Shown here: positions 1 to 64,000 of the stretch, piece by piece
Numbering within the stretch: position 1 is the first letter of the stretch
Layout: the number at the start of each line of letters is the position of its first letter
Assembly (NCBI GenBank): GCA_964477845.1
Contig: CAYZES010000001.1
Span: 36,426 to 100,425, forward strand
Length of the DNA stretch: 64,000 bases
Direction of reading: 5' to 3'
Origin: an uncultured Dehalococcoidia bacterium
GTDB taxonomy: Bacteria; Chloroflexota; Dehalococcoidia; Lucifugimonadales; UBA2962
Translations under genes and position numbers: made by a program
Notes under the pieces: model-generated
What the model saw: the letters and a program-made list of their open reading frames with translations, nothing else
Told to the model about the DNA's origin: nothing
The model's database searches: none

Positions 1-804
1 TTCCCCGGCGGCGAGATCGTCGGCCAGTGTCTGGAGCAGCTTACGACGCTGAGCTTTCTGGCCGGAGCCACCACACGCGCACGCCTGCTCACGACGGTGA
101 TGGTGGTCCCGTACAGGGCGGCGGTTCACGCCGCCAAGGCCATCGCGACGATAGATGTCCTATCCGGCGGGAGGCTCGACCTGGGCATTGGGGCCGGGTG
201 GATGAGGGAAGAGTTTGAGGCCGTGGGCGCCCCCTCCTACGAGCGTCGCGGCAGGGTAACCGACGAGTACATCGCCGCCTTCAAGGAACTATGGACCTCT
301 CCCAGCCCGGAGTTCAGCGGCGACTACGTCAGCTTCTCGGCCATCGCCTTTGAGCCCAAGCCGGTCCAGAGTCCACACCCGCCCATATGGACCGGCGGAG
401 AGAGCCCGCCGGCGCTGAGGCGCGCCGGCCGAATTGCCGACACCTGGTATCCCATTGGCAACAACCCGAACTACCGTCTCGATACGCCGCAGAAGCTGGC
501 CGAGTACTACGGGCGGGTCAAGGGGCACGCCGAGGAGGCGGGTCGCGATCCCGAGTCGGTCTCCCTCGCCTACGCCGCCAGCTGGTATGACGAGCGCGAG
601 GCCCGGCACACCGAGGATGGAGAGAGGGTGCTATTGACCGGGCAGCCCGAGCAGATCGCCGGCGACATCCGAGATCTGGCCGCAGTTGGCGTCAAGAACA
701 TCCTGATTGATGTGCTCGGGTTTGACCTGCTGACCACTTCCACAGCCGCGTCCGTGGAGCGAATGGACTACTTCGCCCGCGAGATCCGGCCTCTCGTAGG
801 CTAG
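1..804 (+). CDS. LLM-class (luciferase-like) F420-dependent oxidoreductase, 5' end cut by window edge
   Basis: Frame 1 is open from nt 1. FPGGEIVGQCLEQLTTLSFLAGATTRARLLTTVMVVPYR aligns with the full-length paralog at 817-1809. Shared motifs: ATIDVLSGGRLDLGIGAGW, FEPKPVQ, PPIWTGGESPPALRRAGR. Confidence 0.8.
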   Translation, partial: FPGGEIVGQCLEQLTTLSFLAGATTRARLLTTVMVVPYRAAVHAAKAIATIDVLSGGRLDLGIGAGWMREEFEAVGAPSYERRGRVTDEYIAAFKELWTSPSPEFSGDYVSFSAIAFEPKPVQSPHPPIWTGGESPPALRRAGRIADTWYPIGNNPNYRLDTPQKLAEYYGRVKGHAEEAGRDPESVSLAYAASWYDEREARHTEDGERVLLTGQPEQIAGDIRDLAAVGVKNILIDVLGFDLLTTSTAASVERMDYFAREIRPLVG

Positions 805-816
805 ATTGGCGGGCCT

Positions 817-1809
817 TTGAAGTACGGTTTCGAGGCGCCGGCGACCGGCGTCCTCGCCGGCCCCGAAGCCCTGGCCCGGGTAGCCCGGCATGGGGAAGAG
901 CTAGGCTTCGACCACCTCGCCGTCGGCGACCATATCGTAATTCCCCGGGATGTCTCCTCGCGCTACCCGTATACCGAGTCGGGCGAATTCGCCGGCGAGT
1001 GGGCCCACACGGAGGAGTCGAGCGGTTCCGGCATCATGTTCGAGCAGCTCACCGTGCTCGCCTACCTCTCGGCCGTGACAGAGAGCATCCGGCTGCTGAC
1101 GTCGGTTACGGTTCTGCCGTACCGGGAGCCGCTTCTCACGGCGAAGATACTCGCGACCATAGACGTGCTGTCCGAGGGCAGGCTGGATGTCGGCTGCGGC
1201 GCAGGTTGGATGGAGGAGGAATTCGTGGCCCTCCAGTCGCCCCCGTTCGCAAGGCGCGGCGCCGTCACGAACGAATACATCGTTGCCGTAAAGGAGCTTT
1301 GGACATCGGCGAGCCCGGAGTTTTCCGGAGAGTACGTGAGCTTTGCCGGGATCGCCTTTGAGCCAAAGCCGGTGCAGGTGCCCTGCCCGCCCATCTGGGT
1401 CGGCGGAGAGAGCCCGCCCGCCCTGCGTCGAGCCGCCCGCCACGCCGACGTCTGGTATCCGTTCGGCAATAATCCCCGCCACCGGCTTGACTCGATCGAG
1501 AGGCTCAGGGATGGCATCGGTCGGCTCCGCCTTGAGACGGAGAAGGCGGGACGACCCGCGGACTCGGTTAGGATCGCCTACAGCGCCGAGATGTTCTATT
1601 CCGACGCCGGGCCACAGTACGGGCCCGATGGCACGCGTCATCTACTCACCGGGGAGCCGGCCCAGGTCGCAGAGGATATCGAGGCACTGGCCGATCTGGG
1701 GGTAGAGCACCTTATGCTCGACTACGAGGGGTCAACCATAGACGAGACCCTTAAGCGCATGGATCGGTTCGCCGACAGGGTCAGGCCGCTGGTGGGAGGG
1801 ACCGTCTAG
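817..1809 (+). CDS. LLM-class F420-dependent oxidoreductase (tandem paralog of the upstream gene)
   Basis: 330-aa ORF starting 13 nt after the previous stop. ATIDVLSEGRLDVGCGAGWMEEEF, FEPKPVQVPCPPIWVGGESPPALRRAARHADVWYPFGNNP; roughly 70% identical by eye to the upstream paralog over the shared region. Confidence 0.85.
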   Translation: MKYGFEAPATGVLAGPEALARVARHGEELGFDHLAVGDHIVIPRDVSSRYPYTESGEFAGEWAHTEESSGSGIMFEQLTVLAYLSAVTESIRLLTSVTVLPYREPLLTAKILATIDVLSEGRLDVGCGAGWMEEEFVALQSPPFARRGAVTNEYIVAVKELWTSASPEFSGEYVSFAGIAFEPKPVQVPCPPIWVGGESPPALRRAARHADVWYPFGNNPRHRLDSIERLRDGIGRLRLETEKAGRPADSVRIAYSAEMFYSDAGPQYGPDGTRHLLTGEPAQVAEDIEALADLGVEHLMLDYEGSTIDETLKRMDRFADRVRPLVGGTV

Positions 1810-1848
1810 GGCGGTCGCAACCGAGCGAGCAGGCGAGATGCGCACATC

Positions 1849-2889
1849 ATGAGAGCAGTCTATTTCGAAAGACACGGTCCGCCCGACGTGCTGACGCTGG
1901 GCGAGCGGCCCGATCCGCGACCCGGCCCCAACGACGTGCTGATACGCGTGAGAGCCTGCGCCCTCAACCGGCTCGATCTGTACACCAGGGCCGGCCAGCG
2001 CGGGACACGGCTTGCGCTCAGCGAGCCCCATATCCTCGGCGGTGACATCGCCGGTGAGGTGGTCGAGGTCGGAGGCGAGGTGGAGCGCATAGCCACCGGA
2101 GACCGGGTCGTCGTCAACCCACAGCTCAACTGCCGCCAGTGCACGGTTTGCCTGGCCGGTGAGACCGAGCTGTGTGAGCGGCGCGGCATGATCGGTTCGA
2201 CTGTCGACGGTGGCTACGCGGAGCTGGCCGTGGTTCCCGCCGACAACTGCGTCTCCCTGCCGGACGGGCTTTCCTATGAGCAGGCGGCCTCCCTTCCGAC
2301 GGTGTTTCTGCCCTGCTGGTCGATCCTGGTGCGACGCGGCCGGCTGAGGCCCTGGGAGACCGCGCTGGTCCTCTCGGCGTCCAGCGGGGTCGGCACGGCC
2401 GGCATTCAGGTGGCCAAGCGCGTCATCGGGGCCCGGGTTATCACAACGACCAGCACTGACGAGAAGGCGGAAAAGGCGCGTGATCTAGGGGCGGATGAGG
2501 TGATCGTCTATGGTCGGGAGAGTATCGCCGACCGCGTCAGGGAGCTGACGGGTGGCCGGGGCGTTGACGTGGTCATCGACCACGTGGGCGCCGATTTCTG
2601 GCAGGATGCCTCGCGGTCGCTGGCCACCGGGGGCCGGTATGGCATTTGTGGGGCTACCACGGGCCTCAAGGTGGAACTGCAGGTGGGATTGCTGTTCGTG
2701 CGCAACCAGAGCGTATTCGGGGTCTTCATGGGACGCACGGCGGATCTCGTCCGAATCGTCGACCTGGCCGGGCGCGGCACGATCGAGGGCGTCATCGCGG
2801 CGAGCCTCCCGCTGGAGGAGACGCAGGACGCCCACCGTCTGATGGAGAGGATGAACTTCTTCGGCAAGATCGTGCTGACCGTGCCCTAG
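1849..2889 (+). CDS. Zinc-type alcohol dehydrogenase / quinone oxidoreductase (MDR superfamily)
   Basis: 346 aa with N-terminal GroES-like fold (MRAVYFERHGPPDVLTLGERPDP), CRQCTVCLAGETELC structural-zinc-like loop, and nucleotide-binding SASSGVGTAGIQVAK. Confidence 0.85.
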   Translation: MRAVYFERHGPPDVLTLGERPDPRPGPNDVLIRVRACALNRLDLYTRAGQRGTRLALSEPHILGGDIAGEVVEVGGEVERIATGDRVVVNPQLNCRQCTVCLAGETELCERRGMIGSTVDGGYAELAVVPADNCVSLPDGLSYEQAASLPTVFLPCWSILVRRGRLRPWETALVLSASSGVGTAGIQVAKRVIGARVITTTSTDEKAEKARDLGADEVIVYGRESIADRVRELTGGRGVDVVIDHVGADFWQDASRSLATGGRYGICGATTGLKVELQVGLLFVRNQSVFGVFMGRTADLVRIVDLAGRGTIEGVIAASLPLEETQDAHRLMERMNFFGKIVLTVP

Positions 2890-2974
2890 GGAGACCCCGG
2901 GCAGCGCCTGGGTCGCCTGCCGGCTGGCACAGTCGGACGGTGCAGGTTACGATGCCATCGGGATCGCGCCGACA

Positions 2975-3742
2975 GTGAGGGACATGGGCGAGTTCGACGG
3001 AAAGATAGTGCTGGTTACCGGTGCGGGCTCCGGAATAGGCCGGGCGACCGCACTGCTCTTCGCCCGAAGGGGCGCGAAGGTCGCCTGCTCGGACATCGAC
3101 GCCGAGTCGGGCGAGCAGACGGTGCGCATGATCGAGGACACCGGCGGACAGGGTTCGTTCTTCCGCGCCGATGTCGCCGTCTCCGCGGACATCGAGGCCA
3201 TGGTCAGGGCCGTGGTCGAGCGCTACGGACGGCTCGACATCGCCTACAACAACGCCGGAATAGGGGGCCTTGGTAAGCCCATCGACCAGCACACCCTCGA
3301 CGAGTTCGAGCGGACTATGGCGATCAATACGAAGGGCGTCTTCCTCGGCATGAAGTACCAGATTCCCCAGATGCTCGCCCAGGGCGGCGGGGTCATAGTC
3401 AATACCGCCTCGATGGTGGGTCTGATAGGCATGGCGGGCATCAGCGCGTACGTTGCCTCCAAGCACGCGGTGGTCGGCCTGACCCGCTCGGCGGCACTTG
3501 AGTATGCGGACAAGGGTATCCGGATCAACTGCATCTGCCCGGGCATCATCCGCACGCCGATCAACCAGAAGTTCTGGGACGAGTTTCCCGAGGCCGAGGA
3601 AGAGTGGCTTCCCATGGAGCCAATCGGCAGGTATGGAGAGCCCGAAGAGGTTGCGGAGGTCGTGGCCTGGCTTTCGTCCGACGACGCTTCCTTCGTCCAC
3701 GGCCACGCGATGACGGTCGATGGCGCGGCGACCGCCCAGTAG
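2975..3742 (+). CDS. SDR-family oxidoreductase (classical short-chain dehydrogenase)
   Basis: [10 protein letters not shown] (TGxxxGxG), NNAGI, catalytic YxxxK (YVASKHAV), PG motif. The start could instead be ATG 2984. Confidence 0.9.
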
Positions 3743-3756
3743 GTGATGTCCAGAGG

Positions 3757-4521
3757 ATGAGCTCCCAGGAGTTTTCGAACAGAGTGGCTCTCGTGACCGG
3801 CGCATCGGCCGGGATCGGGCGGGCGGCCGCGCTTCGCTTCGCCCGCGGAGGGGCTGCCGTCGTCTGCTCGGACATCGCCGATGAGGGTGGACGCGAGACC
3901 GTATCCCAGGTGGCCGCGCTGGGGGCCGAGGCCTGCTTTGTGCACGCCGATGTCTCTTCGGAGTCAGATGTCGCTGCACTGGTCGACGCCGTGACGGACC
4001 GCTTTGGAAGGCTCGACATCGCCTTTAACAACGCCGGGATAGGCCTGTTCGACATAACCGTCGATCAGCATTCGGAGGAACAGTACGACCGGGTCATGGC
4101 GGTCAACTCAACGGGCGTGTTCCTGTGCATGAAGTACGAGGTCCCCGCCATGCTGAATGGAGGTGGCGGCTGCATCGTGAACACGGCCTCCGGTGCGGGC
4201 CTGGTGGGAGGCAAGGGCCTGTCCGTCTACTCGGCGAGCAAACACGCCGTGGTGGGCATGACCAAGTCGGCGGCCCTCGAGTACGCGCGCAGTGGCATCC
4301 GGGTCAACTGCGTTGCGCCGGGGCTCATAGACACCGAGATCAACAGGCCCTTCTGGGACGCCCACCCCGAACTGTACGACGAGTGGAAGAGCGTTCCGCC
4401 GATGGGTCGCTACGGCACCGCGGAAGAGGTCGCCGAGGTCGTCGCCTGGCTGTGCACCGACGATGCCGCATTCGTCCACGGCCACGCGATGTCGGTAGAC
4501 GCCGGGTTGCTCGCGCAGTAG
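3757..4521 (+). CDS. SDR-family oxidoreductase (tandem paralog)
   Basis: The track ORF 3604-4521 overlaps the previous gene. The ATG at 3757 gives MSSQEFSNRVALVTGASAGIGRA, NNAGI, YSASKHAV, and the same C-terminal FVHGHAMSVD as the upstream SDR. Confidence 0.9.
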   Translation: MSSQEFSNRVALVTGASAGIGRAAALRFARGGAAVVCSDIADEGGRETVSQVAALGAEACFVHADVSSESDVAALVDAVTDRFGRLDIAFNNAGIGLFDITVDQHSEEQYDRVMAVNSTGVFLCMKYEVPAMLNGGGGCIVNTASGAGLVGGKGLSVYSASKHAVVGMTKSAALEYARSGIRVNCVAPGLIDTEINRPFWDAHPELYDEWKSVPPMGRYGTAEEVAEVVAWLCTDDAAFVHGHAMSVDAGLLAQ

Positions 4522-4523
4522 CT

Positions 4524-5285
4524 ATGGGCATGCTCGACGGCAAGGTGGCGGTGGTCACCGGCGGCACCTACGGCATCGGGAGGGCGGTCGCCGAGCGCGG
4601 TGCCGCCGAGGGCGCCAGGATCGTGATCGGGGCCCGCGACCCCGGGCGGGGCGCCGAGACCGTCAGGTCGATCGAGGCGGCGGGGGGACAGGCCACCTTC
4701 ATACCCACGGATGTGGCAGACCCGGACCAGGTTGAGGCGTTGATCGATGGCGCGGTTGCCGCCTACGGGCGCCTCGATCTGGCCTGCAACGGCGCGGGCG
4801 TAGAGGGCGAGCGAAGGCTGGTCCACGAGGTGACGGAAGAGGACTGGGAGGCGGTGATGGCCCTCAACCTGCGCGGGGCGTTCGTCTGCATCAAGCTCGA
4901 GATCCAGCAGATGCTCAGGCAGGGTGCCGGAAGCATCGTCAACCTCTCCAGCGCCAACGGCCTTATCGGGACCCCCAGGTTCGCTGCCTACACGGCGAGC
5001 AAGCACGGCCTGATCGGCCTGACCAGAGCGGCGGCCCTGGAGTATTCCGATAAGGGCATCAGGGTGAACGCCGTCTGCCCGGGCGGCGTCGACACGCCGA
5101 TGTTCGAGCGGCTCTACGGTCCTGCCGGCGCAGATGCCCGGGCCAAGGCTGCCGGCGCCCACCCGGCAGGTCGAATAGGCCGGCCGGAGGAGGTGGCGGG
5201 GGCGGTCGTGTTCCTCTGGTCGGACAGGGCCTCATACGTGACGGGGTCCTGCCTTACCCTGGACGGAGGGCTTACGGCAAGCTGA
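4524..5285 (+). CDS. SDR-family oxidoreductase (third in tandem)
   Basis: The ATG at 4524 lies 2 nt after the previous stop and gives MGMLDGKVAVVTGGTYGIGRA, YTASKHGL, PGGVDTP. The longer track ORF (4125-) is an out-of-gene extension. Confidence 0.9.
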   Translation: MGMLDGKVAVVTGGTYGIGRAVAERGAAEGARIVIGARDPGRGAETVRSIEAAGGQATFIPTDVADPDQVEALIDGAVAAYGRLDLACNGAGVEGERRLVHEVTEEDWEAVMALNLRGAFVCIKLEIQQMLRQGAGSIVNLSSANGLIGTPRFAAYTASKHGLIGLTRAAALEYSDKGIRVNAVCPGGVDTPMFERLYGPAGADARAKAAGAHPAGRIGRPEEVAGAVVFLWSDRASYVTGSCLTLDGGLTAS

Positions 5286-5304
5286 CCCGGCAGGGTTCTG
5301 CCCC

Positions 5305-6219
5305 TCAGTGCCTGTTGCGGCGATCGTGGAATAGGTAGTGGTTGGCCCAGCCCGCGTAGCTGCCGAATCGCTCCTGGGCCCACTGCCTTAGTCGGTCACG
5401 CGCGATGATCGCGCCGTCCCTCCGTCTGCCCGGCCTGGGGCGCCCGGGGCCGGCCCGGCGCATGAGCCGTCGCCGAAATGCGCGGATCTCCTGCGGGTAG
5501 ATCTCCTCCAGGGCCCTGTGGATCCAGACGTCGACCGGGAACGCACCGGGCTTGTCCATCGAGAACAGGAGTACGCAGTTGGCCACCTTGTCTCCCACGC
5601 CCGGTACGTCGAGCAGCCGGTCGAGAGCCTCCTCGTAGTCGGTCTCCCTCAGCGCCCATGGGCTGACGCGTCCCTCGGCGACGGCGACGGCGGCCTCGTG
5701 CAGGTATTCGGAGCGGTACCCCAGCTTGAGCCTCCTGAGCCGGACCGGTCCGGCCGAGGCCAGCTGCTCCGGAGAAGGGAACGCGTGCCGGGCGGATCCG
5801 CGGACCTCGATGGGGTCGCCGCAGAGTGTAGCTATGGCCTCAATGTTGGACTGTATGCGCGGCAGGTTGGAATTCGACGAGCATATGAAAGATGCCAGGC
5901 ATTCCCAGGGATCCTGCCGCAGCACCCTCATCCCCCGGTAGCGGCCTATGGACGCGCCGACCACCTCGTCGGTGCCTATCGACCGGTAGATCTCCTCGAG
6001 ATCGATGTCCAGGGCCAGGTAGTCGGCCAGCAGCGGCCACACCTGCCGCTCGGGCTCCGGCCCGCTATGGAATTCGAGCCCGCCGTCGGCCATCCTGAGC
6101 GAAACGATGGAGGAGCCGAGCACGCCTTCGAACCACTCGCCCTGCCTGCGCCAGCGAAACGCCTGCCCGCTCGCGAGCGTGGCGGCCAGGTCCAGCGGAC
6201 CCTCAAGGTGAATGATCAC
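5305..6219 (-). CDS. HhH-GPD DNA glycosylase, 8-oxoguanine glycosylase/AlkA-like
   Basis: N-terminal ASGQAFRW (OGG_N-like) and a helix-hairpin-helix LLDVPGVGDKVANCVLLFS ... FPVDVWIHRAL. Confidence 0.8.
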   Translation of the reverse strand: MIIHLEGPLDLAATLASGQAFRWRRQGEWFEGVLGSSIVSLRMADGGLEFHSGPEPERQVWPLLADYLALDIDLEEIYRSIGTDEVVGASIGRYRGMRVLRQDPWECLASFICSSNSNLPRIQSNIEAIATLCGDPIEVRGSARHAFPSPEQLASAGPVRLRRLKLGYRSEYLHEAAVAVAEGRVSPWALRETDYEEALDRLLDVPGVGDKVANCVLLFSMDKPGAFPVDVWIHRALEEIYPQEIRAFRRRLMRRAGPGRPRPGRRRDGAIIARDRLRQWAQERFGSYAGWANHYLFHDRRNRH

Positions 6220-6231
6220 CCGGCGGCCGGC

Positions 6232-9120
<2,889 letters not shown>

Positions 9121-9199
9121 CCCGCTGCGGGTCCCGGGATCGGTTTCGATCGTCCCTGGTCGGCTCTGACGGGGCTCATATGCATGGGTCCGGACCAGT

Positions 9200-9616
9200 T
9201 TATCCGGCGAAGTAGGGCAGGGCCCAGCCGAACAGGCCGGCGAACGCCAGCCCCATCGTCATCACCGCGGGCACAGAGCGCCTCAGGACCATAGCCGCCG
9301 GAGCCGAGCCGAGCAGTGTGAAGCCCAGCAGGGCCGCGGTAAAGGCGAGGTTTGGGCTCCCGAGTCCTCCTCCCGGTGCGCCGCGCTCAAAGGCCGCGAG
9401 CACCAGGCCCGCGAGCGCCCCGATGGCCGCCCAGGCAGGGTAGAAGGCGAGGACCACCATGACGAACCGCCGGGAGTTGCCGCCCCTCTCGACGAGCATC
9501 TGCACCCGGGGCGACCTGGGGTCGACGTAGGGCAGCAATATGATCGCCCCCACCGCCACGAATACGGAGGCCATCATCAGGCCCAGCAGGGCCCCTGCGA
9601 TCACGCTGTCGGTCAT
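9200..9616 (-). CDS. Small integral membrane protein, unknown function
   Basis: The internal ATG at 9616 overlaps the ispE stop (ATGA) and gives MTDSVIAGALLGLMMASVFVAVGAIILLP with about 4 hydrophobic spans. The longer N-terminus in the track lies inside ispE. Confidence 0.5.
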   Translation of the reverse strand: MTDSVIAGALLGLMMASVFVAVGAIILLPYVDPRSPRVQMLVERGGNSRRFVMVVLAFYPAWAAIGALAGLVLAAFERGAPGGGLGSPNLAFTAALLGFTLLGSAPAAMVLRRSVPAVMTMGLAFAGLFGWALPYFAG

Positions 9617-10494
9617 TCGGCCTCCCCGTGCCATGCGACCGGAGGTGTCGGCGAGACCAGGTGCGAGCGCCAGCCGTACTTGCGGGCGAGAAGGAGCTCC
9701 AGCGTGGTCCCGACCTCCCGGCGCGAGACGAGGGTGAACAGGGACGGGCCCGCCCCGCACAGGTGGATCTCGGTGGCGCCCATCGAGGCGAGGGTCTCCC
9801 GGCAGTGTGCCAGGCCGGGGTATGCCCGGTTGGCCTCGGCGTCGAACCGGTTGTAGAGAAACTGCGCCGGCACATCTCCCCCGCCCCTGATCCGGGCCTC
9901 CAGCTTCCTGGTGAGGGCGCCCCGGTCAAGGCCGCCCCCGGAGAGCATGCCGAACATGGTGGCCGTCTTGTTGTGTAGCTGGATTTCGGGAGTGACTATG
10001 AGCGCGTACCTCAGGTCGACCGGGGGAAGGGGCCTGACTATCTCGCCGCGGCCCTGGATCATCGCCGTTCCGCCGTAGAGGAAAAAGGGCACGTCAGAGC
10101 CCAGCTCGGCGGCAATCGGCGTCAGGTCCTTTGCGGACATGCGCAGGTTCCACAGACGGCTAAGGCCGATCAGCACCGCCGCCGCGTCGCTGCTGCCGCC
10201 GCCCAGGCCCGCGGCCTGCGGGATCTTCTTGGCAAGGCGTATCGTGGCGCCCCCGCGGTGCCCGGTCTCGGCACGAAGCCTCTCTGCGGCACGAAGCGCC
10301 AGGTTGTCCGGGCCGGAAAGGCCCGGGGCATCACACTCCAGGGACACCTCCTCTGCGTCATCGAGCGTGACCTCGTCCCGAAGGTCCACCGCGACCAGGA
10401 TGGATGCCAGATCGTGGTAGCCGTCCGACCGCCTTCCCACCACCTCGAGCGTGAGATTGATCTTGGCCGGCGCCGCTATACGGACCTGACTCAC
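9613..10494 (-). CDS. ispE: 4-diphosphocytidyl-2-C-methyl-D-erythritol kinase
   Basis: KINLTLEVVGRRSDGYH and the GHMP-kinase motif IPQAAGLGGGSSDAAA. The GTG start overlaps the ksgA stop (GTGA). Confidence 0.9.
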   Translation of the reverse strand: MSQVRIAAPAKINLTLEVVGRRSDGYHDLASILVAVDLRDEVTLDDAEEVSLECDAPGLSGPDNLALRAAERLRAETGHRGGATIRLAKKIPQAAGLGGGSSDAAAVLIGLSRLWNLRMSAKDLTPIAAELGSDVPFFLYGGTAMIQGRGEIVRPLPPVDLRYALIVTPEIQLHNKTATMFGMLSGGGLDRGALTRKLEARIRGGGDVPAQFLYNRFDAEANRAYPGLAHCRETLASMGATEIHLCGAGPSLFTLVSRREVGTTLELLLARKYGWRSHLVSPTPPVAWHGEAE

Positions 10495-11315
10495 AGCCCG
10501 GCCTCACGCAGGGCCGTGTAGAGGGAGCCCCACTCGGTGAGCGAGAGGGTTTGGGCCCTGCGGCCACCGTCTATGCCGGCCGCCCGAAGAGGGCCCTCGA
10601 CATCACCGGTCGCCGGGCTGAGGCCCTGCCTGAGGGAGTTGCGAAGCTGCTTTCTGCGCGCGGCAAAACCCGCCCTGACCATCCGCAGGAACCTGTCCTC
10701 CGAGTCGATGTCGAGGACCGGCTCGGCGCGGGGGATAAGCGAGACGACCGCCGAGTGCACCCTTGGCCTGGGCCTGAAGGCCGTGGGCGGAACGTTGAAC
10801 AGTCTGCGCGCGCAGGCGCGAAGCTGCACCTCGACCGACAGGTATGTCATTTCACCGGGCGCGGCGGTCATCGAGTCGGCGACCTCGCGCTGCACCATAA
10901 CCACCATCAGCGATGGCCGGCGCTTTGCCGTCAGGAAGCGACGGACGATAGGCGAGGCGACGTTGTACGGAAGGTTGCCGACCATCTTGTAGGGTTGTTC
11001 GGGCCCGGTGATCTGCGAGATGTCGACCGCGAGGGCATCGTCGTTGACGATCGTCACAGCGTCCTCGGCGGAGAATCGCTCGGCCATCGATTGGGCGAGC
11101 AAATCGTCCATCTCTACCGCGATAAGGCGACTTGCCCCCTCGGCCAGCAGGCCCGTAAGGGCGCCCCGGCCGGGGCCTATCTCCACCACGGTGTCCGTTG
11201 CCGAAAGCTCGAGGGCGGCTACGATCCTGCGGGCTGTGCCGCGGTGGTTAAGGAAGTTCTGGCCGAGCGAGCGTTTGGGACGCACGGTCGTCTTTGGACT
11301 GGACGGCGGTCGCAT
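10491..11315 (-). CDS. rsmA: 16S rRNA (adenine1518/1519-N6)-dimethyltransferase
   Basis: SLGQNFL, VVEIGPGRGALT, GNLPYNVASP. The track start (11369) would overlap the 3' helix of the SRP RNA, so I prefer the Met at 11315 (MRPPSSPKTTVRPKRSLGQNFL). Confidence 0.85.
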   Translation of the reverse strand: MRPPSSPKTTVRPKRSLGQNFLNHRGTARRIVAALELSATDTVVEIGPGRGALTGLLAEGASRLIAVEMDDLLAQSMAERFSAEDAVTIVNDDALAVDISQITGPEQPYKMVGNLPYNVASPIVRRFLTAKRRPSLMVVMVQREVADSMTAAPGEMTYLSVEVQLRACARRLFNVPPTAFRPRPRVHSAVVSLIPRAEPVLDIDSEDRFLRMVRAGFAARRKQLRNSLRQGLSPATGDVEGPLRAAGIDGGRRAQTLSLTEWGSLYTALREAGL

Positions 11316-11357
11316 CGGTTGCCGCGCAGTATCGCCGATCTCTCGGAGATGTGTACT

Positions 11358-11650
11358 GCGGCCGTGCACCCCTTGTTCGATCTCCTCCCGAGACTTGACC
11401 GCCGGGGCCGGCTCAAGCCAGGTGGACCCACGGCACCCGAGAGGCCCTGCTTACCGCTGCTTCCTTCCGGACCTGACGGGGTTCACAAGCTCTCGCCGCG
11501 TGGGACCCGGCTCTCAGCACCGGCGTCCGGGGACAGTGGCCTTGGGAGGGGGACCTCCGAGGGGAATTCAGCCCCGCTGGAGCGGATTGCGAGTAGAGGG
11601 CACCGCTAGCTCCCCGCCTAGCACGGCCAAGGCCATGGTAGTCAACCGGT
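11358..11650 (-). ncRNA. ffs: Signal recognition particle RNA, long Bacillus-type with Alu domain
   Basis: Minus strand reads GGCCGTGCTAGGCGGGGAGCTAGCGGTGCCCTCTACTCGCAATCCGCTCCAGCGGGGCTGAATTCCCCTCGGAGG ... GTCAGGTCCGGAAGGAAGCAGCGGTAAGC ... GGTGCACGGCC. It has the universal domain IV motif, an Alu-domain 5' part matching the B. subtilis scRNA as I recall it, and 5' GGCCGTGC pairing with 3' GCACGGCC. Ends are about +/-15 nt. Confidence 0.85.
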
Positions 11651-11750
11651 CACCTGAGCGCAACATCCAAGGCGGCCCGCGGGCCTGGGCTGGGGTTGGG
11701 AAGCCCTGCGCGCCGGAGGGCGCTGAGGGTGGAGTACTGCTGGCTGGCGG

Positions 11751-13589
11751 TTACCTGTCCACCTTGAGTATGCTCAGGAAGGCCTCCTGGGGAATCTCGA
11801 CGCGACCGACCTTCTTCATGCGCCTTTTGCCCTCGGCCTGCTTCTCGAGCAGCTTGCGCTTTCGGGTGACGTCGCCGCCGTAACACTTGGCGAGCACGTT
11901 CTTGCGCAGCGCCTTTACGGTCTCGCGCGCAAGGATCTTGTTGCCGATCGCGGCCTGTATGGGCACCTCGAACAGCTGCCGGGGTATCAGGTCCTTGAGT
12001 CGGGCCACCAGGTCGCGGCCCTGCTGGTATGCGGTGTCCCGGTGCGCTATGACAGAGAGCGCATCGACCGGCTCGCCGCTTACGAGTATGTCCACCTTGA
12101 CCAGCTTGCCCGCCCTGTAGTCGGCGAGCGAGTAGTCCATCGACGCATACCCCTGCGTCCTAGACTTGAGCTGGTCTGCGAAATCCACCAGCACCTCGGA
12201 CAGTGGCACCGAGTACTCGAGCATCACCCTCTGGCCCTGCGCAACCGCCAGCCCGCCGCCGCCGGAGTCGCCGCCCTGAACGTACTCCATTCGCCGCATC
12301 GTTCCGCGCCTCCCGGTCACCAGCTCCATCACCGGACCGATATAGCCGTCCGGGACCAGGATAGTAAGGTCCAGCCACGGCTCCCTCACCTCGTCGATGG
12401 TCTGGGGCGCGGGCATGTCGGCCGGGTTGTCCACCTCCAGGACCGTGCCGTCCGTGAGGGCGACGCGGTAGGCGACGCTCGGCGCGGTGGCGAGCAGCGA
12501 CAACCGGTACTCGCGCTCCAGCCGCTCCTGAACTATGTCCATGTGCAAAAGGCCCAGGAATCCACAGCGAAAGCCCGGTCCCAGCGCGACCGACTGCTCC
12601 GGTTCGTAGGCCAGGGCGGCGTCGTTGAGCACCAGCCGCTCAAGGGCCTCGCGAAGGTCGGAGTACTCCTCGCCGTCGGCGGGGTACAGCCCGGCGAAGA
12701 CCATCGGCTTCATGGGCCGGTAGGTCTCCCATGGCTCCGAGGCGCCGTTGGCGGCGACGGTGACGGTGTCGCCCACCGGCGCATCGCCGACGCGCTTGAA
12801 ACCGGTGGCTATGTATCCGACCTCTCCGGTCCGGAGGCCGCCGACAGGTGTCTCCTGGGGGGAAAAGACGCCGATCTCCAGGGACTCGCCCGTGGTGGAC
12901 TTGCCCATGACCCTTATCCTCTCGCCGGACCGGACGGATCCCTCAAAGACCCTGACGTAGGCCATCACTCCCTTGTAGGGGTCGTACTTTGAGTCGAAGA
13001 TCAGGGCCTTCAGTGGAGCTGAGGCCTCTCCGGACGGGGGAGGCACCCTGTCGACGATGGCTTCGAGCAGGCCCCGCACGCCCTCCCCGGTCTTACCGGA
13101 GGCGTAGATCACCTCGTCGGTGTTAAAGCCGAACGTGTCGCAGACCTCGCTTGCCACCCTCTCGGGCTCTGCCGCCGACAGGTCCGTTTTGTTGATGACG
13201 GGGATGATCGACAGGTCCCTGTCCAGGGCCAGGTATACGTTGGCCAGGGTCTGAGCCTGTATCCCCTGGCTCGCGTCCACGACCAGCAGCGCGCCCTCGC
13301 AGGCCGCCAGAGAGCGCGAGACCTCGTAGGTGAAGTCGACGTGCCCGGGGGTGTCGATCAGGTTGAGCTGGTAGGTCCGCCCGGAGTCCGATCTGTAGGA
13401 GAGGCGGACCGCCTGTGCCTTGATCGTAATGCCCCGTTCCCTCTCCAGATCCATCGTGTCCAGGTGCTGCTCGACGAGTTCTCGCGGGTCGACCGCACCG
13501 GTCTCGGCCAGCAGCCGGTCGGCCAGGGTCGACTTGCCGTGATCGATGTGGGCGATGATGCAGAAGTTGCGGATTGCCGAGGCGTCCAT
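11751..13589 (-). CDS. lepA: Translation elongation factor 4
   Basis: [36 protein letters not shown] and the LepA C-terminal domain. 612 aa. Confidence 0.95.
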
Positions 13590-13763
13590 GCCATTTGAGT
13601 ATACCAGCGAAGCGTCCGGCGGTATCCGCCTTCCACCCCTTGGGCATGGGGCTTACGTTGATGTATTGGGTGTCGGGTACTTGTGGTAGGATGCGCCTCG
13701 CCGTCGCGGGACGAGGTGCCCGGTCGGCCGGAAATTAGAGACGACCTTCAGAAGGAGGAGCAC

Positions 13764-14210
13764 ATGTCTGTGGTAAGGAGAGCGGAGGCGGTCTGGTACG
13801 GCGACCTGATGGCTGGAAACGGAGAGGTTAGCGCGGCCAGCAGCGGGGCGTTTACGGATCTTCCGGTGAGCTGGGCGGCCCGTTCAGACCAGCCCGGCGG
13901 TAAGACGAGCCCGGAGGAGTTGGTCGCGGCCGCACATGCGAGCTGCTTTTGCATGGCGCTGTCCGCGGGCCTCGGAGGCGCAGGGACGCCGCCTGAGCGC
14001 CTTTCGGTGAGCGCTGAGGTCACCTTCGCGCCCAAAGAGGGCGGGGGCTTCTTCGTTAAGTCGAGCGCCCTCAGGGTCGCCGGCAAGGTCCCCGGCATAG
14101 ACCAGGCCACCTTTGCCAAGGCGGCCGAGGGGGCCAAGGACGGGTGCCCGATCTCCGGCGCGATGAAGGGCAATGTGGACCTCAGCGTGGAGGCTTCTCT
14201 GGAGCAGTAG
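13764..14210 (+). CDS. OsmC/Ohr-family peroxiredoxin-like protein
   Basis: ATG 13764 is preceded by GAAGGAGGAG. WYGDLMAGNGEVS, paired Cys context HASCFCMAL and DGCPISGA. Confidence 0.85.
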   Translation: MSVVRRAEAVWYGDLMAGNGEVSAASSGAFTDLPVSWAARSDQPGGKTSPEELVAAAHASCFCMALSAGLGGAGTPPERLSVSAEVTFAPKEGGGFFVKSSALRVAGKVPGIDQATFAKAAEGAKDGCPISGAMKGNVDLSVEASLEQ

Positions 14211-14310
14211 CAGGGAGCGTCAGTACGGCACTGGATCTCCCTGAGATTGTCCTTCAGCGGCCACATGCCGCCAGGGCTGCCGATGGGTTGGAGAGAGAGG
14301 ATCTAATTAC

Positions 14311-14889
14311 ATGAGTATCCAGGTCGAATCCCAGGACGCCCCGCACATTACCGGAGAGACCGTATACGAGGCGGAGTTCGATACCCGGCTGATCGGCTAC
14401 AGCGCCTGGCTCATCTCGCTGTTTCTCGCCATCAGCGTGGTCGGGGTGCTGCTCATACCCTTCTGGCTGGCGGTAAGCGGCTGGTACGGCCGCGAATTCT
14501 TGCGGCGCGTGTCGGCGCGCGTTACGACCCAGGCGGTGGAGATTCGCAAGGGGGTGTTCTTCCGCAAGGAGGCGACTATTCCGCTGAACAGGATCACCGA
14601 CGTTCGCCTGCACGACGACCCGCTGATGCGCTTCTTCGGGCTGCGGGGCCTGAGGGTCGAGACCGCCGGACAATCCGGTCCGCAGGCCGGCAGCGAGGGG
14701 GATCTTGTCGGGGTAATCGACGCCGTTGAGATGCGCAACGCGATCCTCCTTCAGCGCCAGCAGGTCCTCGATCCCGGTGGGGAGCCCACCGCCCCGAAGG
14801 CGACACCGGAGGAATCAACGCACGTCCTTACGGAGATCCGCGACATCCTGGCGCGGATCGAAGAGCGCCTTCAATCGAGGGACGGCTAG
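14311..14889 (+). CDS. Bacterial PH-domain (bPH_2, YdbS-like) membrane protein
   Basis: Two N-terminal TM spans, then VEIRKGVFFRKEATIPLNRITDVRLHDDPLMRFFGLRGLRVETAG. Confidence 0.75.
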   Translation: MSIQVESQDAPHITGETVYEAEFDTRLIGYSAWLISLFLAISVVGVLLIPFWLAVSGWYGREFLRRVSARVTTQAVEIRKGVFFRKEATIPLNRITDVRLHDDPLMRFFGLRGLRVETAGQSGPQAGSEGDLVGVIDAVEMRNAILLQRQQVLDPGGEPTAPKATPEESTHVLTEIRDILARIEERLQSRDG

Positions 14890-14983
14890 GTCCGGCGGAC
14901 TTCGATCGTGGCGCGCCCCGCGGATCGCGGAGGCCGTGCCTGGTGCGGCTCCTTTAGCGCCGCGGGGGCGAGGACCTGGGGTC

Positions 14984-14992
14984 TGCTAGAAT
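14984..14992 (+). promoter_or_regulatory. Candidate extended -10 promoter element TGCTAGAAT upstream of the ADH gene
   Basis: TGnTAnnnT pattern 150 nt upstream of ATG 15142. Near-identical TGCTAGACT occurs at 62314-62322, TGCTACAAT at 27971-27979 and TGGTAGGAT at 13684-13692, all intergenic and facing a gene. Confidence 0.4.
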
Positions 14993-15141
14993 CTGCTCGC
15001 ATGCGGCCTGCGAGCCGCATTGGGGCGGCCTTCTGACCGGCCCTGACACAGCGCTTTCCCAACACATCTGGCCTCGCAGTCCAGGGCCCGGTAGGCCATG
15101 GACCGGCGGAATCCCGACTATACCCCAGGAGGTAGAGATCG

Positions 15142-16227
15142 ATGGCAAACCAGGTCAGCGGAGTGATAGCCATGTCGGCCGGCGCCCCGGTCACGCTCGA
15201 GGAAATCATGGTGCCCGACCCGGGCCCCGGAGAGGCGCTGGTCAGGGTGCAGGCGTGCGGAGTATGCCACACCGACCTTCACTACCGTCAGGGAGCCATA
15301 AACGATGAGTTCCCGTTCCTGCTCGGGCACGAGGCCGCCGGGATCGTGCAGGAGGTCGGAGACGGCGTGACCAACCTTGCCCCGGGCGATTTCGTGATCA
15401 TCGCCTGGCGCGCTCCCTGCGGAGACTGCCGGTCCTGTCTGAGAGGCAGGCCCTGGTACTGCTTTGCCTCCATGAACGCCGCCCAGAAGATGACTCTCGC
15501 CGACGGGAGTCCGTTGTCGCCGGCCCTCGGGATAGGCGCCTTCACCGAGCTTTCCCTGGTCCACTCCGGTCAGGCGGTGAAGGTCGATCCGGCGGCTTCC
15601 GCCGCGGCCGCCGGGCTCGTAGGGTGCGGGGTTATGGCCGGTCTGGGAGCCGCGGTCAACACCGGGGGCGTGACGCGGGGCGACTCGGTCGCGGTCTTCG
15701 GCTGCGGAGGCGTCGGCGATGCGGCGATAGCGGGGTCGCGCCTTGCCGGCGCGCACACCATAATCGCCGTCGACATAGACGACAGGAAGCTCGAGTGGGC
15801 AAAGGGATTTGGAGCCACGCATACGATCAATTCGACAGATATCGACCCGGTGGAGGCCATACGCGATCTGACCGGCGGCAACGGAGTGGACGTGGCAATT
15901 GAGGCGGTCGGCAATCCCGTGACCTACGAGCAGGCGTTCTTTTCCCGGGACCACGCGGGAACCGTGGTGCTCGTCGGCGTCCCGAACCCGGATATGAGGA
16001 TCGACCTGCCGCTGATAGAGGTGTTCGGAAGGGGTGGGTCCCTTAAGTCATCCTGGTATGGAGACTGCCTGCCAACGAGGGATTTCCCACTGTTTATAGA
16101 CCTGTACATGCAGGGGCGCCTCGACCTGGACGGATTCGTCTCCGAGACGATCGCTCTGGGAGATGTCGAGGAGTCGTTCGCCAAGATGGAGCGCGGAGAG
16201 GTGCTGCGGTCCGTCGTAGTCATGTGA
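15142..16227 (+). CDS. Class III zinc alcohol dehydrogenase, S-(hydroxymethyl)mycothiol/glutathione dehydrogenase-like
   Basis: SD AGGAGG upstream. [51 protein letters not shown]. Confidence 0.85.
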
Positions 16228-16684
16228 AGTCCCGCAGGAGCCCACGGTGAGCACCGGGACGTTCCGTCCAATTGTGGGCTCAACGGCCCTTCGCCCAATG
16301 CGCAAACGGTGGACGGCTCACTCTGGAGGTCTGATCCGCTGCAGCCGGGTCGCGACGCGGCCCGTGCTGCGATCGTCTCCAGTGAGACCGTCAGGCGGTG
16401 CCTGTCGGACCCTCCCAGGGTCATCGGCACGATCGCAGCGTCCATAGCCTCCGGAACCGCGACCGTCGTCCTCCGGTGCGAACATGCTGAAGGTGACGTG
16501 GGGCGGCTCCCCTCCGCGCCCGGGCAGGGTGCTGGCATAGGGGACCTGCGTGCGTCCATCGCGCTCGGCCTAACGAAGACCGGGATGGATCACGGAGCCA
16601 ACGGGAGGCCCGTGAAACCGTAGAGGGCTTACGCCAGCCGCTTAGCCCCGGTGGCCTTCAGGGTCTGACGTACAGGAAACTGCC

Positions 16685-16739
16685 AGCGCCCGTTCTCCCC
16701 TGCGGCCGAAACATCGGGCCGCAGGGGAGAACGGGCGCT
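16685..16739. repeat. Perfect 23-bp inverted repeat (AGCGCCCGTTCTCCCCTGCGGCC / GGCCGCAGGGGAGAACGGGCGCT), 9-nt spacer
   Basis: Arms at 16685-16707 and 16717-16739, read directly from the sequence. There is no clear U-tract on either strand. Confidence 0.6.
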
Positions 16740-16773
16740 CAGATTGGCAGGCTAGATTCGCTTAAGAAAGGTC

Positions 16774-16804
16774 GGCCCCTCCAGTTGCACCTTCTGGAGG
16801 GGCC
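16774..16804 (-). terminator. Intrinsic terminator candidate for the His-rich ORF
   Basis: 11-bp GC stem GGCCCCTCCAG/CTGGAGGGGCC with a 9-nt loop, 9 nt after the minus-strand stop, followed on the minus strand by GACCTTTCTTAAG. Confidence 0.6.
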
Positions 16805-16812
16805 ACCGATGT

Positions 16813-17040
16813 CTAATGTCCGTGGTGTTCGTGGTCGTCGCACTCGTGCTGGTCGTGCACGTGCCCAGCGTCATCGCCGTGGTGTTCGTGGTCGTCGCAC
16901 TCATGCTCGGTGTGCTCGGCGTGATGTTCGTGGGTATCGCACTCGTGCTCGTCATGCACGTGCCCAGCCTCATCGGCGTGGTGCTCGTGGGTATCGCACT
17001 CGTGCTGGTCGTGTTCGTGGGCCATATGCTCCTCCATCAA
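16813..17040 (-). CDS. Histidine/cysteine/acidic repeat micro-protein, putative metal-binding (Hpn-like by composition)
   Basis: 75 codons: 25 His, 4 Cys, 27 Asp/Glu. Four HECD(T/D)HEHH repeats. C/G-ending codons (CAC, GAG, GAC). GGAGGAG sits at the 5' end, so the start may be ATG 17037 or 17025. A minus-strand terminator hairpin lies downstream. An equally long antisense ORF exists, so the strand call is not certain. Confidence 0.6.
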   Translation of the reverse strand: MMEEHMAHEHDQHECDTHEHHADEAGHVHDEHECDTHEHHAEHTEHECDDHEHHGDDAGHVHDQHECDDHEHHGH

Positions 17041-17580
17041 AGCTCTTTTTGCTGCAGGTTGCTACAGCTAGTGGTCTCACCACTGTTCATACTTACACAC
17101 CATGAGTTTACCAGACAACCCCCTGCCAATCTCGTGTTGTTTGGCGCAACAACTAGCCACGAACGGGAGATGGAACCGGTCGTCTTTAGGTTGGAAGACG
17201 AAGACCCTACATTCGCTCGAAGGGGTACAGTATTGGATCTATATGAGAGCCAGTATCACAACAATCAGGCCTGATAATGTTCCTTCTTCTTGCCCGAGTT
17301 CCTTGCCTTGATTTTGAGCCTCAGCGACTTGTTTTTCGGATGATGATATACAGTCGCAATAGGCGATCAGTTACGGCAGGTAATTGGACCGCGGGTCCTG
17401 CCGATCAACGCAGGCATGCGGAGGATTGCTGCTGTGCCGTTGAGTAGGATTCAGCTACATGGCCCTGGACGGGGACCCGAATCCGGCGCATGGGCTAGCG
17501 GGGCGGCTTGACGCAACTCGCCTGACCGGTACATGATCAGCCCGCGTGTCACAGACATCTCCGGGGCGGGAGCATCTGCG

Positions 17581-18984
17581 GTGACCAGCTACGACTATGA
17601 CATGGTCGTGATCGGGTCCGGCCCTGCCGGACAGATGGCGGCCATCCAGGCATCAAGGTTCGGCGGGCGCGTGGCCGTGGTCGAGAAACTCGGGGACGTT
17701 GGCGGCGTGAGCGTCAACACGGGAACCGCGAGCAAGACCCTGCGCGAGGCCGTTCTTCACTTTACCGGCCACCGGGAGCGCAAGGTCTACGGCAGGTCGT
17801 ATTCGGTCAAGCGGAACGTCACTATGGCCGACCTTATGGAAAGGGCCCGGTACGTGATGCGGCAGGAGGTGGATATCCTGCGCGGACGCCTCGCCGCAAG
17901 CAGGGTGGAGATGATAGAGGCCGAGGCCTCGTTCGTGGATCGCCACACCATTCGGCTCCGGGCCGACGGTGGAAGAACGAACCGCACCATCAATATCGAT
18001 AAGGCGGTAATAGCGGTCGGGGCGTTTTCCACCAGGCCACCCGTGGTTCATGCGGACGGGAGGCTCATATTCGTTAGCGACGACGTCCTTAACCTGCCCG
18101 AGTTGCCCCGCAAGCTGACCATCGTCGGGGCCGGATCGATCGGCCTGGAGTACTGTGGCACCTTTGCAACCCTGGGGGTGCGCGTCACGCTGGTGGACAA
18201 GGAGGCGCGGCTGCTGCCTTTCGCCGACAGAGAGATCAGCGACACCCTTGCCTACCACCTTCGCCAGACGGGCGTGACACTGCGCCTGAGCGAAGAGGTT
18301 TTTGACATCGAATACCTCAGGGATGAACTCGGCGACAGGGTGCGCGTGCTTCTTGATAGCGGAAAGCAGATAGTTAGTGATGCCGTAATGTACTGCGTCG
18401 GCAGGACGGGAGCCACCGAGTCGCTGGGGCTCGAGGCGGTGGGCATAATTTCCGATGAACGGGGCCGCCTGAGCGTCGACGACAACTACCAGACCAACGT
18501 AGAGGGCGTCTATGCGGTCGGCGGAGTCATCGGGTTTCCGGACCTTGCCTCGACCTCCAAGCTCCAGGGTCGTCTGGCCGCCTGCCACGCGTTTGGAGTC
18601 CCCTCAAGCGGATTCCCCGCCCTCTACCCGTACACCGTCAAGACCGTGCCCGAGGTGGCGATGGTGGGAAAGACGGAGGACCAGCTCACCGGCGAGGGTG
18701 TTCCCTACGAGGTGGGCAAGGCACTGTACAGGGAAACCATCAGCAGCGTCATACAGGGCGACGACGTCGGCCTCCTTAAGCTGCTGTTCGATCCCGATAC
18801 CCGCAGGCTGCTGGGCGTTCACACGATCGGGGACGGCGCGGCCGAACTGATACACGTCGGGCAGGCCGTGATCGCGCACGGCGGCACGATCGACTACTTC
18901 CTGGAGTCCGTGATCGGTTGTCCCACGCTGGTCGAATGCTATGCGGACGCCGCCATGAACGGCGTGAGCCGACTCACGCCATAG
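17581..18984 (+). CDS. sthA: Soluble pyridine nucleotide transhydrogenase-like flavoprotein
   Basis: VTSYDYDMVVIGSGPAG matches the E. coli SthA N-terminus (SYDYDAIVIGSGPGG). GGVSVNTGTASKTLREA lacks the CxxxxC disulfide, as in SthA. C-terminal CPTLVECYADAAMNG. I prefer GTG 17581 because TTGACG(17508)-N18-CATGAT covers the track start 17533. Confidence 0.8.
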   Translation: MTSYDYDMVVIGSGPAGQMAAIQASRFGGRVAVVEKLGDVGGVSVNTGTASKTLREAVLHFTGHRERKVYGRSYSVKRNVTMADLMERARYVMRQEVDILRGRLAASRVEMIEAEASFVDRHTIRLRADGGRTNRTINIDKAVIAVGAFSTRPPVVHADGRLIFVSDDVLNLPELPRKLTIVGAGSIGLEYCGTFATLGVRVTLVDKEARLLPFADREISDTLAYHLRQTGVTLRLSEEVFDIEYLRDELGDRVRVLLDSGKQIVSDAVMYCVGRTGATESLGLEAVGIISDERGRLSVDDNYQTNVEGVYAVGGVIGFPDLASTSKLQGRLAACHAFGVPSSGFPALYPYTVKTVPEVAMVGKTEDQLTGEGVPYEVGKALYRETISSVIQGDDVGLLKLLFDPDTRRLLGVHTIGDGAAELIHVGQAVIAHGGTIDYFLESVIGCPTLVECYADAAMNGVSRLTP

Positions 18985-19321
18985 GCTAGGCCGCACCGAA
19001 TGCGGGGCCTAACGGGCCCTGGTAGGAGTAGGAGGGGACGGCGGAAGCTGCGGACGCGCGGGCAGTACGGCGTTCGGACATGACCCGGTCGTCACCGCTG
19101 AGACCCGTCTCGTTAGGTCTCGCACCATCCCGGTGCCGGAGGCAACTGCGGTCAGCATTTCCGCCCAGTAGGTAAGCCGGCAGTTGAGCCGGCACGTTTG
19201 CGCCGGGGTGGTGCGTTTGGTCAGTGGCAGAATTCATCGCGGCAAAGGCGCGGTGTCGAGTTTGACGCGCAAAACAGATCACCGATAGGATGTGGGCTCC
19301 GCATTCACCGCTGAGGGTGCC

Positions 19322-19327
19322 TATAAT
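19322..19327 (+). promoter_or_regulatory. Perfect TATAAT -10 box 7 nt upstream of the zur ATG (leaderless-type start)
   Basis: cCTATAATCCAGGTCATG with no SD. The same geometry occurs at 26345 (TATAATCCAGCAGACATG) and 48688 (TACACTTGCGCCTATG). Confidence 0.5.
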
Positions 19328-19334
19328 CCAGGTC

Positions 19335-19772
19335 ATGACAACGCCGCCCACCGCCTCTCGCCCGGATATGATGGCCGTCCTCGAGGATCGCGGTTATCGA
19401 TCCACAGCCCCTAGGAGAGCGATCATCCGAATCCTGGAGGGCAAGCAGGAAGGCTTTACCGCGGACGAGATCGGCAGTGAACTGCCCGGGGTAGGCAGGG
19501 CGACGATCTTCCGGACCATAAAGCTCCTCATGGAGGTAGGCGTCATATGCAGGCTGAACCTCCTCGACGGCGCTCCCAAGTACAGCCTGTCGCGCATTGA
19601 GCACCATCACCACACGGTATGCGTCAGGTGCGGCATAGTCGGGGAATTTCGGGCCACTACCTTTGAGCGCTTGCTTCGGAGCTTGGGCACCGATATTCCC
19701 GGCGAGATAATGGGTCACCGGATCGAGCTCTACGTCATCTGTGACCGCTGCGTCGAGGGCGAGACCAGCTAG
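19335..19772 (+). CDS. zur: Fur-family metalloregulator, probably Zur
   Basis: Winged-helix RSTAPRRAIIRILEG...FTADEI, then HHHHTVCVRCG ... CDRC. It sits immediately upstream of a znuACB-like operon. The Zur-versus-Fur assignment is by context only. Confidence 0.75.
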   Translation: MTTPPTASRPDMMAVLEDRGYRSTAPRRAIIRILEGKQEGFTADEIGSELPGVGRATIFRTIKLLMEVGVICRLNLLDGAPKYSLSRIEHHHHTVCVRCGIVGEFRATTFERLLRSLGTDIPGEIMGHRIELYVICDRCVEGETS

Positions 19773-19957
19773 GGACAATCCAGGGCAAAAGTGACGATTT
19801 ACCCTGGCCTGCGTTGAGACCTATTATCATCGACTAGACAACCGCATTTTGTCGATTTCGCGTCGCTCAAGATTGAGACAAATTATCAAAGGACTGGATG
19901 CGCAATTGACCTCTTCTGAGGCAAGCCCATAGATCGCTAACAGGGAGACTCTGACTG

Positions 19958-21427
19958 ATGATGACGTCCAAAAACAGATACTTGATTTCCCGTGCGGCCA
20001 AGAGCGTCCTTTTGGCGCTTGCGCTCGTCCTTATGGCGGCTCTTGCGGCTTGTTCGGACGACAGCGGCACGGCGGTGGCGACGCCGAAGACGGTGGCGAC
20101 GCCGAAGGTCGAGCCTACTGTTGCCACGTCGGAAGAACCCGAACCAGAGGGTCGCGACCTTCTCGTCGTAACGACCACCAACATCGTGGCCGATTGGGTG
20201 GAGAACATAGCCGGGGACAATGTAGAGGTGTTCAGCCTGCTGCCGGTGGGTGCCGATCCCCACGGATATCAGCCCGGTGCCAGGGACGTTGCGAGGGTTG
20301 CCGACGCCGACCTGGTGCTCAGCGTAGGGCTCGGCCTGGAGGAGTCTTGGCTAAGGGAACTCCTGCAGAACGCCGCGCGCGACCCTTCGACCATAGTAGA
20401 ACTGGGCGAACTAATAGACCCGATCGAGTTCGGCGAAACTCACATAGAGGATGTCGAACTACTGGAGGGGGTCGCCCACGCCATCGAGGAGGTGGAGGCG
20501 GGTGAGATCAGCCCCGAGGAGGCATTGGAGGAGATCCGGGAGCTGCTCGAGGCCCTAGAGGAGGGCGAGCACCACGGGGATGAAGGGGCGGAGGATGAAG
20601 GCCACATGGATGAAGAGGCGGGGGATGAAGGCCACATGGATGAAGAGGCGGGGGATGAAGACCATATGGATGAAGATGAGGGTGAGGACCACGCCGAAGC
20701 AGATGAGGACGAGGGTGACGATCACGGGGATGAAGAGGGGGAGGAGGAACACGAGGAGGAGCACGGGGATGAGCTTGTCGAGATGGTGGAGGCAGTACTC
20801 GAAGAGTTCGATGAGGGTCATATCGGGGCCGACGAGGCCGTAGAGGTCCTGGAGGCCCTTTCGCACGAGGGCGAGGAAGAGCACGAGGGCCACGGCCACG
20901 GCATCCATGATCCTCACTTCTGGTTCGATCCGATTCGCGTAAAGCTCGCGGTCGACGACATAGCCGAACGCCTGTCCGCCCTGGATCCTGACCGCCGCGA
21001 CACCTACGTCGCCAATGCCTCTGCATATGGCGCAGAGCTTGACGAACTGCACACCTGGACACAGCAGCAGTTGGCAGGAGTGCCGCAGGCCAACAGGCTG
21101 CTGGTGACCTCGCATGACAGCCTTGGTTACTTCGCGAACCTCTACGATTTCGAGGTGATCGGGGTGATCCTGTCGATCACGACTGAGGCTGAGCCGTCTC
21201 CCGAAGATCTCGCCCATCTGGTCGAGGAGGTCAGGGAGTATCAGGTCCCGGCGGTGTTCGGCGAGACGACGGTGAGTGATCGCCTGGCCCAGGCGGTCGC
21301 CGCGGAATCCGGCGCGGAGTTCGTCAGGCTGTACTCCGGCTCTCTTGGAGGCGATGGCAGCGGTGCGGCCACCTATATCGGGATGGTGCGCGCCAACGTC
21401 GAGCGCATAGCCGAGGCCCTGAACTGA
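19958..21427 (+). CDS. znuA: Metal (zinc) ABC transporter substrate-binding lipoprotein with very long acidic/His-rich insertion
   Basis: Lipobox LMAALAAC. TroA/ZnuA core: VVTTTNIVADWVENIAGD, GADPHGYQP, HDPHFWFDP, LVTSHDSLGYF. The insertion is at about residues 158-317. Confidence 0.85.
   Translation: MMTSKNRYLISRAAKSVLLALALVLMAALAACSDDSGTAVATPKTVATPKVEPTVATSEEPEPEGRDLLVVTTTNIVADWVENIAGDNVEVFSLLPVGADPHGYQPGARDVARVADADLVLSVGLGLEESWLRELLQNAARDPSTIVELGELIDPIEFGETHIEDVELLEGVAHAIEEVEAGEISPEEALEEIRELLEALEEGEHHGDEGAEDEGHMDEEAGDEGHMDEEAGDEDHMDEDEGEDHAEADEDEGDDHGDEEGEEEHEEEHGDELVEMVEAVLEEFDEGHIGADEAVEVLEALSHEGEEEHEGHGHGIHDPHFWFDPIRVKLAVDDIAERLSALDPDRRDTYVANASAYGAELDELHTWTQQQLAGVPQANRLLVTSHDSLGYFANLYDFEVIGVILSITTEAEPSPEDLAHLVEEVREYQVPAVFGETTVSDRLAQAVAAESGAEFVRLYSGSLGGDGSGAATYIGMVRANVERIAEALN
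20594..20680 (+). repeat. Tandem 30-bp coding repeat (GATGAAGGCCACATGGATGAAGAGGCGGGG x2 plus a diverged third copy)
   Basis: 20594-20623 and 20624-20653 are identical; 20654-20680 is diverged. They encode DEGHMDEEAG units inside the ZnuA loop. Confidence 0.85.
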
Positions 21428-21436
21428 GGACTCCGC

Positions 21437-21471
21437 AGCTGATCGGTCCGTCCTACACGGACCGATCAGCT
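21437..21471 (+). other. Perfect 15-bp stem-loop between znuA and znuC
   Basis: AGCTGATCGGTCCGT-cctac-ACGGACCGATCAGCT, 10 nt after the znuA stop, with no U-tract. Confidence 0.6.
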
Positions 21472-21530
21472 ATCGCTGGTCGAGGGACCGGAGTGCACTG
21501 GTGAGTGGTTGACGTAATCGGACGCTGAAG

Positions 21531-22289
21531 ATGGACGCCACGCTGGGCATATCTGTCAAAGACGTAACCGTCGAGCGCCGCGGCTTCGAGGCCCTGACCG
21601 GCATAACCTTCGAGGTAGGGCGGGGAACCCTGATGGGCGTCTTGGGCCCCAATGGGGCCGGCAAGAGCACCCTCTTCGACGCGATTGCGGGAATTCTGCC
21701 CATCGCGAGCGGGACCGTGGAACTGCGTGGCGCGGATGCCCGCAACGGATCGCTGGCCTACGTCCCCCAGCGAGACAGCATCAACTGGCGTTTTCCGGCC
21801 ACCATCCTGGACGTAGTGATGATGGGGCGATCCAGCAATGTCGGATGGTTTCGTCAGCCTAGCAAGGGTGACCGGGAGATGGTGCGTGTATGTCTGGATC
21901 GAGTTGGGCTGTGGGAGCGGCGCTCGTCCCTGATGACGGAGCTGTCCGGCGGGCAGCGCCAGCGGGTGTTTATCGCAAGAGCGCTGGCCCAGGAAGCGAG
22001 CATAATCTTGCTGGACGAGGCCTTCAGCGGGGTGGACGTCGGTGCCCAAGAGGGCATCATCGAGGTTCTCCAGTCACTTCGCAACGATGGCATGATAGTT
22101 CTGCTGGCCACACATGACCTTACCAACCTGGCCGAGCGCTTCGACCAGGTGCTGTGCATCAACCGTCACGTCTGCGCATGCGGCGCACCCGAAGAGGCGT
22201 TCACGCCGAAGGTACTTGAGGAGCTCTACGGCTCGCACGGCCTGGACTTTGTGCTAAACGGGCCGGGCAGCACCACAGGCGAAGCGTAA
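21531..22289 (+). CDS. znuC: Metal ABC transporter ATP-binding protein
   Basis: Walker A GPNGAGKST, signature LSGGQRQRV, Walker B ILLDEAFSGVD. Confidence 0.85.
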   Translation: MDATLGISVKDVTVERRGFEALTGITFEVGRGTLMGVLGPNGAGKSTLFDAIAGILPIASGTVELRGADARNGSLAYVPQRDSINWRFPATILDVVMMGRSSNVGWFRQPSKGDREMVRVCLDRVGLWERRSSLMTELSGGQRQRVFIARALAQEASIILLDEAFSGVDVGAQEGIIEVLQSLRNDGMIVLLATHDLTNLAERFDQVLCINRHVCACGAPEEAFTPKVLEELYGSHGLDFVLNGPGSTTGEA

Positions 22290-23113
22290 TGGCGTTTCTG
22301 ACCGAGCCCTTCCAGTACGGGTTCATGGTGCGGGCGCTGATAGTCTCCGTGCTCGTCGGCATCATGTGCCCGGTACTCGGTGCATACGTAATCACGAGGG
22401 GACGTGCCTTCATGGGAGACGCGCTCGCCCACTCGGTGCTGCCCGGCATGGTTGTCGCCTTCATGCTGGGAATCAGCCCGTTCTTTGCGGCCGTGCCCGC
22501 TGGAATAGGGATTGCCCTGTTGATGGGTTCGGTCAGCCGACGCACTGGAGTTAGCGAGGACACCTCGATCGGCATTATCTTCGCGGGCATGTTCGCACTG
22601 GGCCTGGTGATGCTGTCGGTGGCCACCCACGTCAATGTAAACATCGAGGATCTGCTGCTGGGACAGGTTCTAGGAGTCTCGCGTAACGACGTATTCATCT
22701 CGCTCGGGCTGACCGCACTGGTAGTTGTCGGGCTGTATGCATTTCATCGTCATCTCGTGTACACGACCTTCGATCCGGTGGGTGCTACGGTTATCGGCAT
22801 TCGGACGGGCGTAATCGAGTACGTGCTGCTCGCCCTGCTGGCGCTTGTAATCATCATCGGCATACAGGCCGCCGGCATCGTCCTGGTCATGGCGATGCTC
22901 ATCACTCCGGCGGCCACCGGCTACCTCCTGGCCAAAAGGTTCGTCGGGGTCATGGTCATCGGCGCGCTGGTCGGCGCCATTTCGGCGGTGGTCGGCCTGT
23001 ATGTCTCCTTCCATGTAGACCTCCCATCGGGTCCTGCTATGGCGCTGGTGGCCACACTGGCCTTCGCGGTGGTAGCCACTGTGAAGACCAGGTGGAACGT
23101 GCGCGCACTCTAA
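22289..23113 (+). CDS. znuB: Metal ABC transporter permease (ABC-3 family)
   Basis: The start overlaps the znuC stop. 274 aa, polytopic, MGDALAHSVLPG motif typical of ZnuB/MntB-type permeases. Confidence 0.85.
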   Translation: MAFLTEPFQYGFMVRALIVSVLVGIMCPVLGAYVITRGRAFMGDALAHSVLPGMVVAFMLGISPFFAAVPAGIGIALLMGSVSRRTGVSEDTSIGIIFAGMFALGLVMLSVATHVNVNIEDLLLGQVLGVSRNDVFISLGLTALVVVGLYAFHRHLVYTTFDPVGATVIGIRTGVIEYVLLALLALVIIIGIQAAGIVLVMAMLITPAATGYLLAKRFVGVMVIGALVGAISAVVGLYVSFHVDLPSGPAMALVATLAFAVVATVKTRWNVRAL

Positions 23114-23166
23114 GGACGCCTGGGGGAGGCCCACCCCGCCCCGTAGCCCCTGCGGTGGAGCGGCAA

Positions 23167-23190
23167 GGCCGGCTCATTTCCGAGCCGGCC
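23167..23190 (+). terminator. Hairpin after znuB between convergent genes
   Basis: GGCCGGCTC-atttcc-GAGCCGGCC, a 9-bp stem with no strong U-tract. Confidence 0.35.
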
Positions 23191-23341
23191 TCAGCCGTGC
23201 CGAGCCCAATACGGAGGCCAGAAGTCCTGGTCTGCCTATCGATGATGGCGGCACTGGGCCGCCGGCGCTTCGCCTACGAGGTGGTCCAGCCAGTCCCCCA
23301 CACGGCCATGCGATCGATGAAGAACGGAGCCTGGCAGGTCG

Positions 23342-23821
23342 TCAGAACCCCCGCCAGCCAGGCAGGGCGGCCGACTGGCCGATCCACTCCGTCATCTGTA
23401 CCTCGTCCAGTTCGCCCTCATGGATGTCGACCCAGCGCGACTCCTTGTCCTTGCCTGAGCCGGGGGGCAAGGGGCTCAAGGACGCACCATTGAGAAAGGT
23501 CACCTTTACGTAGCGGGTGAAGACGTGGAAACTGACGAACCAGCCCCGGCCCTCGATGCCGTACCAGGGCGAGTTCCACCTTACGGCCTTGCGTACGTTG
23601 GGTACAGTGCGCAAGATGAGGTCATCCAGGCGGCGCCCGACGTCGCTCTTCCAGCCCGGCATGGCCGCGATGTAGGCCTGCACGGGCTCGTTGCCGTCCC
23701 CCTTCGGAATCTGAGGGTTGCCGCCCGAAAGCAGGACCACTTTGGAGCCGTCTTCCCTTGGCGCGGCGCTATGTGAGGCCTTGGCTGGCCGTCTGGAAGG
23801 CTTGTCCGTCTTTGAGTTCAA
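23342..23821 (-). CDS. DUF1801 (YdhG-like) domain protein
   Basis: AMPGWKSDVGRRLDDLILRTVPNVRKAVRWNSPWYG ... VKVTFLNGASL is the pattern I associate with DUF1801. Confidence 0.7.
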   Translation of the reverse strand: MNSKTDKPSRRPAKASHSAAPREDGSKVVLLSGGNPQIPKGDGNEPVQAYIAAMPGWKSDVGRRLDDLILRTVPNVRKAVRWNSPWYGIEGRGWFVSFHVFTRYVKVTFLNGASLSPLPPGSGKDKESRWVDIHEGELDEVQMTEWIGQSAALPGWRGF

Positions 23822-24465
23822 CTTAACCCTCTTTCTTTGAGGACCTCAGGGGACTGAACTGCGACTCTCTGGCGGTGGTTCCGGCCGTGGCGGGTCGATC
23901 AAATGACCCCGGACCGGCCGCGCGACATTCCGATCGGTAGGCAGATAGATCAAGTTTCTCATCTGGAAAGCGGGTCGCACGGCCGTTGATTGCCTGCTCC
24001 CTGGCACTGAGAGGTTGCTATTCTAGGCCACCGGCTCACCGAGCAGACCCTTGATCGTGTTGACTCTCTTGCAGGTGTCTGTCCCCCGGCCGCTTTTCCC
24101 CAGTTGGGTCGGCGCCTAGGGGAATCCGGGTTCGGGGAGCTTGGCTCGACGGAAGAATGTAGGCCTTGCTTTCTCCCTGGTGGCCGCTGGTGTGCATCCC
24201 CTCCCTGCGACCAGACGGGTTTCGCGGCCAAGCCCAATCTCTGGCCACATCCGCATCTCGTTTGGAAGTCTCAAGGGGCCTGCATCCCCAGGTCTGCAAC
24301 AGTGTCAACGTCAATGGGGCTAAGATAGCGGGGGCACTGAGAAACGGACGGCGGACCACCACCAAGAGGCAGAGTCGTCATACAGTACGCACCCATGAAG
24401 GTTGATTCGATCGCATATTCGCGCTCCATCCGCAGGAATTCGTGCATAGCGCCAGGAGGCAGGCC

Positions 24466-26043
24466 GTGCGAGTAGGCGTACTTGAGATCCTGCGTCCTGA
24501 GAGAAACAGTCATTGGTCTCATGCCGCCTACGCCTACTATTTTCTCAAGCAGTATGCCAGCGTCATGCCACAGGCGATTAGCGTTTGGTGCCGACAGATG
24601 GGTCACGACACCTACTACGCAACCTACTATGGCCAGGGCGACGCGAAGGATCTACTGCCTGACGACCTGGACGTTGTGTTCATCTCTACGTACACGCAGG
24701 CGAGCGCGCTGGCCTACGCACTCGCCAAGGTCTTCCGGCGGGACGGCGTTCTCACGGTCATCGGCGGCCCACATGCAAAGTCATTCCCGGACGACTGCCG
24801 CCGCTTCTTCGACGTGGTTGTGCTCGATTGCGATAAGTCCCTGCTTGAGGACATTTTGAGAGAGACTCCGCGGGGAGAGACCGTGACCAGCGGCCGTCAG
24901 CTGAAGGATATACCGACCGTCGAGGAGCGGATGCCGGAGATCGAGACATCGATCTTCTCCCGCGGAAGGCCATACATATCCAGCACCGTGCCGATGCTCG
25001 CGAGCATCGGCTGCCCATACGCGTGCGACTTTTGCATCGACTGGGCCAATCCGTTCATGTTGCTGCCCTTGGACAGGCTGGAGGCCGACCTGCGGTTCAT
25101 ATTCGAGAATTACCCCAAGCTATACGTCAGCTTCCACGACCCGAATTTTGCAGTTAAGTTCGACGAGCTTTTCTCGGTGTTAGAGAGGATCCCGCACAGA
25201 GGGCGCAGCTACTACATCATGGAGAGTTCCCTGTCCATCTTGCGCCCGAAGAGACTCGAAAGGCTGCGCTCCACCGGATGCCTCTACCTGGCGCCGGGGG
25301 TTGAATCCTGGAGCGCATATTCGAACAAGTCCGGCGTAGGGTCGAAACGTGCAGATCACATCAAGCTCGACCAGGTGGTCGACCATTTCCATCAGATCCG
25401 CGAGTACGTGCCCGGGATGCAGGCCAACCTGATCTTCGGGCTCGACGGCGATGAGGGAGAAAGGCCGGTCGAGCTGACAAAGGACTTCATGTCGCGCGCG
25501 CCCTTCGTGTGGCCGACCATCAATATCCCCACTCCCTTCGGTGGAACCCCTTTGTTCGACAGGTACCTAGACGAGGGGCGCATCTTGACCTCGATGCCGT
25601 TCGCTTTCTACTACGCACCTCACATCGTTACGACACTCAAGAACTACGACCCGGTCACCTACTACGAGCACCTCGTCGAAATGTACGCCCATATGGCATC
25701 TCCCCAGGTCGTGCTTAAGAGATTGGTGGCGACGCCTGGGTATCCGCTCCGTGTGCTCCACACCCTCCGCTCCCAGGGCGCATGGCGCATCCACCGGGAG
25801 TACAAGCGCATCCTTAAAGTGATGAAGACCGATCGCGACTTCAGGGCGTTTCATGAGGGGAGATCCGAGACGCTGCCTGGGTACTACGATCGCAAATTGG
25901 ACGCGGCGCTCGGCCCATACGCTGAACTGCTGACGCGAGATGACCGTCGGCCCCTGCTGCAGTCCAACGGGACTGGGGCGGTATCGGCGGAGCCGGGCAG
26001 AGCCAGGGTCCAAGCCACGACCATGGAGGTGAACGTCGGTTAG
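24466..26043 (+). CDS. B12-binding-domain radical SAM enzyme (class B), unknown substrate
   Basis: GTG 24466 lies 6 nt after AGGAGG. Rossmann-like N-domain (VVFISTYTQASALAYALAKVFRRDGVLTVIGGPHA), CxxxCxxC cluster IGCPYACDFC, C-terminal DUF4070-like region. Visibly lower GC than its neighbours. Confidence 0.85.
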   Translation: MRVGVLEILRPERNSHWSHAAYAYYFLKQYASVMPQAISVWCRQMGHDTYYATYYGQGDAKDLLPDDLDVVFISTYTQASALAYALAKVFRRDGVLTVIGGPHAKSFPDDCRRFFDVVVLDCDKSLLEDILRETPRGETVTSGRQLKDIPTVEERMPEIETSIFSRGRPYISSTVPMLASIGCPYACDFCIDWANPFMLLPLDRLEADLRFIFENYPKLYVSFHDPNFAVKFDELFSVLERIPHRGRSYYIMESSLSILRPKRLERLRSTGCLYLAPGVESWSAYSNKSGVGSKRADHIKLDQVVDHFHQIREYVPGMQANLIFGLDGDEGERPVELTKDFMSRAPFVWPTINIPTPFGGTPLFDRYLDEGRILTSMPFAFYYAPHIVTTLKNYDPVTYYEHLVEMYAHMASPQVVLKRLVATPGYPLRVLHTLRSQGAWRIHREYKRILKVMKTDRDFRAFHEGRSETLPGYYDRKLDAALGPYAELLTRDDRRPLLQSNGTGAVSAEPGRARVQATTMEVNVG

Positions 26044-26081
26044 GCGGAACCGATTGGACTGTTGGTCTGGGTCTCCATGGC

Positions 26082-26163
26082 TGGGGAAGGCGGGAGTCGA
26101 ACCCGCACGCCTTGCGGCACAGGATCCTAAATCCTGCTCGTCTACCAGTTCCGACACTTCCCC
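26082..26163 (-). tRNA. tRNA-Leu (anticodon UAG), CCA not encoded
   Basis: Minus strand GGGGAAG TG TCGGAACTGGTAGACGAG CAGGA TTTAGGA TCCTG TGCCGCAAGGCGT GCGGG TTCGACT CCCGC CTTCCCC A. 7-bp acceptor stem, long variable arm, T-loop TTCGACT. Confidence 0.9.
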
Positions 26164-26359
26164 GTGCCAGTCGCCGGTTTGATTATATCCGTGGCGTGAC
26201 CTCGGGCCGGCCAGCGTGATGTGATCCTGCGCCGTATGTACGGGAGCCCTTCTTTCCTGGATTCGCAACCGAGGTTACCGGTGTGCCGGGCCGGTCGATC
26301 AGCGAGGCGGCAGCTCCTTGAGGCCGGCTCCCGAGCAGGATGGATATAATCCAGCAGAC

Positions 26360-26491
26360 ATGTCTGACGCACCGAACAACAGGACCGGGACCCGCCTGGC
26401 CTGCGGGGAGTGCGGCGCCGAGTTCGTCGTAACCCGTGGTGGCGATGGCGACCTGACGTGCTGCGACCGGCCGCTGGTCGCCAGGAGCTAG
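26360..26491 (+). CDS. Desulforedoxin-like Cys4 micro-protein (43 aa, below the ORF-track cutoff)
   Basis: MSDAPNNRTGTRLACGECGAEFVVTRGGDGDLTCCDRPLVARS. CxxC plus adjacent CC is the desulforedoxin signature. GC-rich third positions. TATAAT lies 9 nt upstream of the ATG. Confidence 0.55.
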   Translation: MSDAPNNRTGTRLACGECGAEFVVTRGGDGDLTCCDRPLVARS

Positions 26492-26493
26492 CT

Positions 26494-26637
26494 GTGGCCA
26501 CTCAGCTAGGAAAGCGCTACAGGGCCCTGGACACCGGAGTCACCCTGCTATGCACCAAGGCCGGTGCGGGCGTGGTCAAGTGCAACGGCCAGGAAATGGT
26601 GGTCCAGCAGCCGAAACGGTTGCCATCGTCGGACTAG
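26494..26637 (+). CDS. Cys-depleted paralog of the preceding micro-protein
   Basis: GTG 26494 lies 6 nt after AGGAG and 2 nt after the previous stop. VATQLGKRYRALDTGVTLLCTKAGAGVVKCNGQEMVVQQPKRLPSSD aligns with the upstream protein but keeps only one of its four Cys positions. Confidence 0.5.
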   Translation: MATQLGKRYRALDTGVTLLCTKAGAGVVKCNGQEMVVQQPKRLPSSD

Positions 26638-26711
26638 GTAGATCTCAGGTCCACAGGCCGGCCCGCAAGGCCGCGACGACCGGGTGCGGCGGTGTTGTCC
26701 GGGGCGCCCGG

Positions 26712-27890
26712 CTACGCTGTCACCAGCACCGGCTCGCGCTGCATGGTGGTCGTAACCAGCGGACCGTCCGTGGACAGATAGACGTCGATCTCTGAGCGGA
26801 CGCCGAAGTCAGGCAGGTATATGCCAGGCTCTACGGAGAAACAGATCCCCGGAATAATCCGCCTGGTGTCCCTCGTCTCGTAGCCGTCGAGGTTGACGGC
26901 ATTGGAGTGGATCTCGCGCCCTATGCTGTGCCCTAGGCGATGCCCGAAGTAATCGCCATATCCGGCTTCGGATATGAAGTCCCTTGCAACCTTGTCCATC
27001 TCCCAGCCCATGAGCGCATCGCCCCGCAGGTGAGCTGCCTGCAGGTGCTCGACGGCCGCATCGCGCGCACCGATCACGACGTCGAAGACCTCCCGGTGTC
27101 TTGCCGGCACCTGGCGGCCGACGAAACCTGTCCAGGTGATGTCGGCGGCCATCGTGGTCTCTCCTTCCATATGGGACCACAGGTCGATCAGGACCCAGTC
27201 GCCTGCCCCGATAGACGAGGAGCCGCTGGGCGGGGGCTCGTAGTGCGGGTCGGCGGAGTTTGCGTTGGCCGCCACGACGGGGCCGTCCAGGATGGCCATG
27301 CCTTCCTCTCCAAAGCGGCGGCGAATGAACTCAGCCACCCCGTGCTCGGTAACCCCTGAGGACAGGTGCTCGGCGATGAACCGATAGGCGTCGAGCACGA
27401 TCTCCGACAGACGGTCGGCCGCCTCCCTGTGCGAGGCCAGCTGCTCCGGGCCCCATCGCTGCGTGGCGTACTGAAAAAGGTCGGCCGACGACACGACCTC
27501 CACATCGGCCTCGCGCACCAGCTCAACGGTGCCCGCGTCCACTCGGGCGGCCCGGGGAAGCTCAGCCCTGGGCGAATACTCCATCGCGACCCTCCCCGCC
27601 CCGGCCACCGCGCCGTGGACCAGTTCGATCATCTCGTCGCGGCGCGACCAGGGCCTTTTGTCGATCTGGATCGCGGCGTAACGACTCAGGTCGACCGTGC
27701 TGGGCATGAGTACGGGCGAGCCCTCCGCTGGAATCCACAGCCAGCAGGGGCGGGTCAGAAAGGACACCGGCCCGAGGGCGTCCCACATCACGGGGTTTGA
27801 GTAGCGGTAGTCGTAGATCAGCCAGCCGCCGATCTGCCGCTCGGCCATGAATTGCCGGGCCTGCTCGGCGATTCGAGAGAACTGTCTCAT
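26712..27890 (-). CDS. M24-family metallopeptidase (Xaa-Pro aminopeptidase-like)
   Basis: Met at 27890 (MRQFSRIAEQARQF). Pita-bread motifs DITWTG, HRLGHSIGREIH, FSVEPGIY. Confidence 0.85.
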   Translation of the reverse strand: MRQFSRIAEQARQFMAERQIGGWLIYDYRYSNPVMWDALGPVSFLTRPCWLWIPAEGSPVLMPSTVDLSRYAAIQIDKRPWSRRDEMIELVHGAVAGAGRVAMEYSPRAELPRAARVDAGTVELVREADVEVVSSADLFQYATQRWGPEQLASHREAADRLSEIVLDAYRFIAEHLSSGVTEHGVAEFIRRRFGEEGMAILDGPVVAANANSADPHYEPPPSGSSSIGAGDWVLIDLWSHMEGETTMAADITWTGFVGRQVPARHREVFDVVIGARDAAVEHLQAAHLRGDALMGWEMDKVARDFISEAGYGDYFGHRLGHSIGREIHSNAVNLDGYETRDTRRIIPGICFSVEPGIYLPDFGVRSEIDVYLSTDGPLVTTTMQREPVLVTA

Positions 27891-28015
27891 TGGATAGATG
27901 GGTCCAACTGCTAGGTTTGATTCCCGGCCGCCCCATGGGGCCGGGCCCATGATATCGGCACCTTGGGGCCTGCTACAATTTCGGGCCGCCCGGGGACGCG
28001 GGCCGATGCGAACCT

Positions 28016-28945
28016 ATGGGAAAGACACTGACGAACAAGTTGATGACGGCCTCAGAGGCGGTCGATCGCTTCGTACCTGCCGGGGTGGTGCTCGGCATGG
28101 GGGGGCAGAGCATCGGCCGGTGTCCGATGGCCCTGTCGTTCGAGATAGTGCGCAGGGGCAGGGGCGACCTCACGGTCGTGGGCTGCAATCTGGCGATGTC
28201 GATGGATTTGCTGGTGGGCGCGGGCCTTGTCAGGCGGACCGAATGCGGGACCGGCAACCTCGAGCGATACGGCACCGCCTTCCGCTGGCGTGCGGCCGCC
28301 GAAGCGGGCTCGATCTCCATCGGCGACTACAGCCACCTGGCCATGGCCTCGCGGTTCCTGGCGGCGTCGCTGGGCCTGCCCTTCATGCCGATAAAGAGCC
28401 TGCTGGGCTCGGACATCATCGAGACCAAGCGCACCGATGGCCCCGGAAGGGAGGTCGCCGTCATCGACGATCCCTTCTCCGATGACGCAGGGCCCGTCGC
28501 GCTGCTCCCGGCGCTGAGTCCGGATGTGTCCGTGGTTCATGCGCAGAGGGCGGATGCGCTCGGCAATTTCTCCATACAGGGCTTTTCGACGCACGAGCCC
28601 GAGATGGTCAAGGCCTCCAAGGCGGTGATCGTGAGCTGCGAGGAGCTGGTCGGGCCGGAGTATTTCCGCGATCATCCGGCCGAGACCACGGTGCCCTACC
28701 TGTTCGTCGACGCCGTTGTGATTGAGCCGTTTGGCGCCTATCCGACGTCGGTCTACGGGCACTACGAACACGACCGCGAGCACATCGTCGAGTACCAGCG
28801 TTTGGCCCGGGCAGGAGGCGAGCAGTACGCGGACTATCTGCGGCGTGCGGTCAACGAGCCGCGCGATTTCGGAGGCTTTTTGGACTGGGCGCTGACCGAC
28901 GAGAGGCGCGCGCTGCTGGTCTCGGAAATGGAGCGGATGCTGTGA
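28016..28945 (+). CDS. CoA-transferase subunit A (glutaconate CoA-transferase-like)
   Basis: KLMTASEAVDRFVPAGVVLGMGG. The A-then-B gene order is typical of family I CoA transferases. Confidence 0.8.
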   Translation: MGKTLTNKLMTASEAVDRFVPAGVVLGMGGQSIGRCPMALSFEIVRRGRGDLTVVGCNLAMSMDLLVGAGLVRRTECGTGNLERYGTAFRWRAAAEAGSISIGDYSHLAMASRFLAASLGLPFMPIKSLLGSDIIETKRTDGPGREVAVIDDPFSDDAGPVALLPALSPDVSVVHAQRADALGNFSIQGFSTHEPEMVKASKAVIVSCEELVGPEYFRDHPAETTVPYLFVDAVVIEPFGAYPTSVYGHYEHDREHIVEYQRLARAGGEQYADYLRRAVNEPRDFGGFLDWALTDERRALLVSEMERML

Positions 28946-29000
28946 GGCGCCCACTTCATCTCGGCCCGGCTGACGAGAGCCACATTCGGAGTCCCTGGCC

Positions 29001-29774
29001 ATGACCGGCTGGCGTCCGGACGAACTGATGGTCACCGAGGCTTCGCGCCACATACACGATGGCGATGTCGTACTGGTAGGCACGGGCCTGCCGATGGTCG
29101 CCGGGCTGCTGGCCCAGCGCACCCATGCCCCCGGCATGTGCTACGTGGTAGAGACCGGACCCGTTGCGCCGAGGGTGCTGCCGACGCCGATCTCGGTCTC
29201 TGATCCCAGGGTCATGCACAGGGCGGTTCGCCACGGCTCCCTGCTCGATTCGCTCGGCGGCATCCTGCAGCGCGGGATCGCAGACGTCTCCTTTCTCGGG
29301 GGCGCACAGGTCGACAGGTACGCCAATCTCAACTCCACGGTCATAGGCGACCCGAGCCGCCCGAAAGTAAGGCTCCCTGGAAGCGGCGGCGCAAACGATC
29401 TTGCCTCGCACTCCCCTCGTATCCTTATCATCACCAGGCATGAGCTGCGGCGCTTTCCTGAGCGCTGCGACTACATCACCAGCCCCGGCTATCTGGATGG
29501 CCCGGACGCGAGGAAGAGGGCCGGCCTTCCCGTTCACTATCCCAGGATCTCCGTTATCACGGACCTGTGCGTGATGGAGATCGACCGTGCAACGGGGACG
29601 CTGTCGGTGGCCGCGCTTGCGCCGGGCACGGGCTTTGACGATGTGCAGAGCAAGACGGGATTCGAGCTCGGGCGAGAGCGCTCGCCGCTGCCGACGATGG
29701 AGCCCCCATCGGCCGAGATCGTAGAGCTACTGCGCGGGGAACTGGACCCGGACGGAGTCTACCTCAAGGGGTAG
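29001..29774 (+). CDS. CoA-transferase subunit B
   Basis: MVTEASRHIHDGDVVLVGTGLP ... GSGGANDL, adjacent to subunit A. Confidence 0.8.
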   Translation: MTGWRPDELMVTEASRHIHDGDVVLVGTGLPMVAGLLAQRTHAPGMCYVVETGPVAPRVLPTPISVSDPRVMHRAVRHGSLLDSLGGILQRGIADVSFLGGAQVDRYANLNSTVIGDPSRPKVRLPGSGGANDLASHSPRILIITRHELRRFPERCDYITSPGYLDGPDARKRAGLPVHYPRISVITDLCVMEIDRATGTLSVAALAPGTGFDDVQSKTGFELGRERSPLPTMEPPSAEIVELLRGELDPDGVYLKG

Positions 29775-29820
29775 CCTGGCCGGGGCCCCGCCCGCATAGG
29801 TCGGCGCACGGCCGGGCTGT

Positions 29821-30444
29821 TCATGTCGCCGCGGCGTGCCCGGCGGCGGAGTCGTAGCCTCGCCGGTAGTCCTCGGGGGTATTCAGGTCCAGGCGTACTG
29901 CCGGATCATCGATATCTACCCGGTGCACACGCGAGAGATGGCGGCCTATTACCTCCCTTATGCCCTGGCCCTCCTCCGTGATCTGGCGCAGTTCGGGAAG
30001 CAGGAGCGAGTCGAAAGCGATCGGATGGCCTCCCCTGCCGTGGTGCAGGGGCGAGGTGACAGCGGCACCGTTCATTGCGTGGGCCTCGAGCACGCGGCGG
30101 ATTACGGAGGCCGGGCGCGGCTGATCGACCGCAAGCAACATGACCGTGCTGGCGCGGGCGTCTATCTTGGCAAGGCCCGCCCTGATGGAGGTAGTCTTGC
30201 CTCTGTGGTAGTCGGGGTTCAGCACGCTCTGCACGCCGGCCCCGCGCACGAGCGGTTCGACCTCCTCCGCCCTGTGACCGAGGACGACGACGATCTCGTC
30301 GATACCGGCGCAGCGGAGCTGGGAGACCTGGTACTCGACCAGCGTCACGTCGCCGCCGCGCCCCGACGGCCAGGGAAGCAGCGGCTTCGGGCTGCCCATC
30401 CTGCTCGACTCACCGGCCGCGGTGAGGATCGCTGAAACGGTCAT
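29821..30444 (-). CDS. MobA/MocA-like nucleotidyltransferase (molybdenum cofactor cytidylyl/guanylyltransferase family)
   Basis: AILTAAGESSRMGSPKPLLPW N-terminal NTP-transferase motif. Sits downstream of an XdhC gene. Confidence 0.75.
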   Translation of the reverse strand: MTVSAILTAAGESSRMGSPKPLLPWPSGRGGDVTLVEYQVSQLRCAGIDEIVVVLGHRAEEVEPLVRGAGVQSVLNPDYHRGKTTSIRAGLAKIDARASTVMLLAVDQPRPASVIRRVLEAHAMNGAAVTSPLHHGRGGHPIAFDSLLLPELRQITEEGQGIREVIGRHLSRVHRVDIDDPAVRLDLNTPEDYRRGYDSAAGHAAAT

Positions 30445-30486
30445 CTGGGGCCGTCGCCTGGATGCCGGCTTCTGCGGGCCGGCCGC

Positions 30487-31671
30487 TCAGTCCAGGGCGA
30501 CCGCAGCGGCTTCGGGCACCCGCTCTCCGGCCGTGGCGGCCAGGTGCTTGGCGTGGATCTTGTCGATAAGCCCGTCGTCGAGCTTCATCACGGCTCCGGT
30601 CCCACCGAGGCGGAACATGAGCATCTCCGAGACTATGCTGACCGCGATCTCGTCCGGCGTCCGGGCGTGGATGTCCAGCCCGACCGGGGACCGCAGTTCG
30701 CGTAGCCGCTCGATCGACACCCCCATCCTCAGCAGGTCCTCGTAGATGAGAATGATCTTGCGCTTTGAGCCCAGGAGGCCGACATAGTGTGCGGGAGTGG
30801 CGGCCGCAGCGGCCAGGGCGACGTTGTCGTAGCGGTGGCCCCGCGTCGCGATGATGATGAAGGTGTTCGGGTTGATCGGCAGTGAGGCCATCGCGTCCTC
30901 GGGATTTGCCGTGACGGTTTCGACCGCCTCCGGGAAACGCTCGGGATTCGAGAACTCCTCGCGGTCGTCGGTGACGTACACGTGGAATCCTACCCGGGCT
31001 GCGAGCGGGGCGATGGCCTTGGACACGTGACCGCCGCCCGCCAGCACCAGCCTGGGCGGGGTCGTGTATGCCTCTATGAAGTACTCCGACCCATCGTCTG
31101 CCGCCACGTACTCGTTCCTGCCGTGGATCATCAGCGACCTGGCGCGGTCGATGGCGTCCTGGTCGAGCTGGTCCGAACCAAGGGTGCCCTGGGTCGAGCC
31201 GTCCTGGCGTATGAAGAGCTTTCGGCCCGTACCGGCCCCGGACATTACGGGGCCGTCGGCGGTGCCGGCGGGCTTTGTCAGCGAGGCCAGGGCTACCGAT
31301 CCCTTGCCGTCGTAAGCGTCGGCGATCTCCTCGGTGTAGGAGAGAAGTTCCTGCGGCTGGTAGACGGGGTCGATCAGGAAGTACATGGTCCCGCCGCACA
31401 CGAGGCCGTCCTCCGCGGCGAGATCCTCGTTGAGCTGATACTCGCGGCACTGGGCGGGGCCGCCCCTGCTGAGCAGCTCTTTCGCGGCGAACCAGATGTC
31501 TCCCTCCACGCAGCCACCCCCCAGGGTGCCGACCCCCGAGCCGTCCTCGCGGATGAGCAGCTTGGCGCCCGGCTTCTGGGGCGTCGAGCCCTTGGTTCGC
31601 ACCACGGTTGCCACCACCGCCCTGTGCCCCCCCGACAGTTGTGTTCTGGCTTCCTGGAATACCTCTCTCAT
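30487..31671 (-). CDS. XdhC/CoxI-family molybdoenzyme maturation factor
   Basis: N-terminal XdhC_CoxI (VVATVVRTKGSTPQKPGAKLLI, GGGCVEGD) plus C-terminal Rossmann LVLAGGGHVSKAIAPLAARVGFHVYVTDDRE. Confidence 0.85.
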   Translation of the reverse strand: MREVFQEARTQLSGGHRAVVATVVRTKGSTPQKPGAKLLIREDGSGVGTLGGGCVEGDIWFAAKELLSRGGPAQCREYQLNEDLAAEDGLVCGGTMYFLIDPVYQPQELLSYTEEIADAYDGKGSVALASLTKPAGTADGPVMSGAGTGRKLFIRQDGSTQGTLGSDQLDQDAIDRARSLMIHGRNEYVAADDGSEYFIEAYTTPPRLVLAGGGHVSKAIAPLAARVGFHVYVTDDREEFSNPERFPEAVETVTANPEDAMASLPINPNTFIIIATRGHRYDNVALAAAAATPAHYVGLLGSKRKIILIYEDLLRMGVSIERLRELRSPVGLDIHARTPDEIAVSIVSEMLMFRLGGTGAVMKLDDGLIDKIHAKHLAATAGERVPEAAAVALD

Positions 31672-31740
31672 GGTATTAGGGTAACAAGTTATCGGGCCTA
31701 AGGCACTGGGCCTGGCCGGAAGCTCGCCTGCTCGCCGAGT

Positions 31741-33051
31741 CTACAGCTTTAGACTGGTCTCGAGCCGGCGCCTGCCCCTGCATGGTCCCACCACGGCCAT
31801 GCTGAGGCCGTCTGAAACGAAGAGGGAGGCGGCGGTGCGGTCAAGGTCGTCGCAGGTGAGGGTTCCCAGCCTCTCCATTACCCCGTCGATGCCGACGATC
31901 CGTCCCATCAGCATCTCCTGGAGGCCGAACCAGGAGGAGACCGCCCGGGTGTCTTCCATGCCCAGCATGAGGCGTCCCGAAGCCAGGCGACGGACCTTTT
32001 CGAATTCCGACTCGGGTATGCCGTCGCGTATCGATGCGATCTCGGCGAGTATCGTGTCAACCGTCTCGTATATGCGGCGCGGCTCGGCACCCGCGCTGAC
32101 CTGAAAGGAGCCGCAGTCCCGCAGGTGGGTTACGGAGGAGTGAACGTCATAGGCGAGGCCGCGCCGCTCGCGCACCTCAAGGAACAGTCGGCTGCTCATC
32201 CCCTCGCCGAGCGCGACGCTCAACATGTCGAGGGCATAGCGGTCCGGGTGGAAGAGGGATACGCCCGGTAGCCCTATAGAGAGGTGGGCCTGCTCGGTGC
32301 GCCGGTATTCCATGCTCACGGCCGGCTGGCGGGGCACGCCGTCGTAGGCGGTGTACTCGGCGGCGGGCCCGGCGCGCCAGCCGGCGCTGGCGCGCTCGAC
32401 ATGGGCGACGACGGGATCGTGGTCCACTGCGCCGGCGACGCTCACCACCAAGTTCGATGGCGTGTAGTAGCGCTCCAGGTGTCCGAAGAGGGTCTCGCGA
32501 CTGAGTGAGGAGACGGTCTCGCCCGTCCCTGCGATGTCCCTGCCCAGCGGGTGGTCCGGCCAGAGCATCCCGTCCAGCAGGGACTGCACCTTGTAGTCAG
32601 GGTGATCGTGGATCATGGCCAGTTCGTCCAGTACGACCGAGCGCTCACGTTCGACCTCTTCGGCGGGCAGCAGCGGGTTGCGCACGAGGTCTATGAGCAG
32701 GTCAAGGCTGTCAAGCAGGTAGGGCTGAGGAACCTTGCACCAGTAGACCGTGAACTCCTGCTCGGTCTCGGCGTTCAGCACGCCGCCCACCCCCTCGACC
32801 GTCCCGCTGATCATCTCGGGCTCCGGCCGCGACTCGGTGCCCTTGAACAGCAGGTGCTCCAGGAAGTGGGAGGCCCCCGCCTGCCCGTCGGGCTCGTGCC
32901 TTGAGCCCACACCAACGAATATGCTGATGCTCACCGACCGGGTGTGGGGCATCTCGCCGGTTATCACGCGCAGGCCGTTGTCCAGTGTCGTCTTGCGGTG
33001 GATGGGTCCCGACGGAAACTCGGACGGGGGGGACGTGGAGTCTGCTTGCAT
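31741..33051 (-). CDS. M16-family (pitrilysin/insulinase-like) zinc peptidase
   Basis: Inverted zinc motif HFLEHLLFKGT. LDNGLRVITGEMPHTRSVSI. The Met at 33051 is preferred over the track start 33183. Confidence 0.85.
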   Translation of the reverse strand: MQADSTSPPSEFPSGPIHRKTTLDNGLRVITGEMPHTRSVSISIFVGVGSRHEPDGQAGASHFLEHLLFKGTESRPEPEMISGTVEGVGGVLNAETEQEFTVYWCKVPQPYLLDSLDLLIDLVRNPLLPAEEVERERSVVLDELAMIHDHPDYKVQSLLDGMLWPDHPLGRDIAGTGETVSSLSRETLFGHLERYYTPSNLVVSVAGAVDHDPVVAHVERASAGWRAGPAAEYTAYDGVPRQPAVSMEYRRTEQAHLSIGLPGVSLFHPDRYALDMLSVALGEGMSSRLFLEVRERRGLAYDVHSSVTHLRDCGSFQVSAGAEPRRIYETVDTILAEIASIRDGIPESEFEKVRRLASGRLMLGMEDTRAVSSWFGLQEMLMGRIVGIDGVMERLGTLTCDDLDRTAASLFVSDGLSMAVVGPCRGRRRLETSLKL

Positions 33052-33261
33052 CCGGCGAATTCTAGCACTGCCCCCGGGGCCCCAGAACCTGCGTCCGGAG
33101 CGCCCAAACAGGTCGGTCTGCCCGATTGAGCCGTTTCGGCGCCGGGGCCCGGCCATTTCATTGACGGGTGATATCACCGACAATGGGAATGGAGTTGCGG
33201 CATAAGCTGCCGGGCCTGTACCCGGCGCAGACCGGTCGCCGAATCACGTGGGCAGGTAAGG

Positions 33262-33870
33262 ATGCTAAGGAAGCTAGGCAGGATCAACCGGACGCGAGAG
33301 CCGGACGACGGGGTACCGCCGGGGCAGTTCACCACCGCGAAGTTCCCGGTTCTCACCTTCGGCAGGACGCCCGATGTGGATGTCAACGAGTGGAGGATGC
33401 GCGCCTTCGGTCTGGTCGAATCCGAGAGGGTCTTTGACTGGGACGAGTTCGTCGACCTCGGCCGCGTGACGATCGACGCGGAATTCCACTGCGTTACCCA
33501 GTGGAGCCGGCTCAAGAACACCTGGGAGGGCGTGCCAATCAAGGTCGTTTTAGACGCCGTACAGCCTCTGCCCGAGGCCAGGTACGTGATGGTCCACAGC
33601 TACGGCGGCTACTCTACCAACGTGGCACTCGACGTGCTGTGCGACGACGATGTCCTGTTTGCCTATCGCCACGACGGCGCCGACCTGGGTCGCGAGCACG
33701 GGGGACCGCTGAGGCTGGTGGTTCCCAAGCGGTACGGATGGAAGAGCGCCAAGTGGGTGAACGGCCTGGAGTTCCTGGCGGACGATGCTCCCGGGTTCTG
33801 GGAGGTCAGGGGTTACCACATGGAGGGCGACCCCTGGAAGGAGCAGCGCTTCCGGGAGGACCTCTGGTGA
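33262..33870 (+). CDS. Small molybdopterin-binding oxidoreductase (sulfite-oxidase fold, YuiH-like)
   Basis: PPGQFTTAKFPVLTFG..., FHCVTQWSRLKNTWEGVP, GGPLRLVVPKRYGWKSAKWV. Confidence 0.8.
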   Translation: MLRKLGRINRTREPDDGVPPGQFTTAKFPVLTFGRTPDVDVNEWRMRAFGLVESERVFDWDEFVDLGRVTIDAEFHCVTQWSRLKNTWEGVPIKVVLDAVQPLPEARYVMVHSYGGYSTNVALDVLCDDDVLFAYRHDGADLGREHGGPLRLVVPKRYGWKSAKWVNGLEFLADDAPGFWEVRGYHMEGDPWKEQRFREDLW

Positions 33871-33874
33871 AAAG

Positions 33875-33906
33875 AGAGAGGCCCGCTCCGATGAGCGGGC
33901 CTCTCT
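33875..33906 (-). terminator. Intrinsic terminator candidate (14-bp perfect stem) after the zinc-ribbon gene
   Basis: AGAGAGGCCCGCTC-cgat-GAGCGGGCCTCTCT, followed on the minus strand by CTTTTCA. Lies between convergent genes. Confidence 0.6.
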
Positions 33907-33928
33907 GCGAAAGCTGCTACTCGGGCGT

Positions 33929-34102
33929 CTAGGCGGCTGCGGGCTTCTTGGCACCTTTCTTCAGACGGGTGCCTGCGGTCGTGATTGTGCCGCTGTAGTC
34001 CATGTGACCGCACTGAAGGCACTCGGTGTACGGTCCGTAAACGTCCCGGTTCGATTGCATGTCGCCCTTGCACCTGGGACAGTTCTTTAGGGAAAGCATC
34101 AT
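33929..34102 (-). CDS. Zinc-ribbon micro-protein (57 aa)
   Basis: AAGGAGGAG lies 3 nt before ATGATG at 34102. MMLSLKNCPRCKGDMQSNRDVYGPYTECLQCGHMDY plus a basic tail RLKKGAKKPAAA. The CPRC...ECLxCG motif is shared with the gene at 48117. Confidence 0.6.
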   Translation of the reverse strand: MMLSLKNCPRCKGDMQSNRDVYGPYTECLQCGHMDYSGTITTAGTRLKKGAKKPAAA

Positions 34103-34358
34103 GTTCTCCTCCTTATCCTCCATTCCGCCATCCGGCACGGTTGCCGGAGTGACATTCTTTAACGCCCCGAGTATTTTGTTAACCGATTTGCCTTGATATT
34201 GATTATGTATATTCTTGATATAGGCCTGCGCTGCCTGGCCCGCATGCCCTGGAGTCGGCAGCCCTGTAGATGACTACTACGCACCGGCCCCGAGGTCGGA
34301 TTGGATCTGTTTCATCAACCGTGCAAATCATCACAATCGCGATTCTGAATTATATTCA

Positions 34359-34388
34359 TTGACACATAGCGTATCAAGTTACTATACT
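34359..34388 (+). promoter_or_regulatory. Sigma-70-type promoter candidate for hspR-grpE-dnaK (TTGACA-N18-TATACT)
   Basis: Consensus -35 at 34359-34364 and TATACT at 34383-34388, in an AT-rich 350-bp intergenic region. Confidence 0.5.
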
Positions 34389-34490
34389 CTTTCGGTAGAT
34401 TCATTGGCCCTGCCAGCGACATCTATATAACGGCGCCACACGGCGCAGGTTAGGCATCCTGCAGGGTCCCTATGGAGGCTGAGGAACCCG

Positions 34491-34868
34491 GTGAGAAGTC
34501 CGACCGATTACCATACCGGCAGCGACGGCGTGTACATCATCAGCGTCGCCGCACGCATCGTTGAGATGCATCCCCAGACCCTGCGCAAGTATGAGCGGAT
34601 CGGCCTTGTGTCCCCTTTCCGGACCGGCGGGATGCTCCGGCTCTACTCCGAGGAGGATCTCGCCCGGCTCCGGCTGATCAAGCACCTGGTGGGTGACCTG
34701 GGTCTCAACCTGTCCGGTGTTGAGCTGGTGCTGGAGATCTTCAACAGACTGCTCAAGCTGCGGTTCGAGGCCGAGGTCGCGGCGACCCGCGGGAGGGTTG
34801 AGCTTAAGCGCGTTGTCGACGAGAGCCTCGGGGAGATGTTTCAGATGCTCGGAGTGGGCACAAGGTAG
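34491..34868 (+). CDS. hspR: MerR-family heat-shock repressor HspR-like
   Basis: YIISVAARIVEMHPQTLRKYERIGLVSPFRTGGMLRLYSEEDLARLRLIK (MerR HTH), directly upstream of grpE-dnaK. Confidence 0.8.
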   Translation: MRSPTDYHTGSDGVYIISVAARIVEMHPQTLRKYERIGLVSPFRTGGMLRLYSEEDLARLRLIKHLVGDLGLNLSGVELVLEIFNRLLKLRFEAEVAATRGRVELKRVVDESLGEMFQMLGVGTR

Positions 34869-34896
34869 GTCGGCCACGCGGGCGGAGCGTAATGTT

Positions 34897-35448
34897 ATGA
34901 GCGAAATGGAAAGGCAGCTGGAAGACGGCGAGAACGGGACGGGAGGACAGCAGGACGGCAACGGGACCGAGCAGGTCGATTCCGCCGTCCTGGAAGAGGC
35001 GCTCAGGGAAAAGGACCAGTTCAGAGCGCTAGCCCAGCGCGCGCAGGCCGATCTTGAGAACTACAGGAAGAGGGCCGCCGACGAGCGGGAGGAGCTCAGG
35101 AAATTCGGCCAGTCCCAGGTGATCCTGAAGGTCCTCGCCGTTGCCGACGACTTCGGGCGGGCCCTTGAGATGGTCCCGGAGGACGCGGTCGCGCCCGGCT
35201 GGAGAGAGGGACTGGACCTCGTGCGGCGCGGCATCGACCGCCTTTTAGAGACCGAGGGCGTCACGCCCATAGAGGCCAGCGGCAAGCCCTTTGAGCCGGC
35301 CGAGCATGAGGCGGTCTTCTTCGAGGAGACCGGCGAAGTCGAGCCGGGCCGGGTGATGTCGGTGATAAGGAACGGTTACAGGCACAACGGCCGGGTGCTG
35401 CGTGCCGCCCAGGTGACGGTCTCAAAGTCGCCTGAGGACGCCGGCTAG
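34897..35448 (+). CDS. grpE: Nucleotide exchange factor GrpE
   Basis: ATG 34897. RAQADLENYRKRAADERE, VLAVADDFGRAL, FEPAEHEAV, GYRHNGRVLRAAQVTV. Confidence 0.9.
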   Translation: MSEMERQLEDGENGTGGQQDGNGTEQVDSAVLEEALREKDQFRALAQRAQADLENYRKRAADEREELRKFGQSQVILKVLAVADDFGRALEMVPEDAVAPGWREGLDLVRRGIDRLLETEGVTPIEASGKPFEPAEHEAVFFEETGEVEPGRVMSVIRNGYRHNGRVLRAAQVTVSKSPEDAG

Positions 35449-35533
35449 CCGCGTTCCAACCCGAGAAAGCAAGGCAGATTTCGAGCGCGAGGCGGCGTCT
35501 CGATGAGAACAATCCACAGGAGCATATAGCGAA

Positions 35534-37438
<1,905 letters not shown>

Positions 37439-37454
37439 CCGACCGGGCGCCGGC

Positions 37455-39119
37455 CTAGTACTGCTTGGTGTCCAGCACCCACCGCGTCAGCGGGCTGGGA
37501 GACGGGCTCGTCCGCACGTTGATTACCGAAGGGATGTCGGAATCCAGGGCGCGCCTTAGAGCGGGACCCACGTCGCCGGCCTCCTCGACGTACTCTCCAC
37601 GTGCGCCCAGCGCCTCTGCCACAAGGTCGTAGCGGGTTCCCGGCCTGAGCTCGGTGGCGATCGCGCGGCCGAAGAACTTTACCTGCTGGTGGTAGTCGAT
37701 TCCCCATACCGAGTCGTTGCCCACCACGATCACGACCGGGATGCGGTGGCGGACGGCGGTGTCGAGCTCAAAGCCGTTAAAGCCGAACGAGCCGTCGCCT
37801 GCCATCACCACGACCCGCGAGTCGGGCAGGGCCGCCTGGGCGCCTATGCCGAAGGGAATCGCCCACCCGAGCATGCCCATCGCGCCGTTTGTGAACCAGC
37901 GGTCCTTGCGCACCGCGGGCAGGTACGCGGCCCCGTAGAAGCCGACGTCCGCCCCCTCCAGGACCACCGCCGAGTCATCGTCCAGCAGGGGCTCTACGGA
38001 GGTGTGGATCCTCATCGTGTGTATCCCGGGACCGTCGTCGGCAAGGGCGGCCAGCTCGCGGCGCTGTCGGGCGACGCTCTCTCGCAGCGCGGCCACCAGG
38101 CCCCCCTCGCTCCAGCTGCGGCCCTCGGCGGCGGCGGCCAGCTGGGCGACCACCGCCCGCGGGTCGGCCGCTATCCCGATGTCGACGCCGCGCGTGCGGC
38201 CGATCACCGACGGTTCCGGGTCGACCTGGGCAATCGAGGCGTCTGCCGCGATGCCGGGGGGCTCACCGAACTCGAGGGTGAAATCGAGCTTTTTCCCCAG
38301 TAGCAGCACGGCGTCGGCCGTCCCTATGAGCTTGGCCGCCTCGACGACCCGCGGATCGGATATGCCGAAGCAGTACGGGTGATCGTCCGCTATCACCCCC
38401 CGGGCCGCCTCCTCGGTCAGCACGGGGATCCGGGTCACCTCGGCCAGCCTGTCCAGTTCGCCCTGGCCTATGGTCCAGGCACCGTTGCCCGCGACGATGA
38501 CCGGGCGGCTCGCCGCACCCAGAAGGTCGAGCGTCGCCTCGATATCGCCTGGATCTGCCATCGACGCGGCCGGCGGTCCGTGCAGCGACGGGGGATGAGC
38601 CCGCACGGTCGACTCGTCCACCTCGGCGGTCTGCACGTCCACGGGTATGGTCAGGTGCACCGGCCCGCGCCTGCCCGACGTGGCCGTCCGGAATGCGCGG
38701 GAGATCAGCTCCGGTATGCGCACGGGGTCCCACACCATGATCGAGGACTTGGTGACCGGGGCCGCCATTCCAATCTGGTCTAACTCCTGGGCGGCCCACT
38801 GGCCGAGACGCGGCCGCGCGGCGCTCCCGGAAATATTCACCAGGGGCGACTCGAGCTGGTGGGCGAAGGTCAGGCCGGGTATGGCGTTTGCGTGGCCCGG
38901 CGTGGTGAACATCGAGACCCCGATGCCGCGTATCCGCCCCCAGGCATTGGCCATGTCGACGGCTCCCTGCTCGTGTCTTGCGTCTATGAAGCGGAACCCG
39001 TCCCCCGCCATGCGGTCCATCAGAGGCAGCGTGTGGTCGCCCGCGATGGCGAAGGCGGTGTCCACGCCCCACTCCGACAGAGACCTCGATATCAGCTGTG
39101 CGCCCGTCACCTTTGCCAT
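37455..39119 (-). CDS. Thiamine-diphosphate-dependent enzyme (acetolactate synthase large-subunit-like family)
   Basis: N-terminal Pyr domain (AIAGDHTLPLMD, ARHEQGAVDMANAWGR) and TPP-binding MAGDGSFGFNGFELDTAVRHRIPVVIVVGND. Confidence 0.85.
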   Translation of the reverse strand: MAKVTGAQLISRSLSEWGVDTAFAIAGDHTLPLMDRMAGDGFRFIDARHEQGAVDMANAWGRIRGIGVSMFTTPGHANAIPGLTFAHQLESPLVNISGSAARPRLGQWAAQELDQIGMAAPVTKSSIMVWDPVRIPELISRAFRTATSGRRGPVHLTIPVDVQTAEVDESTVRAHPPSLHGPPAASMADPGDIEATLDLLGAASRPVIVAGNGAWTIGQGELDRLAEVTRIPVLTEEAARGVIADDHPYCFGISDPRVVEAAKLIGTADAVLLLGKKLDFTLEFGEPPGIAADASIAQVDPEPSVIGRTRGVDIGIAADPRAVVAQLAAAAEGRSWSEGGLVAALRESVARQRRELAALADDGPGIHTMRIHTSVEPLLDDDSAVVLEGADVGFYGAAYLPAVRKDRWFTNGAMGMLGWAIPFGIGAQAALPDSRVVVMAGDGSFGFNGFELDTAVRHRIPVVIVVGNDSVWGIDYHQQVKFFGRAIATELRPGTRYDLVAEALGARGEYVEEAGDVGPALRRALDSDIPSVINVRTSPSPSPLTRWVLDTKQY

Positions 39120-39190
39120 GTCTCACCCCCGGACATGTGGATACCCGCTATGTTGACACAACGCCGCCGCGTGCGGCGGCGGGCCCGGCC

Positions 39191-40324
39191 CTAGGCCGAC
39201 CGGATGCCGTGCATCGGGAAGATCAGCGAGTGCAGGGCCTGGACCCCGGACTCGCCGTAGCTGCGCGCCTGGCGCCGCATGTCGTCGCCAATGGGAAGAT
39301 CGTCCGGGTCGAGCATGGAGCTTACGCCGTAGCGCTCGGCGTAGGGCGCGGGGATGGTCGGCGGGAGTTCCTGCCCGGACATTACGGCAAAGGCCTGCGC
39401 CCAGCAGCGGGCAACGGCCTGCAGGTCGTAGCCGCCCCCGCCAAGGGCCAGCCAGCGATACGGCATCGCGGAGAAGGCCCGCAGAACGTCGGAAAACCCC
39501 TGTACGGTCTGTGCCAGATGGGTGATCGGGTCCCTGAAGTGAGTGTCGATGCCCAGCTGGGTGACCAGCACGTCCGGTGCGAACCTCTCGAGCAGGGGCG
39601 GGACGACCTGCTCAAAGCACCACAGGTAGGTGTCGGAGGTCGTGTAGGGAAACAGGGGGAGGTTGACCGAATAGCCGCGGCCGACGCCCGCGCCGGTCTC
39701 CTGGGCCCAACCGGTGCCCGGGAACAGGTATGCACCCGACTCGTGGAGCGAGATCGTCAGCACGCGGTCGGTGTCGTAGAAGGCGTTCTGCACCCCGTCG
39801 CCGTGGTGGCAGTCGATGTCGACATAGGCCACGCGCATACCCCTTGCCACCATCGCCTTGATGGCGACGACCGGGTCGTTGAAGACGCAGAAGCCGTATG
39901 CATAGCCGGGCATGGCGTGGTGCAGGCCGCCGGAGATGCTGATCGCTGCATCGACCCGCCCGTCGATGAGGAGTTCGGCGGCGACCATCGAGGCGCCCGT
40001 AGACAGGGCGGCCGCCTCGTAGACGCCCTCATAGGCCGGGTTGTCCCCTGGTCCGAAGTTGAAGAGGTGAGCGCTCGCCGGGACCTCTCCGCGGCCGTAG
40101 CTCTTGACCGCCTCTATGTACTGCGGGGTGTGATAGGTGCCAATCTCCCGGTCGGTGGCCGGCCGGGGCTCTACGAGCACCGCGGCCTCCGGCTCGAATG
40201 CTCCGTACGCGCTGAGCAGCTCGTAGGTGTAGCGAAGGCGCACCGGCTTCATCGGGTGCTCGTCCGATAGAACGTGCCTGGTCAGCGCGTCCGAGTAGAT
40301 AAAGGCCGCCCGGCGAGCCGGCAT
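39191..40324 (-). CDS. Histone-deacetylase-family amidohydrolase (AcuC/acetylpolyamine deacetylase-like)
   Basis: ATG 40324 overlaps the upstream stop (TGATG). HPMKPVRL, GGLHHAMPGYAYGFCVFND, VDIDCHHGDGVQ. Confidence 0.85.
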   Translation of the reverse strand: MPARRAAFIYSDALTRHVLSDEHPMKPVRLRYTYELLSAYGAFEPEAAVLVEPRPATDREIGTYHTPQYIEAVKSYGRGEVPASAHLFNFGPGDNPAYEGVYEAAALSTGASMVAAELLIDGRVDAAISISGGLHHAMPGYAYGFCVFNDPVVAIKAMVARGMRVAYVDIDCHHGDGVQNAFYDTDRVLTISLHESGAYLFPGTGWAQETGAGVGRGYSVNLPLFPYTTSDTYLWCFEQVVPPLLERFAPDVLVTQLGIDTHFRDPITHLAQTVQGFSDVLRAFSAMPYRWLALGGGGYDLQAVARCWAQAFAVMSGQELPPTIPAPYAERYGVSSMLDPDDLPIGDDMRRQARSYGESGVQALHSLIFPMHGIRSA

Positions 40325-41100
40325 CACCTGGCCCCTCCCGGCCGTATCTCGAGCGTCTGGCCGGCGCTTGCGACCATGACCTCGGTTCCCAGGCCGCCGG
40401 CCATGGCGGCGATCTCGCTGCGCACGGCCGCCTCCCACGGCGGGTTCATGTGGGTGACTATGACCCTTGGAAGGTACCCTCGCGCCTCGCGAAACGCCGC
40501 GAGCTCGGCCTCAAGGAGCCGGGGGGTCAGATGGCCCAGCTCTACGGCGGCCTCCTGGTTGTCGTTGCCGTAGGTGACCTCCGTGAGAAGGGCGTCGGGC
40601 TCGATCCGCCTCCAGACGTCCTTTAGCCCGGGGCCCGTGTCGCCGGTATAGAAAAGGCATGCCGATCCGTCCGAGACCCCGTAGCCGGCGCACGGCACGC
40701 TGTGGCGCATCCTGAAGGCCCGCACGCTGTGCCCGCCCACGAGGAAGGTCTCCCCTTCGCTTACCGGCCGCACTGTGGGACCGGCGGGCGCGCCCGCCGA
40801 CCCGGTGTCCGGTATGTATCGGCCGACTATGGACTCGAGGGTCTCGGCGAGGCCGTAGACGTCGAACGAGGCGCCTGCGGCGGCAAGGCTGTGCCTGAGG
40901 GCCGGCAGATCCCGCACGTGATCGTTGTGTTCGTGTGTGATCAGGACGGCGCCTATCCGGCGCTGCTCGTCGAAGGTGAGTGAGCGCGAGATCGAGCCTG
41001 CGTCCAGGGCGAGCACGTCGTCGATCAGGTAGCCGGCCAGCCGGGTTGCCTCGCTCTCCATGTTGTGGACGCCCAGAACGCGGAGCTTCATCCGCGCCAT
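40324..41100 (-). CDS. MBL-fold metallo-hydrolase
   Basis: MARMKLRVLGV..., HxHxDH motif ITHEHNDHVRD. The long N-terminal extension in the track is Arg/Pro-rich and overlaps the upstream gene. Confidence 0.75.
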   Translation of the reverse strand: MARMKLRVLGVHNMESEATRLAGYLIDDVLALDAGSISRSLTFDEQRRIGAVLITHEHNDHVRDLPALRHSLAAAGASFDVYGLAETLESIVGRYIPDTGSAGAPAGPTVRPVSEGETFLVGGHSVRAFRMRHSVPCAGYGVSDGSACLFYTGDTGPGLKDVWRRIEPDALLTEVTYGNDNQEAAVELGHLTPRLLEAELAAFREARGYLPRVIVTHMNPPWEAAVRSEIAAMAGGLGTEVMVASAGQTLEIRPGGAR

Positions 41101-41150
41101 TCTAGGCTCGGCGGGTCGCTGCCACAATCGGCAGCGGTTCCCCGGGGCCG

Positions 41151-42551
41151 CTAGGGGGGGGTGTCGTAGCGCGGGTCGAAGCCCTCGGGCTCTTGACCGG
41201 CCGACCGGCGGGCGGAGCGCCGGCGGCGCAGCAGCCAGCCGCCACCTGCCACCGCCGCGGCGAACGAGGCCGCAAGGGCGAGCAGCAGGGAGGTTCCGAA
41301 GGTGCCCGGGTCGGCGCGAAGGGACGGCTCGTACTGATCGGCCTCGCGGTCCGGCTCCTGGCGCCCGGCAGGCTCGGCGGGCGGCGTAGGGGCCGCCGAG
41401 GGATCGGTGTCGGTCGACCGGCCCTTTGCGATCGGAGGCGCACCTATCGCTGCCCGCCACTCGTCCTCGATCTGGAGGGGATCGATGCCGTAGGCGAGCC
41501 TGATCGCGTCCTCGAACCGGGTGCCCGCGCTGACCTCTGCGATCACCTCGGTGACCTTCTCCTCGCCGTAGGCCTCGATCATGTAGGCGACCAGGCTCCG
41601 GGCCTGGGCGTAAAAGAGCCTCACGTCACCGGGTCGCCCGGGCTGGCCCCGCATCGAGGACAGCGTGAGCAGAGACCCGGTCCGCGCCGCCGAAAGGACG
41701 GCGGGGTTGGTGCCCTGCGAGCCCGGTTCGAAGTACATCGCAAGGCCCTCGTTGTACCAGGCCGGGATCCTGCCGAGCGGGGAGGCTATCGCCTCGTCGA
41801 GCAGCAGGTGGGCCATCTCGTGCATCATGCCCCTGACGCCGACCCCGGCCAGCAGGAAAAGGTCGAAATCGACGTAGGCGAATCCTGCGTACAGGTGGCT
41901 GTCGGTGGCCGCCCGGCTGATCGGCGCAAAGCTGCGGGAGGCCTCTGCGCGGTCGTTGATGATGACGGCGCGCATCACGGGCGCAGATTCCAGCCCCAGC
42001 ACCCGCCGGACCCCGGCGAGCCGGCGGTCCACCTCCGCGGCGGCGGCCTCGACCTCCGAGCGCGGGCGGTCATGCCAGAGCACCTCGATGGACTCCAGTT
42101 TCATCGACTGCCAGTCGAACCTGGGGTCGAGGTAGGTCAGGCGGTAGCTGTCGGACCTGAGGGAGCGCCCCGATGCGTTCTCGATGCGGTAGTGGTACTC
42201 GATGTCGAGGCCGCTCGGCAGGTAGGCGGCGCGGTCGCTGTCGACGGTGAAGGTGGCCGTGACGGCGGTTCCCGGATCGAAGGCCGGGTAGCCGTAGACG
42301 TAGTATGGGCGGTCGCCGAGGCGGTAGTGGATGGAGATGCCTGTTATCGGGTCGTCCGATTCGGCCCTCAGCGTGAACTGGATGTGGCTCGGGAACAGCA
42401 CCGTGTGGTCCGAGGAGACGATGCGTATCGCGGCCGGCGCGTCGACGCCGGGGCTCTGTGCGGCGGCCGCATCTCCTTCACCGGGCGGGGCCGCGGCGAG
42501 GAGGGTCGCCGCGAGGACGGCGAGTCCGGCCGTGAGGATCGCTCTGTTCAT
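41151..42551 (-). CDS. Secreted, C-terminally anchored MA-clan zinc peptidase-like protein
   Basis: Signal peptide MNRAILTAGLAVLAATLLAAA, HExxH (MMHEMAHLLLDEA), Pro-rich linker, then a TM segment LLLALAASFAAAVAGGGWLL followed by RRRRSARRS. Confidence 0.65.
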   Translation of the reverse strand: MNRAILTAGLAVLAATLLAAAPPGEGDAAAAQSPGVDAPAAIRIVSSDHTVLFPSHIQFTLRAESDDPITGISIHYRLGDRPYYVYGYPAFDPGTAVTATFTVDSDRAAYLPSGLDIEYHYRIENASGRSLRSDSYRLTYLDPRFDWQSMKLESIEVLWHDRPRSEVEAAAAEVDRRLAGVRRVLGLESAPVMRAVIINDRAEASRSFAPISRAATDSHLYAGFAYVDFDLFLLAGVGVRGMMHEMAHLLLDEAIASPLGRIPAWYNEGLAMYFEPGSQGTNPAVLSAARTGSLLTLSSMRGQPGRPGDVRLFYAQARSLVAYMIEAYGEEKVTEVIAEVSAGTRFEDAIRLAYGIDPLQIEDEWRAAIGAPPIAKGRSTDTDPSAAPTPPAEPAGRQEPDREADQYEPSLRADPGTFGTSLLLALAASFAAAVAGGGWLLRRRRSARRSAGQEPEGFDPRYDTPP

Positions 42552-42565
42552 AGCTGGGTCTCGGG

Positions 42566-43222
42566 CTAAATGCCCGTTAAACGGATGGAGGCGTGCGCCC
42601 TGTAGATGCGGTTGACGTTCAGCAGCAGGGCGGTCAGGTCCTCGGCGTAGCGCGCGTTCACGAGTCCGCCTCCGTCGATCGCCCTTGCTCCGGGTATGAG
42701 GCCCGTGAGGTCTGCGACCTCGGACCTTGCGCGCTCGTCATCAGAGAATACGAAAACGTCGGAGTCGACGGATCTGTCCGGCCTGAGCAGGTCCAGCGCG
42801 GACAGGTTGTGGAACGCGGCCGCTACCCGCGAGTCCGGAAGGAGCTGTGCCGCCTGAAGGGCCGCCGAGCCCTCGGGCACCCGCACCGCCGTGGCGGCCC
42901 CTCCATCGAAGGCCAAGGGGGCAACGACGGTTACAACGAGCTTACCCGCGAGGCTGGGACCGATCGATTCCAGCGTCGGGCGTTGGCCCTGGTAGGGGAC
43001 CGCGATGAACACGACGTCGGATGCAGCTGCGACCTCGTCGTTGAGGGCCCCTGCGACCGAGCCCTCCGGAATCTTGCCGGCGATCTTGGCCACCGCGTCG
43101 GTCGCCCGCTCGCGCTGGCGGGACCCGATCATGACGCCCCGCCCGGCCAGGGCGAATCTGAGCGCAAGGCCCCGGCCCTCCGGCCCGGTGCCGCCCACAA
43201 ATCCGATGGTCTGCGTCGACAT
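42566..43222 (-). CDS. npdG: NADPH-dependent F420 reductase
   Basis: IGFVGGTGPEGRGLALRFALAGRGVMIGSR Rossmann N-terminus. Length and pattern are typical of the NpdG/FNO family. Confidence 0.75.
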   Translation of the reverse strand: MSTQTIGFVGGTGPEGRGLALRFALAGRGVMIGSRQRERATDAVAKIAGKIPEGSVAGALNDEVAAASDVVFIAVPYQGQRPTLESIGPSLAGKLVVTVVAPLAFDGGAATAVRVPEGSAALQAAQLLPDSRVAAAFHNLSALDLLRPDRSVDSDVFVFSDDERARSEVADLTGLIPGARAIDGGGLVNARYAEDLTALLLNVNRIYRAHASIRLTGI

Positions 43223-43368
43223 CCGTCAATTGTCCCCTTCGCGCCGTGGGAACCGCAAGCGGCCGATTGCACCCCTCGGGGGCCGCCTTTACAATGTGCC
43301 GGCCCGTGCCCTGCCCCTCGTAGGCGGTGCGCCGGGGCGCGCGGGTACTAGACAGAGGAGGAGCGAGG

Positions 43369-45384
43369 ATGGCCGAGTTCGGCTCTGACAAGCTGCGCAA
43401 TGTTGCCCTGGTATCGCATGGCGGGGCGGGCAAGACGATGATCGCCGAGGCGATGCTGTTCGCCGCCGGCCAGACGTCCCGGCTCGGCAGCACTGACGAG
43501 GGAACGACGGTCTCCGACTACGAGCCCGAGGAGATCAAGAGGACCGCGAGCGTCCAGTTGTCGGTGATCCCGGTAAGGACTGCGGGACACAAGCTCAACA
43601 TCCTGGATACGCCGGGGTTCGCGGACTTTCGGGGCGGCGTGGTCTCCGCGCTCCGGGTCGCCGACGCCGTGGTGGAGGTGGTGTCCGCGCCGGCCGGCGT
43701 GGAGGTCGGGACACTGCAGACCTGGCACATGGCGGGTGAGGCGGGCCTGCCGCGGCTGATCTTCGTCAACAAGATGGACCGCGAAAACACCGACTTCGAC
43801 CGCGCCATGGAATCGATAACCGAGGCCTTCGGCAGGGAGAGCGTGGCCGTAAATGTGCCTGTCTGGGATGGCACCTCGTTTGCGGGGGTCCACGACATAC
43901 TCGCAAAGGACCCGCCGCCGGAGGCGGCCGATCGCGCCGAGGCGGCCTATGAGAGGCTGGTAGAGGCGGTCGCAGAGAGCGACGACGACCTTGCGACCAA
44001 GTACCTGGAGGGAGAGGAACTCTCCCGGGAGGAGGTTTCGGCAGGTCTCAGGAGCGCGGTTGCCGACGGCACCGTGATACCCGTCCTGTTCGGATCGGCC
44101 GCGGCGGGCGTCGGAGTCGCCGAGCTGACCGGGGCGCTGATCTCCCTTTGCCCGTCTCCGGCCGATGCGGGCGGGCAGAGGGCGGATGAGAGGGGCGAGG
44201 CGGGCGACGCACTGGCGGCCCTGGTGTTTAAGACCACCGCGGACCCGTTCGTGGGCAAACTCTCCTACTTCAGGGTCATGTCCGGCACCTTCCGCGGCGA
44301 CTCGCATGTCTGGAACGCGGCGCCCGGCCAGAGCGAGCGGGTCGGCCAGGTTTTCGTCGTGACGGGCAAGGACACCGAGGCGGTCACGGAGTTCGGCCCG
44401 GGCGACATCGGGGCGGTTTCCAAGCTCAGCTCGGTCGAGACCGGACACACGCTTACCGACAAGGACGGCCCGGTCGTCCTTGATGGCCTGACCTTCCCGG
44501 ACCCGGTCTACACGATGGCGGTCCGTCCCACGGCCAAGACCGACGTGGACAAGCTCACCAGTGCCCTGGCCCGCATCGCCGAGGAGGATCCGACGCTGAG
44601 GGTCGAGCGCCAGCAGGACACCGGCGAACTCCTGATCGCGGGGCTCGGCGACGTGCATATCCTGGTGGCGATGGAGAAGATGGATCGCAAGTTCGCCGTC
44701 TCCGTCGATCTCGCCGTGCCCAGGGTGGCCTACAAGGAGACCATCCGATCCACCTCAAGGGTGGAGCACAAGCACAAAAAGCAGTCCGGCGGTCACGGCC
44801 AGTACGGCCATGTCTGGCTGGAGATCGAGCCCCTGCCCAGGGGCGAAGGATTCGAGTTCCAGTCCAAGGTCGTCGGCGGCTCCGTTCCCCGCGAGTACAT
44901 CCCGTCGGTGGAAAAGGGCGTGTCCAGGGCGATGGGCGAGGGCGTACTCGCCGGCTTCCCGGTCGTCGACATCAAGACCACCCTCGTCGACGGCAGCAGC
45001 CACCCGGTCGATTCGTCGGGCATCTGCTACGAGATCGCCGGGTCCCAGGCCCTGCAAAAGGGCATCAAGGCGGCCGATCCCATACTCCTTGAGCCGATCA
45101 TGATGCTTGAGGTGACCGTTCCGGACGACGCTGCCGGAGACATCATGGGTGATCTCAACGGCCGCAGGGGCCGCATCCAGAGCATGACGCCCCGGGGCGA
45201 TGGTACGACGGTGATCGAGGCCGAGGTTCCCCAGTCCGAGGTCCTGCAGTACGCGACGGACCTGCGGTCTCAAACCCAGGGCCAGGGGACCTTCACACTG
45301 ACGCTGGCACGGCTGGAGCCCGTGCCGGACCACCTGGCCGGCCGGATCGTAGAGACCCATGAGCAGGAGGCCGCGGCGGTCTAG
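43369..45384 (+). CDS. Elongation factor G paralog (EF-G2-like)
   Basis: SD GAGGAGGAG before ATG 43369. G1 variant VSHGGAGKTMIAEAML, DTPGFADF, NKMDR, all five EF-G domains, GRRGRIQSM. Confidence 0.85.
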   Translation: MAEFGSDKLRNVALVSHGGAGKTMIAEAMLFAAGQTSRLGSTDEGTTVSDYEPEEIKRTASVQLSVIPVRTAGHKLNILDTPGFADFRGGVVSALRVADAVVEVVSAPAGVEVGTLQTWHMAGEAGLPRLIFVNKMDRENTDFDRAMESITEAFGRESVAVNVPVWDGTSFAGVHDILAKDPPPEAADRAEAAYERLVEAVAESDDDLATKYLEGEELSREEVSAGLRSAVADGTVIPVLFGSAAAGVGVAELTGALISLCPSPADAGGQRADERGEAGDALAALVFKTTADPFVGKLSYFRVMSGTFRGDSHVWNAAPGQSERVGQVFVVTGKDTEAVTEFGPGDIGAVSKLSSVETGHTLTDKDGPVVLDGLTFPDPVYTMAVRPTAKTDVDKLTSALARIAEEDPTLRVERQQDTGELLIAGLGDVHILVAMEKMDRKFAVSVDLAVPRVAYKETIRSTSRVEHKHKKQSGGHGQYGHVWLEIEPLPRGEGFEFQSKVVGGSVPREYIPSVEKGVSRAMGEGVLAGFPVVDIKTTLVDGSSHPVDSSGICYEIAGSQALQKGIKAADPILLEPIMMLEVTVPDDAAGDIMGDLNGRRGRIQSMTPRGDGTTVIEAEVPQSEVLQYATDLRSQTQGQGTFTLTLARLEPVPDHLAGRIVETHEQEAAAV

Positions 45385-45411
45385 GGGCCCCTGCGGGGCC
45401 GGGGGACGTGA

Positions 45412-45858
45412 TCAGTCCGGCGTGCGCTGGCTGGTCCAGATCGTATGGTAGTTCTGGCCCATCACGACCCGGGCAAGCTCGGCCTTCTCCTGGCGCATCA
45501 GCTCCTCCATGACCCGCGGCATGTACTCGCCGGGTGAAGGATGGCCCGCCTTGGCGAGCTGGTCGATCAGCTGCTGCCATATGCCGTGGGTCTCAAGGCT
45601 CTCGACGTAGCGCGGCCACCCGATCACCGAAAGGCTGTGACGGCGCGGAAAGCCGGGACGCAGCCTGCGGATCGCCCGCATGCGCTCCTGCGGGGAGGCC
45701 ACCATCGGCATTATCTTTACCATCGGGCCCGAGTGCTCCGTGGAGCGCAGGTCCACGACGAGCGACTTTCGGAACATCGGGAAGAAGATCGACAGCACCT
45801 CAGCCTCGCTGATGTCGATCAGGATTTCATTGACGTCTAGCTCGAAATCTCCCTCCAT
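45412..45858 (-). CDS. Hypothetical protein
   Basis: 148 aa from ATG 45858 (MEGDFELDVNEILIDISEAEVLSIFFPMF...). No motif I recognise. Co-oriented downstream of etfBA. Confidence 0.45.
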   Translation of the reverse strand: MEGDFELDVNEILIDISEAEVLSIFFPMFRKSLVVDLRSTEHSGPMVKIMPMVASPQERMRAIRRLRPGFPRRHSLSVIGWPRYVESLETHGIWQQLIDQLAKAGHPSPGEYMPRVMEELMRQEKAELARVVMGQNYHTIWTSQRTPD

Positions 45859-45974
45859 CAAGGGGCGTTCTCCAGGTGAAATTGGGCGAGCCGAAAAGGT
45901 CCTGGGCGGACCTGGCACGCAGCCGACTCTTCCATGTTACGCGCTCGGCGGCGAGATCGCCACAGCACGCCGAT

Positions 45975-46955
45975 TCAGCCTCCTCTGAGATCATTCACGG
46001 TCGCCAGGAACGCCGGTAACACCGCCTTCCAGTCCCCGACGATGCCGTAGCGGGCCTCCCTGAAAATGCTGGCCCGCTCGTCGGTGTTCACCGCGACGAT
46101 GTTCCTTGCCCCGGTGCAGCCCGCGATGTGCTGGCTGGCACCGGAGATCCCAAAGGTAATGTACAGATCCGGGGTGATCGTCTTGCCCGTGAGCCCCACC
46201 TGGTGGGAGTGGTCTATCCATCCCGCATCGCAGGCCGCGCGCGACGCGCCGACCGCGCCTCCGAGCGCCCCTGCCAGCTCGCGAAGCTGCTCAAAGGGCT
46301 CGGGGCCGCCGAGTCCCCTGCCACCGCCTATGACGACCGCCGCGTCCTCCAGGCTGATGCCGGCGGCGTCCTGCCGCACGCGGCGGATCGACCTCACCCT
46401 GATGCGCCCAGGGTCGAGGGAGGGGCGCACGCTGGTCACCTCTCCCGACCTTGACGGGTCGAGCTCAAGGGGATCGTAGGCGTTGCCCCGGACCGTGATG
46501 ACGGCAGGTCGGTCGTCCGGCAGCGATACCCTGGCGACGGCGTTGCCCCCGTACACCGGCCGCTCAGCCGCCAGCCGGCCGCCTTCCTCGAGTCCGACCG
46601 AGGTGCAGTCCTGCGCCAGTGCCGCATCGAGCCGTGCGGCGAGGCGGGGCCCGATCTCGGACCCGACGTCGGTTCTCGAGACCAGGACCACCGTCGGCCG
46701 GTACTGGCGGCAGACCTGCTCGTAGCACTGCAGCTGGGCGTCGCGACCGCCGGCCTGAACGTCCCCGGCGTCGTCGACCAGGTACGCGCTGTCCGCACCG
46801 GCGGCTATTGTGGCAGCGGCCGATTCAGCCCCGCCGATCACCACTGCGGACACCTCCACCGCCAGCGCTCGTGCGAGCGCGATCATCTCGGCCGAGCCCT
46901 GCTCCAGCCGGCCGTCCTGCGCAAGCTCTCCGATCACCAGGGCCCGCTCGATCAG
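45975..46955 (-). CDS. etfA: Electron transfer flavoprotein alpha subunit
   Basis: FAD-binding C-terminal half (GASRAACDAGWIDHSHQVGLTGKTITPDLYITFGISGASQHIAG). Start uncertain: there is no ATG, and candidates are CTG 46955 (overlapping the etfB stop, 7 nt after GGAGG) or GTG 46937. Confidence 0.8.
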   Translation of the reverse strand: MIERALVIGELAQDGRLEQGSAEMIALARALAVEVSAVVIGGAESAAATIAAGADSAYLVDDAGDVQAGGRDAQLQCYEQVCRQYRPTVVLVSRTDVGSEIGPRLAARLDAALAQDCTSVGLEEGGRLAAERPVYGGNAVARVSLPDDRPAVITVRGNAYDPLELDPSRSGEVTSVRPSLDPGRIRVRSIRRVRQDAAGISLEDAAVVIGGGRGLGGPEPFEQLRELAGALGGAVGASRAACDAGWIDHSHQVGLTGKTITPDLYITFGISGASQHIAGCTGARNIVAVNTDERASIFREARYGIVGDWKAVLPAFLATVNDLRGG

Positions 46956-47740
46956 ATGAGTCCCTCCTCCCTCAGCCTGAGCGCGAGCAGGCGGCCGGAA
47001 TCGGCCCCGTTTTCGCCCTCGATAAACTCGCACAGGCGGCTCGATTCCGGCACATACAGCTCGCGCAAATCGCACCTTGGCGCAAGGCGGTCCGGGTCGA
47101 GCCCAAGGTCCTGGGGGCTCATCACCGTCGGTTGCTTTCTGCCGGCGGCCATGATTCCGCGAAGGGTCGGGTACCTGGGCGGACCCAGCTCGTTGCTGAC
47201 GGTGACCACCGCCGGTAGGTCGGCCTCTATCTCCTCGTATCCGGATGACAGCACGCGCTCTGCGCGCACGGCGCTGCCTTCGACGGTCACGTGCTGCGCG
47301 AACGGCAGGCAGGCGAATTCGAGCATCTCGGCGAGGATGAGCGGGACCTGCGCGTTGTCCCAGTCGGAGGCCTGGCGGCCGCACAGGATGAGATCGGCAT
47401 CGAGCTCGCGGGCCGCCCGCGAGAGCACGTAGGCGGTGGCGAACGCGTCCAGGTCGGCAAGCTCCGGGGCCTGAACCAGCACGAGGTCGTCTGCGCCCAT
47501 GGACAGGGGCTTTTTGATCACGTCCATCGCAAACCCGTCCCCCACCGAAAGGACGGTGACGGCGGCGCCCGTGGCGTCCTTGATCCGAAGGGCCGCCTCC
47601 GTGGCGTTCTCGTCGAATCCGTTGACGACCGGCGGGACCCCGGGAGCCGCAACCACCCTCATCAGGTCTGGATCGATCCTAAATGCCGAGAGTGGGGTCT
47701 CGGGGTCGATGACCTGTTTGGCGCAGACGACGATCTTCAC
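46952..47740 (-). CDS. etfB: Electron transfer flavoprotein beta subunit
   Basis: GTG 47740 gives VKIVVCAKQVIDPETP. Followed immediately by etfA. Confidence 0.85.
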   Translation of the reverse strand: MKIVVCAKQVIDPETPLSAFRIDPDLMRVVAAPGVPPVVNGFDENATEAALRIKDATGAAVTVLSVGDGFAMDVIKKPLSMGADDLVLVQAPELADLDAFATAYVLSRAARELDADLILCGRQASDWDNAQVPLILAEMLEFACLPFAQHVTVEGSAVRAERVLSSGYEEIEADLPAVVTVSNELGPPRYPTLRGIMAAGRKQPTVMSPQDLGLDPDRLAPRCDLRELYVPESSRLCEFIEGENGADSGRLLALRLREEGLI

Positions 47741-48017
47741 GGTGGACGGTCGGAAGGTAGCACCGGCCCCTGAGGGTGTCAAACGCGCCCGGCCGACCTA
47801 CAGAAGACCCTTTTCAGCCGATCGCAGCCCCGGGAGGACGGGTCTGAAATGTAGAACAACAGTGCCATAGAGTGACTCGCATCCGACACCGTGATGAGGC
47901 TATCCATCGCATGGTGGCGCGGTCCATGGGAATCCTTCCCAGGTCTGTAGCGGACGGCCGGGCACGATAGAGAAGAAGATCACAACTGAAAAAGGCGGCG
48001 ATTTCCTGAAATGAGTC

Positions 48018-48046
48018 TTGACAAAGTTTCAAACAATGTTTATCAA
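48018..48046 (+). promoter_or_regulatory. Sigma-70-type promoter candidate (TTGACA-N17-TATCAA) for the zinc-ribbon gene
   Basis: In a low-GC island. The TTG 'start' of track ORF 48018 is the -35 box itself. Confidence 0.45.
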
Positions 48047-48116
48047 TTGTCTAAATTTGACACCTGTGGCGTTATGGCCGGTCAGACGGCCCGCCACACG
48101 GTTGGGGAGGGGCGCA

Positions 48117-48617
48117 ATGGTCATCCAGGCCACACCGACTACATTCCGGCCGGCGATACCGCCACCGCCCGCACCGGCGCGGGTTGAGCCGCGCCCCAAC
48201 GCGGTAGCGCGCCCGATACGCGAGCAGAGCGGCCACGTCCGGTGCCCTCGCTGCTACGACGCCCTGGTAAAGGGATTTCAAGAGCCGGAATGCCTCAAGT
48301 GCGGTTACGTCGACTACGGCCACCAGGAACGGTCCAGCAACGGGCGGCCAAAGAACCTGGTTAGCGCCGGCGCCACCTACGTCCTGCGCTACGTGGGCGA
48401 CTCGCCTCAGCTGGCGCACACGCTCACCTACGTCCAGGCCGTGCGGCTGCGCAACAGGGCGGTCTACGAGGTGACCTGCCCGTTCTGCTCGACCCTGATG
48501 GAACAGTCCTCGCTATCGGGAAAGCGCCGGGACATACGCGAGGAGCGCTTTAAGTGCCACCAGGGCCACAGGGTTTCCCTTACGCCGGGTAAAAACCGCT
48601 CGCTGGGCTGGAAGTAG
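48117..48617 (+). CDS. Two-domain zinc-ribbon protein, unknown function
   Basis: GGGGAGGGG SD before ATG 48117. Pro-rich N-terminus, CPRCYDALVKGFQEPECLKCGYVDY, then a second metal site CPFC-x21-CHQGH. Confidence 0.6.
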   Translation: MVIQATPTTFRPAIPPPPAPARVEPRPNAVARPIREQSGHVRCPRCYDALVKGFQEPECLKCGYVDYGHQERSSNGRPKNLVSAGATYVLRYVGDSPQLAHTLTYVQAVRLRNRAVYEVTCPFCSTLMEQSSLSGKRRDIREERFKCHQGHRVSLTPGKNRSLGWK

Positions 48618-48639
48618 GGCCGCAGCCGAACTGCTCAGG

Positions 48640-48671
48640 CCGGGGAGCCGCAGGTTCTCCGGTCTTTTTTT
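48640..48671 (+). terminator. Intrinsic terminator (7-bp stem plus T7 run)
   Basis: CCGGGGA-gccgcaggt-TCTCCGG followed by TCTTTTTTT, 22 nt after the stop at 48617. Confidence 0.7.
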
Positions 48672-48700
48672 CGCCCCCTGCCGCCCGTACACTTGCGCCT

Positions 48701-49567
48701 ATGGCCAAGGTCGTCGAGCGCTGCGAGCAGGCCGGGGACGGGCACGTGTTCGTGTGCGACTTCTCCCCGCCGAGGGGTGGGGATCCGGCGCTGCTGTCCG
48801 GTGCGGCGGACCTTCCCGCGGACTTCATCTCGGTCGCGTACAACCCCGGCAAGTCCCCCAGGCTGAACCCGGTGTCCGGCGCGCACTGGATTGCCCGAAA
48901 CACGGGGAGGGACGTGCTGTTCACCGTCTCTACCCGGGACATGAACAGGATGGCCATCCAGGGCATGCTGCTTGGCGCCGACCTTCTGGGCCTTGAGAAC
49001 GTGGTGGTCGTAAGGGGCGACCCTTACCGGGCCGGGGACCTGGGCTGGGCGGTCCCTGTCGACGATTACCGGCCCACCGAGATGATCGCGGACGTCAGGG
49101 GGCTCAATGAGGGAGTGGACTTCAGGGGTCTGAAGCTGAGGTCCCGCTCCGGCTTCTGCGTCGGCGCGACGATAGACCTGGGGATGCCGCTACAGGCTCA
49201 GGTGGGCCTGACGCGCCGGAAGGTGGAATCGGGCGCCGAGTTCTTCCTGCTGCAGGCCCTGTTTGAGCCGTCGGTGCTCGCCCGCTTCGCCGAAACCTAC
49301 GCCGACGCCTGGGGCGAGGAACTGGGGCGGCCCATCTTCTGCGGCGTTCAGGTGCCGGTGCCTGACGGCGTGACCTTCGGACCCCTGCCGGACTGGGTGA
49401 CCGCCGCGATGGACGGGGGAAGGGACGGCGTTGACATAGCCGTTGAGCTGATCGACCGCTACGCAGAGGCCGGCTACAGGAACGTGTATCTTGTCCCCCC
49501 GATCTTCAGGGGAGGCCGCCGCGACTACGAGTCTGCGGCGCGGGTCCTGCGGGCCTTCGGGCGGTGA
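48701..49567 (+). CDS. Methylenetetrahydrofolate reductase-family protein
   Basis: FVCDFSPPRG, ISVAYNPG, FTVSTRDMNRMAIQGMLLGADLLGLENVVVVRGD. TACACT lies 7 nt before the ATG (leaderless-type). Confidence 0.75.
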   Translation: MAKVVERCEQAGDGHVFVCDFSPPRGGDPALLSGAADLPADFISVAYNPGKSPRLNPVSGAHWIARNTGRDVLFTVSTRDMNRMAIQGMLLGADLLGLENVVVVRGDPYRAGDLGWAVPVDDYRPTEMIADVRGLNEGVDFRGLKLRSRSGFCVGATIDLGMPLQAQVGLTRRKVESGAEFFLLQALFEPSVLARFAETYADAWGEELGRPIFCGVQVPVPDGVTFGPLPDWVTAAMDGGRDGVDIAVELIDRYAEAGYRNVYLVPPIFRGGRRDYESAARVLRAFGR

Positions 49568-49619
49568 GGCGTTCTGAAGAACGCTCCCGGGCGGGCCGGG
49601 TGAGCTAGAGAGGAGAAAG

Positions 49620-50813
49620 ATGTCTGTCTACGAACAGTTCGGTGTACCCACGATAATCAACGTGTCAGGGGCTTCAACCCGCGTCGGCGGTGCGCTGATG
49701 CCCGGCGTGGTGGTCGATGCGATGGCCGCTGCGGCCGCGGAGTCGGTCTCCATGGTAGAGCTCCAGGCGGGGGCCAGCCGCTACATCGCCGCCGTTACGG
49801 GCGCCGAGGCCGGCTACGTTACCGCCGGCGCATCGTCCGCACTCACCCTGGGGGCCGCGGCCATAATGGCCGGGCTCAGCCCCGCCGCGATGGACAGGCT
49901 GCCCGACACGACGGGGCTGAGGAGCGAGTTCATAATCGCCCGCGAGCATCGCAACGGCTACGATCACGCCGCCCGCGTCGCCGGGGCGAGCCTGGTGGAG
50001 GTGGGAATGAACGAGGTCGTCGCCAACGCCGGGGTCCGCCGCACGGAGGCCTGGGAGTACGAGGCGGCGATCACCGAGCGGACCGCGGGCATCTACTACG
50101 GGCAGGGCCCGTCAAGCGAGCCCCCTCTTGCCGAGGTGGTCGAGGTGGCCCGCCGCCATGGCATCCCCGTGCTCGTGGACGCGGCGGGAGAGCTGCCGCC
50201 CAAGGAGAACCTGCGAGCGTTCATCGGGGCCGGCGCCGACCTAGTAGCGTTCTCGGGCGGCAAGGCGCTCCGCGGGCCGCAGTCGAGCGGGATACTGTGC
50301 GGCCGGCGCGACCTGATCGCCTCGGTGGCCCTCCAGCATCTGGACATGGACGAGTTCTTCAACATCTGGGATCCCCCCGGCGACCTGATCCCCAAGGGCG
50401 ACCTCCCGGGCATCCCGAGGCACGGGATAGGTCGCGGCTTTAAGGTGGCCAAGGAGGAGGTGATCGGCCTGCTGGCCGCCCTCAGGAACTTCGTCGAGGG
50501 AGGTCTTGAGGAGAGCTTTGCCCAGCAGCGAGGCTATCTCGAGTACGTCGTCGACGGGCTCAGCGGGCTGCCGGTGGAGCCGGTAGTGGATGTACCCGAG
50601 GAGGGTTCGCCGGTGCTTCGGATAGTACTGGACGAGCGGGCCCTCGGCATGACGGCGTTCGAGGTCTCACGTCGCCTGAAGTCGGGCGAGCCGCGGGTAT
50701 TCGTCCAGGAGGTGGGCCTGCCGTCCGGCGAGCTCACCGTGCATCCGCTCAACCTCGACCAGCAGCGCACAGAGTCGCTGACCGAGGCCCTTAGGAGGGC
50801 AATCTCCGGCTAG
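49620..50813 (+). CDS. SelA-like / DgaE-like PLP-dependent enzyme (fold type I)
   Basis: SD GAGGAGAAAG. INVSGASTRVGG. FSGGKALRGPQSSGIL resembles the SelA PLP-lysine motif FSGDKLLGGPQAG. Confidence 0.7.
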   Translation: MSVYEQFGVPTIINVSGASTRVGGALMPGVVVDAMAAAAAESVSMVELQAGASRYIAAVTGAEAGYVTAGASSALTLGAAAIMAGLSPAAMDRLPDTTGLRSEFIIAREHRNGYDHAARVAGASLVEVGMNEVVANAGVRRTEAWEYEAAITERTAGIYYGQGPSSEPPLAEVVEVARRHGIPVLVDAAGELPPKENLRAFIGAGADLVAFSGGKALRGPQSSGILCGRRDLIASVALQHLDMDEFFNIWDPPGDLIPKGDLPGIPRHGIGRGFKVAKEEVIGLLAALRNFVEGGLEESFAQQRGYLEYVVDGLSGLPVEPVVDVPEEGSPVLRIVLDERALGMTAFEVSRRLKSGEPRVFVQEVGLPSGELTVHPLNLDQQRTESLTEALRRAISG

Positions 50814-50820
50814 GCGAGCC

Positions 50821-52515
50821 TCAGCCGGTCACCGCCCCCTCGGCGGCCGAGGAGACGAGCTTGGCGTACTTTGCGAGCACGCCGCGGGTGTACCTCGGGG
50901 CCGGCGGGGTCCAGGCCTCGCGCCTCCGGGAGATCTCTTCTTCGGAAACGCGCATCGACAGCTCGCGGGTCTCGACGTCCATGCTGATCACATCGCCGTC
51001 GCTCAGCAGGGCGATCGGGCCGCCGGTCATTGCCTCCGGCGCTATGTGCCCGATCATCGGTCCCCGCGTTGCGCCCGAGAACCTCCCGTCGGTAAGCAGC
51101 AGCGTCGTCTCCCCGAGGCCGGCCCCCATGATCGCACCGGTCAGGGCCAGCATCTCCTGCATGCCCGGACCGCCTTTGGGTCCCTCATACCGTACGACGA
51201 TCACGTCGCCGTGCCGTATATGCCCGCCGGTGACGGCGTTAAAGGCCCCGCGCTCTGAGTCGAAGACCCGGGCAGGTCCCTCGTGCCGCAGGTGCTTTGT
51301 TCCCGAGACCTTCATCACCGCTCCCTCCGGGGCAAGGTTGCCCTTGAGGATGACCAGGCCGCCGGTGGGGCTTCTCGGGTTGTCTATCGGGTATATGACC
51401 TTGCTGTCGGGCCCTGCGCCGGTCCGCGCGTAGTCGTCGGCGAGGTTCTCGGCGATGGTCCTGCCGGTAACGGTGAGGCACTCGCCGTTGAGGAGGCCGG
51501 CCCTGAGCAGCTCGCGCATCAGCGTTGGCACGCCGCCCGCCTTGTCCATGTCGGGCATCACGTAGCGCCCTCCCGGCCGAAGGTCGGTCAGGTAGGGAGT
51601 CAGCCGGCTGAGACGGTCGAAGTCGTCGATCGACAGTGGAACCTCGGCCTCGGCTGCTATCGCGAGCAGGTGCAGGACGGCATTAGTCGATCCCCCCATC
51701 GACAGCACCACCGTTATGGCGTTCTCGAACGCCTCCCTGGTCATGATGTCTCGCGACTTTATGTCCCGCTCAAGCAGCGCGTGCATCGCCTCTCCCGCGC
51801 TATGCGAGGCCTCGAGGTTTCGCGGGTCGACGGCCGGTATGGATGCCGTGCCCGGCAGTGCCATGCCCAGCGCCTCGATGGCCGAGGACATGGTGTTCGC
51901 GGTGAACATCCCGGAGCAGGCGCCCTCGCCGGGGCAGGCCACCCTCTCCATGGCGATCAGCTCATCCAGGGAGAGATCTCCCTGCGAGTGGGCCCCGACC
52001 GCCTCGAACATGTCCTGGATGTTGATGTCCTTCCCCAGGTAGTTGCCCGCCAGGATCGCCCCTCCGTACACGAAGATCGACGGCACGTTCAGCCTCGCCA
52101 TCGCCATCAGCGCGCCCGGCATGTTCTTGTCGCAGGCCGCGACCACCAAGAGGCCGTCCATGCTCTCACCGAACACGACCGTCTCGATCGAGTCGGCGAT
52201 CACCTCCCTGCTCACCAGGGAGGCCTTCATGCCCTCGGTCCCCATCGAGATGCCGTCGCTGATGGTTATCGTCCCGAACAGGAAGGGAACGGACCCTCCG
52301 GCGCGCACGCCCTCCTTGGTCGCCCTGGCGATCCGGTCGAGGTGCACGTTGCAGGGCGTTACGTCGCTGGCCAGGTTTGCAACCGCGACGAAGGGCTTTT
52401 CGAAGTCCTCGTCCTTAAGGCCCGCGCCCCGCAGCATGGCCCTGGCCGGCGCACGGTCGGCACCGTCCACCTGCACGGCGCTGTGGCGCCTAAGGTTGGT
52501 CTTTGTGATGGTCAT
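50821..52515 (-). CDS. ilvD: Dihydroxy-acid dehydratase
   Basis: [45 protein letters not shown]. 564 aa. Confidence 0.95.
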
Positions 52516-52553
52516 GGAAAAGTCTCTCCGGTGCGTATGGACACCGAGACCAA

Positions 52554-53648
52554 TTATATCGCCGCCTCGGCCTCCGCCCTGGCCGCCCTGGCCGCCCTGC
52601 GCTGGGTGATGATGTGATTTGCCACGAATACCAGGCCGCCGATGGCGATCACGCTAAGCAGCGTTATCGATCGGTCGAGCACGGCCACCGAAGCCGCGTC
52701 CGCCTTGGGCATGCTGAGCACGAGCAGCCCGGTCATGCCGGCCTCGACCGCACCTATCCCCCCGGGGGTCGGCACCGTGCTGAGCACGGCGTGCCCCAGT
52801 GAGACGAGCAGCACCATCGGGATCGATAGCGACAGGTCGAGCGCCTGGACCACGAAGTACAGGCGGGCCGCCTCGAGCGCCCACCCGATCACGCTCAGGG
52901 CCGCCAGCAGGGGTAGGTTGCGGGCCTCTATGCTGCCGAGGCTTCCCTGGTGGAACTGGCCGTATATGCGCTCCAGCGCGCTCGGGAGCAGCCGTGCCAG
53001 CCTGAGCCCGAAGAGCCGCATGGCGACGAGCAGCGCAAAGAAGACCGCTGCGGAGCCGGCGGTCGCTATGACCAGGTACCTGAGTATGGTGTTGTCGGTG
53101 GTGACCGTTGCCGCCAGCACCGCGGCCACAATCATCAGCGCCACCGTGGCCATGTCGAGCATCCTCTCGGCCAGCAGCGTGCCGAGACCCCAGTAAAAGC
53201 CGCCCTTGGTGTCCTTGGAAAAAACCCAGGCGCGGTAGGCGTCGCCGAGCCTGAGCCAGGCTATCGTGTTGACGAACCAGCCCATGATGATGAGCTGGGC
53301 GAGGCGCAGCGTCGATGGAAGGCGGATGGAGTCTTCGGGCCTATCGGAGCTCTTGGCGGCGCTGCGCGCCAGCAGCCTCCAGCGGTATCCGCGGAACAGA
53401 AAGCTCAGGTAGTAAAGGGCCAGTGCCAGGACGAAGGGCCAGGGCTTCATCTGGCTGACGTTTTGCCAGGTGTCCGACCAGTCCAGATCGATGCCCGAGG
53501 CCAGGAAGAATATGAACGCCCCCGCCACACCCAGGGAGAGGAGGGTCGGGAGTGAAAATATTCGTCGACGAAGGATCGACGGCAGGTCTGCGCTGGCGCT
53601 CGAGTCCGCTGACGAGAGAACGAGGCCGACGAGTCGGGTTATTCGCAT
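52554..53648 (-). CDS. Flippase-like / lysylphosphatidylglycerol-synthase TM-region family membrane protein
   Basis: About 8 TM spans. [11 protein letters not shown] and [12 protein letters not shown] motifs typical of the TIGR00374-like family. Confidence 0.7.
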
Positions 53649-53663
53649 TGGCCGTGGGCCATT

Positions 53664-54383
53664 CTACAGCGGACGCCTGCCGGGCACTCCCTCGCGCCTG
53701 GGAAAGCGCGCGGGAGTGGGTAAGCGTTTAGGGACCACTACAAGGCGCGCGTCCCTGCCCTCGCCGACTATCGCAGGGTCTACGCTGACGACCCTCGGCT
53801 CCCCCGCGCCGGTGGCACCGAGCGCACGGGCTGCCTTGCCCAGCTCGGCCTCGGCCTCCCTTCCCTTGTAGGCGACCAGCAGGCCGCCGAGCCGGCAGAA
53901 CGGCATCGTGAGCTCGATCAGGGTGGACAGCCCTGCAACGCCCCTTGACACCACGATGTCAAAGCTCTCGCGCACCTGCGGAAGGTGCGCGGCCGTCTCC
54001 GCCCGGTCCCGGATCACCTCGAGGTCGCCCAGCGCCAGTTCGGACCTTAGGCGCCCGAGGAAGCTCGCCTTTTTCCCCGTGGCCTCAAGGAGCGTCACCC
54101 GGCAGCCCGGCAGCGCGATCGCGAGAGCGACCCCGGGCAGCCCCGCACCGGAGCCGACGTCAAGCACGCGCGAGCGGGCGATGATGACCGGATCGACGGC
54201 GGCGGCGATGGTGAGCGAGTCAAGGAAGTGGCGCGTCCTTATCTGGTCCGGGTCGACGATGGCGGTCAGGTTCGCCCGCCGGTTGCCGTCGACGATCAGC
54301 TCAAGGTAGCGCTCGAACGCCTCCACCTGCTCGGTGTCCAGGTGGATCCCGAGTGCCGCCGCGCCCTCGACGAGATCGGTCAG
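53664..54383 (-). CDS. rsmG: 16S rRNA (guanine527-N7)-methyltransferase
   Basis: NLTAIVDPDQIRTRHFLDSL, VLDVGSGAGLPGVALAI, FDIVVSRGVAGL. The only in-frame start that keeps the conserved N-terminus is CTG 54383, overlapping the upstream TGA. Confidence 0.75.
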   Translation of the reverse strand: MTDLVEGAAALGIHLDTEQVEAFERYLELIVDGNRRANLTAIVDPDQIRTRHFLDSLTIAAAVDPVIIARSRVLDVGSGAGLPGVALAIALPGCRVTLLEATGKKASFLGRLRSELALGDLEVIRDRAETAAHLPQVRESFDIVVSRGVAGLSTLIELTMPFCRLGGLLVAYKGREAEAELGKAARALGATGAGEPRVVSVDPAIVGEGRDARLVVVPKRLPTPARFPRREGVPGRRPL

Positions 54384-54991
54384 GGGAGTGCCGCCCCGGA
54401 GCGGGCTGGGGCGCCGGTCCCCCCGCCGGCCGGCGCGAGCGAGCTGACCACGGTGAACAGGTTGATCACAAACATGGGACCGCTCGGGATGTGCAGGGGC
54501 CAGAGCAGCAGGCCCAGCGGACCGACCGCCGAAGCGGCCCAGGCCGTCCTTGCGCCCACCGCGCCGGATCTCCTGAGCCCCAGCCCGTAGATGGTCATGC
54601 CGACCTGCGCGGTGACGATCGCGGGGAACTCTACCGCACCGTAGAAGATCGACTGAAGGGGCGAAAAGCCCACGGTTGACCCGTTCCCGGACCCCGCATA
54701 GTACGAGCCCAGGTCGCCGACCAGCGCAACACCGAGGGCCGCCATGGTGAGCCAGAACGCGCCCCGTACCCAGAGCGTTGACCGGCTCCCGATCCGCCCC
54801 TGAAAGTAGTACAGCCCCGCCATCGCGCCAATGTAGGCTGGGAAAAACAGGCGGCCTGCCAGCAGGTATGCGTCCGACTCGGCGAGCCACGTCGCCATCA
54901 CAAGGGGGGTCAGCACAAGGCCGAATCCCCCACCGGCGAGGGCGAAGATGCGCAGGTAGGACGATGGGATCGGGCCGGGTCCGACGGTCAC
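54380..54991 (-). CDS. Integral membrane protein, unknown function
   Basis: 203 aa with about 6 hydrophobic spans and good GC3 bias. First gene of the minus-strand run ending with ilvD. Confidence 0.55.
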   Translation of the reverse strand: MTVGPGPIPSSYLRIFALAGGGFGLVLTPLVMATWLAESDAYLLAGRLFFPAYIGAMAGLYYFQGRIGSRSTLWVRGAFWLTMAALGVALVGDLGSYYAGSGNGSTVGFSPLQSIFYGAVEFPAIVTAQVGMTIYGLGLRRSGAVGARTAWAASAVGPLGLLLWPLHIPSGPMFVINLFTVVSSLAPAGGGTGAPARSGAALP

Positions 54992-55089
54992 CCGGACAGC
55001 CTAATCCGAGTCCGCATGCCGTGCCAAGACCGTGCGTTTGACATGGTGTCGGCGCGGAAATAGACTTTGCGCCACAGAGCTATAGATCA

Positions 55090-55190
55090 TATTCACCCGG
55101 GGGAGCCCGCTAGGGCTGAGAGGCCGGCCGAAGGGCCGTCGACCCCTCGAACCTGACCTGGATAACGCCAGCGTAGGGAGCGGGAACCAC
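55090..55190 (+). promoter_or_regulatory. TPP (THI-box) riboswitch
   Basis: CCCGGGGGAGCCCGCTAGGGCTGAGAGGCC...GACCCCTCGAACCTGACCTGGATAACGCCAGCGTAGGGAGCGGG contains the CTGAGA and ACCTGA-CTGGATAA-GCCAGCGTAGGGA cores. Lies upstream of tenA-thiD. Confidence 0.9.
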
Positions 55191-55194
55191 TTAG

Positions 55195-55251
55195 GCATCG
55201 CCGCGCCGGCCCAGTCCACTAGGGACCCGGACAGAGGCGGTGCTTTTTTTG
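55195..55251 (+). terminator. Candidate riboswitch expression-platform terminator
   Basis: GCATCGCC (55195-55202) pairs with GGCGGTGC (55236-55243, one G-U), followed by T7 (55244-55250). The large internal loop has a GTCC/GGAC sub-hairpin. Confidence 0.5.
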
Positions 55252-55352
55252 TCACATGGTTCAGTTGCGATAGTTCCCACGCCGGCCGGGACGATCCCGG
55301 CCACTCTCCCGTCCCGGTTCGCCGCATCGGCGCGTGCGATGGCGGACCGAGC

Positions 55353-56027
55353 ATGACCGGTTCCTTCGCTCGCGAACTCAGGGCCAAGCACGAGCGGGCC
55401 TGGGAGCGGGTGGTCGTCCACCCGTTCGTCCTCGAGCTGGGCGATGGCACCCTGCCGCTCGAAAGGTTCCGCTTCTACTTCGTACAGGACTACATCTTCG
55501 TAAAGGACCTGGTGGCGGTGATGGGCATGGCCATCGCCAAGTCCCCCGACCTGGGCGCGGCAAGCGCGCCGATCAACCGGTTCCTCAGCGGTGTGCTCAA
55601 CCCGGAAAACGACCTTTTCCTCAGGGCGCTTGGGGCACTGGATGCGACCGCCGAGGAGCTCACCGCATCGGTCGCGTCTCCTGCCACGCAGGGCTTTTGC
55701 GACTTTGTCACCCGCGTGGGGCACGAGGGTACGTTCGACGAGATCATCACGGTGCTCTACGTGACCGAGGGGACGTACCTTGAGTGGGCCACCAGGCTGA
55801 TCGAGGCCGGCAGGGTGCCCGACGACGGGTTCTACCGGGAGTGGATTGACCTGCACGGGCCCGCCGCGCTCGCCGAGATAGTCGGCTGGATGGGCGCTCA
55901 CCTGGACTCGATCGCACCCGGGGACCGGTCACCGCGAACCGACTGGCTGGTGCGCACCGCGCTCGCCTACGAGCTGATGTTCTGGGAGCAGGCCCACACT
56001 GGTGCGGGCTCGCAGTGGCCCGCGTGA
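55353..56027 (+). CDS. tenA: TenA-family aminopyrimidine aminohydrolase (thiaminase II)
   Basis: HPFVLELGDGTLPLERFRFYFVQDYIFV, and the ATQGFCDFV region. 224 aa. Confidence 0.85.
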   Translation: MTGSFARELRAKHERAWERVVVHPFVLELGDGTLPLERFRFYFVQDYIFVKDLVAVMGMAIAKSPDLGAASAPINRFLSGVLNPENDLFLRALGALDATAEELTASVASPATQGFCDFVTRVGHEGTFDEIITVLYVTEGTYLEWATRLIEAGRVPDDGFYREWIDLHGPAALAEIVGWMGAHLDSIAPGDRSPRTDWLVRTALAYELMFWEQAHTGAGSQWPA

Positions 56028-56833
56028 GCAGGCCGCGCATCCTGACCGTTGCCGGCTCGGACTCCGGCGGGGGCGCCGGGATACAGGCGGACCTTAAGAC
56101 ATTCGCGGCCCTCGGCGCCTACGGCACCTCGGCCATAACCGCCGTGACCGCACAGAACACGCTGGGGGTAACCGATGTCCTGGAGGTGGGTCCGGCCACG
56201 GTCCGTGCCCAGATCGATGCGGTCATGGACGACATCGGCGCCGACGCCGCCAAGACGGGGATGCTCTTTAGCGCGGAGATCATCGAGGAGGTGGCCAGCG
56301 GACTGCGGCGCCACGGGGTCGGCCGGCTGGTCGTCGACCCGGTGATGGTGGCGACCAGCGGGGCGAGGCTGCTCAGACAGGACGCCGAGGAGGCGCTGGT
56401 CCGCCTTCTGGTCCCGGCGGCCAGCCTGATCACACCCAATTTACAGGAGGCCGCAGTACTCGTCGGCCGGCCGATAGAGACGATCGACGAGGTGCGGGAG
56501 GCCGCGCGGGAGATAGCCGGGCTGGGCGCGCGCGCCGTGGTGATAACCGGGGGGCCGGACGGCGGTCCGGCGACGGATGTCCTGCTGGCGGGAGGTGAGA
56601 TGGAGATCTTTGCCGGGGAGCGGATCGAGACCCTGAGCACGCACGGGACCGGCTGCACCTTCTCGGCGGCGGCGGCGGTCGGCCTTGCCAGGGGCCTGCG
56701 GACGAGAGATGCGGTGGCGATGGCCAAGCGCTACGTCGCCTCCGCCATACGCGCTGCCTACCCGGTAGGGTCCGGGCACGGTCCGGTGGACCATTTCCAC
56801 GGGCTGGCCGGGGGCGGCGCGGGCCAGCAGTAA
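56015..56833 (+). CDS. thiD: Hydroxymethylpyrimidine/phosphomethylpyrimidine kinase
   Basis: ILTVAGSDSGGGAGIQADLKT, TPNLQEA, THGTGCTFSAA. The start may be GTG 56024 (GTGA overlap with the tenA stop). Confidence 0.9.
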   Translation: MARVSRPRILTVAGSDSGGGAGIQADLKTFAALGAYGTSAITAVTAQNTLGVTDVLEVGPATVRAQIDAVMDDIGADAAKTGMLFSAEIIEEVASGLRRHGVGRLVVDPVMVATSGARLLRQDAEEALVRLLVPAASLITPNLQEAAVLVGRPIETIDEVREAAREIAGLGARAVVITGGPDGGPATDVLLAGGEMEIFAGERIETLSTHGTGCTFSAAAAVGLARGLRTRDAVAMAKRYVASAIRAAYPVGSGHGPVDHFHGLAGGGAGQQ

Positions 56834-56860
56834 GCGGCTGTGCGGACCGGCCGAGTTTCG

Positions 56861-56898
56861 TTGAACGGGGGTTTGGCCGCCGCTATAATTGCGGCGGC
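56861..56898 (+). promoter_or_regulatory. Promoter candidate TTGAAC-N17-TATAAT with the -10 box in the loop of a perfect 8-bp GC palindrome
   Basis: TTGAAC 56861-56866; GCCGCCGC (56876-83) TATAATT (56884-90) GCGGCGGC (56891-98). Confidence 0.55.
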
Positions 56899-56948
56899 TC
56901 GCCGCGGATGACACGGTGGGCGGTGTGTGCGACTTTTAGGAGGTCCGT

Positions 56949-57140
56949 ATGGACTCTAAGGACAACGAAGATTCTGGCAGCTCCCGCAGGGAGTTTCTGA
57001 AGAAGGTCCCCATGGGGCTGCTGGGCGTTGCGGCGCTTATGACCGTGGGCGGAGGCCTCTTCGGCCGCGCCCGTAGGCGGGTCAGCTTCGGCTCCGACTC
57101 TATCTTCCGCCCGCGCGACGGCGGGCCGTCGGAGGTGTAG
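56949..57140 (+). CDS. Small protein with twin-arginine-like signal/anchor (63 aa)
   Basis: AGGAGG lies 6 nt upstream. SRREFLKKVPMGLLGVAALMTVGGGLFG. The stop is 3 nt before the bioY start. Confidence 0.45.
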   Translation: MDSKDNEDSGSSRREFLKKVPMGLLGVAALMTVGGGLFGRARRRVSFGSDSIFRPRDGGPSEV

Positions 57141-57143
57141 ACG

Positions 57144-57824
57144 GTGATGCAGATGGTCACGCGGCCGGGAGCCCTGGTAGTCCAGGCGCGTCCCTGGGCG
57201 CTGCTCGGAAAGCCCGGTCCCTCCCTGCTCGAGGCCCTCTACCCGGGAATCAACTCCACCCACAAACTGGCCGTCTCCCTGGCGCTGGTGGGCGTGCTGG
57301 TGGGGCTTGCCAGGGCGCGGTTCTTTTTACCGGATAACCCCGTCCCCATCACGTTCCAGACCTTCGGGGTGCTGATGATCGGCGGTGTGCTCGGCTGGCG
57401 CTGGGGCCTTTTCTCGATACTCGTGTATTACTTTTTGGGCATGGCCGGCGTTCCCGTATTCCAGGGCGGCGGCAACGGCTGGGCATACACCGGCGAGGGG
57501 GTAACCGGGGGCTACCTGATCGGCTTCATAGCCTCGGCGTGGCTGGTCGGCTACCTCTCGCAGCGCGGATGGAACCGCGGCAGGTCGATGTGGACGATGG
57601 TCCTGGCGATGCTTGTGGTCTACCTGCCGGCACTGCTGTGGCTCCGCTACGGGGGCTTTTCATGGCCGGCCGAGGGGGAGCTGTTCTCCGCCGGGATGTA
57701 CCCGTTCATACCCGGCGACCTCGTAAAGGCGATGCTGGCGTCCGTGGCCGTGGGCTTCGGATGGAAGATGGCCGATCGCCGGTCGGCCGAGCGTGAGTCA
57801 GGGGCCGAACCGGGCGACGGGTAG
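57144..57824 (+). CDS. bioY: Biotin transporter BioY
   Basis: PVPITFQTFGVLMIGGVLGWRWG, GAGYL-like GGYLIGFIASAW, FIPGDLVKA. Confidence 0.85.
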   Translation: MMQMVTRPGALVVQARPWALLGKPGPSLLEALYPGINSTHKLAVSLALVGVLVGLARARFFLPDNPVPITFQTFGVLMIGGVLGWRWGLFSILVYYFLGMAGVPVFQGGGNGWAYTGEGVTGGYLIGFIASAWLVGYLSQRGWNRGRSMWTMVLAMLVVYLPALLWLRYGGFSWPAEGELFSAGMYPFIPGDLVKAMLASVAVGFGWKMADRRSAERESGAEPGDG

Positions 57825-57892
57825 CGGCGGCCGGAGGGTCGGGTACGGGCGACTGAGCGTTCACCGGGACGGCCCGGAGCAAGGAGAGGCGT

Positions 57893-58246
57893 TTGACGGC
57901 ACCGGGAATCGAAACGGCATCCTCGCTGAGGCGGCTCGTAGCCGTCTTGCTCGACTTCGTGCTCATCCCTCTGACGCTCTTCATCGGATACATCATCTGG
58001 TGGCTCATCGTCCTCGGGCGAGGACAGACGCCCGGCAAGCAGATCGTCGCCATCAGGGCCGTGCGTCGAAGCGGCGAGCCTACGAGCTGGGGCCTTATGT
58101 TCGTGCGCGAGGTCCTAAAGTGGCTGCTTCACGGCCTTGGGCTGCTGGGCCTGGTCGCCGATGGGATAGTGCTGCTGATGGACGAGAAGGAGCGCCGGTC
58201 CATCATCGACCGCATCGTGGAAACGAGGGTGGTCTACGCCGATTGA
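57893..58246 (+). CDS. RDD-family membrane protein
   Basis: RRLVAVLLDFVLI ... GQTPGKQIVAIRAV. Confidence 0.7.
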   Translation: MTAPGIETASSLRRLVAVLLDFVLIPLTLFIGYIIWWLIVLGRGQTPGKQIVAIRAVRRSGEPTSWGLMFVREVLKWLLHGLGLLGLVADGIVLLMDEKERRSIIDRIVETRVVYAD

Positions 58247-58283
58247 CCCGGTGCCTGCCGTGGAGGTCGTGGCGAGGAGGCAG

Positions 58284-59159
58284 CTAGCCTCCGACCAGCG
58301 TCAGGCGGCGGTCCAGGTCGTTCCAGGGGATCATGGCGTCCACCCAGCTGCCCAGGCGGTTGAGGTAGACGTTGGCGGCGTCAAGGATCTCCTTTAGCTC
58401 ATCCGTGGATGCCGCGGCCTCGGCAGCCCCGGCAGCCTGGCGGATCAGGGTAGACGCTCCCTCAAAGCCCCACTTTGACAGGCGGTGGTCGGTGCGGAGC
58501 AGGTAGGCTGCCGCCACCCTGCCCGCCTGGGCGGCGGGCATCTCGTCGGCCAGCTCCCGGGCGACGTGCAGGTTCTCAGTGCCCCAGAACAGATCGAAGT
58601 TCGAGTAGACCACGCACGGAAGGTTGCCCATCGGGGGCCGGGTGTGGGTACGCATGGCGGCCACGTCGGCGGGCTCGGTCTCCCAGATCTCGGAGGTCGC
58701 CGCGCGCAGCGCGTCTGCGGCCGCGTTTCCCGCCGGCGCCGGCGCCGGCCCGGTCGCAGCCCCTGATGCGTCTCCCATGTTGATCGAGACCGGGAGCGTG
58801 CCGGCCTCAAGGATGCGCCTGCCGGCCGCGACCGCCCTGGGAAGGTCCTCGGGGACGACCCGGGCGAACAGGTTTATGTAGCCGAAGGGCATGATCTCCC
58901 CGTAGAAAAGGCACAGGGTCTGGCTGCGCGGATAGTAGCCGATGTCCCCGGGGGCCACGGAGGGCACCTGGTTCTCCCCCGGGGGCGCGTAAAACGGGAG
59001 CATGGCTATCGTCTCGTCCCCCGCGAACTTGGCGTTTACGCCGAAAGTGCTCGTCGGCATCGCCCGCTCGAACGCCGCGCACGTCTCCGGCGCCTCGCCG
59101 GTGAGCAGGACGGCCCTGACGGTCTCACCGGCCATGTGTATCTCGAATATCTTGTCCAT
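58284..59159 (-). CDS. Cyclophilin-like-fold (DUF3830-like) N-domain protein with an extra C-terminal domain
   Basis: MDKIFEIHMAGETVRAVLLTGEAPETCAAFERAMP ... PGDIGYYPRSQTLCLFYGE resembles the cyclophilin-like/DUF3830 pattern as I recall it. The C-terminal 140 aa are unassigned. Last gene of the split GltS-like cluster. Confidence 0.45.
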   Translation of the reverse strand: MDKIFEIHMAGETVRAVLLTGEAPETCAAFERAMPTSTFGVNAKFAGDETIAMLPFYAPPGENQVPSVAPGDIGYYPRSQTLCLFYGEIMPFGYINLFARVVPEDLPRAVAAGRRILEAGTLPVSINMGDASGAATGPAPAPAGNAAADALRAATSEIWETEPADVAAMRTHTRPPMGNLPCVVYSNFDLFWGTENLHVARELADEMPAAQAGRVAAAYLLRTDHRLSKWGFEGASTLIRQAAGAAEAAASTDELKEILDAANVYLNRLGSWVDAMIPWNDLDRRLTLVGG

Positions 59160-59243
59160 CGGGTAGGTCGCTCCTGTGGTGGCTGAGGTAGCCGTTCGCC
59201 GGCGCGGGGCCGTGCGGCGGCCGGGGCGAGGCCCCGGTCCCTT

Positions 59244-60581
59244 CTAGTAGACCTTGTTCGAGCCTACCAGGGGCACGCCGCTCATGGCCGAGGCATCCAC
59301 CGTAAGGGCCCGCAGGTCCTCGGGCTCCAGGTTGTGGATGTCGCGCTTTCCGCAGGCGCGCGCAAGCAGCTGGATCTCCAGGGTCAGGGCATTTAGGTAG
59401 TTGAACACCCGGTCGGCCGCCTCGTCCGGGTCCAGCCTGGCCTCCAGGTCCGGGTCCTGCGTGGTGATGCCGACCGGGCACAGCCCGGTGTGGCAGTGGT
59501 GGCAGGCGCCGGGACTGGTGCCCAGCCGCTCGTAGTCCTCCGTGTAGATGGCCTTGTTGCAGTTAAGTGCGATCAGCGCCGCGGTGCCGATCGACACGCC
59601 CTTGGCACCCAGGGCCAGCGCCTTGGCCATGTCCGCGCCGCTGGACAGCCCGCCCGAGACGACCAGGTCGACCTCTTCCTCAAGCCCGAGGTCCTGAAGG
59701 GCGCGTACCGCCTCGGCGGTTGCCGGCATGGTCGGTATTCCGGTGTGATCGAGCTGCAGCTCCGGGGAGGCGCCCGTACCGGCCTCCATGCCGTCTATGA
59801 CGATGACGTCGGCGCCGACCTTTGCGGCGAGTTTCACATCGTCCGTCACCCGTCCCGCGCCCAGCTTTATGAAAAGCGGAACGCGCCCCTCGGTGACCTC
59901 CCTTAGCTCCTCCATCTTTATCATCAGATCGTCCGCACCCATCCAGTCGGGATGGCGGACGGGGCTGCGCTGGTCGACGCCCGGGGGCAGCTCGCGCTGG
60001 TTGGCGATGACCTCCGAGACCTTGAGGCCCAGCAGCAGCCCTCCCGTCCCCGGCTTTGCGCCCTGGCCGATGACGATCTCGAGTGCATCGGCGGCGCGCA
60101 CGTGGTCGGGGTTGAAGCCGTAGCGGCTGGGAAGGACCTGGTACATGAGCATGCGCGAGGCCTCGCGCTCGGCAAGCAGCATTCCGCCGTCGCCTGTAAC
60201 CGTCATGGTGCCCATGCGTGTGGCGGCCCTGCCCAGGGCCACCTTGGCGCTCGCCGAGAGCGCCCCGAAGCTCATGCCCGATATGTAGATGGGCGTCTCC
60301 ATCCTCAGGGGCTCGGATGCGTGCCTTGCGCCGAGCACGGTCTCGGTGCTGCACTTTTCCCGGTAGCCCTCAAGGGGCACGCGGCTCATGCCGGAGGTTA
60401 TGAACGTCAGGTCGTCGAACGAGGGGAGGCGCCGTAGGGTGCCGAAGCCGCGGATCCGGTAGCGGCCAAGCTCGGCCTTGGCCTGAATGTCCTCGACCAC
60501 CTCGGGGCCGTAGAAAAAGCTCTCGCGGATGAGAGGCCTTGCGTCCTCCGATCCGCCGTTCGCCGATCCGCCGCCTGTCAC
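59244..60581 (-). CDS. FMN-binding glutamate-synthase-family protein (GltB central-domain homolog)
   Basis: GTG 60581 lies 7 nt after AAGGGAGGA. ISGMSFGALS, GQGAKPGTGG, IDGMEAGTGASP, and a C-terminal Cys cluster CHHCHTGLCPVG. Confidence 0.85.
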   Translation of the reverse strand: MTGGGSANGGSEDARPLIRESFFYGPEVVEDIQAKAELGRYRIRGFGTLRRLPSFDDLTFITSGMSRVPLEGYREKCSTETVLGARHASEPLRMETPIYISGMSFGALSASAKVALGRAATRMGTMTVTGDGGMLLAEREASRMLMYQVLPSRYGFNPDHVRAADALEIVIGQGAKPGTGGLLLGLKVSEVIANQRELPPGVDQRSPVRHPDWMGADDLMIKMEELREVTEGRVPLFIKLGAGRVTDDVKLAAKVGADVIVIDGMEAGTGASPELQLDHTGIPTMPATAEAVRALQDLGLEEEVDLVVSGGLSSGADMAKALALGAKGVSIGTAALIALNCNKAIYTEDYERLGTSPGACHHCHTGLCPVGITTQDPDLEARLDPDEAADRVFNYLNALTLEIQLLARACGKRDIHNLEPEDLRALTVDASAMSGVPLVGSNKVY

Positions 60582-60603
60582 GTTGCCGTCCTCCCTTTGC
60601 AGA

Positions 60604-61299
60604 TCACAGTGCGGTCCGCCAGAGCCGAAAGTCTCGCTTGTTGAAGTTGTAGAGGCGCTTGTCCGAGACGATCTTGCGGAACTCGGCGGCCTCGGGTGCC
60701 CCGGCCACCTGGTAGCGGCCAAGCAGCTCGGTAAGCTCGGCCGCGTCCTGCTCGCCAAGGTCGTCGAACTTGGCGCCGTTGCCGAAGTCCGCGACCCGGC
60801 CGCGCACGAACATGCGTCCCTCGTATATCGAGTCGGCGAATGCCTCCCCGGTGTCCCCGCACACGATCATCACGCCCCTCTGGTTGACGAAGCCCGACAT
60901 GTAGTCGACGGACCCGCCGATCACGATCGCCCCGCCCTTCTGGGAGATGCCGGTGCGGGGGCCCGTGTTGCCGTGGACCACCAGGGTGCCGCCCCTTATC
61001 GCCGCGCCGGCGGCCGCGCTGGCGTTGCCCCGGACCACGACGCTGCCGGACTGCATGTCGGAGGCGACCGACCAGCCGGCGTTCCCGGTGACCTCTATGT
61101 CGGCCAGCTTGAGCATGCCGCCGCAGTAGTAGCCGACGTTGCCGTCTATGGTCACCCTGCCGGGCTGGTTGAGCCCGACCGCCAGGTTGTGGCGGGACTC
61201 GGAGTTGGTGACCAGCACCTCCCCGTCGGCCGTCAGGCCGGCGCGTATGGCGGTGTTAACCTCCCGGAGGCTCAGGCCCCTGGCGTCTACCGATGCCAC
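60604..61299 (-). CDS. GXGXG-motif protein (GltB C-terminal-domain / FwdC-like beta-helix)
   Basis: Repeated GNxG turns: DGNVGYYCGG, VTGNAGWSVASDMQSGSVVVRGNASAAAGAAIRGGTLVVHGNTGPRTG. Confidence 0.85.
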   Translation of the reverse strand: MASVDARGLSLREVNTAIRAGLTADGEVLVTNSESRHNLAVGLNQPGRVTIDGNVGYYCGGMLKLADIEVTGNAGWSVASDMQSGSVVVRGNASAAAGAAIRGGTLVVHGNTGPRTGISQKGGAIVIGGSVDYMSGFVNQRGVMIVCGDTGEAFADSIYEGRMFVRGRVADFGNGAKFDDLGEQDAAELTELLGRYQVAGAPEAAEFRKIVSDKRLYNFNKRDFRLWRTAL

Positions 61300-62219
61300 G
61301 TGCTCACGGCCCTCGCGGTCGGTTCGTAGACGCGGGTCTCGCTCGTTATCAGGTGCCCGAGGGCCACCTCTTCCGAGGCCATCGCGACAAAGCCCTCGTC
61401 CTCTGCGACGACCAGGGGCTTTGTGGAAAACCGGTCCTTGGCAAAGCCGATCCCGTCCCGCGTGGTCACAAGGTAGGTGAACGTGCCGTCCAGCCCCTCG
61501 ATCGAGTCGGTCAGCGCCTCCTCGAGCGTGGCGCCCGCCCGCAGGCGGTCGGCGATGAACACCGATATCACCTCCGAGTCGTTGGTGGTGAGGAACTCAT
61601 AGCCGCGCCTCTGCAGCGAGCGGCGCAGGTTGTTGTGGTTGGTCAGCTGCCCGTTGTGCACGACGGCGATGTCGGGGAACGGCCTCGCCCAGAAGGGGTG
61701 CGAATAGCAGATGTTGACGATGCTCTCGGTGGCCAGCCTGGTGTGGGCCAGCCCGTGGGTGCCCTCGAAGCCGGCCGCGTCGTAGACGGCCATCTCATCG
61801 GCCGGGCCCACGTCCTTTACGATCTCCATCGCATTGCCGAGGCTCAGGACCTCGGCCCCGGTCGACTCGACCGCGTGCGTGATGCCCATCATCTGCTCGA
61901 GGTCCGCCGCATCGGGGACGTCGCTGATCTCGATGCGGGCTATGTTGCCCGTGTACCTGACGCCGGCCACGGAGGCGACCTCGCCCACCCGCTCTCGTAT
62001 CTCCGAGAGCCTGGCCTCGGCGCCCGCGCTGTTGGCCGGGCGGTCCCTCCTGAGGTGGACCCTGAGGGCAAGGTGTCCGGCGGGCAGGCCGCCGTAGAGC
62101 GCGAGGCCGGTCGAATCCAGACCCCGGCTCCCGAGGACCGTGGCCATGTCGGTAAGGCACCTGCCCAGAGGCGCCTGTCCACCGCCGTTCTTGAACATGA
62201 AACCGGCTATGCCGCACAT
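61287..62219 (-). CDS. Class II (Ntn) glutamine amidotransferase (GltB N-terminal-domain homolog)
   Basis: ATG 62219 gives MCGIAGF (Cys1 nucleophile). HTRLATES, VVHNGQLTN. SD GAAGGAGAG upstream. Confidence 0.85.
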   Translation of the reverse strand: MCGIAGFMFKNGGGQAPLGRCLTDMATVLGSRGLDSTGLALYGGLPAGHLALRVHLRRDRPANSAGAEARLSEIRERVGEVASVAGVRYTGNIARIEISDVPDAADLEQMMGITHAVESTGAEVLSLGNAMEIVKDVGPADEMAVYDAAGFEGTHGLAHTRLATESIVNICYSHPFWARPFPDIAVVHNGQLTNHNNLRRSLQRRGYEFLTTNDSEVISVFIADRLRAGATLEEALTDSIEGLDGTFTYLVTTRDGIGFAKDRFSTKPLVVAEDEGFVAMASEEVALGHLITSETRVYEPTARAVSTWHR

Positions 62220-62270
62220 GGATTTCGCTCTCCTTCTGGCCCGGACGGGCTCGAAAGGCACTAATCAGGC

Positions 62271-62299
62271 AGTCTATGACCGTGGGCGGGGCCAGTCAA
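62271..62299 (-). promoter_or_regulatory. Promoter candidate TTGACT-N17-TAGACT for the GltS-like cluster
   Basis: Minus strand: TTGACT (62299-62294), 17-nt spacer, TAGACT (62276-62271), about 50 nt upstream of ATG 62219. Confidence 0.5.
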
Positions 62300-62392
62300 T
62301 ACGCCCCGCCGCGTGCTAGACTGTGCGTATCGGTTCCGCGACCCGACGGCCCGTCCGCCTGCTAAGCGGCTTTTCTAAAGTCTCTGTGAGGT

Positions 62393-63631
62393 TTGGCGGC
62401 ATTGGCCGGCGTTCTGACCCGAATAAGGACGTTCAGGTCCTTTCGATACGGTGATTTCCGTCTACTGTGGGTCGCCAGCATTGGCACCTCCGGCGGATTC
62501 TTCTTCCAGCAGGTGCTCATCGGCTGGCTCACCTACGACCTGACCCAGTCGGCCTTCCTTACCAGCATCGCCCTCGGGCTCGACACGCTCCCGAACCTGC
62601 TCGCAGCGCCGCTCGGAGGGGTCCTGGTAGATAACCTGGACCGGCGAAAGGTGCTGGCCATCGTTCCGGCCTACCAGTGCACGCTGAGCGTGGCGTTCGG
62701 CCTTGTGATCCTGCTCGGGCTCATCGAGCCCTGGCACATCTTCGTATTCGTCCTGCTAATGGGCTTTTCCTGGGTGATCATCGAGCCGGCGCGCATGGCC
62801 ATCATCCCCGGGATCGTTGGAGAGGCCAGGCTGGTCAACGCCTTCTCGCTGGTGCAGCTGGCGTTCAGCACGACGAGGATGCTGGGTCCGCTCGTGGGCG
62901 GGATCGCGCTGGCGAGCATGGGGCCTGCTGCGGCCGTGTTCGTTGCGGCGGGCTCACAGTTCGTGGCGATGCTCATGGGCTCTATGATCCGCACGAGAAA
63001 CCAGGCCCAGTCCAGGGTCACCTTCTGGACCGCGCTGTCCGGACTCGCCGGCTCGTTCCGCCTGGTCAGGGACACCCCGATCGTTCAGGCGATGCTGCTG
63101 ATGGCGCTGATCGGTCCGCTGGTTGTCGTCCCGTTCTCGAGCGGACTGATGCCGGTGTTCGCGGCCGAGGTCTACGAGGTCGGCCCCGCCCGGCTCGGGG
63201 CGCTCCTGGCCCTGATCGGGGCGGGGTCGATGGTAGGCACGATAGTCCTGGCCTCCATGGGAGAGATCCCGCGAAAGGGGTACGCCGTGATGGCGGGCGT
63301 GCTCCTCGCCGCGGTTGGTCTGGTGCTGATGGCGGTCGCGCCCTCCTTCTCCGTCGCGGTGGTGGCCGCGCTGGTGGTGGGGATGGGCTTTACGAGCGCC
63401 CAGACGCTGGTGTCCTCGCTCCTGCAGAGGGTGGTGCCCAGCGATTACCGGGGGCGAATCTCCGGCATCTGGATGATGACCTGGGGAACGGTGGTGGGCG
63501 GAGGCCTTGTGGCCGGCGCCCTTGCGGGCCCCCTGGGTGCGCCCCTGGCCGCGCTGGCGGGCGCGGGCATGGCCGCCGTCGCGGTGGTGGCGGTCATCGC
63601 CTCCTACCGGCCCGTGCGTGGGCTGGTGTAG
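62393..63631 (+). CDS. MFS transporter
   Basis: 412 aa, about 12 TM spans. FRLLWVASIGTSGGFFFQQV and DNLDRRKVL motifs. Confidence 0.85.
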   Translation: MAALAGVLTRIRTFRSFRYGDFRLLWVASIGTSGGFFFQQVLIGWLTYDLTQSAFLTSIALGLDTLPNLLAAPLGGVLVDNLDRRKVLAIVPAYQCTLSVAFGLVILLGLIEPWHIFVFVLLMGFSWVIIEPARMAIIPGIVGEARLVNAFSLVQLAFSTTRMLGPLVGGIALASMGPAAAVFVAAGSQFVAMLMGSMIRTRNQAQSRVTFWTALSGLAGSFRLVRDTPIVQAMLLMALIGPLVVVPFSSGLMPVFAAEVYEVGPARLGALLALIGAGSMVGTIVLASMGEIPRKGYAVMAGVLLAAVGLVLMAVAPSFSVAVVAALVVGMGFTSAQTLVSSLLQRVVPSDYRGRISGIWMMTWGTVVGGGLVAGALAGPLGAPLAALAGAGMAAVAVVAVIASYRPVRGLV

Positions 63632-63718
63632 GGGCATCCGGGAGACCTCCCGGCATCCGCCTTCCCGATCCCCATTCGGTTCCCAGACGGCGCCGGGGGC
63701 GCCGGAGGTCCCGGGCGG

Positions 63719-64000
63719 CTAGTAGATCTCCAGGTACTCGCTCTTTTCCCAGTCGGTTATGTGAGCGCGGAAGCGGGCGAGCTCATGACGTCTCATCACG
63801 GTGTAGACGCTGACGAACTCCTCGCCCAGCATTTCGGCGAACTCGCGGTCGGCCTCAAGGGCCGCAAGAGACTCCTCGAGCGTGGCGGGCAGCTTGGTGT
63901 ACTGGGGATCGTCCTCGACCGGACCGGCCGTGGGGTCGGGCGTGACAGCGGGGACACCCTTCTCAAGTCCCAGCAGGCCGGTGGCCAGGACGCCGGCGAC
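63719..64000 (-). CDS. Glutamine-synthetase-family protein, C-terminal 93 codons only
   Basis: My translation of the minus strand: ...LPATLEESLAALEADREFAEMLGEEFVSVYTVMRRHELARFRAHITDWEKSEYLEIY*. It resembles the GS C-terminus (B. subtilis GlnA ends ...VHPWEREQYMSQY). Confidence 0.7.
   Translation of the reverse strand, partial: VAGVLATGLLGLEKGVPAVTPDPTAGPVEDDPQYTKLPATLEESLAALEADREFAEMLGEEFVSVYTVMRRHELARFRAHITDWEKSEYLEIY

Follow-up and report, generated by a model that had tools for sequence, protein, structure and literature searches.

The short His-rich gene analysed here belongs, on sequence grounds, to an unnamed family that is common in Dehalococcoidia. We put at roughly 60% the probability that it encodes a cytoplasmic, Zn(II)-binding, metallothionein-like buffer or chaperone that is disordered when metal-free and acts in the Zur-controlled zinc homeostasis of these bacteria. 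Zinc is pointed to as the metal by the neighbouring genes, by fusion of the same module to CDF proteins, and by an upstream box shared with znuA. The gene lies on the minus strand of the 64,000-nucleotide stretch of DNA that was analysed (the window), and an earlier note on this DNA had proposed its product as a candidate new cytosolic Zn/Ni/Co buffer or metallochaperone; homologs and their synteny with zinc genes support that proposal, and the CDF fusions, the shared box and the Zn-type site of the neighbouring CDFs narrow the metal to zinc. Bacterial cytoplasmic zinc buffering and routing are still poorly understood, and few protein players are known: cyanobacterial and pseudomonad metallothioneins, and COG0523 GTPases. 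The family would add a chemically distinct solution that uses His and carboxylate ligands with one Cys per unit, in expandable arrays of 2-10 units.

The His-rich gene and its family

The mechanical ORF spans 75 codons (16813..17040, minus strand) and reaches a TTG at 17040; a script count of its translation returned exactly the 25 His, 4 Cys and 27 Asp/Glu residues (56 of 75) that had been claimed for it. The GGAGGAG that the earlier note placed at the 5' end of the gene is present in the sequence, but it sits inside the TTG-started ORF, 3 nt before an ATG at 17025, a position that marks this ATG as the likely true start and gives a protein of 70 aa (Table 1). The resulting N-terminus, MAHEHDQHECD..., agrees with those of the orthologs (M-x2-8-H-D/E-x-HECD). 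Both the translation and Tandem Repeats Finder confirm that four HECD(T/D)HEHH units build two larger ones, with corresponding repeats at the DNA level: the 10-residue linker ADEAGHVHDE connects units 1 and 2, the linker GDDAGHVHDQ connects units 3 and 4, and an internal tandem duplication yields both two-unit modules. His accounts for ~34% of the 70 residues, the longest His run is HH, and the four Cys are all single. Lys and Arg number zero, so that the protein would be invisible to trypsin-based proteomics. No N-terminal hydrophobic signal segment is present in the sequence. AlphaFold2, given a 14-sequence alignment, returned a mean pLDDT of 51 and no fold, which is what would be expected if the protein folds only around metal.

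Table 1. Positions of the His-rich gene, its sequence elements and the nearby zinc genes in the window.
Feature	Position	Strand	Details
His-rich protein CDS, most likely	16813..17025	-	70 aa, MAHEHDQ...HEHHGH; ATG 17025-17023, TAG 16815-16813
Shine-Dalgarno GGAGGAG	17029..17035	-	3 nt upstream of ATG 17025
HECDTHEHH unit 1	16978..17004	-	residues 8-16 of 70; alignment columns invariant
HECDTHEHH unit 2	16921..16947	-	residues 27-35; alignment columns invariant
HECDDHEHH unit 3	16879..16905	-	residues 41-49; alignment columns invariant
HECDDHEHH unit 4	16822..16848	-	residues 60-68; alignment columns invariant
Internal tandem duplication	16821..17006	.	Tandem Repeats Finder: 99-bp period, 1.9 copies, 85% matches
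Terminator-like GC-rich hairpin	16770..16807	-	8 nt past stop codon, then CCUUUCUU
Fur/Zur-type box TGAGAGCCAGTATCA	17244..17258	.	centred ~214 nt upstream of chosen start; exact TGAGA-N5-TATCA
Second box, one mismatch, TGCGACTGTATATCA on minus strand	17344..17358	.	100 bp from first, same intergenic region; centred ~314 nt upstream of chosen start
Fur-family regulator, probable Zur	19290..19772	+	PF01475, E 1.2e-20; directly upstream of znuABC
Fur/Zur-type box TGAGACCTATTATCA	19815..19829	+	znuA promoter; contains -10-like TATTAT
Second znuA-promoter Fur/Zur-type box TGAGACAAATTATCA	19874..19888	+	exact TGAGA-N5-TATCA
znuABC, zinc uptake ABC transporter	19958..23113	+	znuA, znuC, znuB
znuA	19958-21427	+	long His/Asp/Glu insert
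znuC	21531-22289	+	tblastn to gene called PF00005 in L007/L009
znuB	22289-23113	+	tblastn to gene called PF00950 in L007/L009

The GC hairpin and T-rich tract described downstream on the gene's own strand are real; the hairpin folds with a dG of -28.5 kcal/mol (z -4.25), and none of 200 shuffles folds as well. It escapes a simple terminator scan, probably for having a 9-nt loop, longer than the scan allows. When 210 nt of the region ahead of the start were folded, neither a structured leader nor a riboswitch was indicated (z -0.5), and Rfam returned no RNA family at the locus, its matches in the 64-kb window being SRP RNA, a TPP riboswitch and tRNA. A long inverted repeat at 16686-16738 was considered as a dispersed repeat and ruled out by its single occurrence in the window.

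Conserved homologs, with 2-10 HECDxHEHH units each, are present in over 100 species-level genomes, of which most are Dehalococcoidia and some are Acidimicrobiia. They comprise 77 protein clusters and at least 120 pattern-matched 8-kb stretches of species-representative genomes, with ~98 unique small genes among the matches listed. We define the family by at least two HECDxHEHH units, a (G/A)DE(P/A)GHVHDx or AH(V/E)HDx linker and a length of ~30-170 aa, and the window protein, with four units and two long linkers, belongs to it. Among the matches listed, four units are the commonest architecture (59 of 98 genes), the median length is 72.5 aa and the longest protein has 167 aa. One 656-aa cluster member (P0053) looks unrelated and was probably mis-clustered. 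Many of the carrier genomes bear names typical of marine sponge-derived assemblies.

The HECDxHEHH motif, which the earlier note did not recognise, proved equally unfamiliar to the databases: the window peptide has no match in Pfam (E <= 0.1), NCBIfam or PDB sequences (E <= 10), no name, accession or domain match for the family appeared in any source examined, cluster look-ups included, and no description of motif or family was found in the searchable literature. An HMMER scan of 1.84 billion representatives gave just 26 matches, fusion proteins not among them, probably because gene callers rarely call such ORFs; bias filters may also remove some.

Codon variation speaks for the protein. Over the ten linker codons, which are unconstrained by the search pattern, entropy at codon positions 1, 2 and 3 is 4.43, 4.55 and 12.73 (122 unique modules, among the matches listed), indicating strong purifying selection at the protein level in the His-rich frame, linkers included. 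Moreover, an SD-like motif stands 4-18 nt ahead of the chosen ATG in 86 of 100 orthologs (among the matches listed), and the HECDxHEHH motif is invariant across two phyla. That the Val-rich ORF on the plus strand (16816-17274, 152 aa) might be the real frame is contradicted by this selection on the His-rich frame; the antisense frame stands open because no codon for His, Glu, Asp or Cys has a stop codon as its reverse complement, and by this reasoning it is a composition artefact. The His-rich ORF is, as judged from its conservation, a real gene.

Zinc genes, CDF exporters and predicted Zur control

A Fur/Zur-like regulator and a ZnuA with a His/acidic loop had been placed ~2.3 kb from the gene, and a Fur-family gene does start 2.25 kb away, at 19290, followed by ZnuA. 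None of the NCBIfam Fur/Zur/PerR models gives this regulator more than a weak score, so that its probable identity as Zur is taken from context. The best NCBIfam match for ZnuA is AztC, below the cut-off, with MntC second. No CDF gene lies within the 64-kb window.

In the loci of homologs, synteny with zur and znu is real and extends to CDF exporters. For 57 genes the flanking sequence extends 1.5 kb or more in both directions; a CDF, Znu or Fur-family gene lies within 1.5 kb of 43 of them, and 14 have no zinc gene within that distance (among the matches listed). Among the 99 unique genes in the matches listed, 28 precede a same-strand CDF gene by 270-810 bp, 27 are convergent with a CDF gene (25, plus 2 that also follow znuB), and 11 directly follow znuB on the same strand (9, plus the 2 that are also CDF-convergent). 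Unbiased clustering of neighbouring ORFs from the matches listed ranks CDF first, at 58 loci, then ZnuB, ZnuC and ZnuA at 11-14 loci; a Fur-family gene recurs beside family members in 9 loci. No urease, hydrogenase, Ni/Co transporter (nik) or cop genes are found among the recurrent neighbours in these matches, and the 14 largest neighbour clusters contain no modifying enzyme, peptidase or dedicated exporter.

The coupling to exporters can be covalent. The module HECDxHEHH-GDEPGHVHD-HECDxHEHH forms the N-terminus of CDF proteins at four loci (L028, L040, L061 and L128), and at L056 a single HECDxHEHH unit occupies that place; the fusion proteins of L028 and L040 were confirmed as Cation_efflux+ZT_dimer, and the fused module precedes the first transmembrane helix. 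HxxxD motifs in both TM2 and TM5 are carried by 56 of 60 CDF ORFs in family loci (among the matches listed), a combination that constitutes the HD-HD site known from ZnT-8, ZnT-1 and other Zn transporters, with the caveat that the A-site alone does not fix CDF selectivity (PMC8341793). The window gene ends in a stop codon and terminator-like hairpin of its own and encodes a free-standing protein with no covalent CDF part. Since the family adjoins zinc importers as well as exporters, it most likely represents a novel type of zinc buffer or chaperone in the cytoplasm.

Three exact copies of TGAGA-N5-TATCA occur in the 64-kb window, two at the znuA promoter and one upstream of the window gene, and the only one-mismatch site in the window is also upstream of this gene. 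The gene consequently carries an operator of the type found in the znuA promoter of the same genome, which is the sequence part of what characterizes a Zur regulon member. The 7-mer ATTATCA was our first guess at this operator; TGA[GT]A-N5-T[AC]TCA is better supported. For 98 orthologs (among the matches listed), the 250 nt upstream hold 19 perfect and 41 one-mismatch sites, and each of the other 250-nt bins outside 500 nt upstream holds at most 3, a strong enrichment of the box class; paired boxes ~60-70 bp apart also occur upstream of orthologs. At seven loci in which the gene follows znuB, a box precedes znuA (L007, L008, L012, L031, L044, L093 and L103, among the matches listed), and at L001 a box lies 5.8 kb downstream, near that locus's zur-znuA genes. 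In nine loci among the matches listed the gene simply follows znuB; there it has no box of its own and, as read by eye from the upstream sequences, its own TTGACA-N17 promoter.

Presumably the Fur-family regulator binds the predicted boxes, and the window gene is probably under Zur control through the pair ahead of it. These two boxes lie in an intergenic region common to the gene and sthA, however, and at 214 and 314 nt from the start they could serve sthA instead. A promoter scan of the window yielded no consensus match for the gene. At L032 both boxes are upstream of the predicted -35, and a divergent promoter-like site overlaps box 2, so that boxes might control another transcript. Because the boxes, wherever a promoter can be predicted, lie upstream of the -35 and clear of the core promoter, activation at zinc sufficiency seems somewhat more likely than repression, the promoter predictions being suggestive only. 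Activation by Zur is described for S. coelicolor zitB and Synechococcus bmtA (PMC6103462, PMC9337993).

Proposed role and competing readings

We envisage a small cytoplasmic protein, disordered without metal, that binds Zn(II) through a working unit consisting of a HECDxHEHH nonapeptide pair on the conserved G-D-E-P-G-H-V-H-D-x linker, with two such pairs in the window protein. The linker may form a turn, in which case 2 Cys, ~10 His and ~8 carboxylates per pair would be gathered into a metal cluster. The protein would correspond to the cytoplasmic, His-rich N-terminal tail of CDF zinc exporters of the ZitB/CzcD type, but as a free-standing molecule, capturing cytoplasmic Zn2+ and either holding it as a reserve or handing it to a CDF exporter, and Zur would set its expression via the paired upstream Fur-type boxes. 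We infer zinc binding, its stoichiometry, the hand-off to the exporter and the sign of regulation. A more specific proposal, which we offer tentatively, is that CDF exporters have in this protein a cytoplasmic zinc metallochaperone dedicated to them, a trans-acting tail that docks and feeds Zn2+, encoded by a gene that is turned on by the same Zur that turns znuABC off. If so, a single sensor would govern uptake, buffering and export in Dehalococcoidia. To our knowledge, no soluble, free-standing cytoplasmic zinc donor for a CDF exporter has been described, and the CDF coupling and occasional fusion make it testable whether such a protein donor supplies zinc to these exporters.

The protein might instead serve in zinc starvation. 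Zur would repress its gene together with znuABC, and the protein, made when zinc is scarce, would pick up Zn newly imported through ZnuBC on the inner side of the transporter, for retention or distribution, in parallel to Zur-regulated COG0523 chaperones or as a proactive safeguard against zinc shock. Zur usually acts as a repressor (PMC6103462), and the same box type in the znuA promoter overlaps a -10-like element, the classic repression layout. In addition, the gene directly follows znuB on the same strand in the 11 of 99 cases given above, and related HDHECDCHEHHH repeats occur in a His-rich stretch upstream of CobW_C in COG0523-type proteins of Firmicutes. Nevertheless, this reading is unlikely given that CDF exporters neighbour the gene more often than anything else (at 58 loci, compared with 11-14 for Znu genes, among the matches listed) and that the module is fused to exporters, not to importers. 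Moreover, where the gene follows znuB it has no box and, by eye, a promoter of its own, and predictable promoters have their boxes upstream of the -35.

Storage or buffering of another metal (Ni, Co, Cd or Cu), in the manner of H. pylori Hpn, appears improbable. The resemblance to Hpn drawn in the earlier note holds for composition only, at ~34% His and 4 Cys in 70 aa; BLASTP of the Hpn sequence against the window protein gave no alignment at E <= 100. Like Hpn and Hpn-2, the window protein is small and very rich in His with a few Cys, lacks a hydrophobic core, and is presumably cytoplasmic and able to bind several metal ions. It differs from them in its strict nonapeptide repeat and in having neither poly-His runs nor CC pairs, and its family, which ranges over Dehalococcoidia and Acidimicrobiia, is found beside zinc genes and not nickel enzymes. 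Nitrile hydratase, an enzyme that needs Co or Fe, is encoded upstream of the CDF-Fur-ZnuABC-peptide cluster at L007 and L009, which would suit another metal. The same can be said of the second-best match of ZnuA to MntC, and CDF and ZnuA-family proteins can carry other metals (PMC8341793). Against this stand the Zn-type HD-HD site of the neighbouring CDFs and the composition of the recurrent neighbourhood, from which the nickel, cobalt and copper genes named above are absent among the matches listed. The window ZnuA, moreover, carries a long His/acidic loop, a usual feature of binding proteins specific for zinc.

Two further readings are very improbable. In one, the ORF is a regulatory upstream ORF that controls the downstream CDF gene, for example by stalling at His codons or by metal binding to the nascent chain; 28 of the 99 genes do precede a same-strand CDF gene, and in 22 of these 28 the box is upstream of the peptide gene and not between the two genes (among the matches listed). 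A leader peptide would always lie immediately upstream on the same strand, however, and at least as many genes are CDF-convergent or follow znuB, with no CDF gene in the window at all. The window gene and its L032 counterpart each have a terminator-like hairpin behind them, purifying selection on the protein is strong and takes in the linkers, lengths reach 167 aa, and the module is found, too, as a domain of CDF fusion proteins. In the other, translation of the ORF yields the precursor of a zincophore or RiPP, a secreted peptide that binds metal; this notion fits a small, repetitive product made almost entirely of metal ligands and encoded near a zinc importer. The absence from the sequence of an N-terminal hydrophobic signal segment, and from the neighbourhood (matches listed) of a recurrent modifying enzyme, peptidase or dedicated exporter, speaks against secretion, as does the presence of the same module ahead of the first transmembrane helix of CDFs, whose N-terminal tails are cytoplasmic (PMC8341793). 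Least credible of all is that there is no gene and that the His-rich frame is a by-product of a DNA repeat or of the longer, 152-aa plus-strand ORF, for even though the exact window protein is missing from a 15-billion-protein collection, the 122 modules differ mainly at third positions of the His-rich frame, which are first positions of the necessarily open antisense codons, SD and ATG are conserved, and the motif is invariant across two phyla and in frame inside CDF proteins.

Likeness to known metal-handling systems

The cytoplasmic zinc buffer proposed here has close parallels in the bacterial metallothioneins SmtA and BmtA, which are likewise small cytoplasmic proteins of metal ligands, BmtA storing and buffering zinc (PMC9337993). 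BmtA of marine Synechococcus WH8102 has two predicted Zur boxes upstream, as does the window gene, and is activated by Zur, which also acts on znuABC there (PMC9337993); both proteins occur in marine bacteria. The window protein has no sequence or Pfam (Metallothio_Pro) relationship to SmtA/BmtA, however, and whereas BmtA is Cys-rich with a zinc-finger-like fold, the window protein is dominated by His and carboxylates, with one Cys per unit, 4 Cys in all, and no predicted fold. The HECDxHEHH family further departs from SmtA/BmtA in being modular, with 2-10 units, and genetically coupled to a CDF exporter.

The His-rich tails and loops of CDF proteins (CzcD/ZitB, MTP1, ZnTs) are similar in that the identical module is a CDF N-terminal tail at five loci; metal chelation and an effect on selectivity have been proposed for tails of this kind (PMC8341793). 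In the window, by contrast, the module stands alone as the product of a distinct gene, which has an SD, a promoter region and a terminator to itself. Zur-regulated zinc metallochaperones of the COG0523 group (CobW/YciC/ZigA-type) share the link to Zur and a His-rich segment (PMC2770081), and members from Firmicutes carry HDHECDCHEHHH repeats, but the window protein has no G3E GTPase, CobW_C or any other enzymatic part according to Pfam, and at 70 aa is too short for one. Finally, as with zitB of S. coelicolor, one Fur-family sensor apparently serves promoters for uptake and for export or sequestration, with a box upstream of the -35 at the latter (PMC6103462, PMC11077047). Regulation in the present case is predicted, the boxed gene encodes a small protein in place of a CDF, and the boxes are paired, ~60-100 bp apart.

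The peptide gene and its family

Translation of the minus-strand ORF agrees exactly with that in the earlier note, and a scripted count returns the same 25 His, 4 Cys and 27 Asp/Glu (56 of 75 residues being potential metal ligands), together with all four of the HECD(T/D)HEHH units reported there. The proposed DNA-level repeats were recovered by Tandem Repeats Finder (99-bp period, 1.9 copies, 85% identity) and are an internal duplication of the two-unit module. GGAGGAG is present, but within the TTG-started ORF rather than at its 5' end; because it lies 3 nt upstream of the second ATG, this codon is the likely start of a 70-aa protein (MAHEHDQHECD...), and the resulting N-terminus agrees with those of the orthologs. 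The GC hairpin described 3' of the gene begins 8 nt past the stop and is followed by CCUUUCUU; its folding gives dG -28.5 kcal/mol (z -4.25). Between the peptide gene and a convergent alcohol dehydrogenase gene lies an inverted repeat, perfect over 22 bp (GCGCCCGTTCTCCCCTGCGGCC, 9-nt loop) and with arms that reach further, which occurs once in the window; it may be a bidirectional terminator, though no T-run follows it.

Coordinates of features in the window and in three 8-kb genome stretches with pattern matches (L handles)
Feature	Sequence	Position	Strand
Peptide ORF	window	16813-17040	-
Likely CDS, from ATG at 17025	window	16813..17025	-
99-bp tandem repeat	window	16821-17006	
Inverted repeat	window	16686-16738	
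Third exact TGAGA-N5-TATCA box	window	17244-17258	
One-mismatch box	window	17344-17358	
znuA	window	19958-21427	
Large SRP RNA	window	11362-11626	-
tRNA	window	26082-26163	-
TPP riboswitch	window	55089-55196	+
Nitrile hydratase beta and alpha genes	L007	1565-2843	
Nitrile hydratase beta and alpha genes	L009	1779-2987	
Upstream region with a promoter-like site (strand of the site given)	L032	2470-3260	-
TGCC-N4-GGCA palindrome	L032	about 3446-3459	

The ORF is a real gene. A word-indexed search retrieved 20 metagenomic proteins and a profile search 77 clusters, and all retrieved homologs contain HECDxHEHH-(G/A)DE(P/A)GHVHDx-HECDxHEHH. Scanning with a degenerate DNA pattern for a single unit found matches in at least 120 eight-kb stretches of species-representative genomes; once chance hits and Firmicutes COG0523 proteins were left out, 98-99 unique small genes stood among the matches listed, so that the conservation in relatives on which the earlier note had made the gene depend was found. 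Among these matches the genes have 2-10 units (four being the mode, 59/98) and a median length of 72.5 aa, and their hosts are mostly Dehalococcoidia/Chloroflexota MAGs but include eight Acidimicrobiia and a few other genomes; many of the isolates bear names that look sponge-derived. In 86/100 orthologs among the matches listed, the chosen ATG has an SD-like motif ahead of it.

That the ORF is not a gene, or that the plus-strand Val-rich ORF is the real frame, is poorly supported. The antisense frame is indeed open, because no His, Glu, Asp or Cys codon gives a stop when reverse-complemented. Entropy over the ten linker codons, which are free of the search-pattern constraint, is nevertheless 4.43/4.55/12.73 at codon positions 1/2/3 (122 unique modules among the matches listed), and this third-position variation reads as the signature of selection on the His-rich frame. 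Selection on the antisense ORF is incompatible with it, as the variable sites would be its first codon positions. Several metagenomic homologs (P0006, P0008, P0012) shift midway into a Thr/Ser-rich frame (…TSTSATHTNTT…), which looks like assembly frameshift errors in a repetitive gene rather than variants.

We found no sign that the family is already known, in keeping with the failure of the earlier note to recognise the motif. Searches with the peptide gave no match in Pfam or NCBIfam and none in PDB sequences at E <= 10, the motif strings were not found in a full-text corpus of about 8 million papers, and topical literature searches did not find the family. In a collection of 15 billion proteins no member bears a name or accession, and the window protein itself is absent. 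BLASTP gave no alignment with H. pylori Hpn. AlphaFold2 returned no fold (pLDDT 51), which fits a protein disordered without metal. The family is new, widespread and unannotated, although its general kind, small ligand-rich cytoplasmic metal-binding proteins, is known; distinctive are the motif, the modular architecture and the coupling to a CDF exporter. A related yet distinct repeat, HDHECDCHEHHH, occurs in Acutalibacteraceae, Eubacteriales and Oscillospiraceae MAGs (L011, L014, L021, L075), whose proteins end in a CobW_C-type region (confirmed by Pfam in L011) and have the repeat in the His-rich part ahead of it; its likeness to the HECDxHEHH unit could be convergence or shared ancestry.

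Linkage to zinc genes and exporters

The neighbours of the peptide gene in the window are a Zn-dependent alcohol dehydrogenase gene, with which it is convergent, and sthA (528 bits against the Si-specific transhydrogenase model), from which it is divergent. The Fur-family gene, znuA, znuC and znuB begin 2.25 kb away, matching the roughly 2.3 kb claimed, and the giant His/acidic loop attributed to ZnuA is a His/Asp/Glu-rich insert at about residues 170-300. This insert repeats EGHMDEEAGDE units and has no Cys; in NCBIfam, ZnuA matches best the model of the zinc protein AztC, with a score under the cut-off.

Zinc-gene linkage is much tighter in other genomes, and the expected synteny with zur/znu recurs there, together with CDF exporters. 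Annotated metagenomic contigs show the orders CDF-Fur-ZnuA-ZnuC-ZnuB-peptide, ZnuA-ZnuB-peptide and peptide-CDF. Among the matches listed, the peptide gene lies same-strand upstream of CDF in 28/99 unique genes (gaps 270-810 bp), convergent with CDF in 25/99 (100-330 bp) and 240-390 bp after znuB in 9/99, two more being both convergent with CDF and after znuB; a regulatory upstream ORF is poorly supported. The loci are fixed 8-kb blocks and flanks are missing for many genes, but for 57 listed genes the block extends 1.5 kb or more in both directions, and in 43 of these a CDF, Znu or Fur-family gene occurs no further than 1.5 kb away. Unbiased clustering of neighbour ORFs among the listed matches ranks CDF first (58 loci), with ZnuB in 14, ZnuC in 12, ZnuA in 11 and a Fur-family gene in 9. 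No recurrent modifying enzyme or dedicated exporter emerged from this clustering, and a secreted peptide is poorly supported.

L030, L038, L064, L071, L078, L092 and L106 contain a second Fur-family gene that is more distant from the window's regulator, scoring about 100 bits against it compared with more than 200 bits for the closer homologs of L007, L009 and L041. In most of the seven loci it sits beside CDF in the same orientation (no CDF match was found in L030), an arrangement that suggests an operon of regulator and exporter running convergently to the peptide gene. In L007 and L009 the CDF-Fur-ZnuABC-peptide cluster is directly preceded by nitrile hydratase genes, and one may ask whether this locus is also linked to the supply of cobalt or iron.

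The two-unit module also forms the CDF N-terminus in L028, L040, L061 and L128, and a single unit does so in L056; Pfam finds Cation_efflux and ZT_dimer in both fusions tested (L028, L040). The small protein is therefore a free-standing form of the CDF cytoplasmic metal-binding tail. Such N-tails, rich in Cys/Asp/Glu/His, are thought to chelate metal (PMC8341793), and those of the 60 CDF ORFs among the matches listed have a median of about 30 His. HxxxD occurs in both TM2 and TM5 in 56/60 of these ORFs; zinc-selective ZnTs have HD-HD as their transport site, but selectivity is not set by that site alone (PMC8341793). A Ni/Co store is poorly supported.

Predicted operators and proposed role

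The znuA promoter carries two copies of TGAGA-N5-TATCA, a Fur-box-like 5-5-5 inverted repeat. The exact sequence occurs three times in the 64 kb, the third having its centre about 214 nt before the peptide start; the sole copy with a single mismatch lies in the same intergenic region, which is shared with sthA. For 98 orthologs among the matches listed, the first 250 nt upstream contain 19 perfect and 41 one-mismatch sites of the class TGA[GT]A-N5-T[AC]TCA, the following 250 nt contain 4 and 6, respectively, and more distant bins at most 3; boxes are often paired, about 60-70 bp apart. Perfect boxes also stand just upstream of znuA in seven listed loci with the peptide gene after znuB, and close to zur-znuA in L001, which identifies the box as a predicted operator of the zinc-uptake regulator. 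Peptide genes after znuB among the listed matches have no box and, by reading of upstream sequences, their own TTGACA-N17 promoter.

At znuA the box spans a -10-like TATTAT, the classic repression layout. In the L032 clade, a conserved predicted promoter (TTGTCA-N17-(TG)GACAAT) lies downstream of both boxes, placing them at about -95 and -157, and in two other clades boxes lie, by eye, upstream of a -35-like hexamer. Zur activates zitB of S. coelicolor from boxes upstream of -35 (PMC6103462) and a Synechococcus metallothionein gene bearing two predicted Zur boxes (PMC9337993). For the peptide gene, activation by Zur would be somewhat more likely than repression.

As far as sequence analysis reaches, the earlier reading as a cytosolic metal buffer or metallochaperone is supported. 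A cytoplasmic Zn(II) buffer or chaperone, metallothionein-like in role and different in chemistry, is our favoured reading (probability about 0.6). The HECDxHEHH pair would probably be folded back by the conserved GDEPG turn, so that a multi-zinc cluster would form from 2 Cys, about 10 His and about 8 carboxylates, and capacity would grow with the number of units, from 2 up to 10. The peptide would partner a ZitB/CzcD-type exporter, its level set by Zur. The sequence shows a real, conserved gene linked to zinc genes, the CDF fusion and the shared predicted operator, while zinc binding, its stoichiometry and hand-off to the exporter are what we infer. In the main rival reading the same protein would appear when zinc is scarce and would hold imported zinc as a chaperone; the repression layout at znuA and the genes placed after znuB speak for it, the boxes upstream of -35 against it. 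Within the buffer or chaperone reading, a soluble zinc donor for the CDF exporter is the most interesting possibility.

The divergent promoter-like site in L032 has a -10-like hexamer overlapping box 2, and related upstream sequence occurs in L010, L037, L040, L050 and L110. No ORF of at least 90 aa lies in about 1 kb upstream of the L032 peptide gene, and the boxes may also control a divergent transcript or small gene. Between the predicted promoter and the Shine-Dalgarno of the peptide gene, L032 and the same five aligned loci share a conserved palindrome, TGCC-N4-GGCA with a loop that varies, which could act as a second operator or form a small RNA hairpin. At gathering threshold, Rfam identifies three RNA features in the window (table), unrelated to the peptide.

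What the first reader, a model, noticed from the sequence alone, without database searches (positions are those of the whole stretch)
20429..20908. ZnuA-like binding protein carries a roughly 160-residue acidic/His insertion with live tandem repeats
ZnuA proteins typically have a short His-rich loop before the conserved HDPH(F/I)W motif. Here the loop runs from about residue 158 to 317: GETHIEDVELLEG...EGEHHGDEGAEDEGHMDEEAGDEGHMDEEAGDEDHMDEDEGEDHAEADEDEGDDHGDEEGEEEHEEEHGDE...HEGEEEHEGHGHGIHDPHFW. It contains two perfectly identical 30-bp units (20594-20653), which implies recent slippage or expansion. It also has two helix-like modules (EEALEEIRELLEALEE and ADEAVEVLEALSHE), each followed by a His cluster. 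The loop is about a third of the protein and may act as a built-in metal antenna or reservoir.
Basis: partly seen in the sequence, partly recalled or inferred. Interest (0 to 1): 0.55.

Follow-up and report, generated by a model that had tools for sequence, protein, structure and literature searches.

The report
Zinc-binding protein with giant structured His-rich insertion
A metal-uptake binding protein of a marine Dehalococcoidia/SAR202-type bacterium carries a 160-residue insertion where zinc-binding relatives have a short histidine-rich loop; it is real and shared by its whole clade, and is partly folded: two duplicated helical hairpins around a fast-evolving acidic, histidine-rich repeat.

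Summary
Residues 158-317 (window 20429-20908) of a 489-aa lipoprotein, a cluster A-I metal-binding protein (Pfam ZnuA, closest named family AztC), have no counterpart in any solved homologue. They hold 73 Asp/Glu, 17 His and 1 Arg. A 30-bp unit repeats perfectly over 68 bp, against at most 21 in 1000 codon shuffles.

The insertion is not unique. All 120 closest protein clusters and 15 Dehalococcoidia/SAR202 species genomes carry an insertion of 94-187 aa.

It is also more than a loop. AlphaFold2 predicts four confident helices. They form two homologous hairpins (profile-profile probability 92%) with invariant His and Glu. The hairpins bracket a disordered D/E/H/G segment that varies from 0 to 80 aa. 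An invariant HxxHGHG then leads into the metal ligand His320. A 92%-identical relative differs by exactly one 30-bp unit.

In other relatives the same site holds whole zinc- or copper-chaperone domains (AztD, ZinT, PCuAC).

Best reading: a built-in zinc capture and hand-off module, an enlarged and partly structured version of the known His-rich loop. Metal binding is untested. I rate it a new variant of a known kind, of moderate interest.

The parts
19290..19772 (+). Fur-family regulator gene, a probable Zur by context. The start codon is uncertain: the ORF is 160 aa here, but 133 aa are called in the syntenic contig L069.
   Evidence: Pfam FUR PF01475, E 1.2e-20. All NCBIfam matches fall below their cut-offs.
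19814..19888 (+). Promoter region with two direct copies of TTGAGACnnATTATCA (19814-19829 and 19873-19888). They could be Fur/Zur-box half-sites or promoter elements.
   Evidence: Both copies are invariant in four orthologous intergenic regions whose proteins are 82-92% identical. Function was not tested.
19958..21427 (+). Gene for the lipoprotein metal (probably Zn) substrate-binding protein, 489 aa, cluster A-I, AztC-like.
   Evidence: Pfam ZnuA scores 268 bits against a cut-off of 29. NCBIfam AztC scores 256.7 bits, the best hit but below its 350 cut-off. Foldseek TM-scores normalised to the target are 0.85-0.90 against YfeA, PsaA, AztC and ZnuA.
19958..20053 (+). Signal peptide with lipobox LAAC. 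Cys32 is the lipidation site.
   Evidence: The sequence is ...MAALAAC32SDD. C32 is invariant in 120 relatives.
20073..20107 (+). Perfect 18-bp tandem repeat (1.9 copies) in the Thr/Pro/Ala/Val-rich tether between the lipid anchor and the N-lobe.
   Evidence: TRF, 100% matches. The encoded sequence is VATPKT/VATPKV.
20150..20428 (+). N-lobe of the binding protein (residues 65-157), with metal ligand His102 at 20261-20263.
   Evidence: It aligns to YfeA and PsaA N-lobes. The GADPH motif aligns to the PsaA QDPH motif. H102 is invariant, 120/120.
20429..20908 (+). The whole insertion, residues 158-317.
   Evidence: It has no counterpart in any solved homologue.
20444..20572 (+). Helical hairpin 1 (helices 163-180 and 186-205), holding conserved H162, H174, H/E177, E178, E180, G182 and E183.
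   Evidence: AF2 pLDDT is about 91-97 in the full-length model and 84-94 in the isolated model.
20573..20761 (+). Hypervariable, predicted-disordered D/E/H/G repeat region (residues 206-268).
   Evidence: pLDDT is below 50 for residues 204-269. Its length is 0-80 aa among 120 relatives. Pooled composition is E 44%, D 19%, G 17%, H 15.5%.
20578..20676 (+). 30-bp tandem array of 3.3 copies, encoding (E/D)(E/G)(A/G)GDE(G/D)HMD-type units. 20593-20660 is perfectly periodic.
   Evidence: There is a one-unit indel relative to L069.
20762..20884 (+). Helical hairpin 2 (helices 269-285 and 291-309), homologous to hairpin 1. E296 is invariant and H309 is present in 119/120.
   Evidence: AF2. hhalign of module 1 against module 2 gives probability 92%, E 6.4e-7.
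20882..20908 (+). Canonical short His-rich stretch H309-E-G-H312-G-H314-G-I-H317, directly before the ligand motif.
   Evidence: H312, G313, H314 and G315 are invariant in 120 sequences. pLDDT is below 50 for 308-317.
20909..21424 (+). C-lobe (residues 318-489), with ligands His320 (20915-20917), His386 (21113-21115) and Asp441 (21278-21280).
   Evidence: Motif alignment to PsaA and YfeA. H320 and H386 are 120/120. Position 441 is E in 109 and D in 11.
21531..22289 (+). ABC transporter ATPase gene.
   Evidence: Pfam ABC_tran, E 5.9e-26.
22289..23113 (+). ABC-3 family permease gene.
   Evidence: Pfam ABC-3, E 1.1e-71.

Best explanation
The gene encodes the membrane-tethered substrate-binding protein of a Fur-family-linked metal ABC importer. 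It has a 3His/1Asp site (H102, H320, H386, D441), so the metal is most likely zinc.

The insertion sits where the characterised zinc protein AztC has its 17-residue D-loop and ZnuA has its His-rich loop. It is conserved across this Dehalococcoidia/SAR202 clade and is modular:
1. Helical hairpin 1.
2. A disordered, slippage-prone D/E/H/G repeat.
3. Helical hairpin 2, a duplicate of hairpin 1.
4. An invariant HxxHGHG stretch leading into ligand His320.

Proposed mechanism (inferred, not shown):
- The polyanionic, His-studded disordered segment collects Zn2+ from very dilute surroundings at many weak His/carboxylate sites.
- The two hairpins pack into a four-helix scaffold. This holds both ends of that segment at the mouth of the binding cleft and offers conserved His/Glu ligands.
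- The HxxHGHG stretch passes the ion to the high-affinity site.
- The loaded protein then docks on the ABC-3 permease.

Replication slippage in the repeat changes its length, and so its capacity, between close lineages. In effect this is a built-in, cis-acting metallochaperone.
For: Shown here:
- Family, fold and operon.
- Ligand positions: H102, H320 and H386 are each 120/120, and position 441 is always D or E.
- The insertion lies exactly between the N-lobe and the second His ligand.
- Four helices are predicted at pLDDT 84-97, both in the full protein and in the insertion alone. Residues 204-269 are disordered.
- The helices show a 3-4 hydrophobic periodicity.
- The two hairpins are homologous.
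- His and Glu in the hairpins are invariant: H162, E178, E180, E296, H312 and H314 are 120/120, and H174 is 118/120.
- The middle segment varies from 0 to 80 aa.
- A 92%-identical relative has a clean 30-bp indel.
- At the same site, relatives carry AztD (112-247 bits), ZinT (54 bits) or PCuAC (107 bits) domains, nested between His-rich linkers.

From the literature:
- A flexible His/acidic loop generally marks Zn specificity and provides secondary Zn sites (PMC9175090).
- The AztC D-loop is required for zinc transfer from AztD (PMC6689063 and PMC7463823).
Against: - No metal-binding data exist for this protein or any relative with hairpins.
- A 3His/1Asp site also occurs in TroA, which binds both Zn and Mn, so zinc is not proven.
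- Loop deletions in P. denitrificans ZnuA and AztC cause little or no growth defect (PMC7731109), so such loops can be dispensable.
- I could not inspect model coordinates. That the four helices pack into one bundle near the metal site is therefore an inference.
- The isolated insertion has pTM of only 0.50.
- The variable repeat could be largely neutral.
Confidence: 0.6

Rival explanations
1. The insertion is a zinc sensor or auto-inhibitory plug. At high zinc, the filled His/acidic segment and the helical module close over the cleft or block docking to the permease, which throttles import.
For: [quoted passage not shown] The conserved, structured hairpins next to the site could act as a lid.
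Against: The domains found at the same site in relatives (AztD, ZinT, PCuAC) are metal donors, not inhibitors. An adjacent Fur-family regulator is a candidate for control at the transcriptional level.
Confidence: 0.12
2. The hairpins are a protein-protein interaction or oligomerisation platform. They would dock a separate chaperone or cell-envelope partner, or pair binding proteins with each other. Metal capture would be secondary.
For: There is sub-threshold similarity to SHOCT-like helical hairpins: 12 of 21 hairpin pairs match PF22746 at E<=0.01. In characterised systems the loop is the docking element for ZinT and AztD.
Against: No AztD, ZinT or PCuAC homologue lies in the 64-kb window. 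All SHOCT matches are below the Pfam cut-off. The residues that are invariant in the hairpins are His and Glu, as expected for metal ligands.
Confidence: 0.12
3. Only the hairpins and the HxxHGHG stretch are functional. The D/E/H/G repeat is a near-neutral low-complexity expansion driven by slippage, and its length has no adaptive value.
For: Its length ranges from 0 to 80 aa among otherwise conserved relatives. It is made of tandem repeats with perfect copies and indels.
Against: The composition is tightly restricted to E, D, G and H (96% of residues), with His recurring regularly. In the wider subfamily, 19 of 121 representatives have H/D/E/G-rich low-complexity expansions of 40 aa or more at this site, up to 277 aa.
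Confidence: 0.12
4. The repeat region is an assembly artefact, collapsed or chimeric.
For: Repeats are error-prone in short-read assemblies. Several ENA fragments of this region look frameshifted.
Against: The reading frame is intact. Independent assemblies, including chromosome-level MAGs L001 and L002, have the same architecture and similar lengths. The only difference from L069 in the array is one in-frame unit.
Confidence: 0.03

Closest known systems
AztC, the zinc substrate-binding protein of AztABCD (Paracoccus denitrificans; PDB 5W56, 5W57, 5KZJ, 6XPN)
   Same: It is the best NCBIfam match. It has the same fold (TM-score normalised to the target 0.84-0.89). It has the same 3His/1Asp ligand pattern. 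It carries a His-bearing flexible loop directly before the second His ligand, and that loop mediates zinc hand-off.
   Different: The AztC D-loop is 17 residues (117-133) and disordered. Here the insertion is 160 residues, with four predicted helices. The score is 256.7 bits against the 350 equivalog cut-off. There is no aztD in the operon or the window.
ZnuA His-rich loop (E. coli, Salmonella, Synechocystis, P. denitrificans)
   Same: It is an acidic, His-rich segment next to the primary site. It gives extra low-affinity Zn sites and contacts ZinT.
   Different: The P. denitrificans ZnuA loop is called 'extremely long' at just over 30 residues, and no Group II loop has been seen ordered in a crystal structure (PMC7731109). 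ZnuA proper is a distant relative (NCBIfam 67 bits against a 268 cut-off; PDB E about 1e-11). It uses 3His plus Glu or water.
AdcA (ZnuA-like domain fused to a ZinT domain, Streptococcus)
   Same: A zinc-recruiting accessory module is built into the binding protein in cis.
   Different: AdcA carries a C-terminal lipocalin-like ZinT domain. Here the module is an internal helical scaffold plus a repeat. Some relatives (P0189, P0260, P0278, Treponema L038/L039) do have ZinT, but inserted in the loop.
YfeA, PsaA and MntC (Group III Mn/Fe binding proteins)
   Same: They are the best sequence matches among solved structures (E about 1e-42 to 1e-37) and the best Foldseek matches.
   Different: They have Glu where this protein has His386, and they have no loop at the insertion site.
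SHOCT-like domain (Pfam PF22746)
   Same: Each hairpin carries the motif G-x-I-[ST]-x-E-E-[AG]-h-x-x-h-x-x-L-L. Twelve of 21 hairpin pairs match at E<=0.01.
   Different: The best score is 23.8 bits against a gathering cut-off of 27. The context is different. Homology is not established.

Membership tests
Cluster A-I metal substrate-binding proteins (Pfam ZnuA PF01297) | Profile match above the curated cut-off | tested here: met
   268.4 bits against a cut-off of 29, covering residues 70-487.
Cluster A-I metal substrate-binding proteins (Pfam ZnuA PF01297) | Fold shared with solved cluster A-I binding proteins | tested here: met
   The AF2 model matches YfeA, PsaA, MntC, TroA, AztC and ZnuA with TM-scores normalised to the target of 0.85-0.90 and probability 1.00.
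Cluster A-I metal substrate-binding proteins (Pfam ZnuA PF01297) | Encoded next to an ABC ATPase and an ABC-3 permease | tested here: met
   ABC_tran at 21531-22289 and ABC-3 at 22289-23113. The order is the same in L069.
Cluster A-I metal substrate-binding proteins (Pfam ZnuA PF01297) | Metal ligands at the four canonical positions | tested here: met
   H102, H320, H386 and D441 align to the PsaA and YfeA ligand motifs. They are conserved in 120/120 relatives, with D or E at 441.
AztC (NCBIfam NF040870, equivalog) | Score at or above the curated cut-off of 350 bits | tested here: not met
   256.7 bits. It is the best family but falls below the cut-off.
AztC (NCBIfam NF040870, equivalog) | 3His/1Asp zinc site | tested here: met
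   H102, H320, H386 and D441. AztC uses His138, His204 and Asp279.
AztC (NCBIfam NF040870, equivalog) | Partner metallochaperone gene aztD in the operon | tested here: not met
   The operon is Fur, binding protein, ATPase, permease. tblastn with AztD inserts finds nothing in the window at E below 0.3.
AztC (NCBIfam NF040870, equivalog) | Zinc-specific, high-affinity binding | not testable with these tools
   This needs metal-binding assays.
ZnuA in the strict sense (Group II, NCBIfam NF007091) | Score at or above the 268-bit cut-off, and a 3His plus Glu/water site | tested here: not met
   67.3 bits. The fourth ligand is at the Group III Asp position.
His-rich flexible loop of zinc-specific binding proteins | Located directly N-terminal to the second His ligand, near the metal site | tested here: met
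   The insertion ends at H317, three residues before H320.
His-rich flexible loop of zinc-specific binding proteins | Rich in His, Asp and Glu | tested here: met
   17 His and 73 Asp/Glu in 160 residues.
His-rich flexible loop of zinc-specific binding proteins | Intrinsically disordered throughout | tested here: not met
   Only residues 204-269 and 308-317 are predicted disordered. Four helices reach pLDDT 84-97. This is a prediction only.
His-rich flexible loop of zinc-specific binding proteins | Provides additional lower-affinity Zn sites or hands metal over | not testable with these tools
   This needs stoichiometry and transfer kinetics.
SHOCT-like domain (PF22746) | Profile match above the gathering score of 27 bits | tested here: not met
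   The best score is 23.8 bits. Twelve of 21 hairpin pairs match at E<=0.01, all below the cut-off.
Slippage-prone coding tandem repeat | Head-to-tail identical in-frame units, with copy number differing between close relatives | tested here: met
   68 bp of perfect period 30, beyond all 1000 codon shuffles. A single 30-bp indel separates it from the 92%-identical L069.

The most novel reading that the evidence does not exclude
The duplicated His/Glu-bearing helical hairpin is a previously undescribed, autonomously folding metal-binding module. It is found in marine Chloroflexota and in Nitrosopumilus archaea, and is amplified to six copies in some proteins. It works as a built-in zinc metallochaperone inside the binding protein's loop. 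In function it would be interchangeable with the AztD, ZinT and PCuAC domains that other relatives insert at exactly the same site. It would also give the first ordered, structurally tractable version of the long-enigmatic His-rich loop.
Probability: 0.3. Interest if true: 0.65.

Novelty: new variant of a known kind. Interest (0 to 1): 0.5.

Why it matters
The role of the His-rich loop of zinc-binding proteins is still described as not established (PMC9175090). No Group II loop has been seen ordered in a crystal (PMC7731109). This clade offers a natural version about five times longer, with a conserved, confidently predicted helical scaffold. That could make the loop amenable to structural and stoichiometric study.

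The survey also shows that the loop site is an insertion hot spot. Relatives place complete AztD, ZinT or PCuAC chaperone domains there. This independently supports the published model in which the loop is the interface for metal hand-off.

The carriers are Dehalococcoidia/SAR202-type bacteria and a Nitrosopumilus archaeon, which I take from general knowledge to be marine groups (habitat and abundance were not examined here). The module may therefore bear on how oligotrophic marine microbes scavenge trace zinc.

Tried and rejected
1. Source names for the protein and nine relatives: none are on record. An exact look-up of the window's protein in the contig index found nothing.

2. My first regex measure of the distance between ligand motifs failed for many divergent relatives. 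I replaced it with phmmer coordinates of the two lobes.

3. A search for the hairpin pair outside binding proteins returned only 16 short proteins. On inspection these are fragments or frameshifted pieces of binding-protein genes, or Nitrosopumilus-type fragments. There is no evidence for a stand-alone family. The word-based prefilter may also have missed full-length proteins.

4. Foldseek of the isolated insertion against the PDB gave nothing below E=5. The top hit, a designed zinc-induced helical tetramer, is not significant.

5. Pfam and NCBIfam scans of the insertion alone gave only sub-threshold helical hits.

6. A search for a palindromic Zur box found only one 10-nt inverted repeat (19780-19807), just after the Fur-family gene. 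What is conserved in the promoter is a pair of direct repeats instead.

7. I rejected assembly artefact as the main explanation.

8. I rejected filing the protein as AztC or as ZnuA proper, because the curated cut-offs are not met.
Full report
**1. The observation**

The ORF at 19958..21427 (+) encodes 489 aa. Window 20429-20908 corresponds to residues 158-317. This stretch has 54 Glu, 19 Asp, 17 His, 21 Gly, one Arg and no Lys, with a net charge of about -73 at pH 8.

Alignments to every solved homologue break at query residue 156 and resume near 310. In YfeA the two pieces are one residue apart. So the segment is a true insertion at the position of the His-rich loop.

The tandem repeat is real. 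Base i equals base i+30 for 38 consecutive positions from 20593, which gives 68 bp of perfect period 30. TRF finds 3.3 copies over 20578-20676. In 1000 codon-preserving shuffles the longest self-match was 21, against 38 observed.

**2. The gene and its setting**

- The protein matches Pfam ZnuA at 268 bits.
- Its best NCBIfam family is AztC at 256.7 bits, below the 350 cut-off. ZnuA proper scores only 67 bits.
- The best solved relatives are the Group III proteins YfeA, PsaA and MntC.
- The AF2 model superposes on YfeA, PsaA, MntC, TroA, AztC and ZnuA with target-normalised TM-scores of 0.85-0.90. All solved targets are 286 residues or fewer, so none contains the insertion.
- Motif alignment puts His102, His320, His386 and Asp441 at the four ligand positions. 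The three His are invariant in 120 relatives, and position 441 is always Glu or Asp.
- A His rather than Glu at the third position, the 3His/1Asp set (as in AztC and TroA) and a His-rich loop all point to zinc (review PMC9175090). This is an inference.
- The N-terminus has a lipobox (LAAC) with invariant Cys32.
- The gene order is Fur-family regulator, binding protein, ABC ATPase, ABC-3 permease. The order is identical in the nearest relative's contig.
- No second binding protein and no AztD, ZinT or PCuAC homologue lies in the window.

**3. Anatomy of the insertion**

With a 120-sequence alignment, AF2 predicts four helices (163-180, 186-205, 269-285, 291-309). Ten-residue block means of pLDDT reach about 87-97 over their cores. 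Residues 204-269 and 308-317 score below 50.

Predicted on its own, the insertion gives the same four helices at pLDDT 84-94. The helices have a 3-4 hydrophobic periodicity.

Conservation follows the same boundaries. Residues about 154-203 and 271-317 are highly conserved, and the middle is not. Invariant or nearly invariant residues in the helical parts are mostly potential ligands:

| Residue | Count in 120 relatives |
|---|---|
| H162, E178, E180, E296, H312, H314 | 120 |
| H309 | 119 |
| H174 | 118 |
| H177 (Glu in this window's protein) | 114 |

G182 is also invariant.

A profile-profile comparison shows the two helix-turn-helix modules are homologous to each other (probability 92%, E 6.4e-7). 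The scaffold therefore arose by internal duplication.

Each module resembles a SHOCT-like hairpin, but only below the Pfam threshold. Foldseek finds no solved structure like the isolated insertion.

I could not inspect coordinates. That the four helices form one bundle near the cleft is an inference.

**4. The repeat is evolving now**

The closest relative (P0002, 92% identical, contig L069) differs in this tract by a single clean 30-bp in-frame indel. More distant relatives have two HMDE-type units where the window has three, so the window lineage probably gained a unit.

Among the 120 nearest clusters the variable segment ranges from 0 to 80 aa (median 29; window 66). The whole insertion ranges from 94 to 187 aa (median 127; window 161, sixth longest). 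Pooled composition of the variable segment is E 44%, D 19%, G 17% and H 15.5%.

**5. It is a clade feature, not a one-off**

All 120 best hits in the 5.8-billion-protein collection are 408-514 aa and share the architecture. That search favours shared words, so I also ran an unbiased survey using the C-lobe alone as query.

Of 121 representatives at 50% clustering that have both lobes, the median insertion is 31 aa. Twenty-eight have 100 aa or more, and 19 have 160 aa or more. By content:

| Insertion class | Representatives |
|---|---|
| Short (under 40 aa) | 76 |
| H/D/E/G-rich low complexity, 40 aa or more (up to 277 aa) | 19 |
| Helical hairpins (two to six copies) | 8 |
| AztD | 4 |
| ZinT | 3 |
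| PCuAC | 1-2 |
| Other | 9 |

Fifteen species-level genomes, all Dehalococcoidia, SAR202 or Chloroflexota, have the two-hairpin module.

A Nitrosopumilus binding protein (L017) is only 27% identical in the lobes. Even so, it scores 27 bits against a hairpin-pair profile built only from the bacterial clade. Five hundred composition-preserving shuffles of it reached at most -0.7 bits.

**6. What occupies the same site elsewhere**

- P0141, P0178 and P0154 carry one or two AztD-like beta-propellers (112, 139 and 247 bits).
- P0189 carries ZinT (54 bits against a cut-off of 27).
- P0253 carries PCuAC (107 bits).

Each domain is nested between His/Asp/Glu-rich linkers and followed by the HxH...DPHFW motif.

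AztD and ZinT are the two known zinc chaperones that hand metal to binding proteins through this very loop (PMC6689063, PMC7463823, PMC7731109). These fusions tie the site to metal hand-off.

**7. Mechanism and rivals**

The best reading is a built-in capture and hand-off module (confidence 0.6):

- The disordered polyanionic, His-studded repeat gathers Zn2+.
- The duplicated hairpins hold it at the cleft and add conserved His/Glu ligands.
- The invariant HxxHGHG stretch delivers the ion to the 3His/1Asp site.

Rivals are a high-zinc sensor or plug, a docking or oligomerisation platform, a largely neutral repeat, and an assembly artefact. The artefact reading is unlikely given independent chromosome-level assemblies with the same architecture.

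Two things count against over-reading the result. Loop deletions in P. denitrificans have mild phenotypes. No metal data exist for this clade.

**8. Comparison and novelty**

The P. denitrificans ZnuA loop is called 'extremely long' at just over 30 residues, and no Group II loop has been seen ordered (PMC7731109). The AztC D-loop is 17 residues.

I found no paper describing helical modules, or AztD, ZinT or PCuAC insertions, in this loop. The literature library is incomplete, so this is a weak negative.

The protein is a member of the cluster A-I family and works like AztC or ZnuA. It fails the curated cut-offs of both named families.

I rate it a new variant of a known kind. The clade-wide architecture appears undescribed and is moderately interesting.

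Noticed in passing
window 20073-20107: A second perfect tandem repeat (18 bp, 1.9 copies). It encodes VATPKT/VATPKV in the Thr/Pro-rich tether between the lipid-anchored Cys32 and the N-lobe.
   Followed up: no
window 19814-19829 and 19873-19888: Two direct copies of TTGAGACnnATTATCA lie upstream of the binding-protein gene. They are invariant in four orthologous promoters. They could be Fur/Zur-box half-sites or promoter elements.
   Followed up: partly
window 19780-19807: A 10-nt inverted repeat (CCAGGGCAAA / TTTACCCTGG) sits just after the stop of the Fur-family gene. It is largely kept in L069. It may be a terminator or an operator.
   Followed up: no
window 19290-19772: The Fur-family ORF is 160 aa from its first ATG, but the syntenic gene in L069 is called at 133 aa. 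The true start is probably further downstream.
   Followed up: no
proteins P0141, P0178, P0154, P0213 and P0136 (relatives, not in the window): AztC-like binding proteins with one or two complete AztD-like beta-propeller chaperone domains inserted in the loop site (NCBIfam AztD 112-247 bits). These are natural fusions of donor and acceptor. I did not find them described in the papers searched.
   Followed up: partly
proteins P0189, P0260 and P0278; loci L038 and L039 (Treponema/Spirochaetaceae), match 4001-5530 and 4001-5374: A ZinT (YodA) lipocalin-like domain is inserted inside the loop, not fused at the C-terminus as in AdcA. Pfam ZinT scores 54 bits for P0189.
   Followed up: partly
protein P0253: A copper-chaperone PCuAC domain (107 bits) is inserted at the same loop site of a ZnuA-family binding protein. 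This raises the question of which metal that relative carries.
   Followed up: no
locus L017 (Nitrosopumilus sp. MAG), match 4001-5134: An archaeal binding protein only 27% identical in the lobes carries a homologous double-hairpin insertion (27 bits; shuffles at most -0.7). This suggests either module transfer or strong convergence. The title of another record from the same scan, L024, also names a Nitrosopumilus MAG; its protein has only an EEEH repeat at the site.
   Followed up: partly
proteins P0140, P0142 and P0139: The hairpin pair is itself tandemly amplified. Four to six hairpins are separated by His-rich linkers, giving insertions of 270-316 aa in P0140 and P0142.
   Followed up: partly
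protein P0164: A 277-aa insertion made of about 30 near-identical DADGDGHDT units. It is the most extreme pure repeat found at this site.
   Followed up: no
proteins P0282-P0294 (ENA fragments): Many short ORFs covering the hairpin region end in frameshift-like tails. This suggests the repeat region is often mis-assembled or mis-called in metagenome assemblies.
   Followed up: no

Follow-up and report, generated by a model that had tools for sequence, protein, structure and literature searches.

A four-gene operon of a marine Dehalococcoidia bacterium, conserved across bacterial lineages, probably takes part in organic amine breakdown by a previously undescribed route

The stretch of DNA analysed here (the window, 64,000 nucleotides) carries an operon that probably serves the breakdown of an organic amine by a previously undescribed route. 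The window comes from a marine Dehalococcoidia bacterium (SAR202-type), and the operon is conserved, occurring in five or more bacterial lineages. On balance we favour, with some caution, that it represents half of an uncharacterised but conserved pathway in which an organic primary amine is taken up via glutamate conjugates, in parallel to the N-methylglutamate (NMG) pathway but with different partner enzymes. The best reading of the module as a whole is an uncharacterised gamma-glutamyl/N-substituted-glutamate amine catabolism. An ORF check of the window found all four minus-strand genes of the original prediction (A to D), which run in the same direction:

58284-59159, minus strand: gene D, two-domain protein, 291 aa (Pfam, AlphaFold, Foldseek, profile search against the PDB, linkage)
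59244-60581, minus strand: gene C, FMN-binding glutamate-synthase-type subunit, 445 aa (PF01645, Glu_synthase, 9e-96)
59475-59504, minus strand: Fe-S motif CHHCHTGLCP (C-x2-C-x4-C-P) in gene C, aligning with the [3Fe-4S] cysteines of GltB
60604-61299, minus strand: gene B, GXGXG beta-helix subunit, 231 aa (PF01493, GXGXG, 5.5e-12)
61287-62219, minus strand: gene A, class-II (Ntn) glutamine-amidotransferase-like subunit, 310 aa (Pfam)
62271-62299, minus strand: candidate sigma-70-like promoter motif TTGACT-N17-TAGACT upstream of gene A (consensus match only)
62393-63631, plus strand: MFS_3-type transporter, 412 aa, divergent from the operon (MFS_3, 3e-40)
63719-64000, minus strand: 3′ end of a GS-like ligase gene (93 codons and the stop codon, protein ending in WEKSEYLEIY), cut by the window end

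Pfam confirmed the predicted domains of A (GATase_6, 4e-18; GATase_7, 1e-16), B and C. The protein encoded by gene A begins with MCGIAG, so that the catalytic cysteine directly follows the initiator methionine; its ATG at 62219 is preceded by a GGAG ribosome-binding site and its end overlaps the start of gene B by 13 nt. The promoter-like motif, likewise part of the original prediction, agrees with the consensus at 9 of 12 positions, and one such site was found where 0.3 are expected from shuffled sequences. The position of the MFS gene is kept in close Dehalococcoidia/SAR202 relatives. Beyond this divergent gene, approximately 1.5 kb from the operon, lies the GS-family gene that had been predicted, of which the C-terminus was found at the window end. 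A GltD-like subunit had been reported as missing, and the sole match in the window (17575-18582) shows 20% identity and is located 40 kb from the operon.

Since all but the C-terminal 93 residues of the ligase lie outside the window, its properties were taken from full-length orthologues of 446 aa in relatives (L001, 4131-5471; L002, 4243-5583). The ligase retains E129, E131, E212, E220, H269, H271, R321, R339, R344, E357 and R359. Three residues of the ammonium site are lost, D50 being replaced by Y, S53 by T, A or V and E327 by F; this Y/T/F signature differs from the A/A/W of GmaS-type ligases. Scores stay below the cut-offs of the GmaS model TIGR03105 (266 against 469.6 bits), the GlnA model (249 against 429 bits) and the PuuA model (237 against 650 bits). 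Identity to GlnA, PuuA and GmaS is only 27-33% (approximately 30% for GmaS), and ligases from D-linked clusters of three phyla are 46-77% identical to each other. A GS-like ligase without ammonium site is shared with the gamma-glutamylation pathways for putrescine (Puu), polyamines and ethanolamine (GlnA3/GlnA4) and isopropylamine (Ipu), and relatives from Actinomycetota and Ktedonobacteraceae add a linked DAO-type flavoprotein and aldehyde dehydrogenase, comparable to PuuB and PuuC. These pathways, however, deglutamylate with a class-I amidotransferase-type hydrolase (PuuD) and have neither GltS-like A-B-C subunits nor a McbB-fold protein.

Glutamate synthase (GltBD, Fd-GOGAT) resembles A-B-C in its Ntn amidotransferase, FMN and GXGXG domains, in the C-x(n)-C-x4-C cysteines, which align with the [3Fe-4S] site of GltB, and in the presumed chemistry, an amine addition to 2-oxoglutarate followed by FMN-dependent reduction. 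Plain ammonium assimilation, with A-B-C as a split ferredoxin-type GOGAT, the neighbouring gene as glutamine synthetase and D unrelated, would thus agree with the three GltB-type domains, the kept cysteines and the nearby GS-family gene, but we regard it as very improbable. The operon encodes three separate polypeptides that have no central domain, GltD is missing, and the partner ligase, having lost D50, S53 and E327 and scoring below the GlnA cut-off, is predicted to be unable to bind ammonium in the way of glutamine synthetase. C reaches only 147 bits with the GltB model (cut-off 1047) and is 33% identical to the FMN domain of E. coli GltB, and homologous clusters are found in catabolic settings (microcompartments, dimethylformamidase-like genes, DAO, permeases). 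Judged from the sequences, A-B-C with its linked genes is not plain GOGAT, because C is nearer to MgsC than to GltB, GltD is absent and the ligase has lost its ammonium site. The subunit grouping and the ligase residues support the original proposal of an amine- or gamma-glutamyl-processing variant.

The nearest known system is the NMG pathway (GmaS, MgsABC and MgdABCD) of methylotrophs such as Methylobacterium extorquens DM4, which has the same subunit order (amidotransferase, GXGXG, FMN) and an adjoining GS-family ligase without ammonium site. Identities are 55-59% between C and proteobacterial MgsC, 34-43% between A and the MgsA proteins of glnT-linked clusters, and 42-46% between B and MgsB-type proteins. 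The predicted kinship with MgsABC holds insofar as the subunits group with MgsABC-type proteins and not with GltB; the system as a whole is not a canonical MgsABC/GmaS/Mgd one. Neighbour-joining trees of C, calculated with few reference sequences, unite the D-linked C proteins of Chloroflexota, Actinomycetota and Alphaproteobacteria in a clade of their own, apart from proteobacterial glnT-linked MgsC (100 of 100 bootstraps for each group). All 58 D-linked C proteins, and L098-L100 as well, have CCC at the Fe-S motif, whereas five of six proteobacterial glnT-linked MgsC proteins have Y/W/D in its place.

For the linkage analysis, 81 non-redundant D loci were collected from Chloroflexota, Alphaproteobacteria, Actinomycetota, Vicinamibacterales, Desulfobacterales and Desulfovirgula MAGs. 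The linkage of the fourth gene, whose absence the original prediction had listed among the results that would refute it, is strongly conserved: C is located within 10 kb of D in 61 of the 81 loci, with many of the remainder being truncated contigs, and A, B and C are all present in 57. D adjoins A-B-C in Chloroflexota, Alphaproteobacteria, Actinomycetota and one Desulfovirgula MAG. D and A-B-C are separable, because each is also found without the other: D in Actinomycetes (L034-L036, L039), Vicinamibacterales (L037) and Desulfobacterales (L073/L078), and A-B-C in L098. Related A-B-C sets (C 66-70% identical to C of the window) have alternative partners. In L100-L102 they occur together with SoxD-SoxA-SoxG-SoxB and a GmaS-type ligase of the A/A/W signature, in L099 with DAO-Dn-Dc and a Y/T/F-type ligase, and in L103 with DAO-Dn-Dc and BMC/AldDH genes. 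Closely related sets thus go either with SoxDAGB and GmaS or with D (with or without the DAO flavoprotein) and the new ligase, and D occupies the slot in the gene order that the heterotetrameric NMG dehydrogenase (SoxDAGB-like) has in sister clusters.

These partner exchanges bear on the possibility that the operon belongs to an ordinary NMG pathway, with A-B-C as NMG synthase, the GS-like gene as a divergent GmaS, D as an accessory or passenger and mgdABCD elsewhere in the genome. Methylamines occur commonly in seawater, and Alphaproteobacterial D clusters adjoin a dimethylformamidase-like gene. The identity of C to MgsC of glnT/mgd-linked clusters, the JGI label "methylamine---glutamate N-methyltransferase subunit C" for relatives 74-76% identical to C, and the position of the Mgd-linked clusters L100-L102, which nest beside the Chloroflexota D-linked clade in the C tree, are also in line with it. 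We nevertheless consider this explanation unlikely. By its GmaS score and signature, the ligase falls into a different GS-like subfamily, and C has retained three Fe-S cysteines no longer present in proteobacterial MgsC. Neither the window nor the neighbourhoods of the 81 D loci (10 kb) contain Mgd or SoxA/D/G genes; in place of mgdABCD, the linked gene encodes a McbB-fold protein, whose linkage spans phyla and which swaps with SoxDAGB. In other phyla the module is part of microcompartment loci, where acylating aldehyde dehydrogenase, PTAC and acetate kinase genes beside D fit aldehydes of C2 or larger and not formaldehyde.

The fourth gene had been described as a cyclophilin-like/DUF3830-like N-domain with an unassigned C-domain. 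Pfam confirmed the former (DUF3830, 5e-11; Cyclophil_like, 1.6e-7); the latter, which matches Cucumopine_C below threshold (0.0022), can now be assigned to the helical bundle of the McbB/cucumopine-synthase family. In the AlphaFold model (pLDDT 89.9, pTM 0.88) a cyclophilin-like beta-barrel (residues ~1-128) is followed by the helical bundle (~146-291). Foldseek matched this model over its full length to McbB (3x27, TM 0.80, E 5e-14), and a profile search against the PDB found 3x27 with E 8.6e-9, collinear across both domains. As modelled, D resembles opine and beta-carboline synthases in shape and is structurally homologous to the Pictet-Spenglerase McbB over its full length. It shares the domain order of McbB, KslB and the cucumopine and mikimopine synthases (Pfam Cyclophil_like2 and Cucumopine_C), with significant profile-level homology at an identity of at most 18%. 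Such enzymes bind an amino group together with either 2-oxoglutarate or an aldehyde, giving an iminium; for KslB and the cucumopine synthases the substrates are 2-oxoglutarate and an amino group (PMC12012969).

This fold, the divergent MFS_3 gene, which is similar to exporters such as EntS, and the 27% identity of the D N-domain to a mikimopine-synthase-like gene in the T-DNA of pRi1724 would suit a biosynthetic cluster. In that case D, as a Pictet-Spenglerase or opine synthase, would build an alkaloid or opine-like metabolite from 2-oxoglutarate, with the amine provided or altered by A-B-C and the finished compound exported by the MFS protein. We give this explanation very little credence. 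The glutamate common to McbB (catalytic E97), KslB (catalytic E274), the T-DNA synthase and the pRi DUF3830 protein is a nearly invariant proline in the D family (YGEIMPF instead of YGxxxE), and no other biosynthetic genes are linked. The context of D is catabolic and not that of secondary metabolism or T-DNA, since elsewhere it occurs with aldehyde dehydrogenase, PTAC, acetate kinase, permeases and shell proteins. The D family has its own invariant set, K44, E49, D72, Y75, Y76, R170, PPMGNxPC, R226 and R268. As the catalytic glutamate is missing, the chemistry of D may be unrelated to iminium handling, and D could be a non-catalytic partner.

For the favoured amine catabolism, the logic of the NMG pathway, from amine via gamma-glutamyl amide to N-substituted glutamate, can be transferred to the operon (PMC6237917). 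To the observed gene content, homologies, fold, residue patterns and cross-phylum linkage we add by inference the substrate class, the reaction order and the role of D, with every catalytic step derived from homology. First, the GS-like ligase would join the amine to glutamate with ATP, yielding the gamma-glutamyl amide, because its catalytic residues are intact and the ammonium site is missing. By homology with GltS and MgsABC, A would release the amine and, with the structural beta-helix B, hand it to C. C, with FMN and a probable [3Fe-4S] cluster, would combine it with 2-oxoglutarate via an N-substituted 2-iminoglutarate to an N-substituted glutamate. D, whose fold is that of enzymes condensing amino groups with 2-oxoglutarate or aldehydes, may make, bind or resolve the iminium of 2-oxoglutarate and amine or the N-substituted glutamate. 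The end products would probably be glutamate and an aldehyde. Counting against this explanation, window-type clusters contain no DAO or other obvious N-alkylglutamate oxidase that would account for the formation of the aldehyde. No microcompartment shell genes are present in the window, and therefore the pathway would run in the cytoplasm here.

In other phyla (Actinomycetota, Desulfovirgula and Desulfobacterales MAGs), D is found, with or without A-B-C and the ligase, inside microcompartment loci with shell and acylating aldehyde dehydrogenase genes, and many Dc proteins carry N-terminal helices resembling encapsulation peptides. Recurrent neighbours encode a Zn-ADH, a GFO/MocA oxidoreductase, a PTE-type hydrolase, a sugar kinase and an aldolase, which hints at an amino alcohol or amino polyol as the amine. 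The D family itself is rare and counts 443 representatives in a set of 1.84 billion proteins.

All four minus-strand open reading frames of the original prediction are present at their places in the window, and this observation is therefore confirmed. They are listed here with their neighbours (Pfam matches in brackets).

Operon and adjoining genes
61287-62219, minus strand: gene A, class-II amidotransferase (GATase_6, 4e-18; GATase_7, 1e-16)
60604-61299, minus strand: gene B, GXGXG protein (GXGXG, 5.5e-12)
59244-60581, minus strand: gene C, FMN subunit (Glu_synthase, 9e-96)
58284-59159, minus strand: gene D (DUF3830/Cyclophil_like in the N-half; Cucumopine_C, sub-threshold, in the C-half)
62393-63631, divergent from A-B-C-D: transporter (MFS_3)
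Running off the window end, minus strand: last 93 codons of a GS-family gene, the 3' end of the ligase gene

The protein encoded by gene A starts with MCGIAG and its start is preceded by GGAG; the start of gene B overlaps the end of gene A by 13 nt. A promoter-like sequence, TTGACT-N17-TAGACT at 62299-62271, is the only such site in 4.5 kb, where 0.3 are expected. Two terminator-like matches, in D (58929-58911) and in C (60535-60520), were discarded as chance matches, since 1.7 are expected. None of the four proteins passes an NCBIfam model.

The FMN subunit C is 55-59.5% identical to plasmid-encoded FMN subunits of Methylobacterium, Paracoccus, Rhizobium, Sinorhizobium and Acinetobacter, which belong to the classic glnT(gmaS)-mgsABC clusters of the N-methylglutamate (NMG) pathway; in Rhizobium phaseoli and Methylobacterium bullatum these clusters also contain sarcosine-oxidase-like mgd genes. 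The window shares with NMG synthase the three separate subunits (Ntn amidotransferase, GXGXG and FMN) encoded in one operon, and the gene order A-B-C is the same in the Paracoccus, Methylobacterium, Rhizobium and Acinetobacter clusters. Identity to the E. coli GltB FMN domain is 33% and to stand-alone GltS-like proteins 30-36%, and on the GltB model NF008730 C reaches 147 bits against a cut-off of 1047. The alignment of C to GltB is confined to the FMN domain, and A and B scarcely align to GltB; neither GltB-level similarity nor the central domain of GOGAT is seen in A-B-C. In a neighbour-joining tree the C proteins linked to D from Chloroflexota, Actinomycetota and Alphaproteobacteria form one clade (100/100 bootstraps), and the proteobacterial glnT-linked C proteins form a separate one (100/100 bootstraps). 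The alphaproteobacterial D-linked C proteins therefore group by partner and not by taxonomy.

One GOGAT feature appears to be kept in C. Its motif CHHCHTGLCP aligns with C1102, C1108 and C1113 of GltB, the [3Fe-4S] cysteines of the FMN domain. All three cysteines are found in 58 of 58 D-linked C proteins, whereas Y/W/D replace the triad in five of six proteobacterial glnT-linked MgsC proteins. In MgsC of L086, L088, L089, L096 and L097 (L numbers are homologous loci from other genomes or plasmids) all three cysteines are replaced in the motif before GITTQ (AYDDWHEGKDPAG). Since the three cysteines are kept, the sequence suggests that the C protein of the window could exchange electrons with a partner, unlike the proteobacterial NMG synthase. 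The redox cofactors of NMG synthase have been stated as unknown (PMC6237917). The retention of the cysteines in the window, in L100 and in L087 (Burkholderia) and their loss from proteobacterial MgsC bear on that question. The triad was rejected as a marker specific for D, because it is also present in the Sox-linked L100, in L098 and in L087; L099 has it as well. A GltD homologue was found neither in related loci nor in the window, apart from a generic match of 20% identity at 17575-18582, 40 kb away. This match (E 7e-5) sits in a 483-amino-acid reading frame (17533-18984), which is probably a generic pyridine-nucleotide-disulfide oxidoreductase. A ferredoxin may be the partner of A-B-C in place of GltD.

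The ligase was analysed through its orthologues. With the type-III GS/GmaS model TIGR03105 (cut-off 469.6) those of L001 and L005 reach 266-267 bits, as against 641 for Paracoccus GlnT, and the GlnA and PuuA models give ligase orthologues comparably low scores. Residues were read on the orthologues of L001, L002, L005, L040, L076, L039 and L041, the window itself contributing the last 93 residues only. Compared with E. coli GlnA, metal, ATP and glutamate residues are kept in seven of seven ligases from D-linked clusters. The ammonium-site residues D50, S53 and E327 align with Y, T/A/V and F in all eight linked ligases compared; the same positions are A/A/W in GmaS and P/V/Y in PuuA. The D-linked ligases thus resemble the gamma-glutamyl-amine synthetases PuuA and GmaS, in which catalytic residues are kept and the ammonium site is lost. 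They differ from GmaS, which passes TIGR03105, in falling below its cut-off and in their ammonium-site signature. Among themselves they are 46-77% identical across three phyla, and 27-33% identical to GlnA, PuuA or GmaS (30-33% to GmaS). By these sequence characters they are a distinct putative subfamily of gamma-glutamyl-amine-type ligases, which argues against canonical GmaS and against plain GS/GOGAT. The cysteines of C would fit a GOGAT, but the GS partner of a GOGAT binds ammonium through D50, S53 and E327, which the D-linked ligases do not have. Together with the distance of A-B-C from GltB and the catabolic contexts of related loci, this makes plain GS/GOGAT very unlikely.

Absence of a conserved linkage of the fourth gene had been named beforehand among the findings that would refute the original prediction; the linkage is conserved. 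With the window proteins mapped, C lies within 10 kb of D in 61 of 81 non-redundant loci and A, B and C together in 57 of 81; among D loci without C at least 10 are contigs that end close to D. The D family is rare: 49 clusters at 90% identity were found in an index of 5.8 billion proteins, and 443 members with E <= 1e-3 (161 with E <= 1e-10) among 1.84 billion representative proteins. When GTDB species were scanned, each by one genome, 118 D loci came up, all from uncultured MAGs, which belong to Dehalococcoidia/SAR202, Alphaproteobacteria, Gaiellales/Thermoleophilia/other Actinomycetota, Vicinamibacterales, Desulfobacterales and Desulfovirgula. The nearest loci are from Dehalococcoidia MAGs (L006 with 96% identity in D, several complete chromosomes with 90-92%), followed by SAR202 MAGs with 60-63%. 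In a plasmid collection 448 records carry a homologue of C, and D-like sequences occur on two R. rhizogenes Ri plasmids only; these serve as references and not as orthologues.

Gene orders at D-linked loci and at loci with related A-B-C genes (Dn and Dc, N- and C-domain of D as separate genes; DAO, a flavoprotein; BMC, microcompartment)
Window type: PTE-ligase-MFS(-)-A-B-C-D
Deeper Dehalococcoidia: ligase-ZnADH-A-B-C-D-GFO/MocA-PTE(-)
Alphaproteobacteria: Dn-Dc-A-B-C-ligase, D as two genes
Actinomycetota: A-B-C ... D
Actinomycetota with BMC genes: ETF-QO-A-B-C-x-x-DAO-Dn-Dc-ligase-BMC-H-BMC-H-AldDH-BMC-P-LDH
Desulfovirgula: A-B-C-Dn-Dc-BMC-H-PTAC-BMC-P-AldDH-PduS-like-BMC-T-acetate kinase-LUD
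L103 (5416-11559): A-B-C ... DAO-Dn-Dc-BMC-AldDH-EutN-EutN
L099 (Ktedonobacteraceae): A-B-C ... DAO-Dn-Dc-ligase(Y/T/F)-permease
L100-L102 (Dormibacteraeota-like): A-B-C-SoxD-SoxA-SoxG-SoxB and permease; ligase 42-46% identical to GmaS, with A/A/W

Reading frames of high-GC loci were called with GC3 weighting. The alphaproteobacterial D-A-B-C-ligase clusters (L040 13307-15928; L052 4794-7424; L030, L044) adjoin a gene similar to the dimethylformamidase large subunit (PF20254, 4e-97), a conserved reading frame of about 100 amino acids and a polyamine-type ABC transporter. The dimethylformamidase-like gene hints that in Alphaproteobacteria the amine is released from an amide.

A search with C returned many relatives with 66-70% identity, whose contexts are of two types. 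In L100 (7398-18863), L101 and L102 a divergent CN_hydrolase gene precedes A-B-C-SoxD-SoxA-SoxG-SoxB, an amino-acid permease and a GmaS-type ligase, which looks like a complete one-block NMG pathway outside Proteobacteria. In the tree these terrabacterial Sox-linked clusters (L100-L102) stand next to the clade of the window, with C of L100 beside the D-linked C of Chloroflexota. The second type is that of L099 and L103, in which DAO and the split D are found. Therefore, closely related synthases pair either with the four-subunit NMG dehydrogenase and GmaS or with D, sometimes with DAO, and the new ligase. This swap is our strongest argument that D would stand in for Mgd, acting after the synthase or jointly with it, and it suggests that the amine of the D-linked systems differs from methylamine. 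DAO is 25-28% identical to SoxB; it was rejected as a universal partner of D, being absent from the window, from the Dehalococcoidia loci and from most alphaproteobacterial ones.

The canonical methylamine NMG pathway would account for the three-subunit synthase and for its closest characterised relatives, and annotation pipelines name relatives either generically or as MgsC. NMG clusters carry SoxB/D/A/G-like mgdABCD, whereas in tblastn the Methylobacterium and L100 Mgd/Sox proteins matched neither the window nor any of the Dehalococcoidia loci. With the different ligase type and the linkage to D, this makes the canonical pathway unlikely. The loci also show that automatic annotation, for instance as 'methylamine-glutamate N-methyltransferase subunit C', overstates the use of methylamine: closely related A-B-C sets are accompanied by one of two partner sets that exclude each other.

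The AlphaFold model of D (31 homologues; pLDDT 89.9, pTM 0.88) has a beta-barrel (residues 1-128) and a helical bundle (146-285) joined by a disordered linker. Foldseek against the PDB aligned D along its whole length with McbB (3x27; TM 0.80/0.75, E 5e-14, 18% identity, about 310 columns); single-domain matches were the cyclophilin-like TM1367, AF2241 and 3kop, and the domain-swapped KslB. With a profile of the D family 3x27 was also the top PDB sequence (E 8.6e-9, two collinear stretches, one per domain). The model thus predicts for D the two-domain fold of McbB/cucumopine-synthase enzymes. McbB, KslB and the Agrobacterium cucumopine and mikimopine synthases couple amino groups to aldehydes or to 2-oxoglutarate via an iminium, and the catalytic Glu of the Pictet-Spenglerases is E97 in McbB and E274 in KslB (PMC12012969). 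In an alignment anchored on YG, the near-invariant Pro91 of D (YGEIMPF) takes the position of the Glu in YGxxxE, which is kept in McbB and in the synthase-like T-DNA gene and the DUF3830 protein of the Ri plasmid pRi1724. In place of the catalytic Glu of these enzymes D thus appears to have Pro, and D as a Pictet-Spenglerase was rejected: the fold is common to both, the defining residue is missing. A biosynthetic Pictet-Spenglerase or opine cluster would explain the fold; the missing Glu and the genomic contexts make it highly improbable. Invariant in the D family are K44, E49, D72, Y75, Y76, C83, W159, E162, R170, PPMGNxPC (175-182), R226, R268 and W279, and the three arginines would suit a di- or tricarboxylate ligand.

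On pRi1724 (L104) a 308-amino-acid protein of cucumopine/mikimopine-synthase architecture is presumably a T-DNA opine synthase, because its gene adjoins RolB-family genes (L104 entry: 6082-7049, 8040-8966). A nearby split pair, a 139-amino-acid DUF3830 protein and a 181-amino-acid Dc-like protein, adjoins an amino-acid/opine-type ABC transporter and a hydantoinase/oxoprolinase gene and may be what corresponds to the synthase in catabolism. This pair keeps the YGxxxE Glu that is missing from the D family of the window.

In 24 of the 81 loci D is located between BMC-H and BMC-P shell genes and beside an aldehyde dehydrogenase gene. Such contexts were found only in relatives from Actinomycetota, Thermoleophilia, Desulfovirgula and Desulfobacterales. 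Metabolosomes combine BMC-H/BMC-P with aldehyde dehydrogenase, whereas shell and aldehyde dehydrogenase genes were found neither in the window nor in any Chloroflexota or alphaproteobacterial locus. Some actinomycete and Desulfobacterales loci combine D, shell genes, aldehyde dehydrogenase and a RidA-like gene without A-B-C; the actinomycete ones also have a Zn-ADH, and L078 (Desulfobacterales) has DAO. Many Dc proteins of the microcompartment loci begin with amphipathic helices of the encapsulation-peptide type (e.g., MNEEQIKQIVLQALAEL and MADELTARIVDLVAKALAE), followed by a Pro/Ala linker, often a 'VTPLARD' domain of about 45 amino acids without Pfam match, and C-x2-C-x2-C before the helical bundle; the D protein of the window has none of these elements. 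The helix is seen in P0046-P0048, P0058, P0063 and P0067 (proteins of relatives), L076 10320-11240 and L069 at about 10350-11240. These contexts and sequence features would place D inside aldehyde-processing organelles in these phyla. The loci concerned (L076 8534-15352; L069; L084 3498-10767; L103; L033-L036, L039 and L078), in which D is usually split and PTAC, acetate kinase, LDH, DAO or RidA are frequent, look like a putative microcompartment type with D among its signature cargo. The accessible portions of the text and supplements of the microcompartment catalogue by Sutter et al. (PMC8217296) do not mention the D-related Pfam families, and no BMC type named there matched. Directly upstream of gene A, the actinomycete loci L076 (210-1955) and L069 (11-1720) encode an ETF-ubiquinone oxidoreductase, which might take up electrons from DAO or from the Fe-S-containing C.

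We regard an uncharacterised glutamate-mediated amine-catabolic pathway as somewhat probable, in line with the amine- or gamma-glutamyl-processing variant of the original prediction; the specific role of D is clearly less so. The ligase would turn an amine into its gamma-glutamyl amide, A would free the amine, and C would join it to 2-oxoglutarate as N-substituted 2-iminoglutarate and then reduce the product; these steps are proposed from homology with GS-like ligases and GltS/MgsABC (PMC6237917). D would then handle the iminium or the N-substituted glutamate, and glutamate and an aldehyde would be released, as suggested by the relatives of D in fold, by its exchange with the Sox genes and by its microcompartment contexts, the last being the reason for proposing an aldehyde. 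In the window the pathway would be cytoplasmic, since shell genes are missing, and the oxidising step is unaccounted for in loci of this type, because DAO is absent. PTE-type hydrolase, Zn-ADH, GFO/MocA, FGGY-kinase-like and aldolase-like genes (the last two named from N-terminal sequence only) recur as neighbours, a hint that the substrate may be an amino alcohol or amino polyol.

The D-linked system would be a variant of glutamate-mediated amine catabolism, a known kind of pathway; in the literature searched, DUF3830 is not mentioned and nothing was found on this gene combination. Our wider reading is tentative. The D family, with the McbB fold and without the Pictet-Spenglerase Glu, and the Y/T/F ligase would define a new form of this catabolism, in which D, alone or with DAO, replaces the four-subunit NMG dehydrogenase and sets free an aldehyde larger than formaldehyde. 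This D would also be signature cargo of a microcompartment type that we did not find described, in Actinomycetota, a Desulfovirgula MAG and Desulfobacterales MAGs, and it would open to SAR202 a so far unrecognised part of the dissolved organic nitrogen of the sea. Deep-ocean waters are rich in SAR202/Dehalococcoidia, and little is known of what these bacteria feed on; an amine operon that is conserved and complete in itself would direct attention to one particular class of dissolved organic nitrogen. The loci also give a first functional context to the rare DUF3830 plus Cucumopine_C-like family, among whose relatives only makers of opines and beta-carbolines have been characterised, and flag it as encapsulated cargo of microcompartments without assigned substrate.

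The surroundings of the operon vary in some relatives. L006 has about 1.4 kb of extra DNA between ligase and MFS genes (4071-5533), where the gap in the window and in L007 is about 90-120 bp. In L098 (7299-15351) A-B-C, with C 69% identical to that of the window, is found without D or ligase within 9 kb and is followed by a HicB antitoxin, an acetate kinase and a phage-type integrase gene; perhaps a mobile element has broken up this cluster. The RDD-family gene (57893-58246) on the 3' side of D in the window has no counterpart there in L001 and L002. The genes beyond it, BioY (57144-57824), a ThiD-like kinase (56015-56833), TenA (55353-56027), RsmG/GidB-like (53664-54890), LPG-synthase-TM-like (52554-53648) and IlvD (50821-52515), assigned by Pfam and synteny, are syntenic with L001 and L002, and the genes of 50821-58246 are ordinary housekeeping genes.
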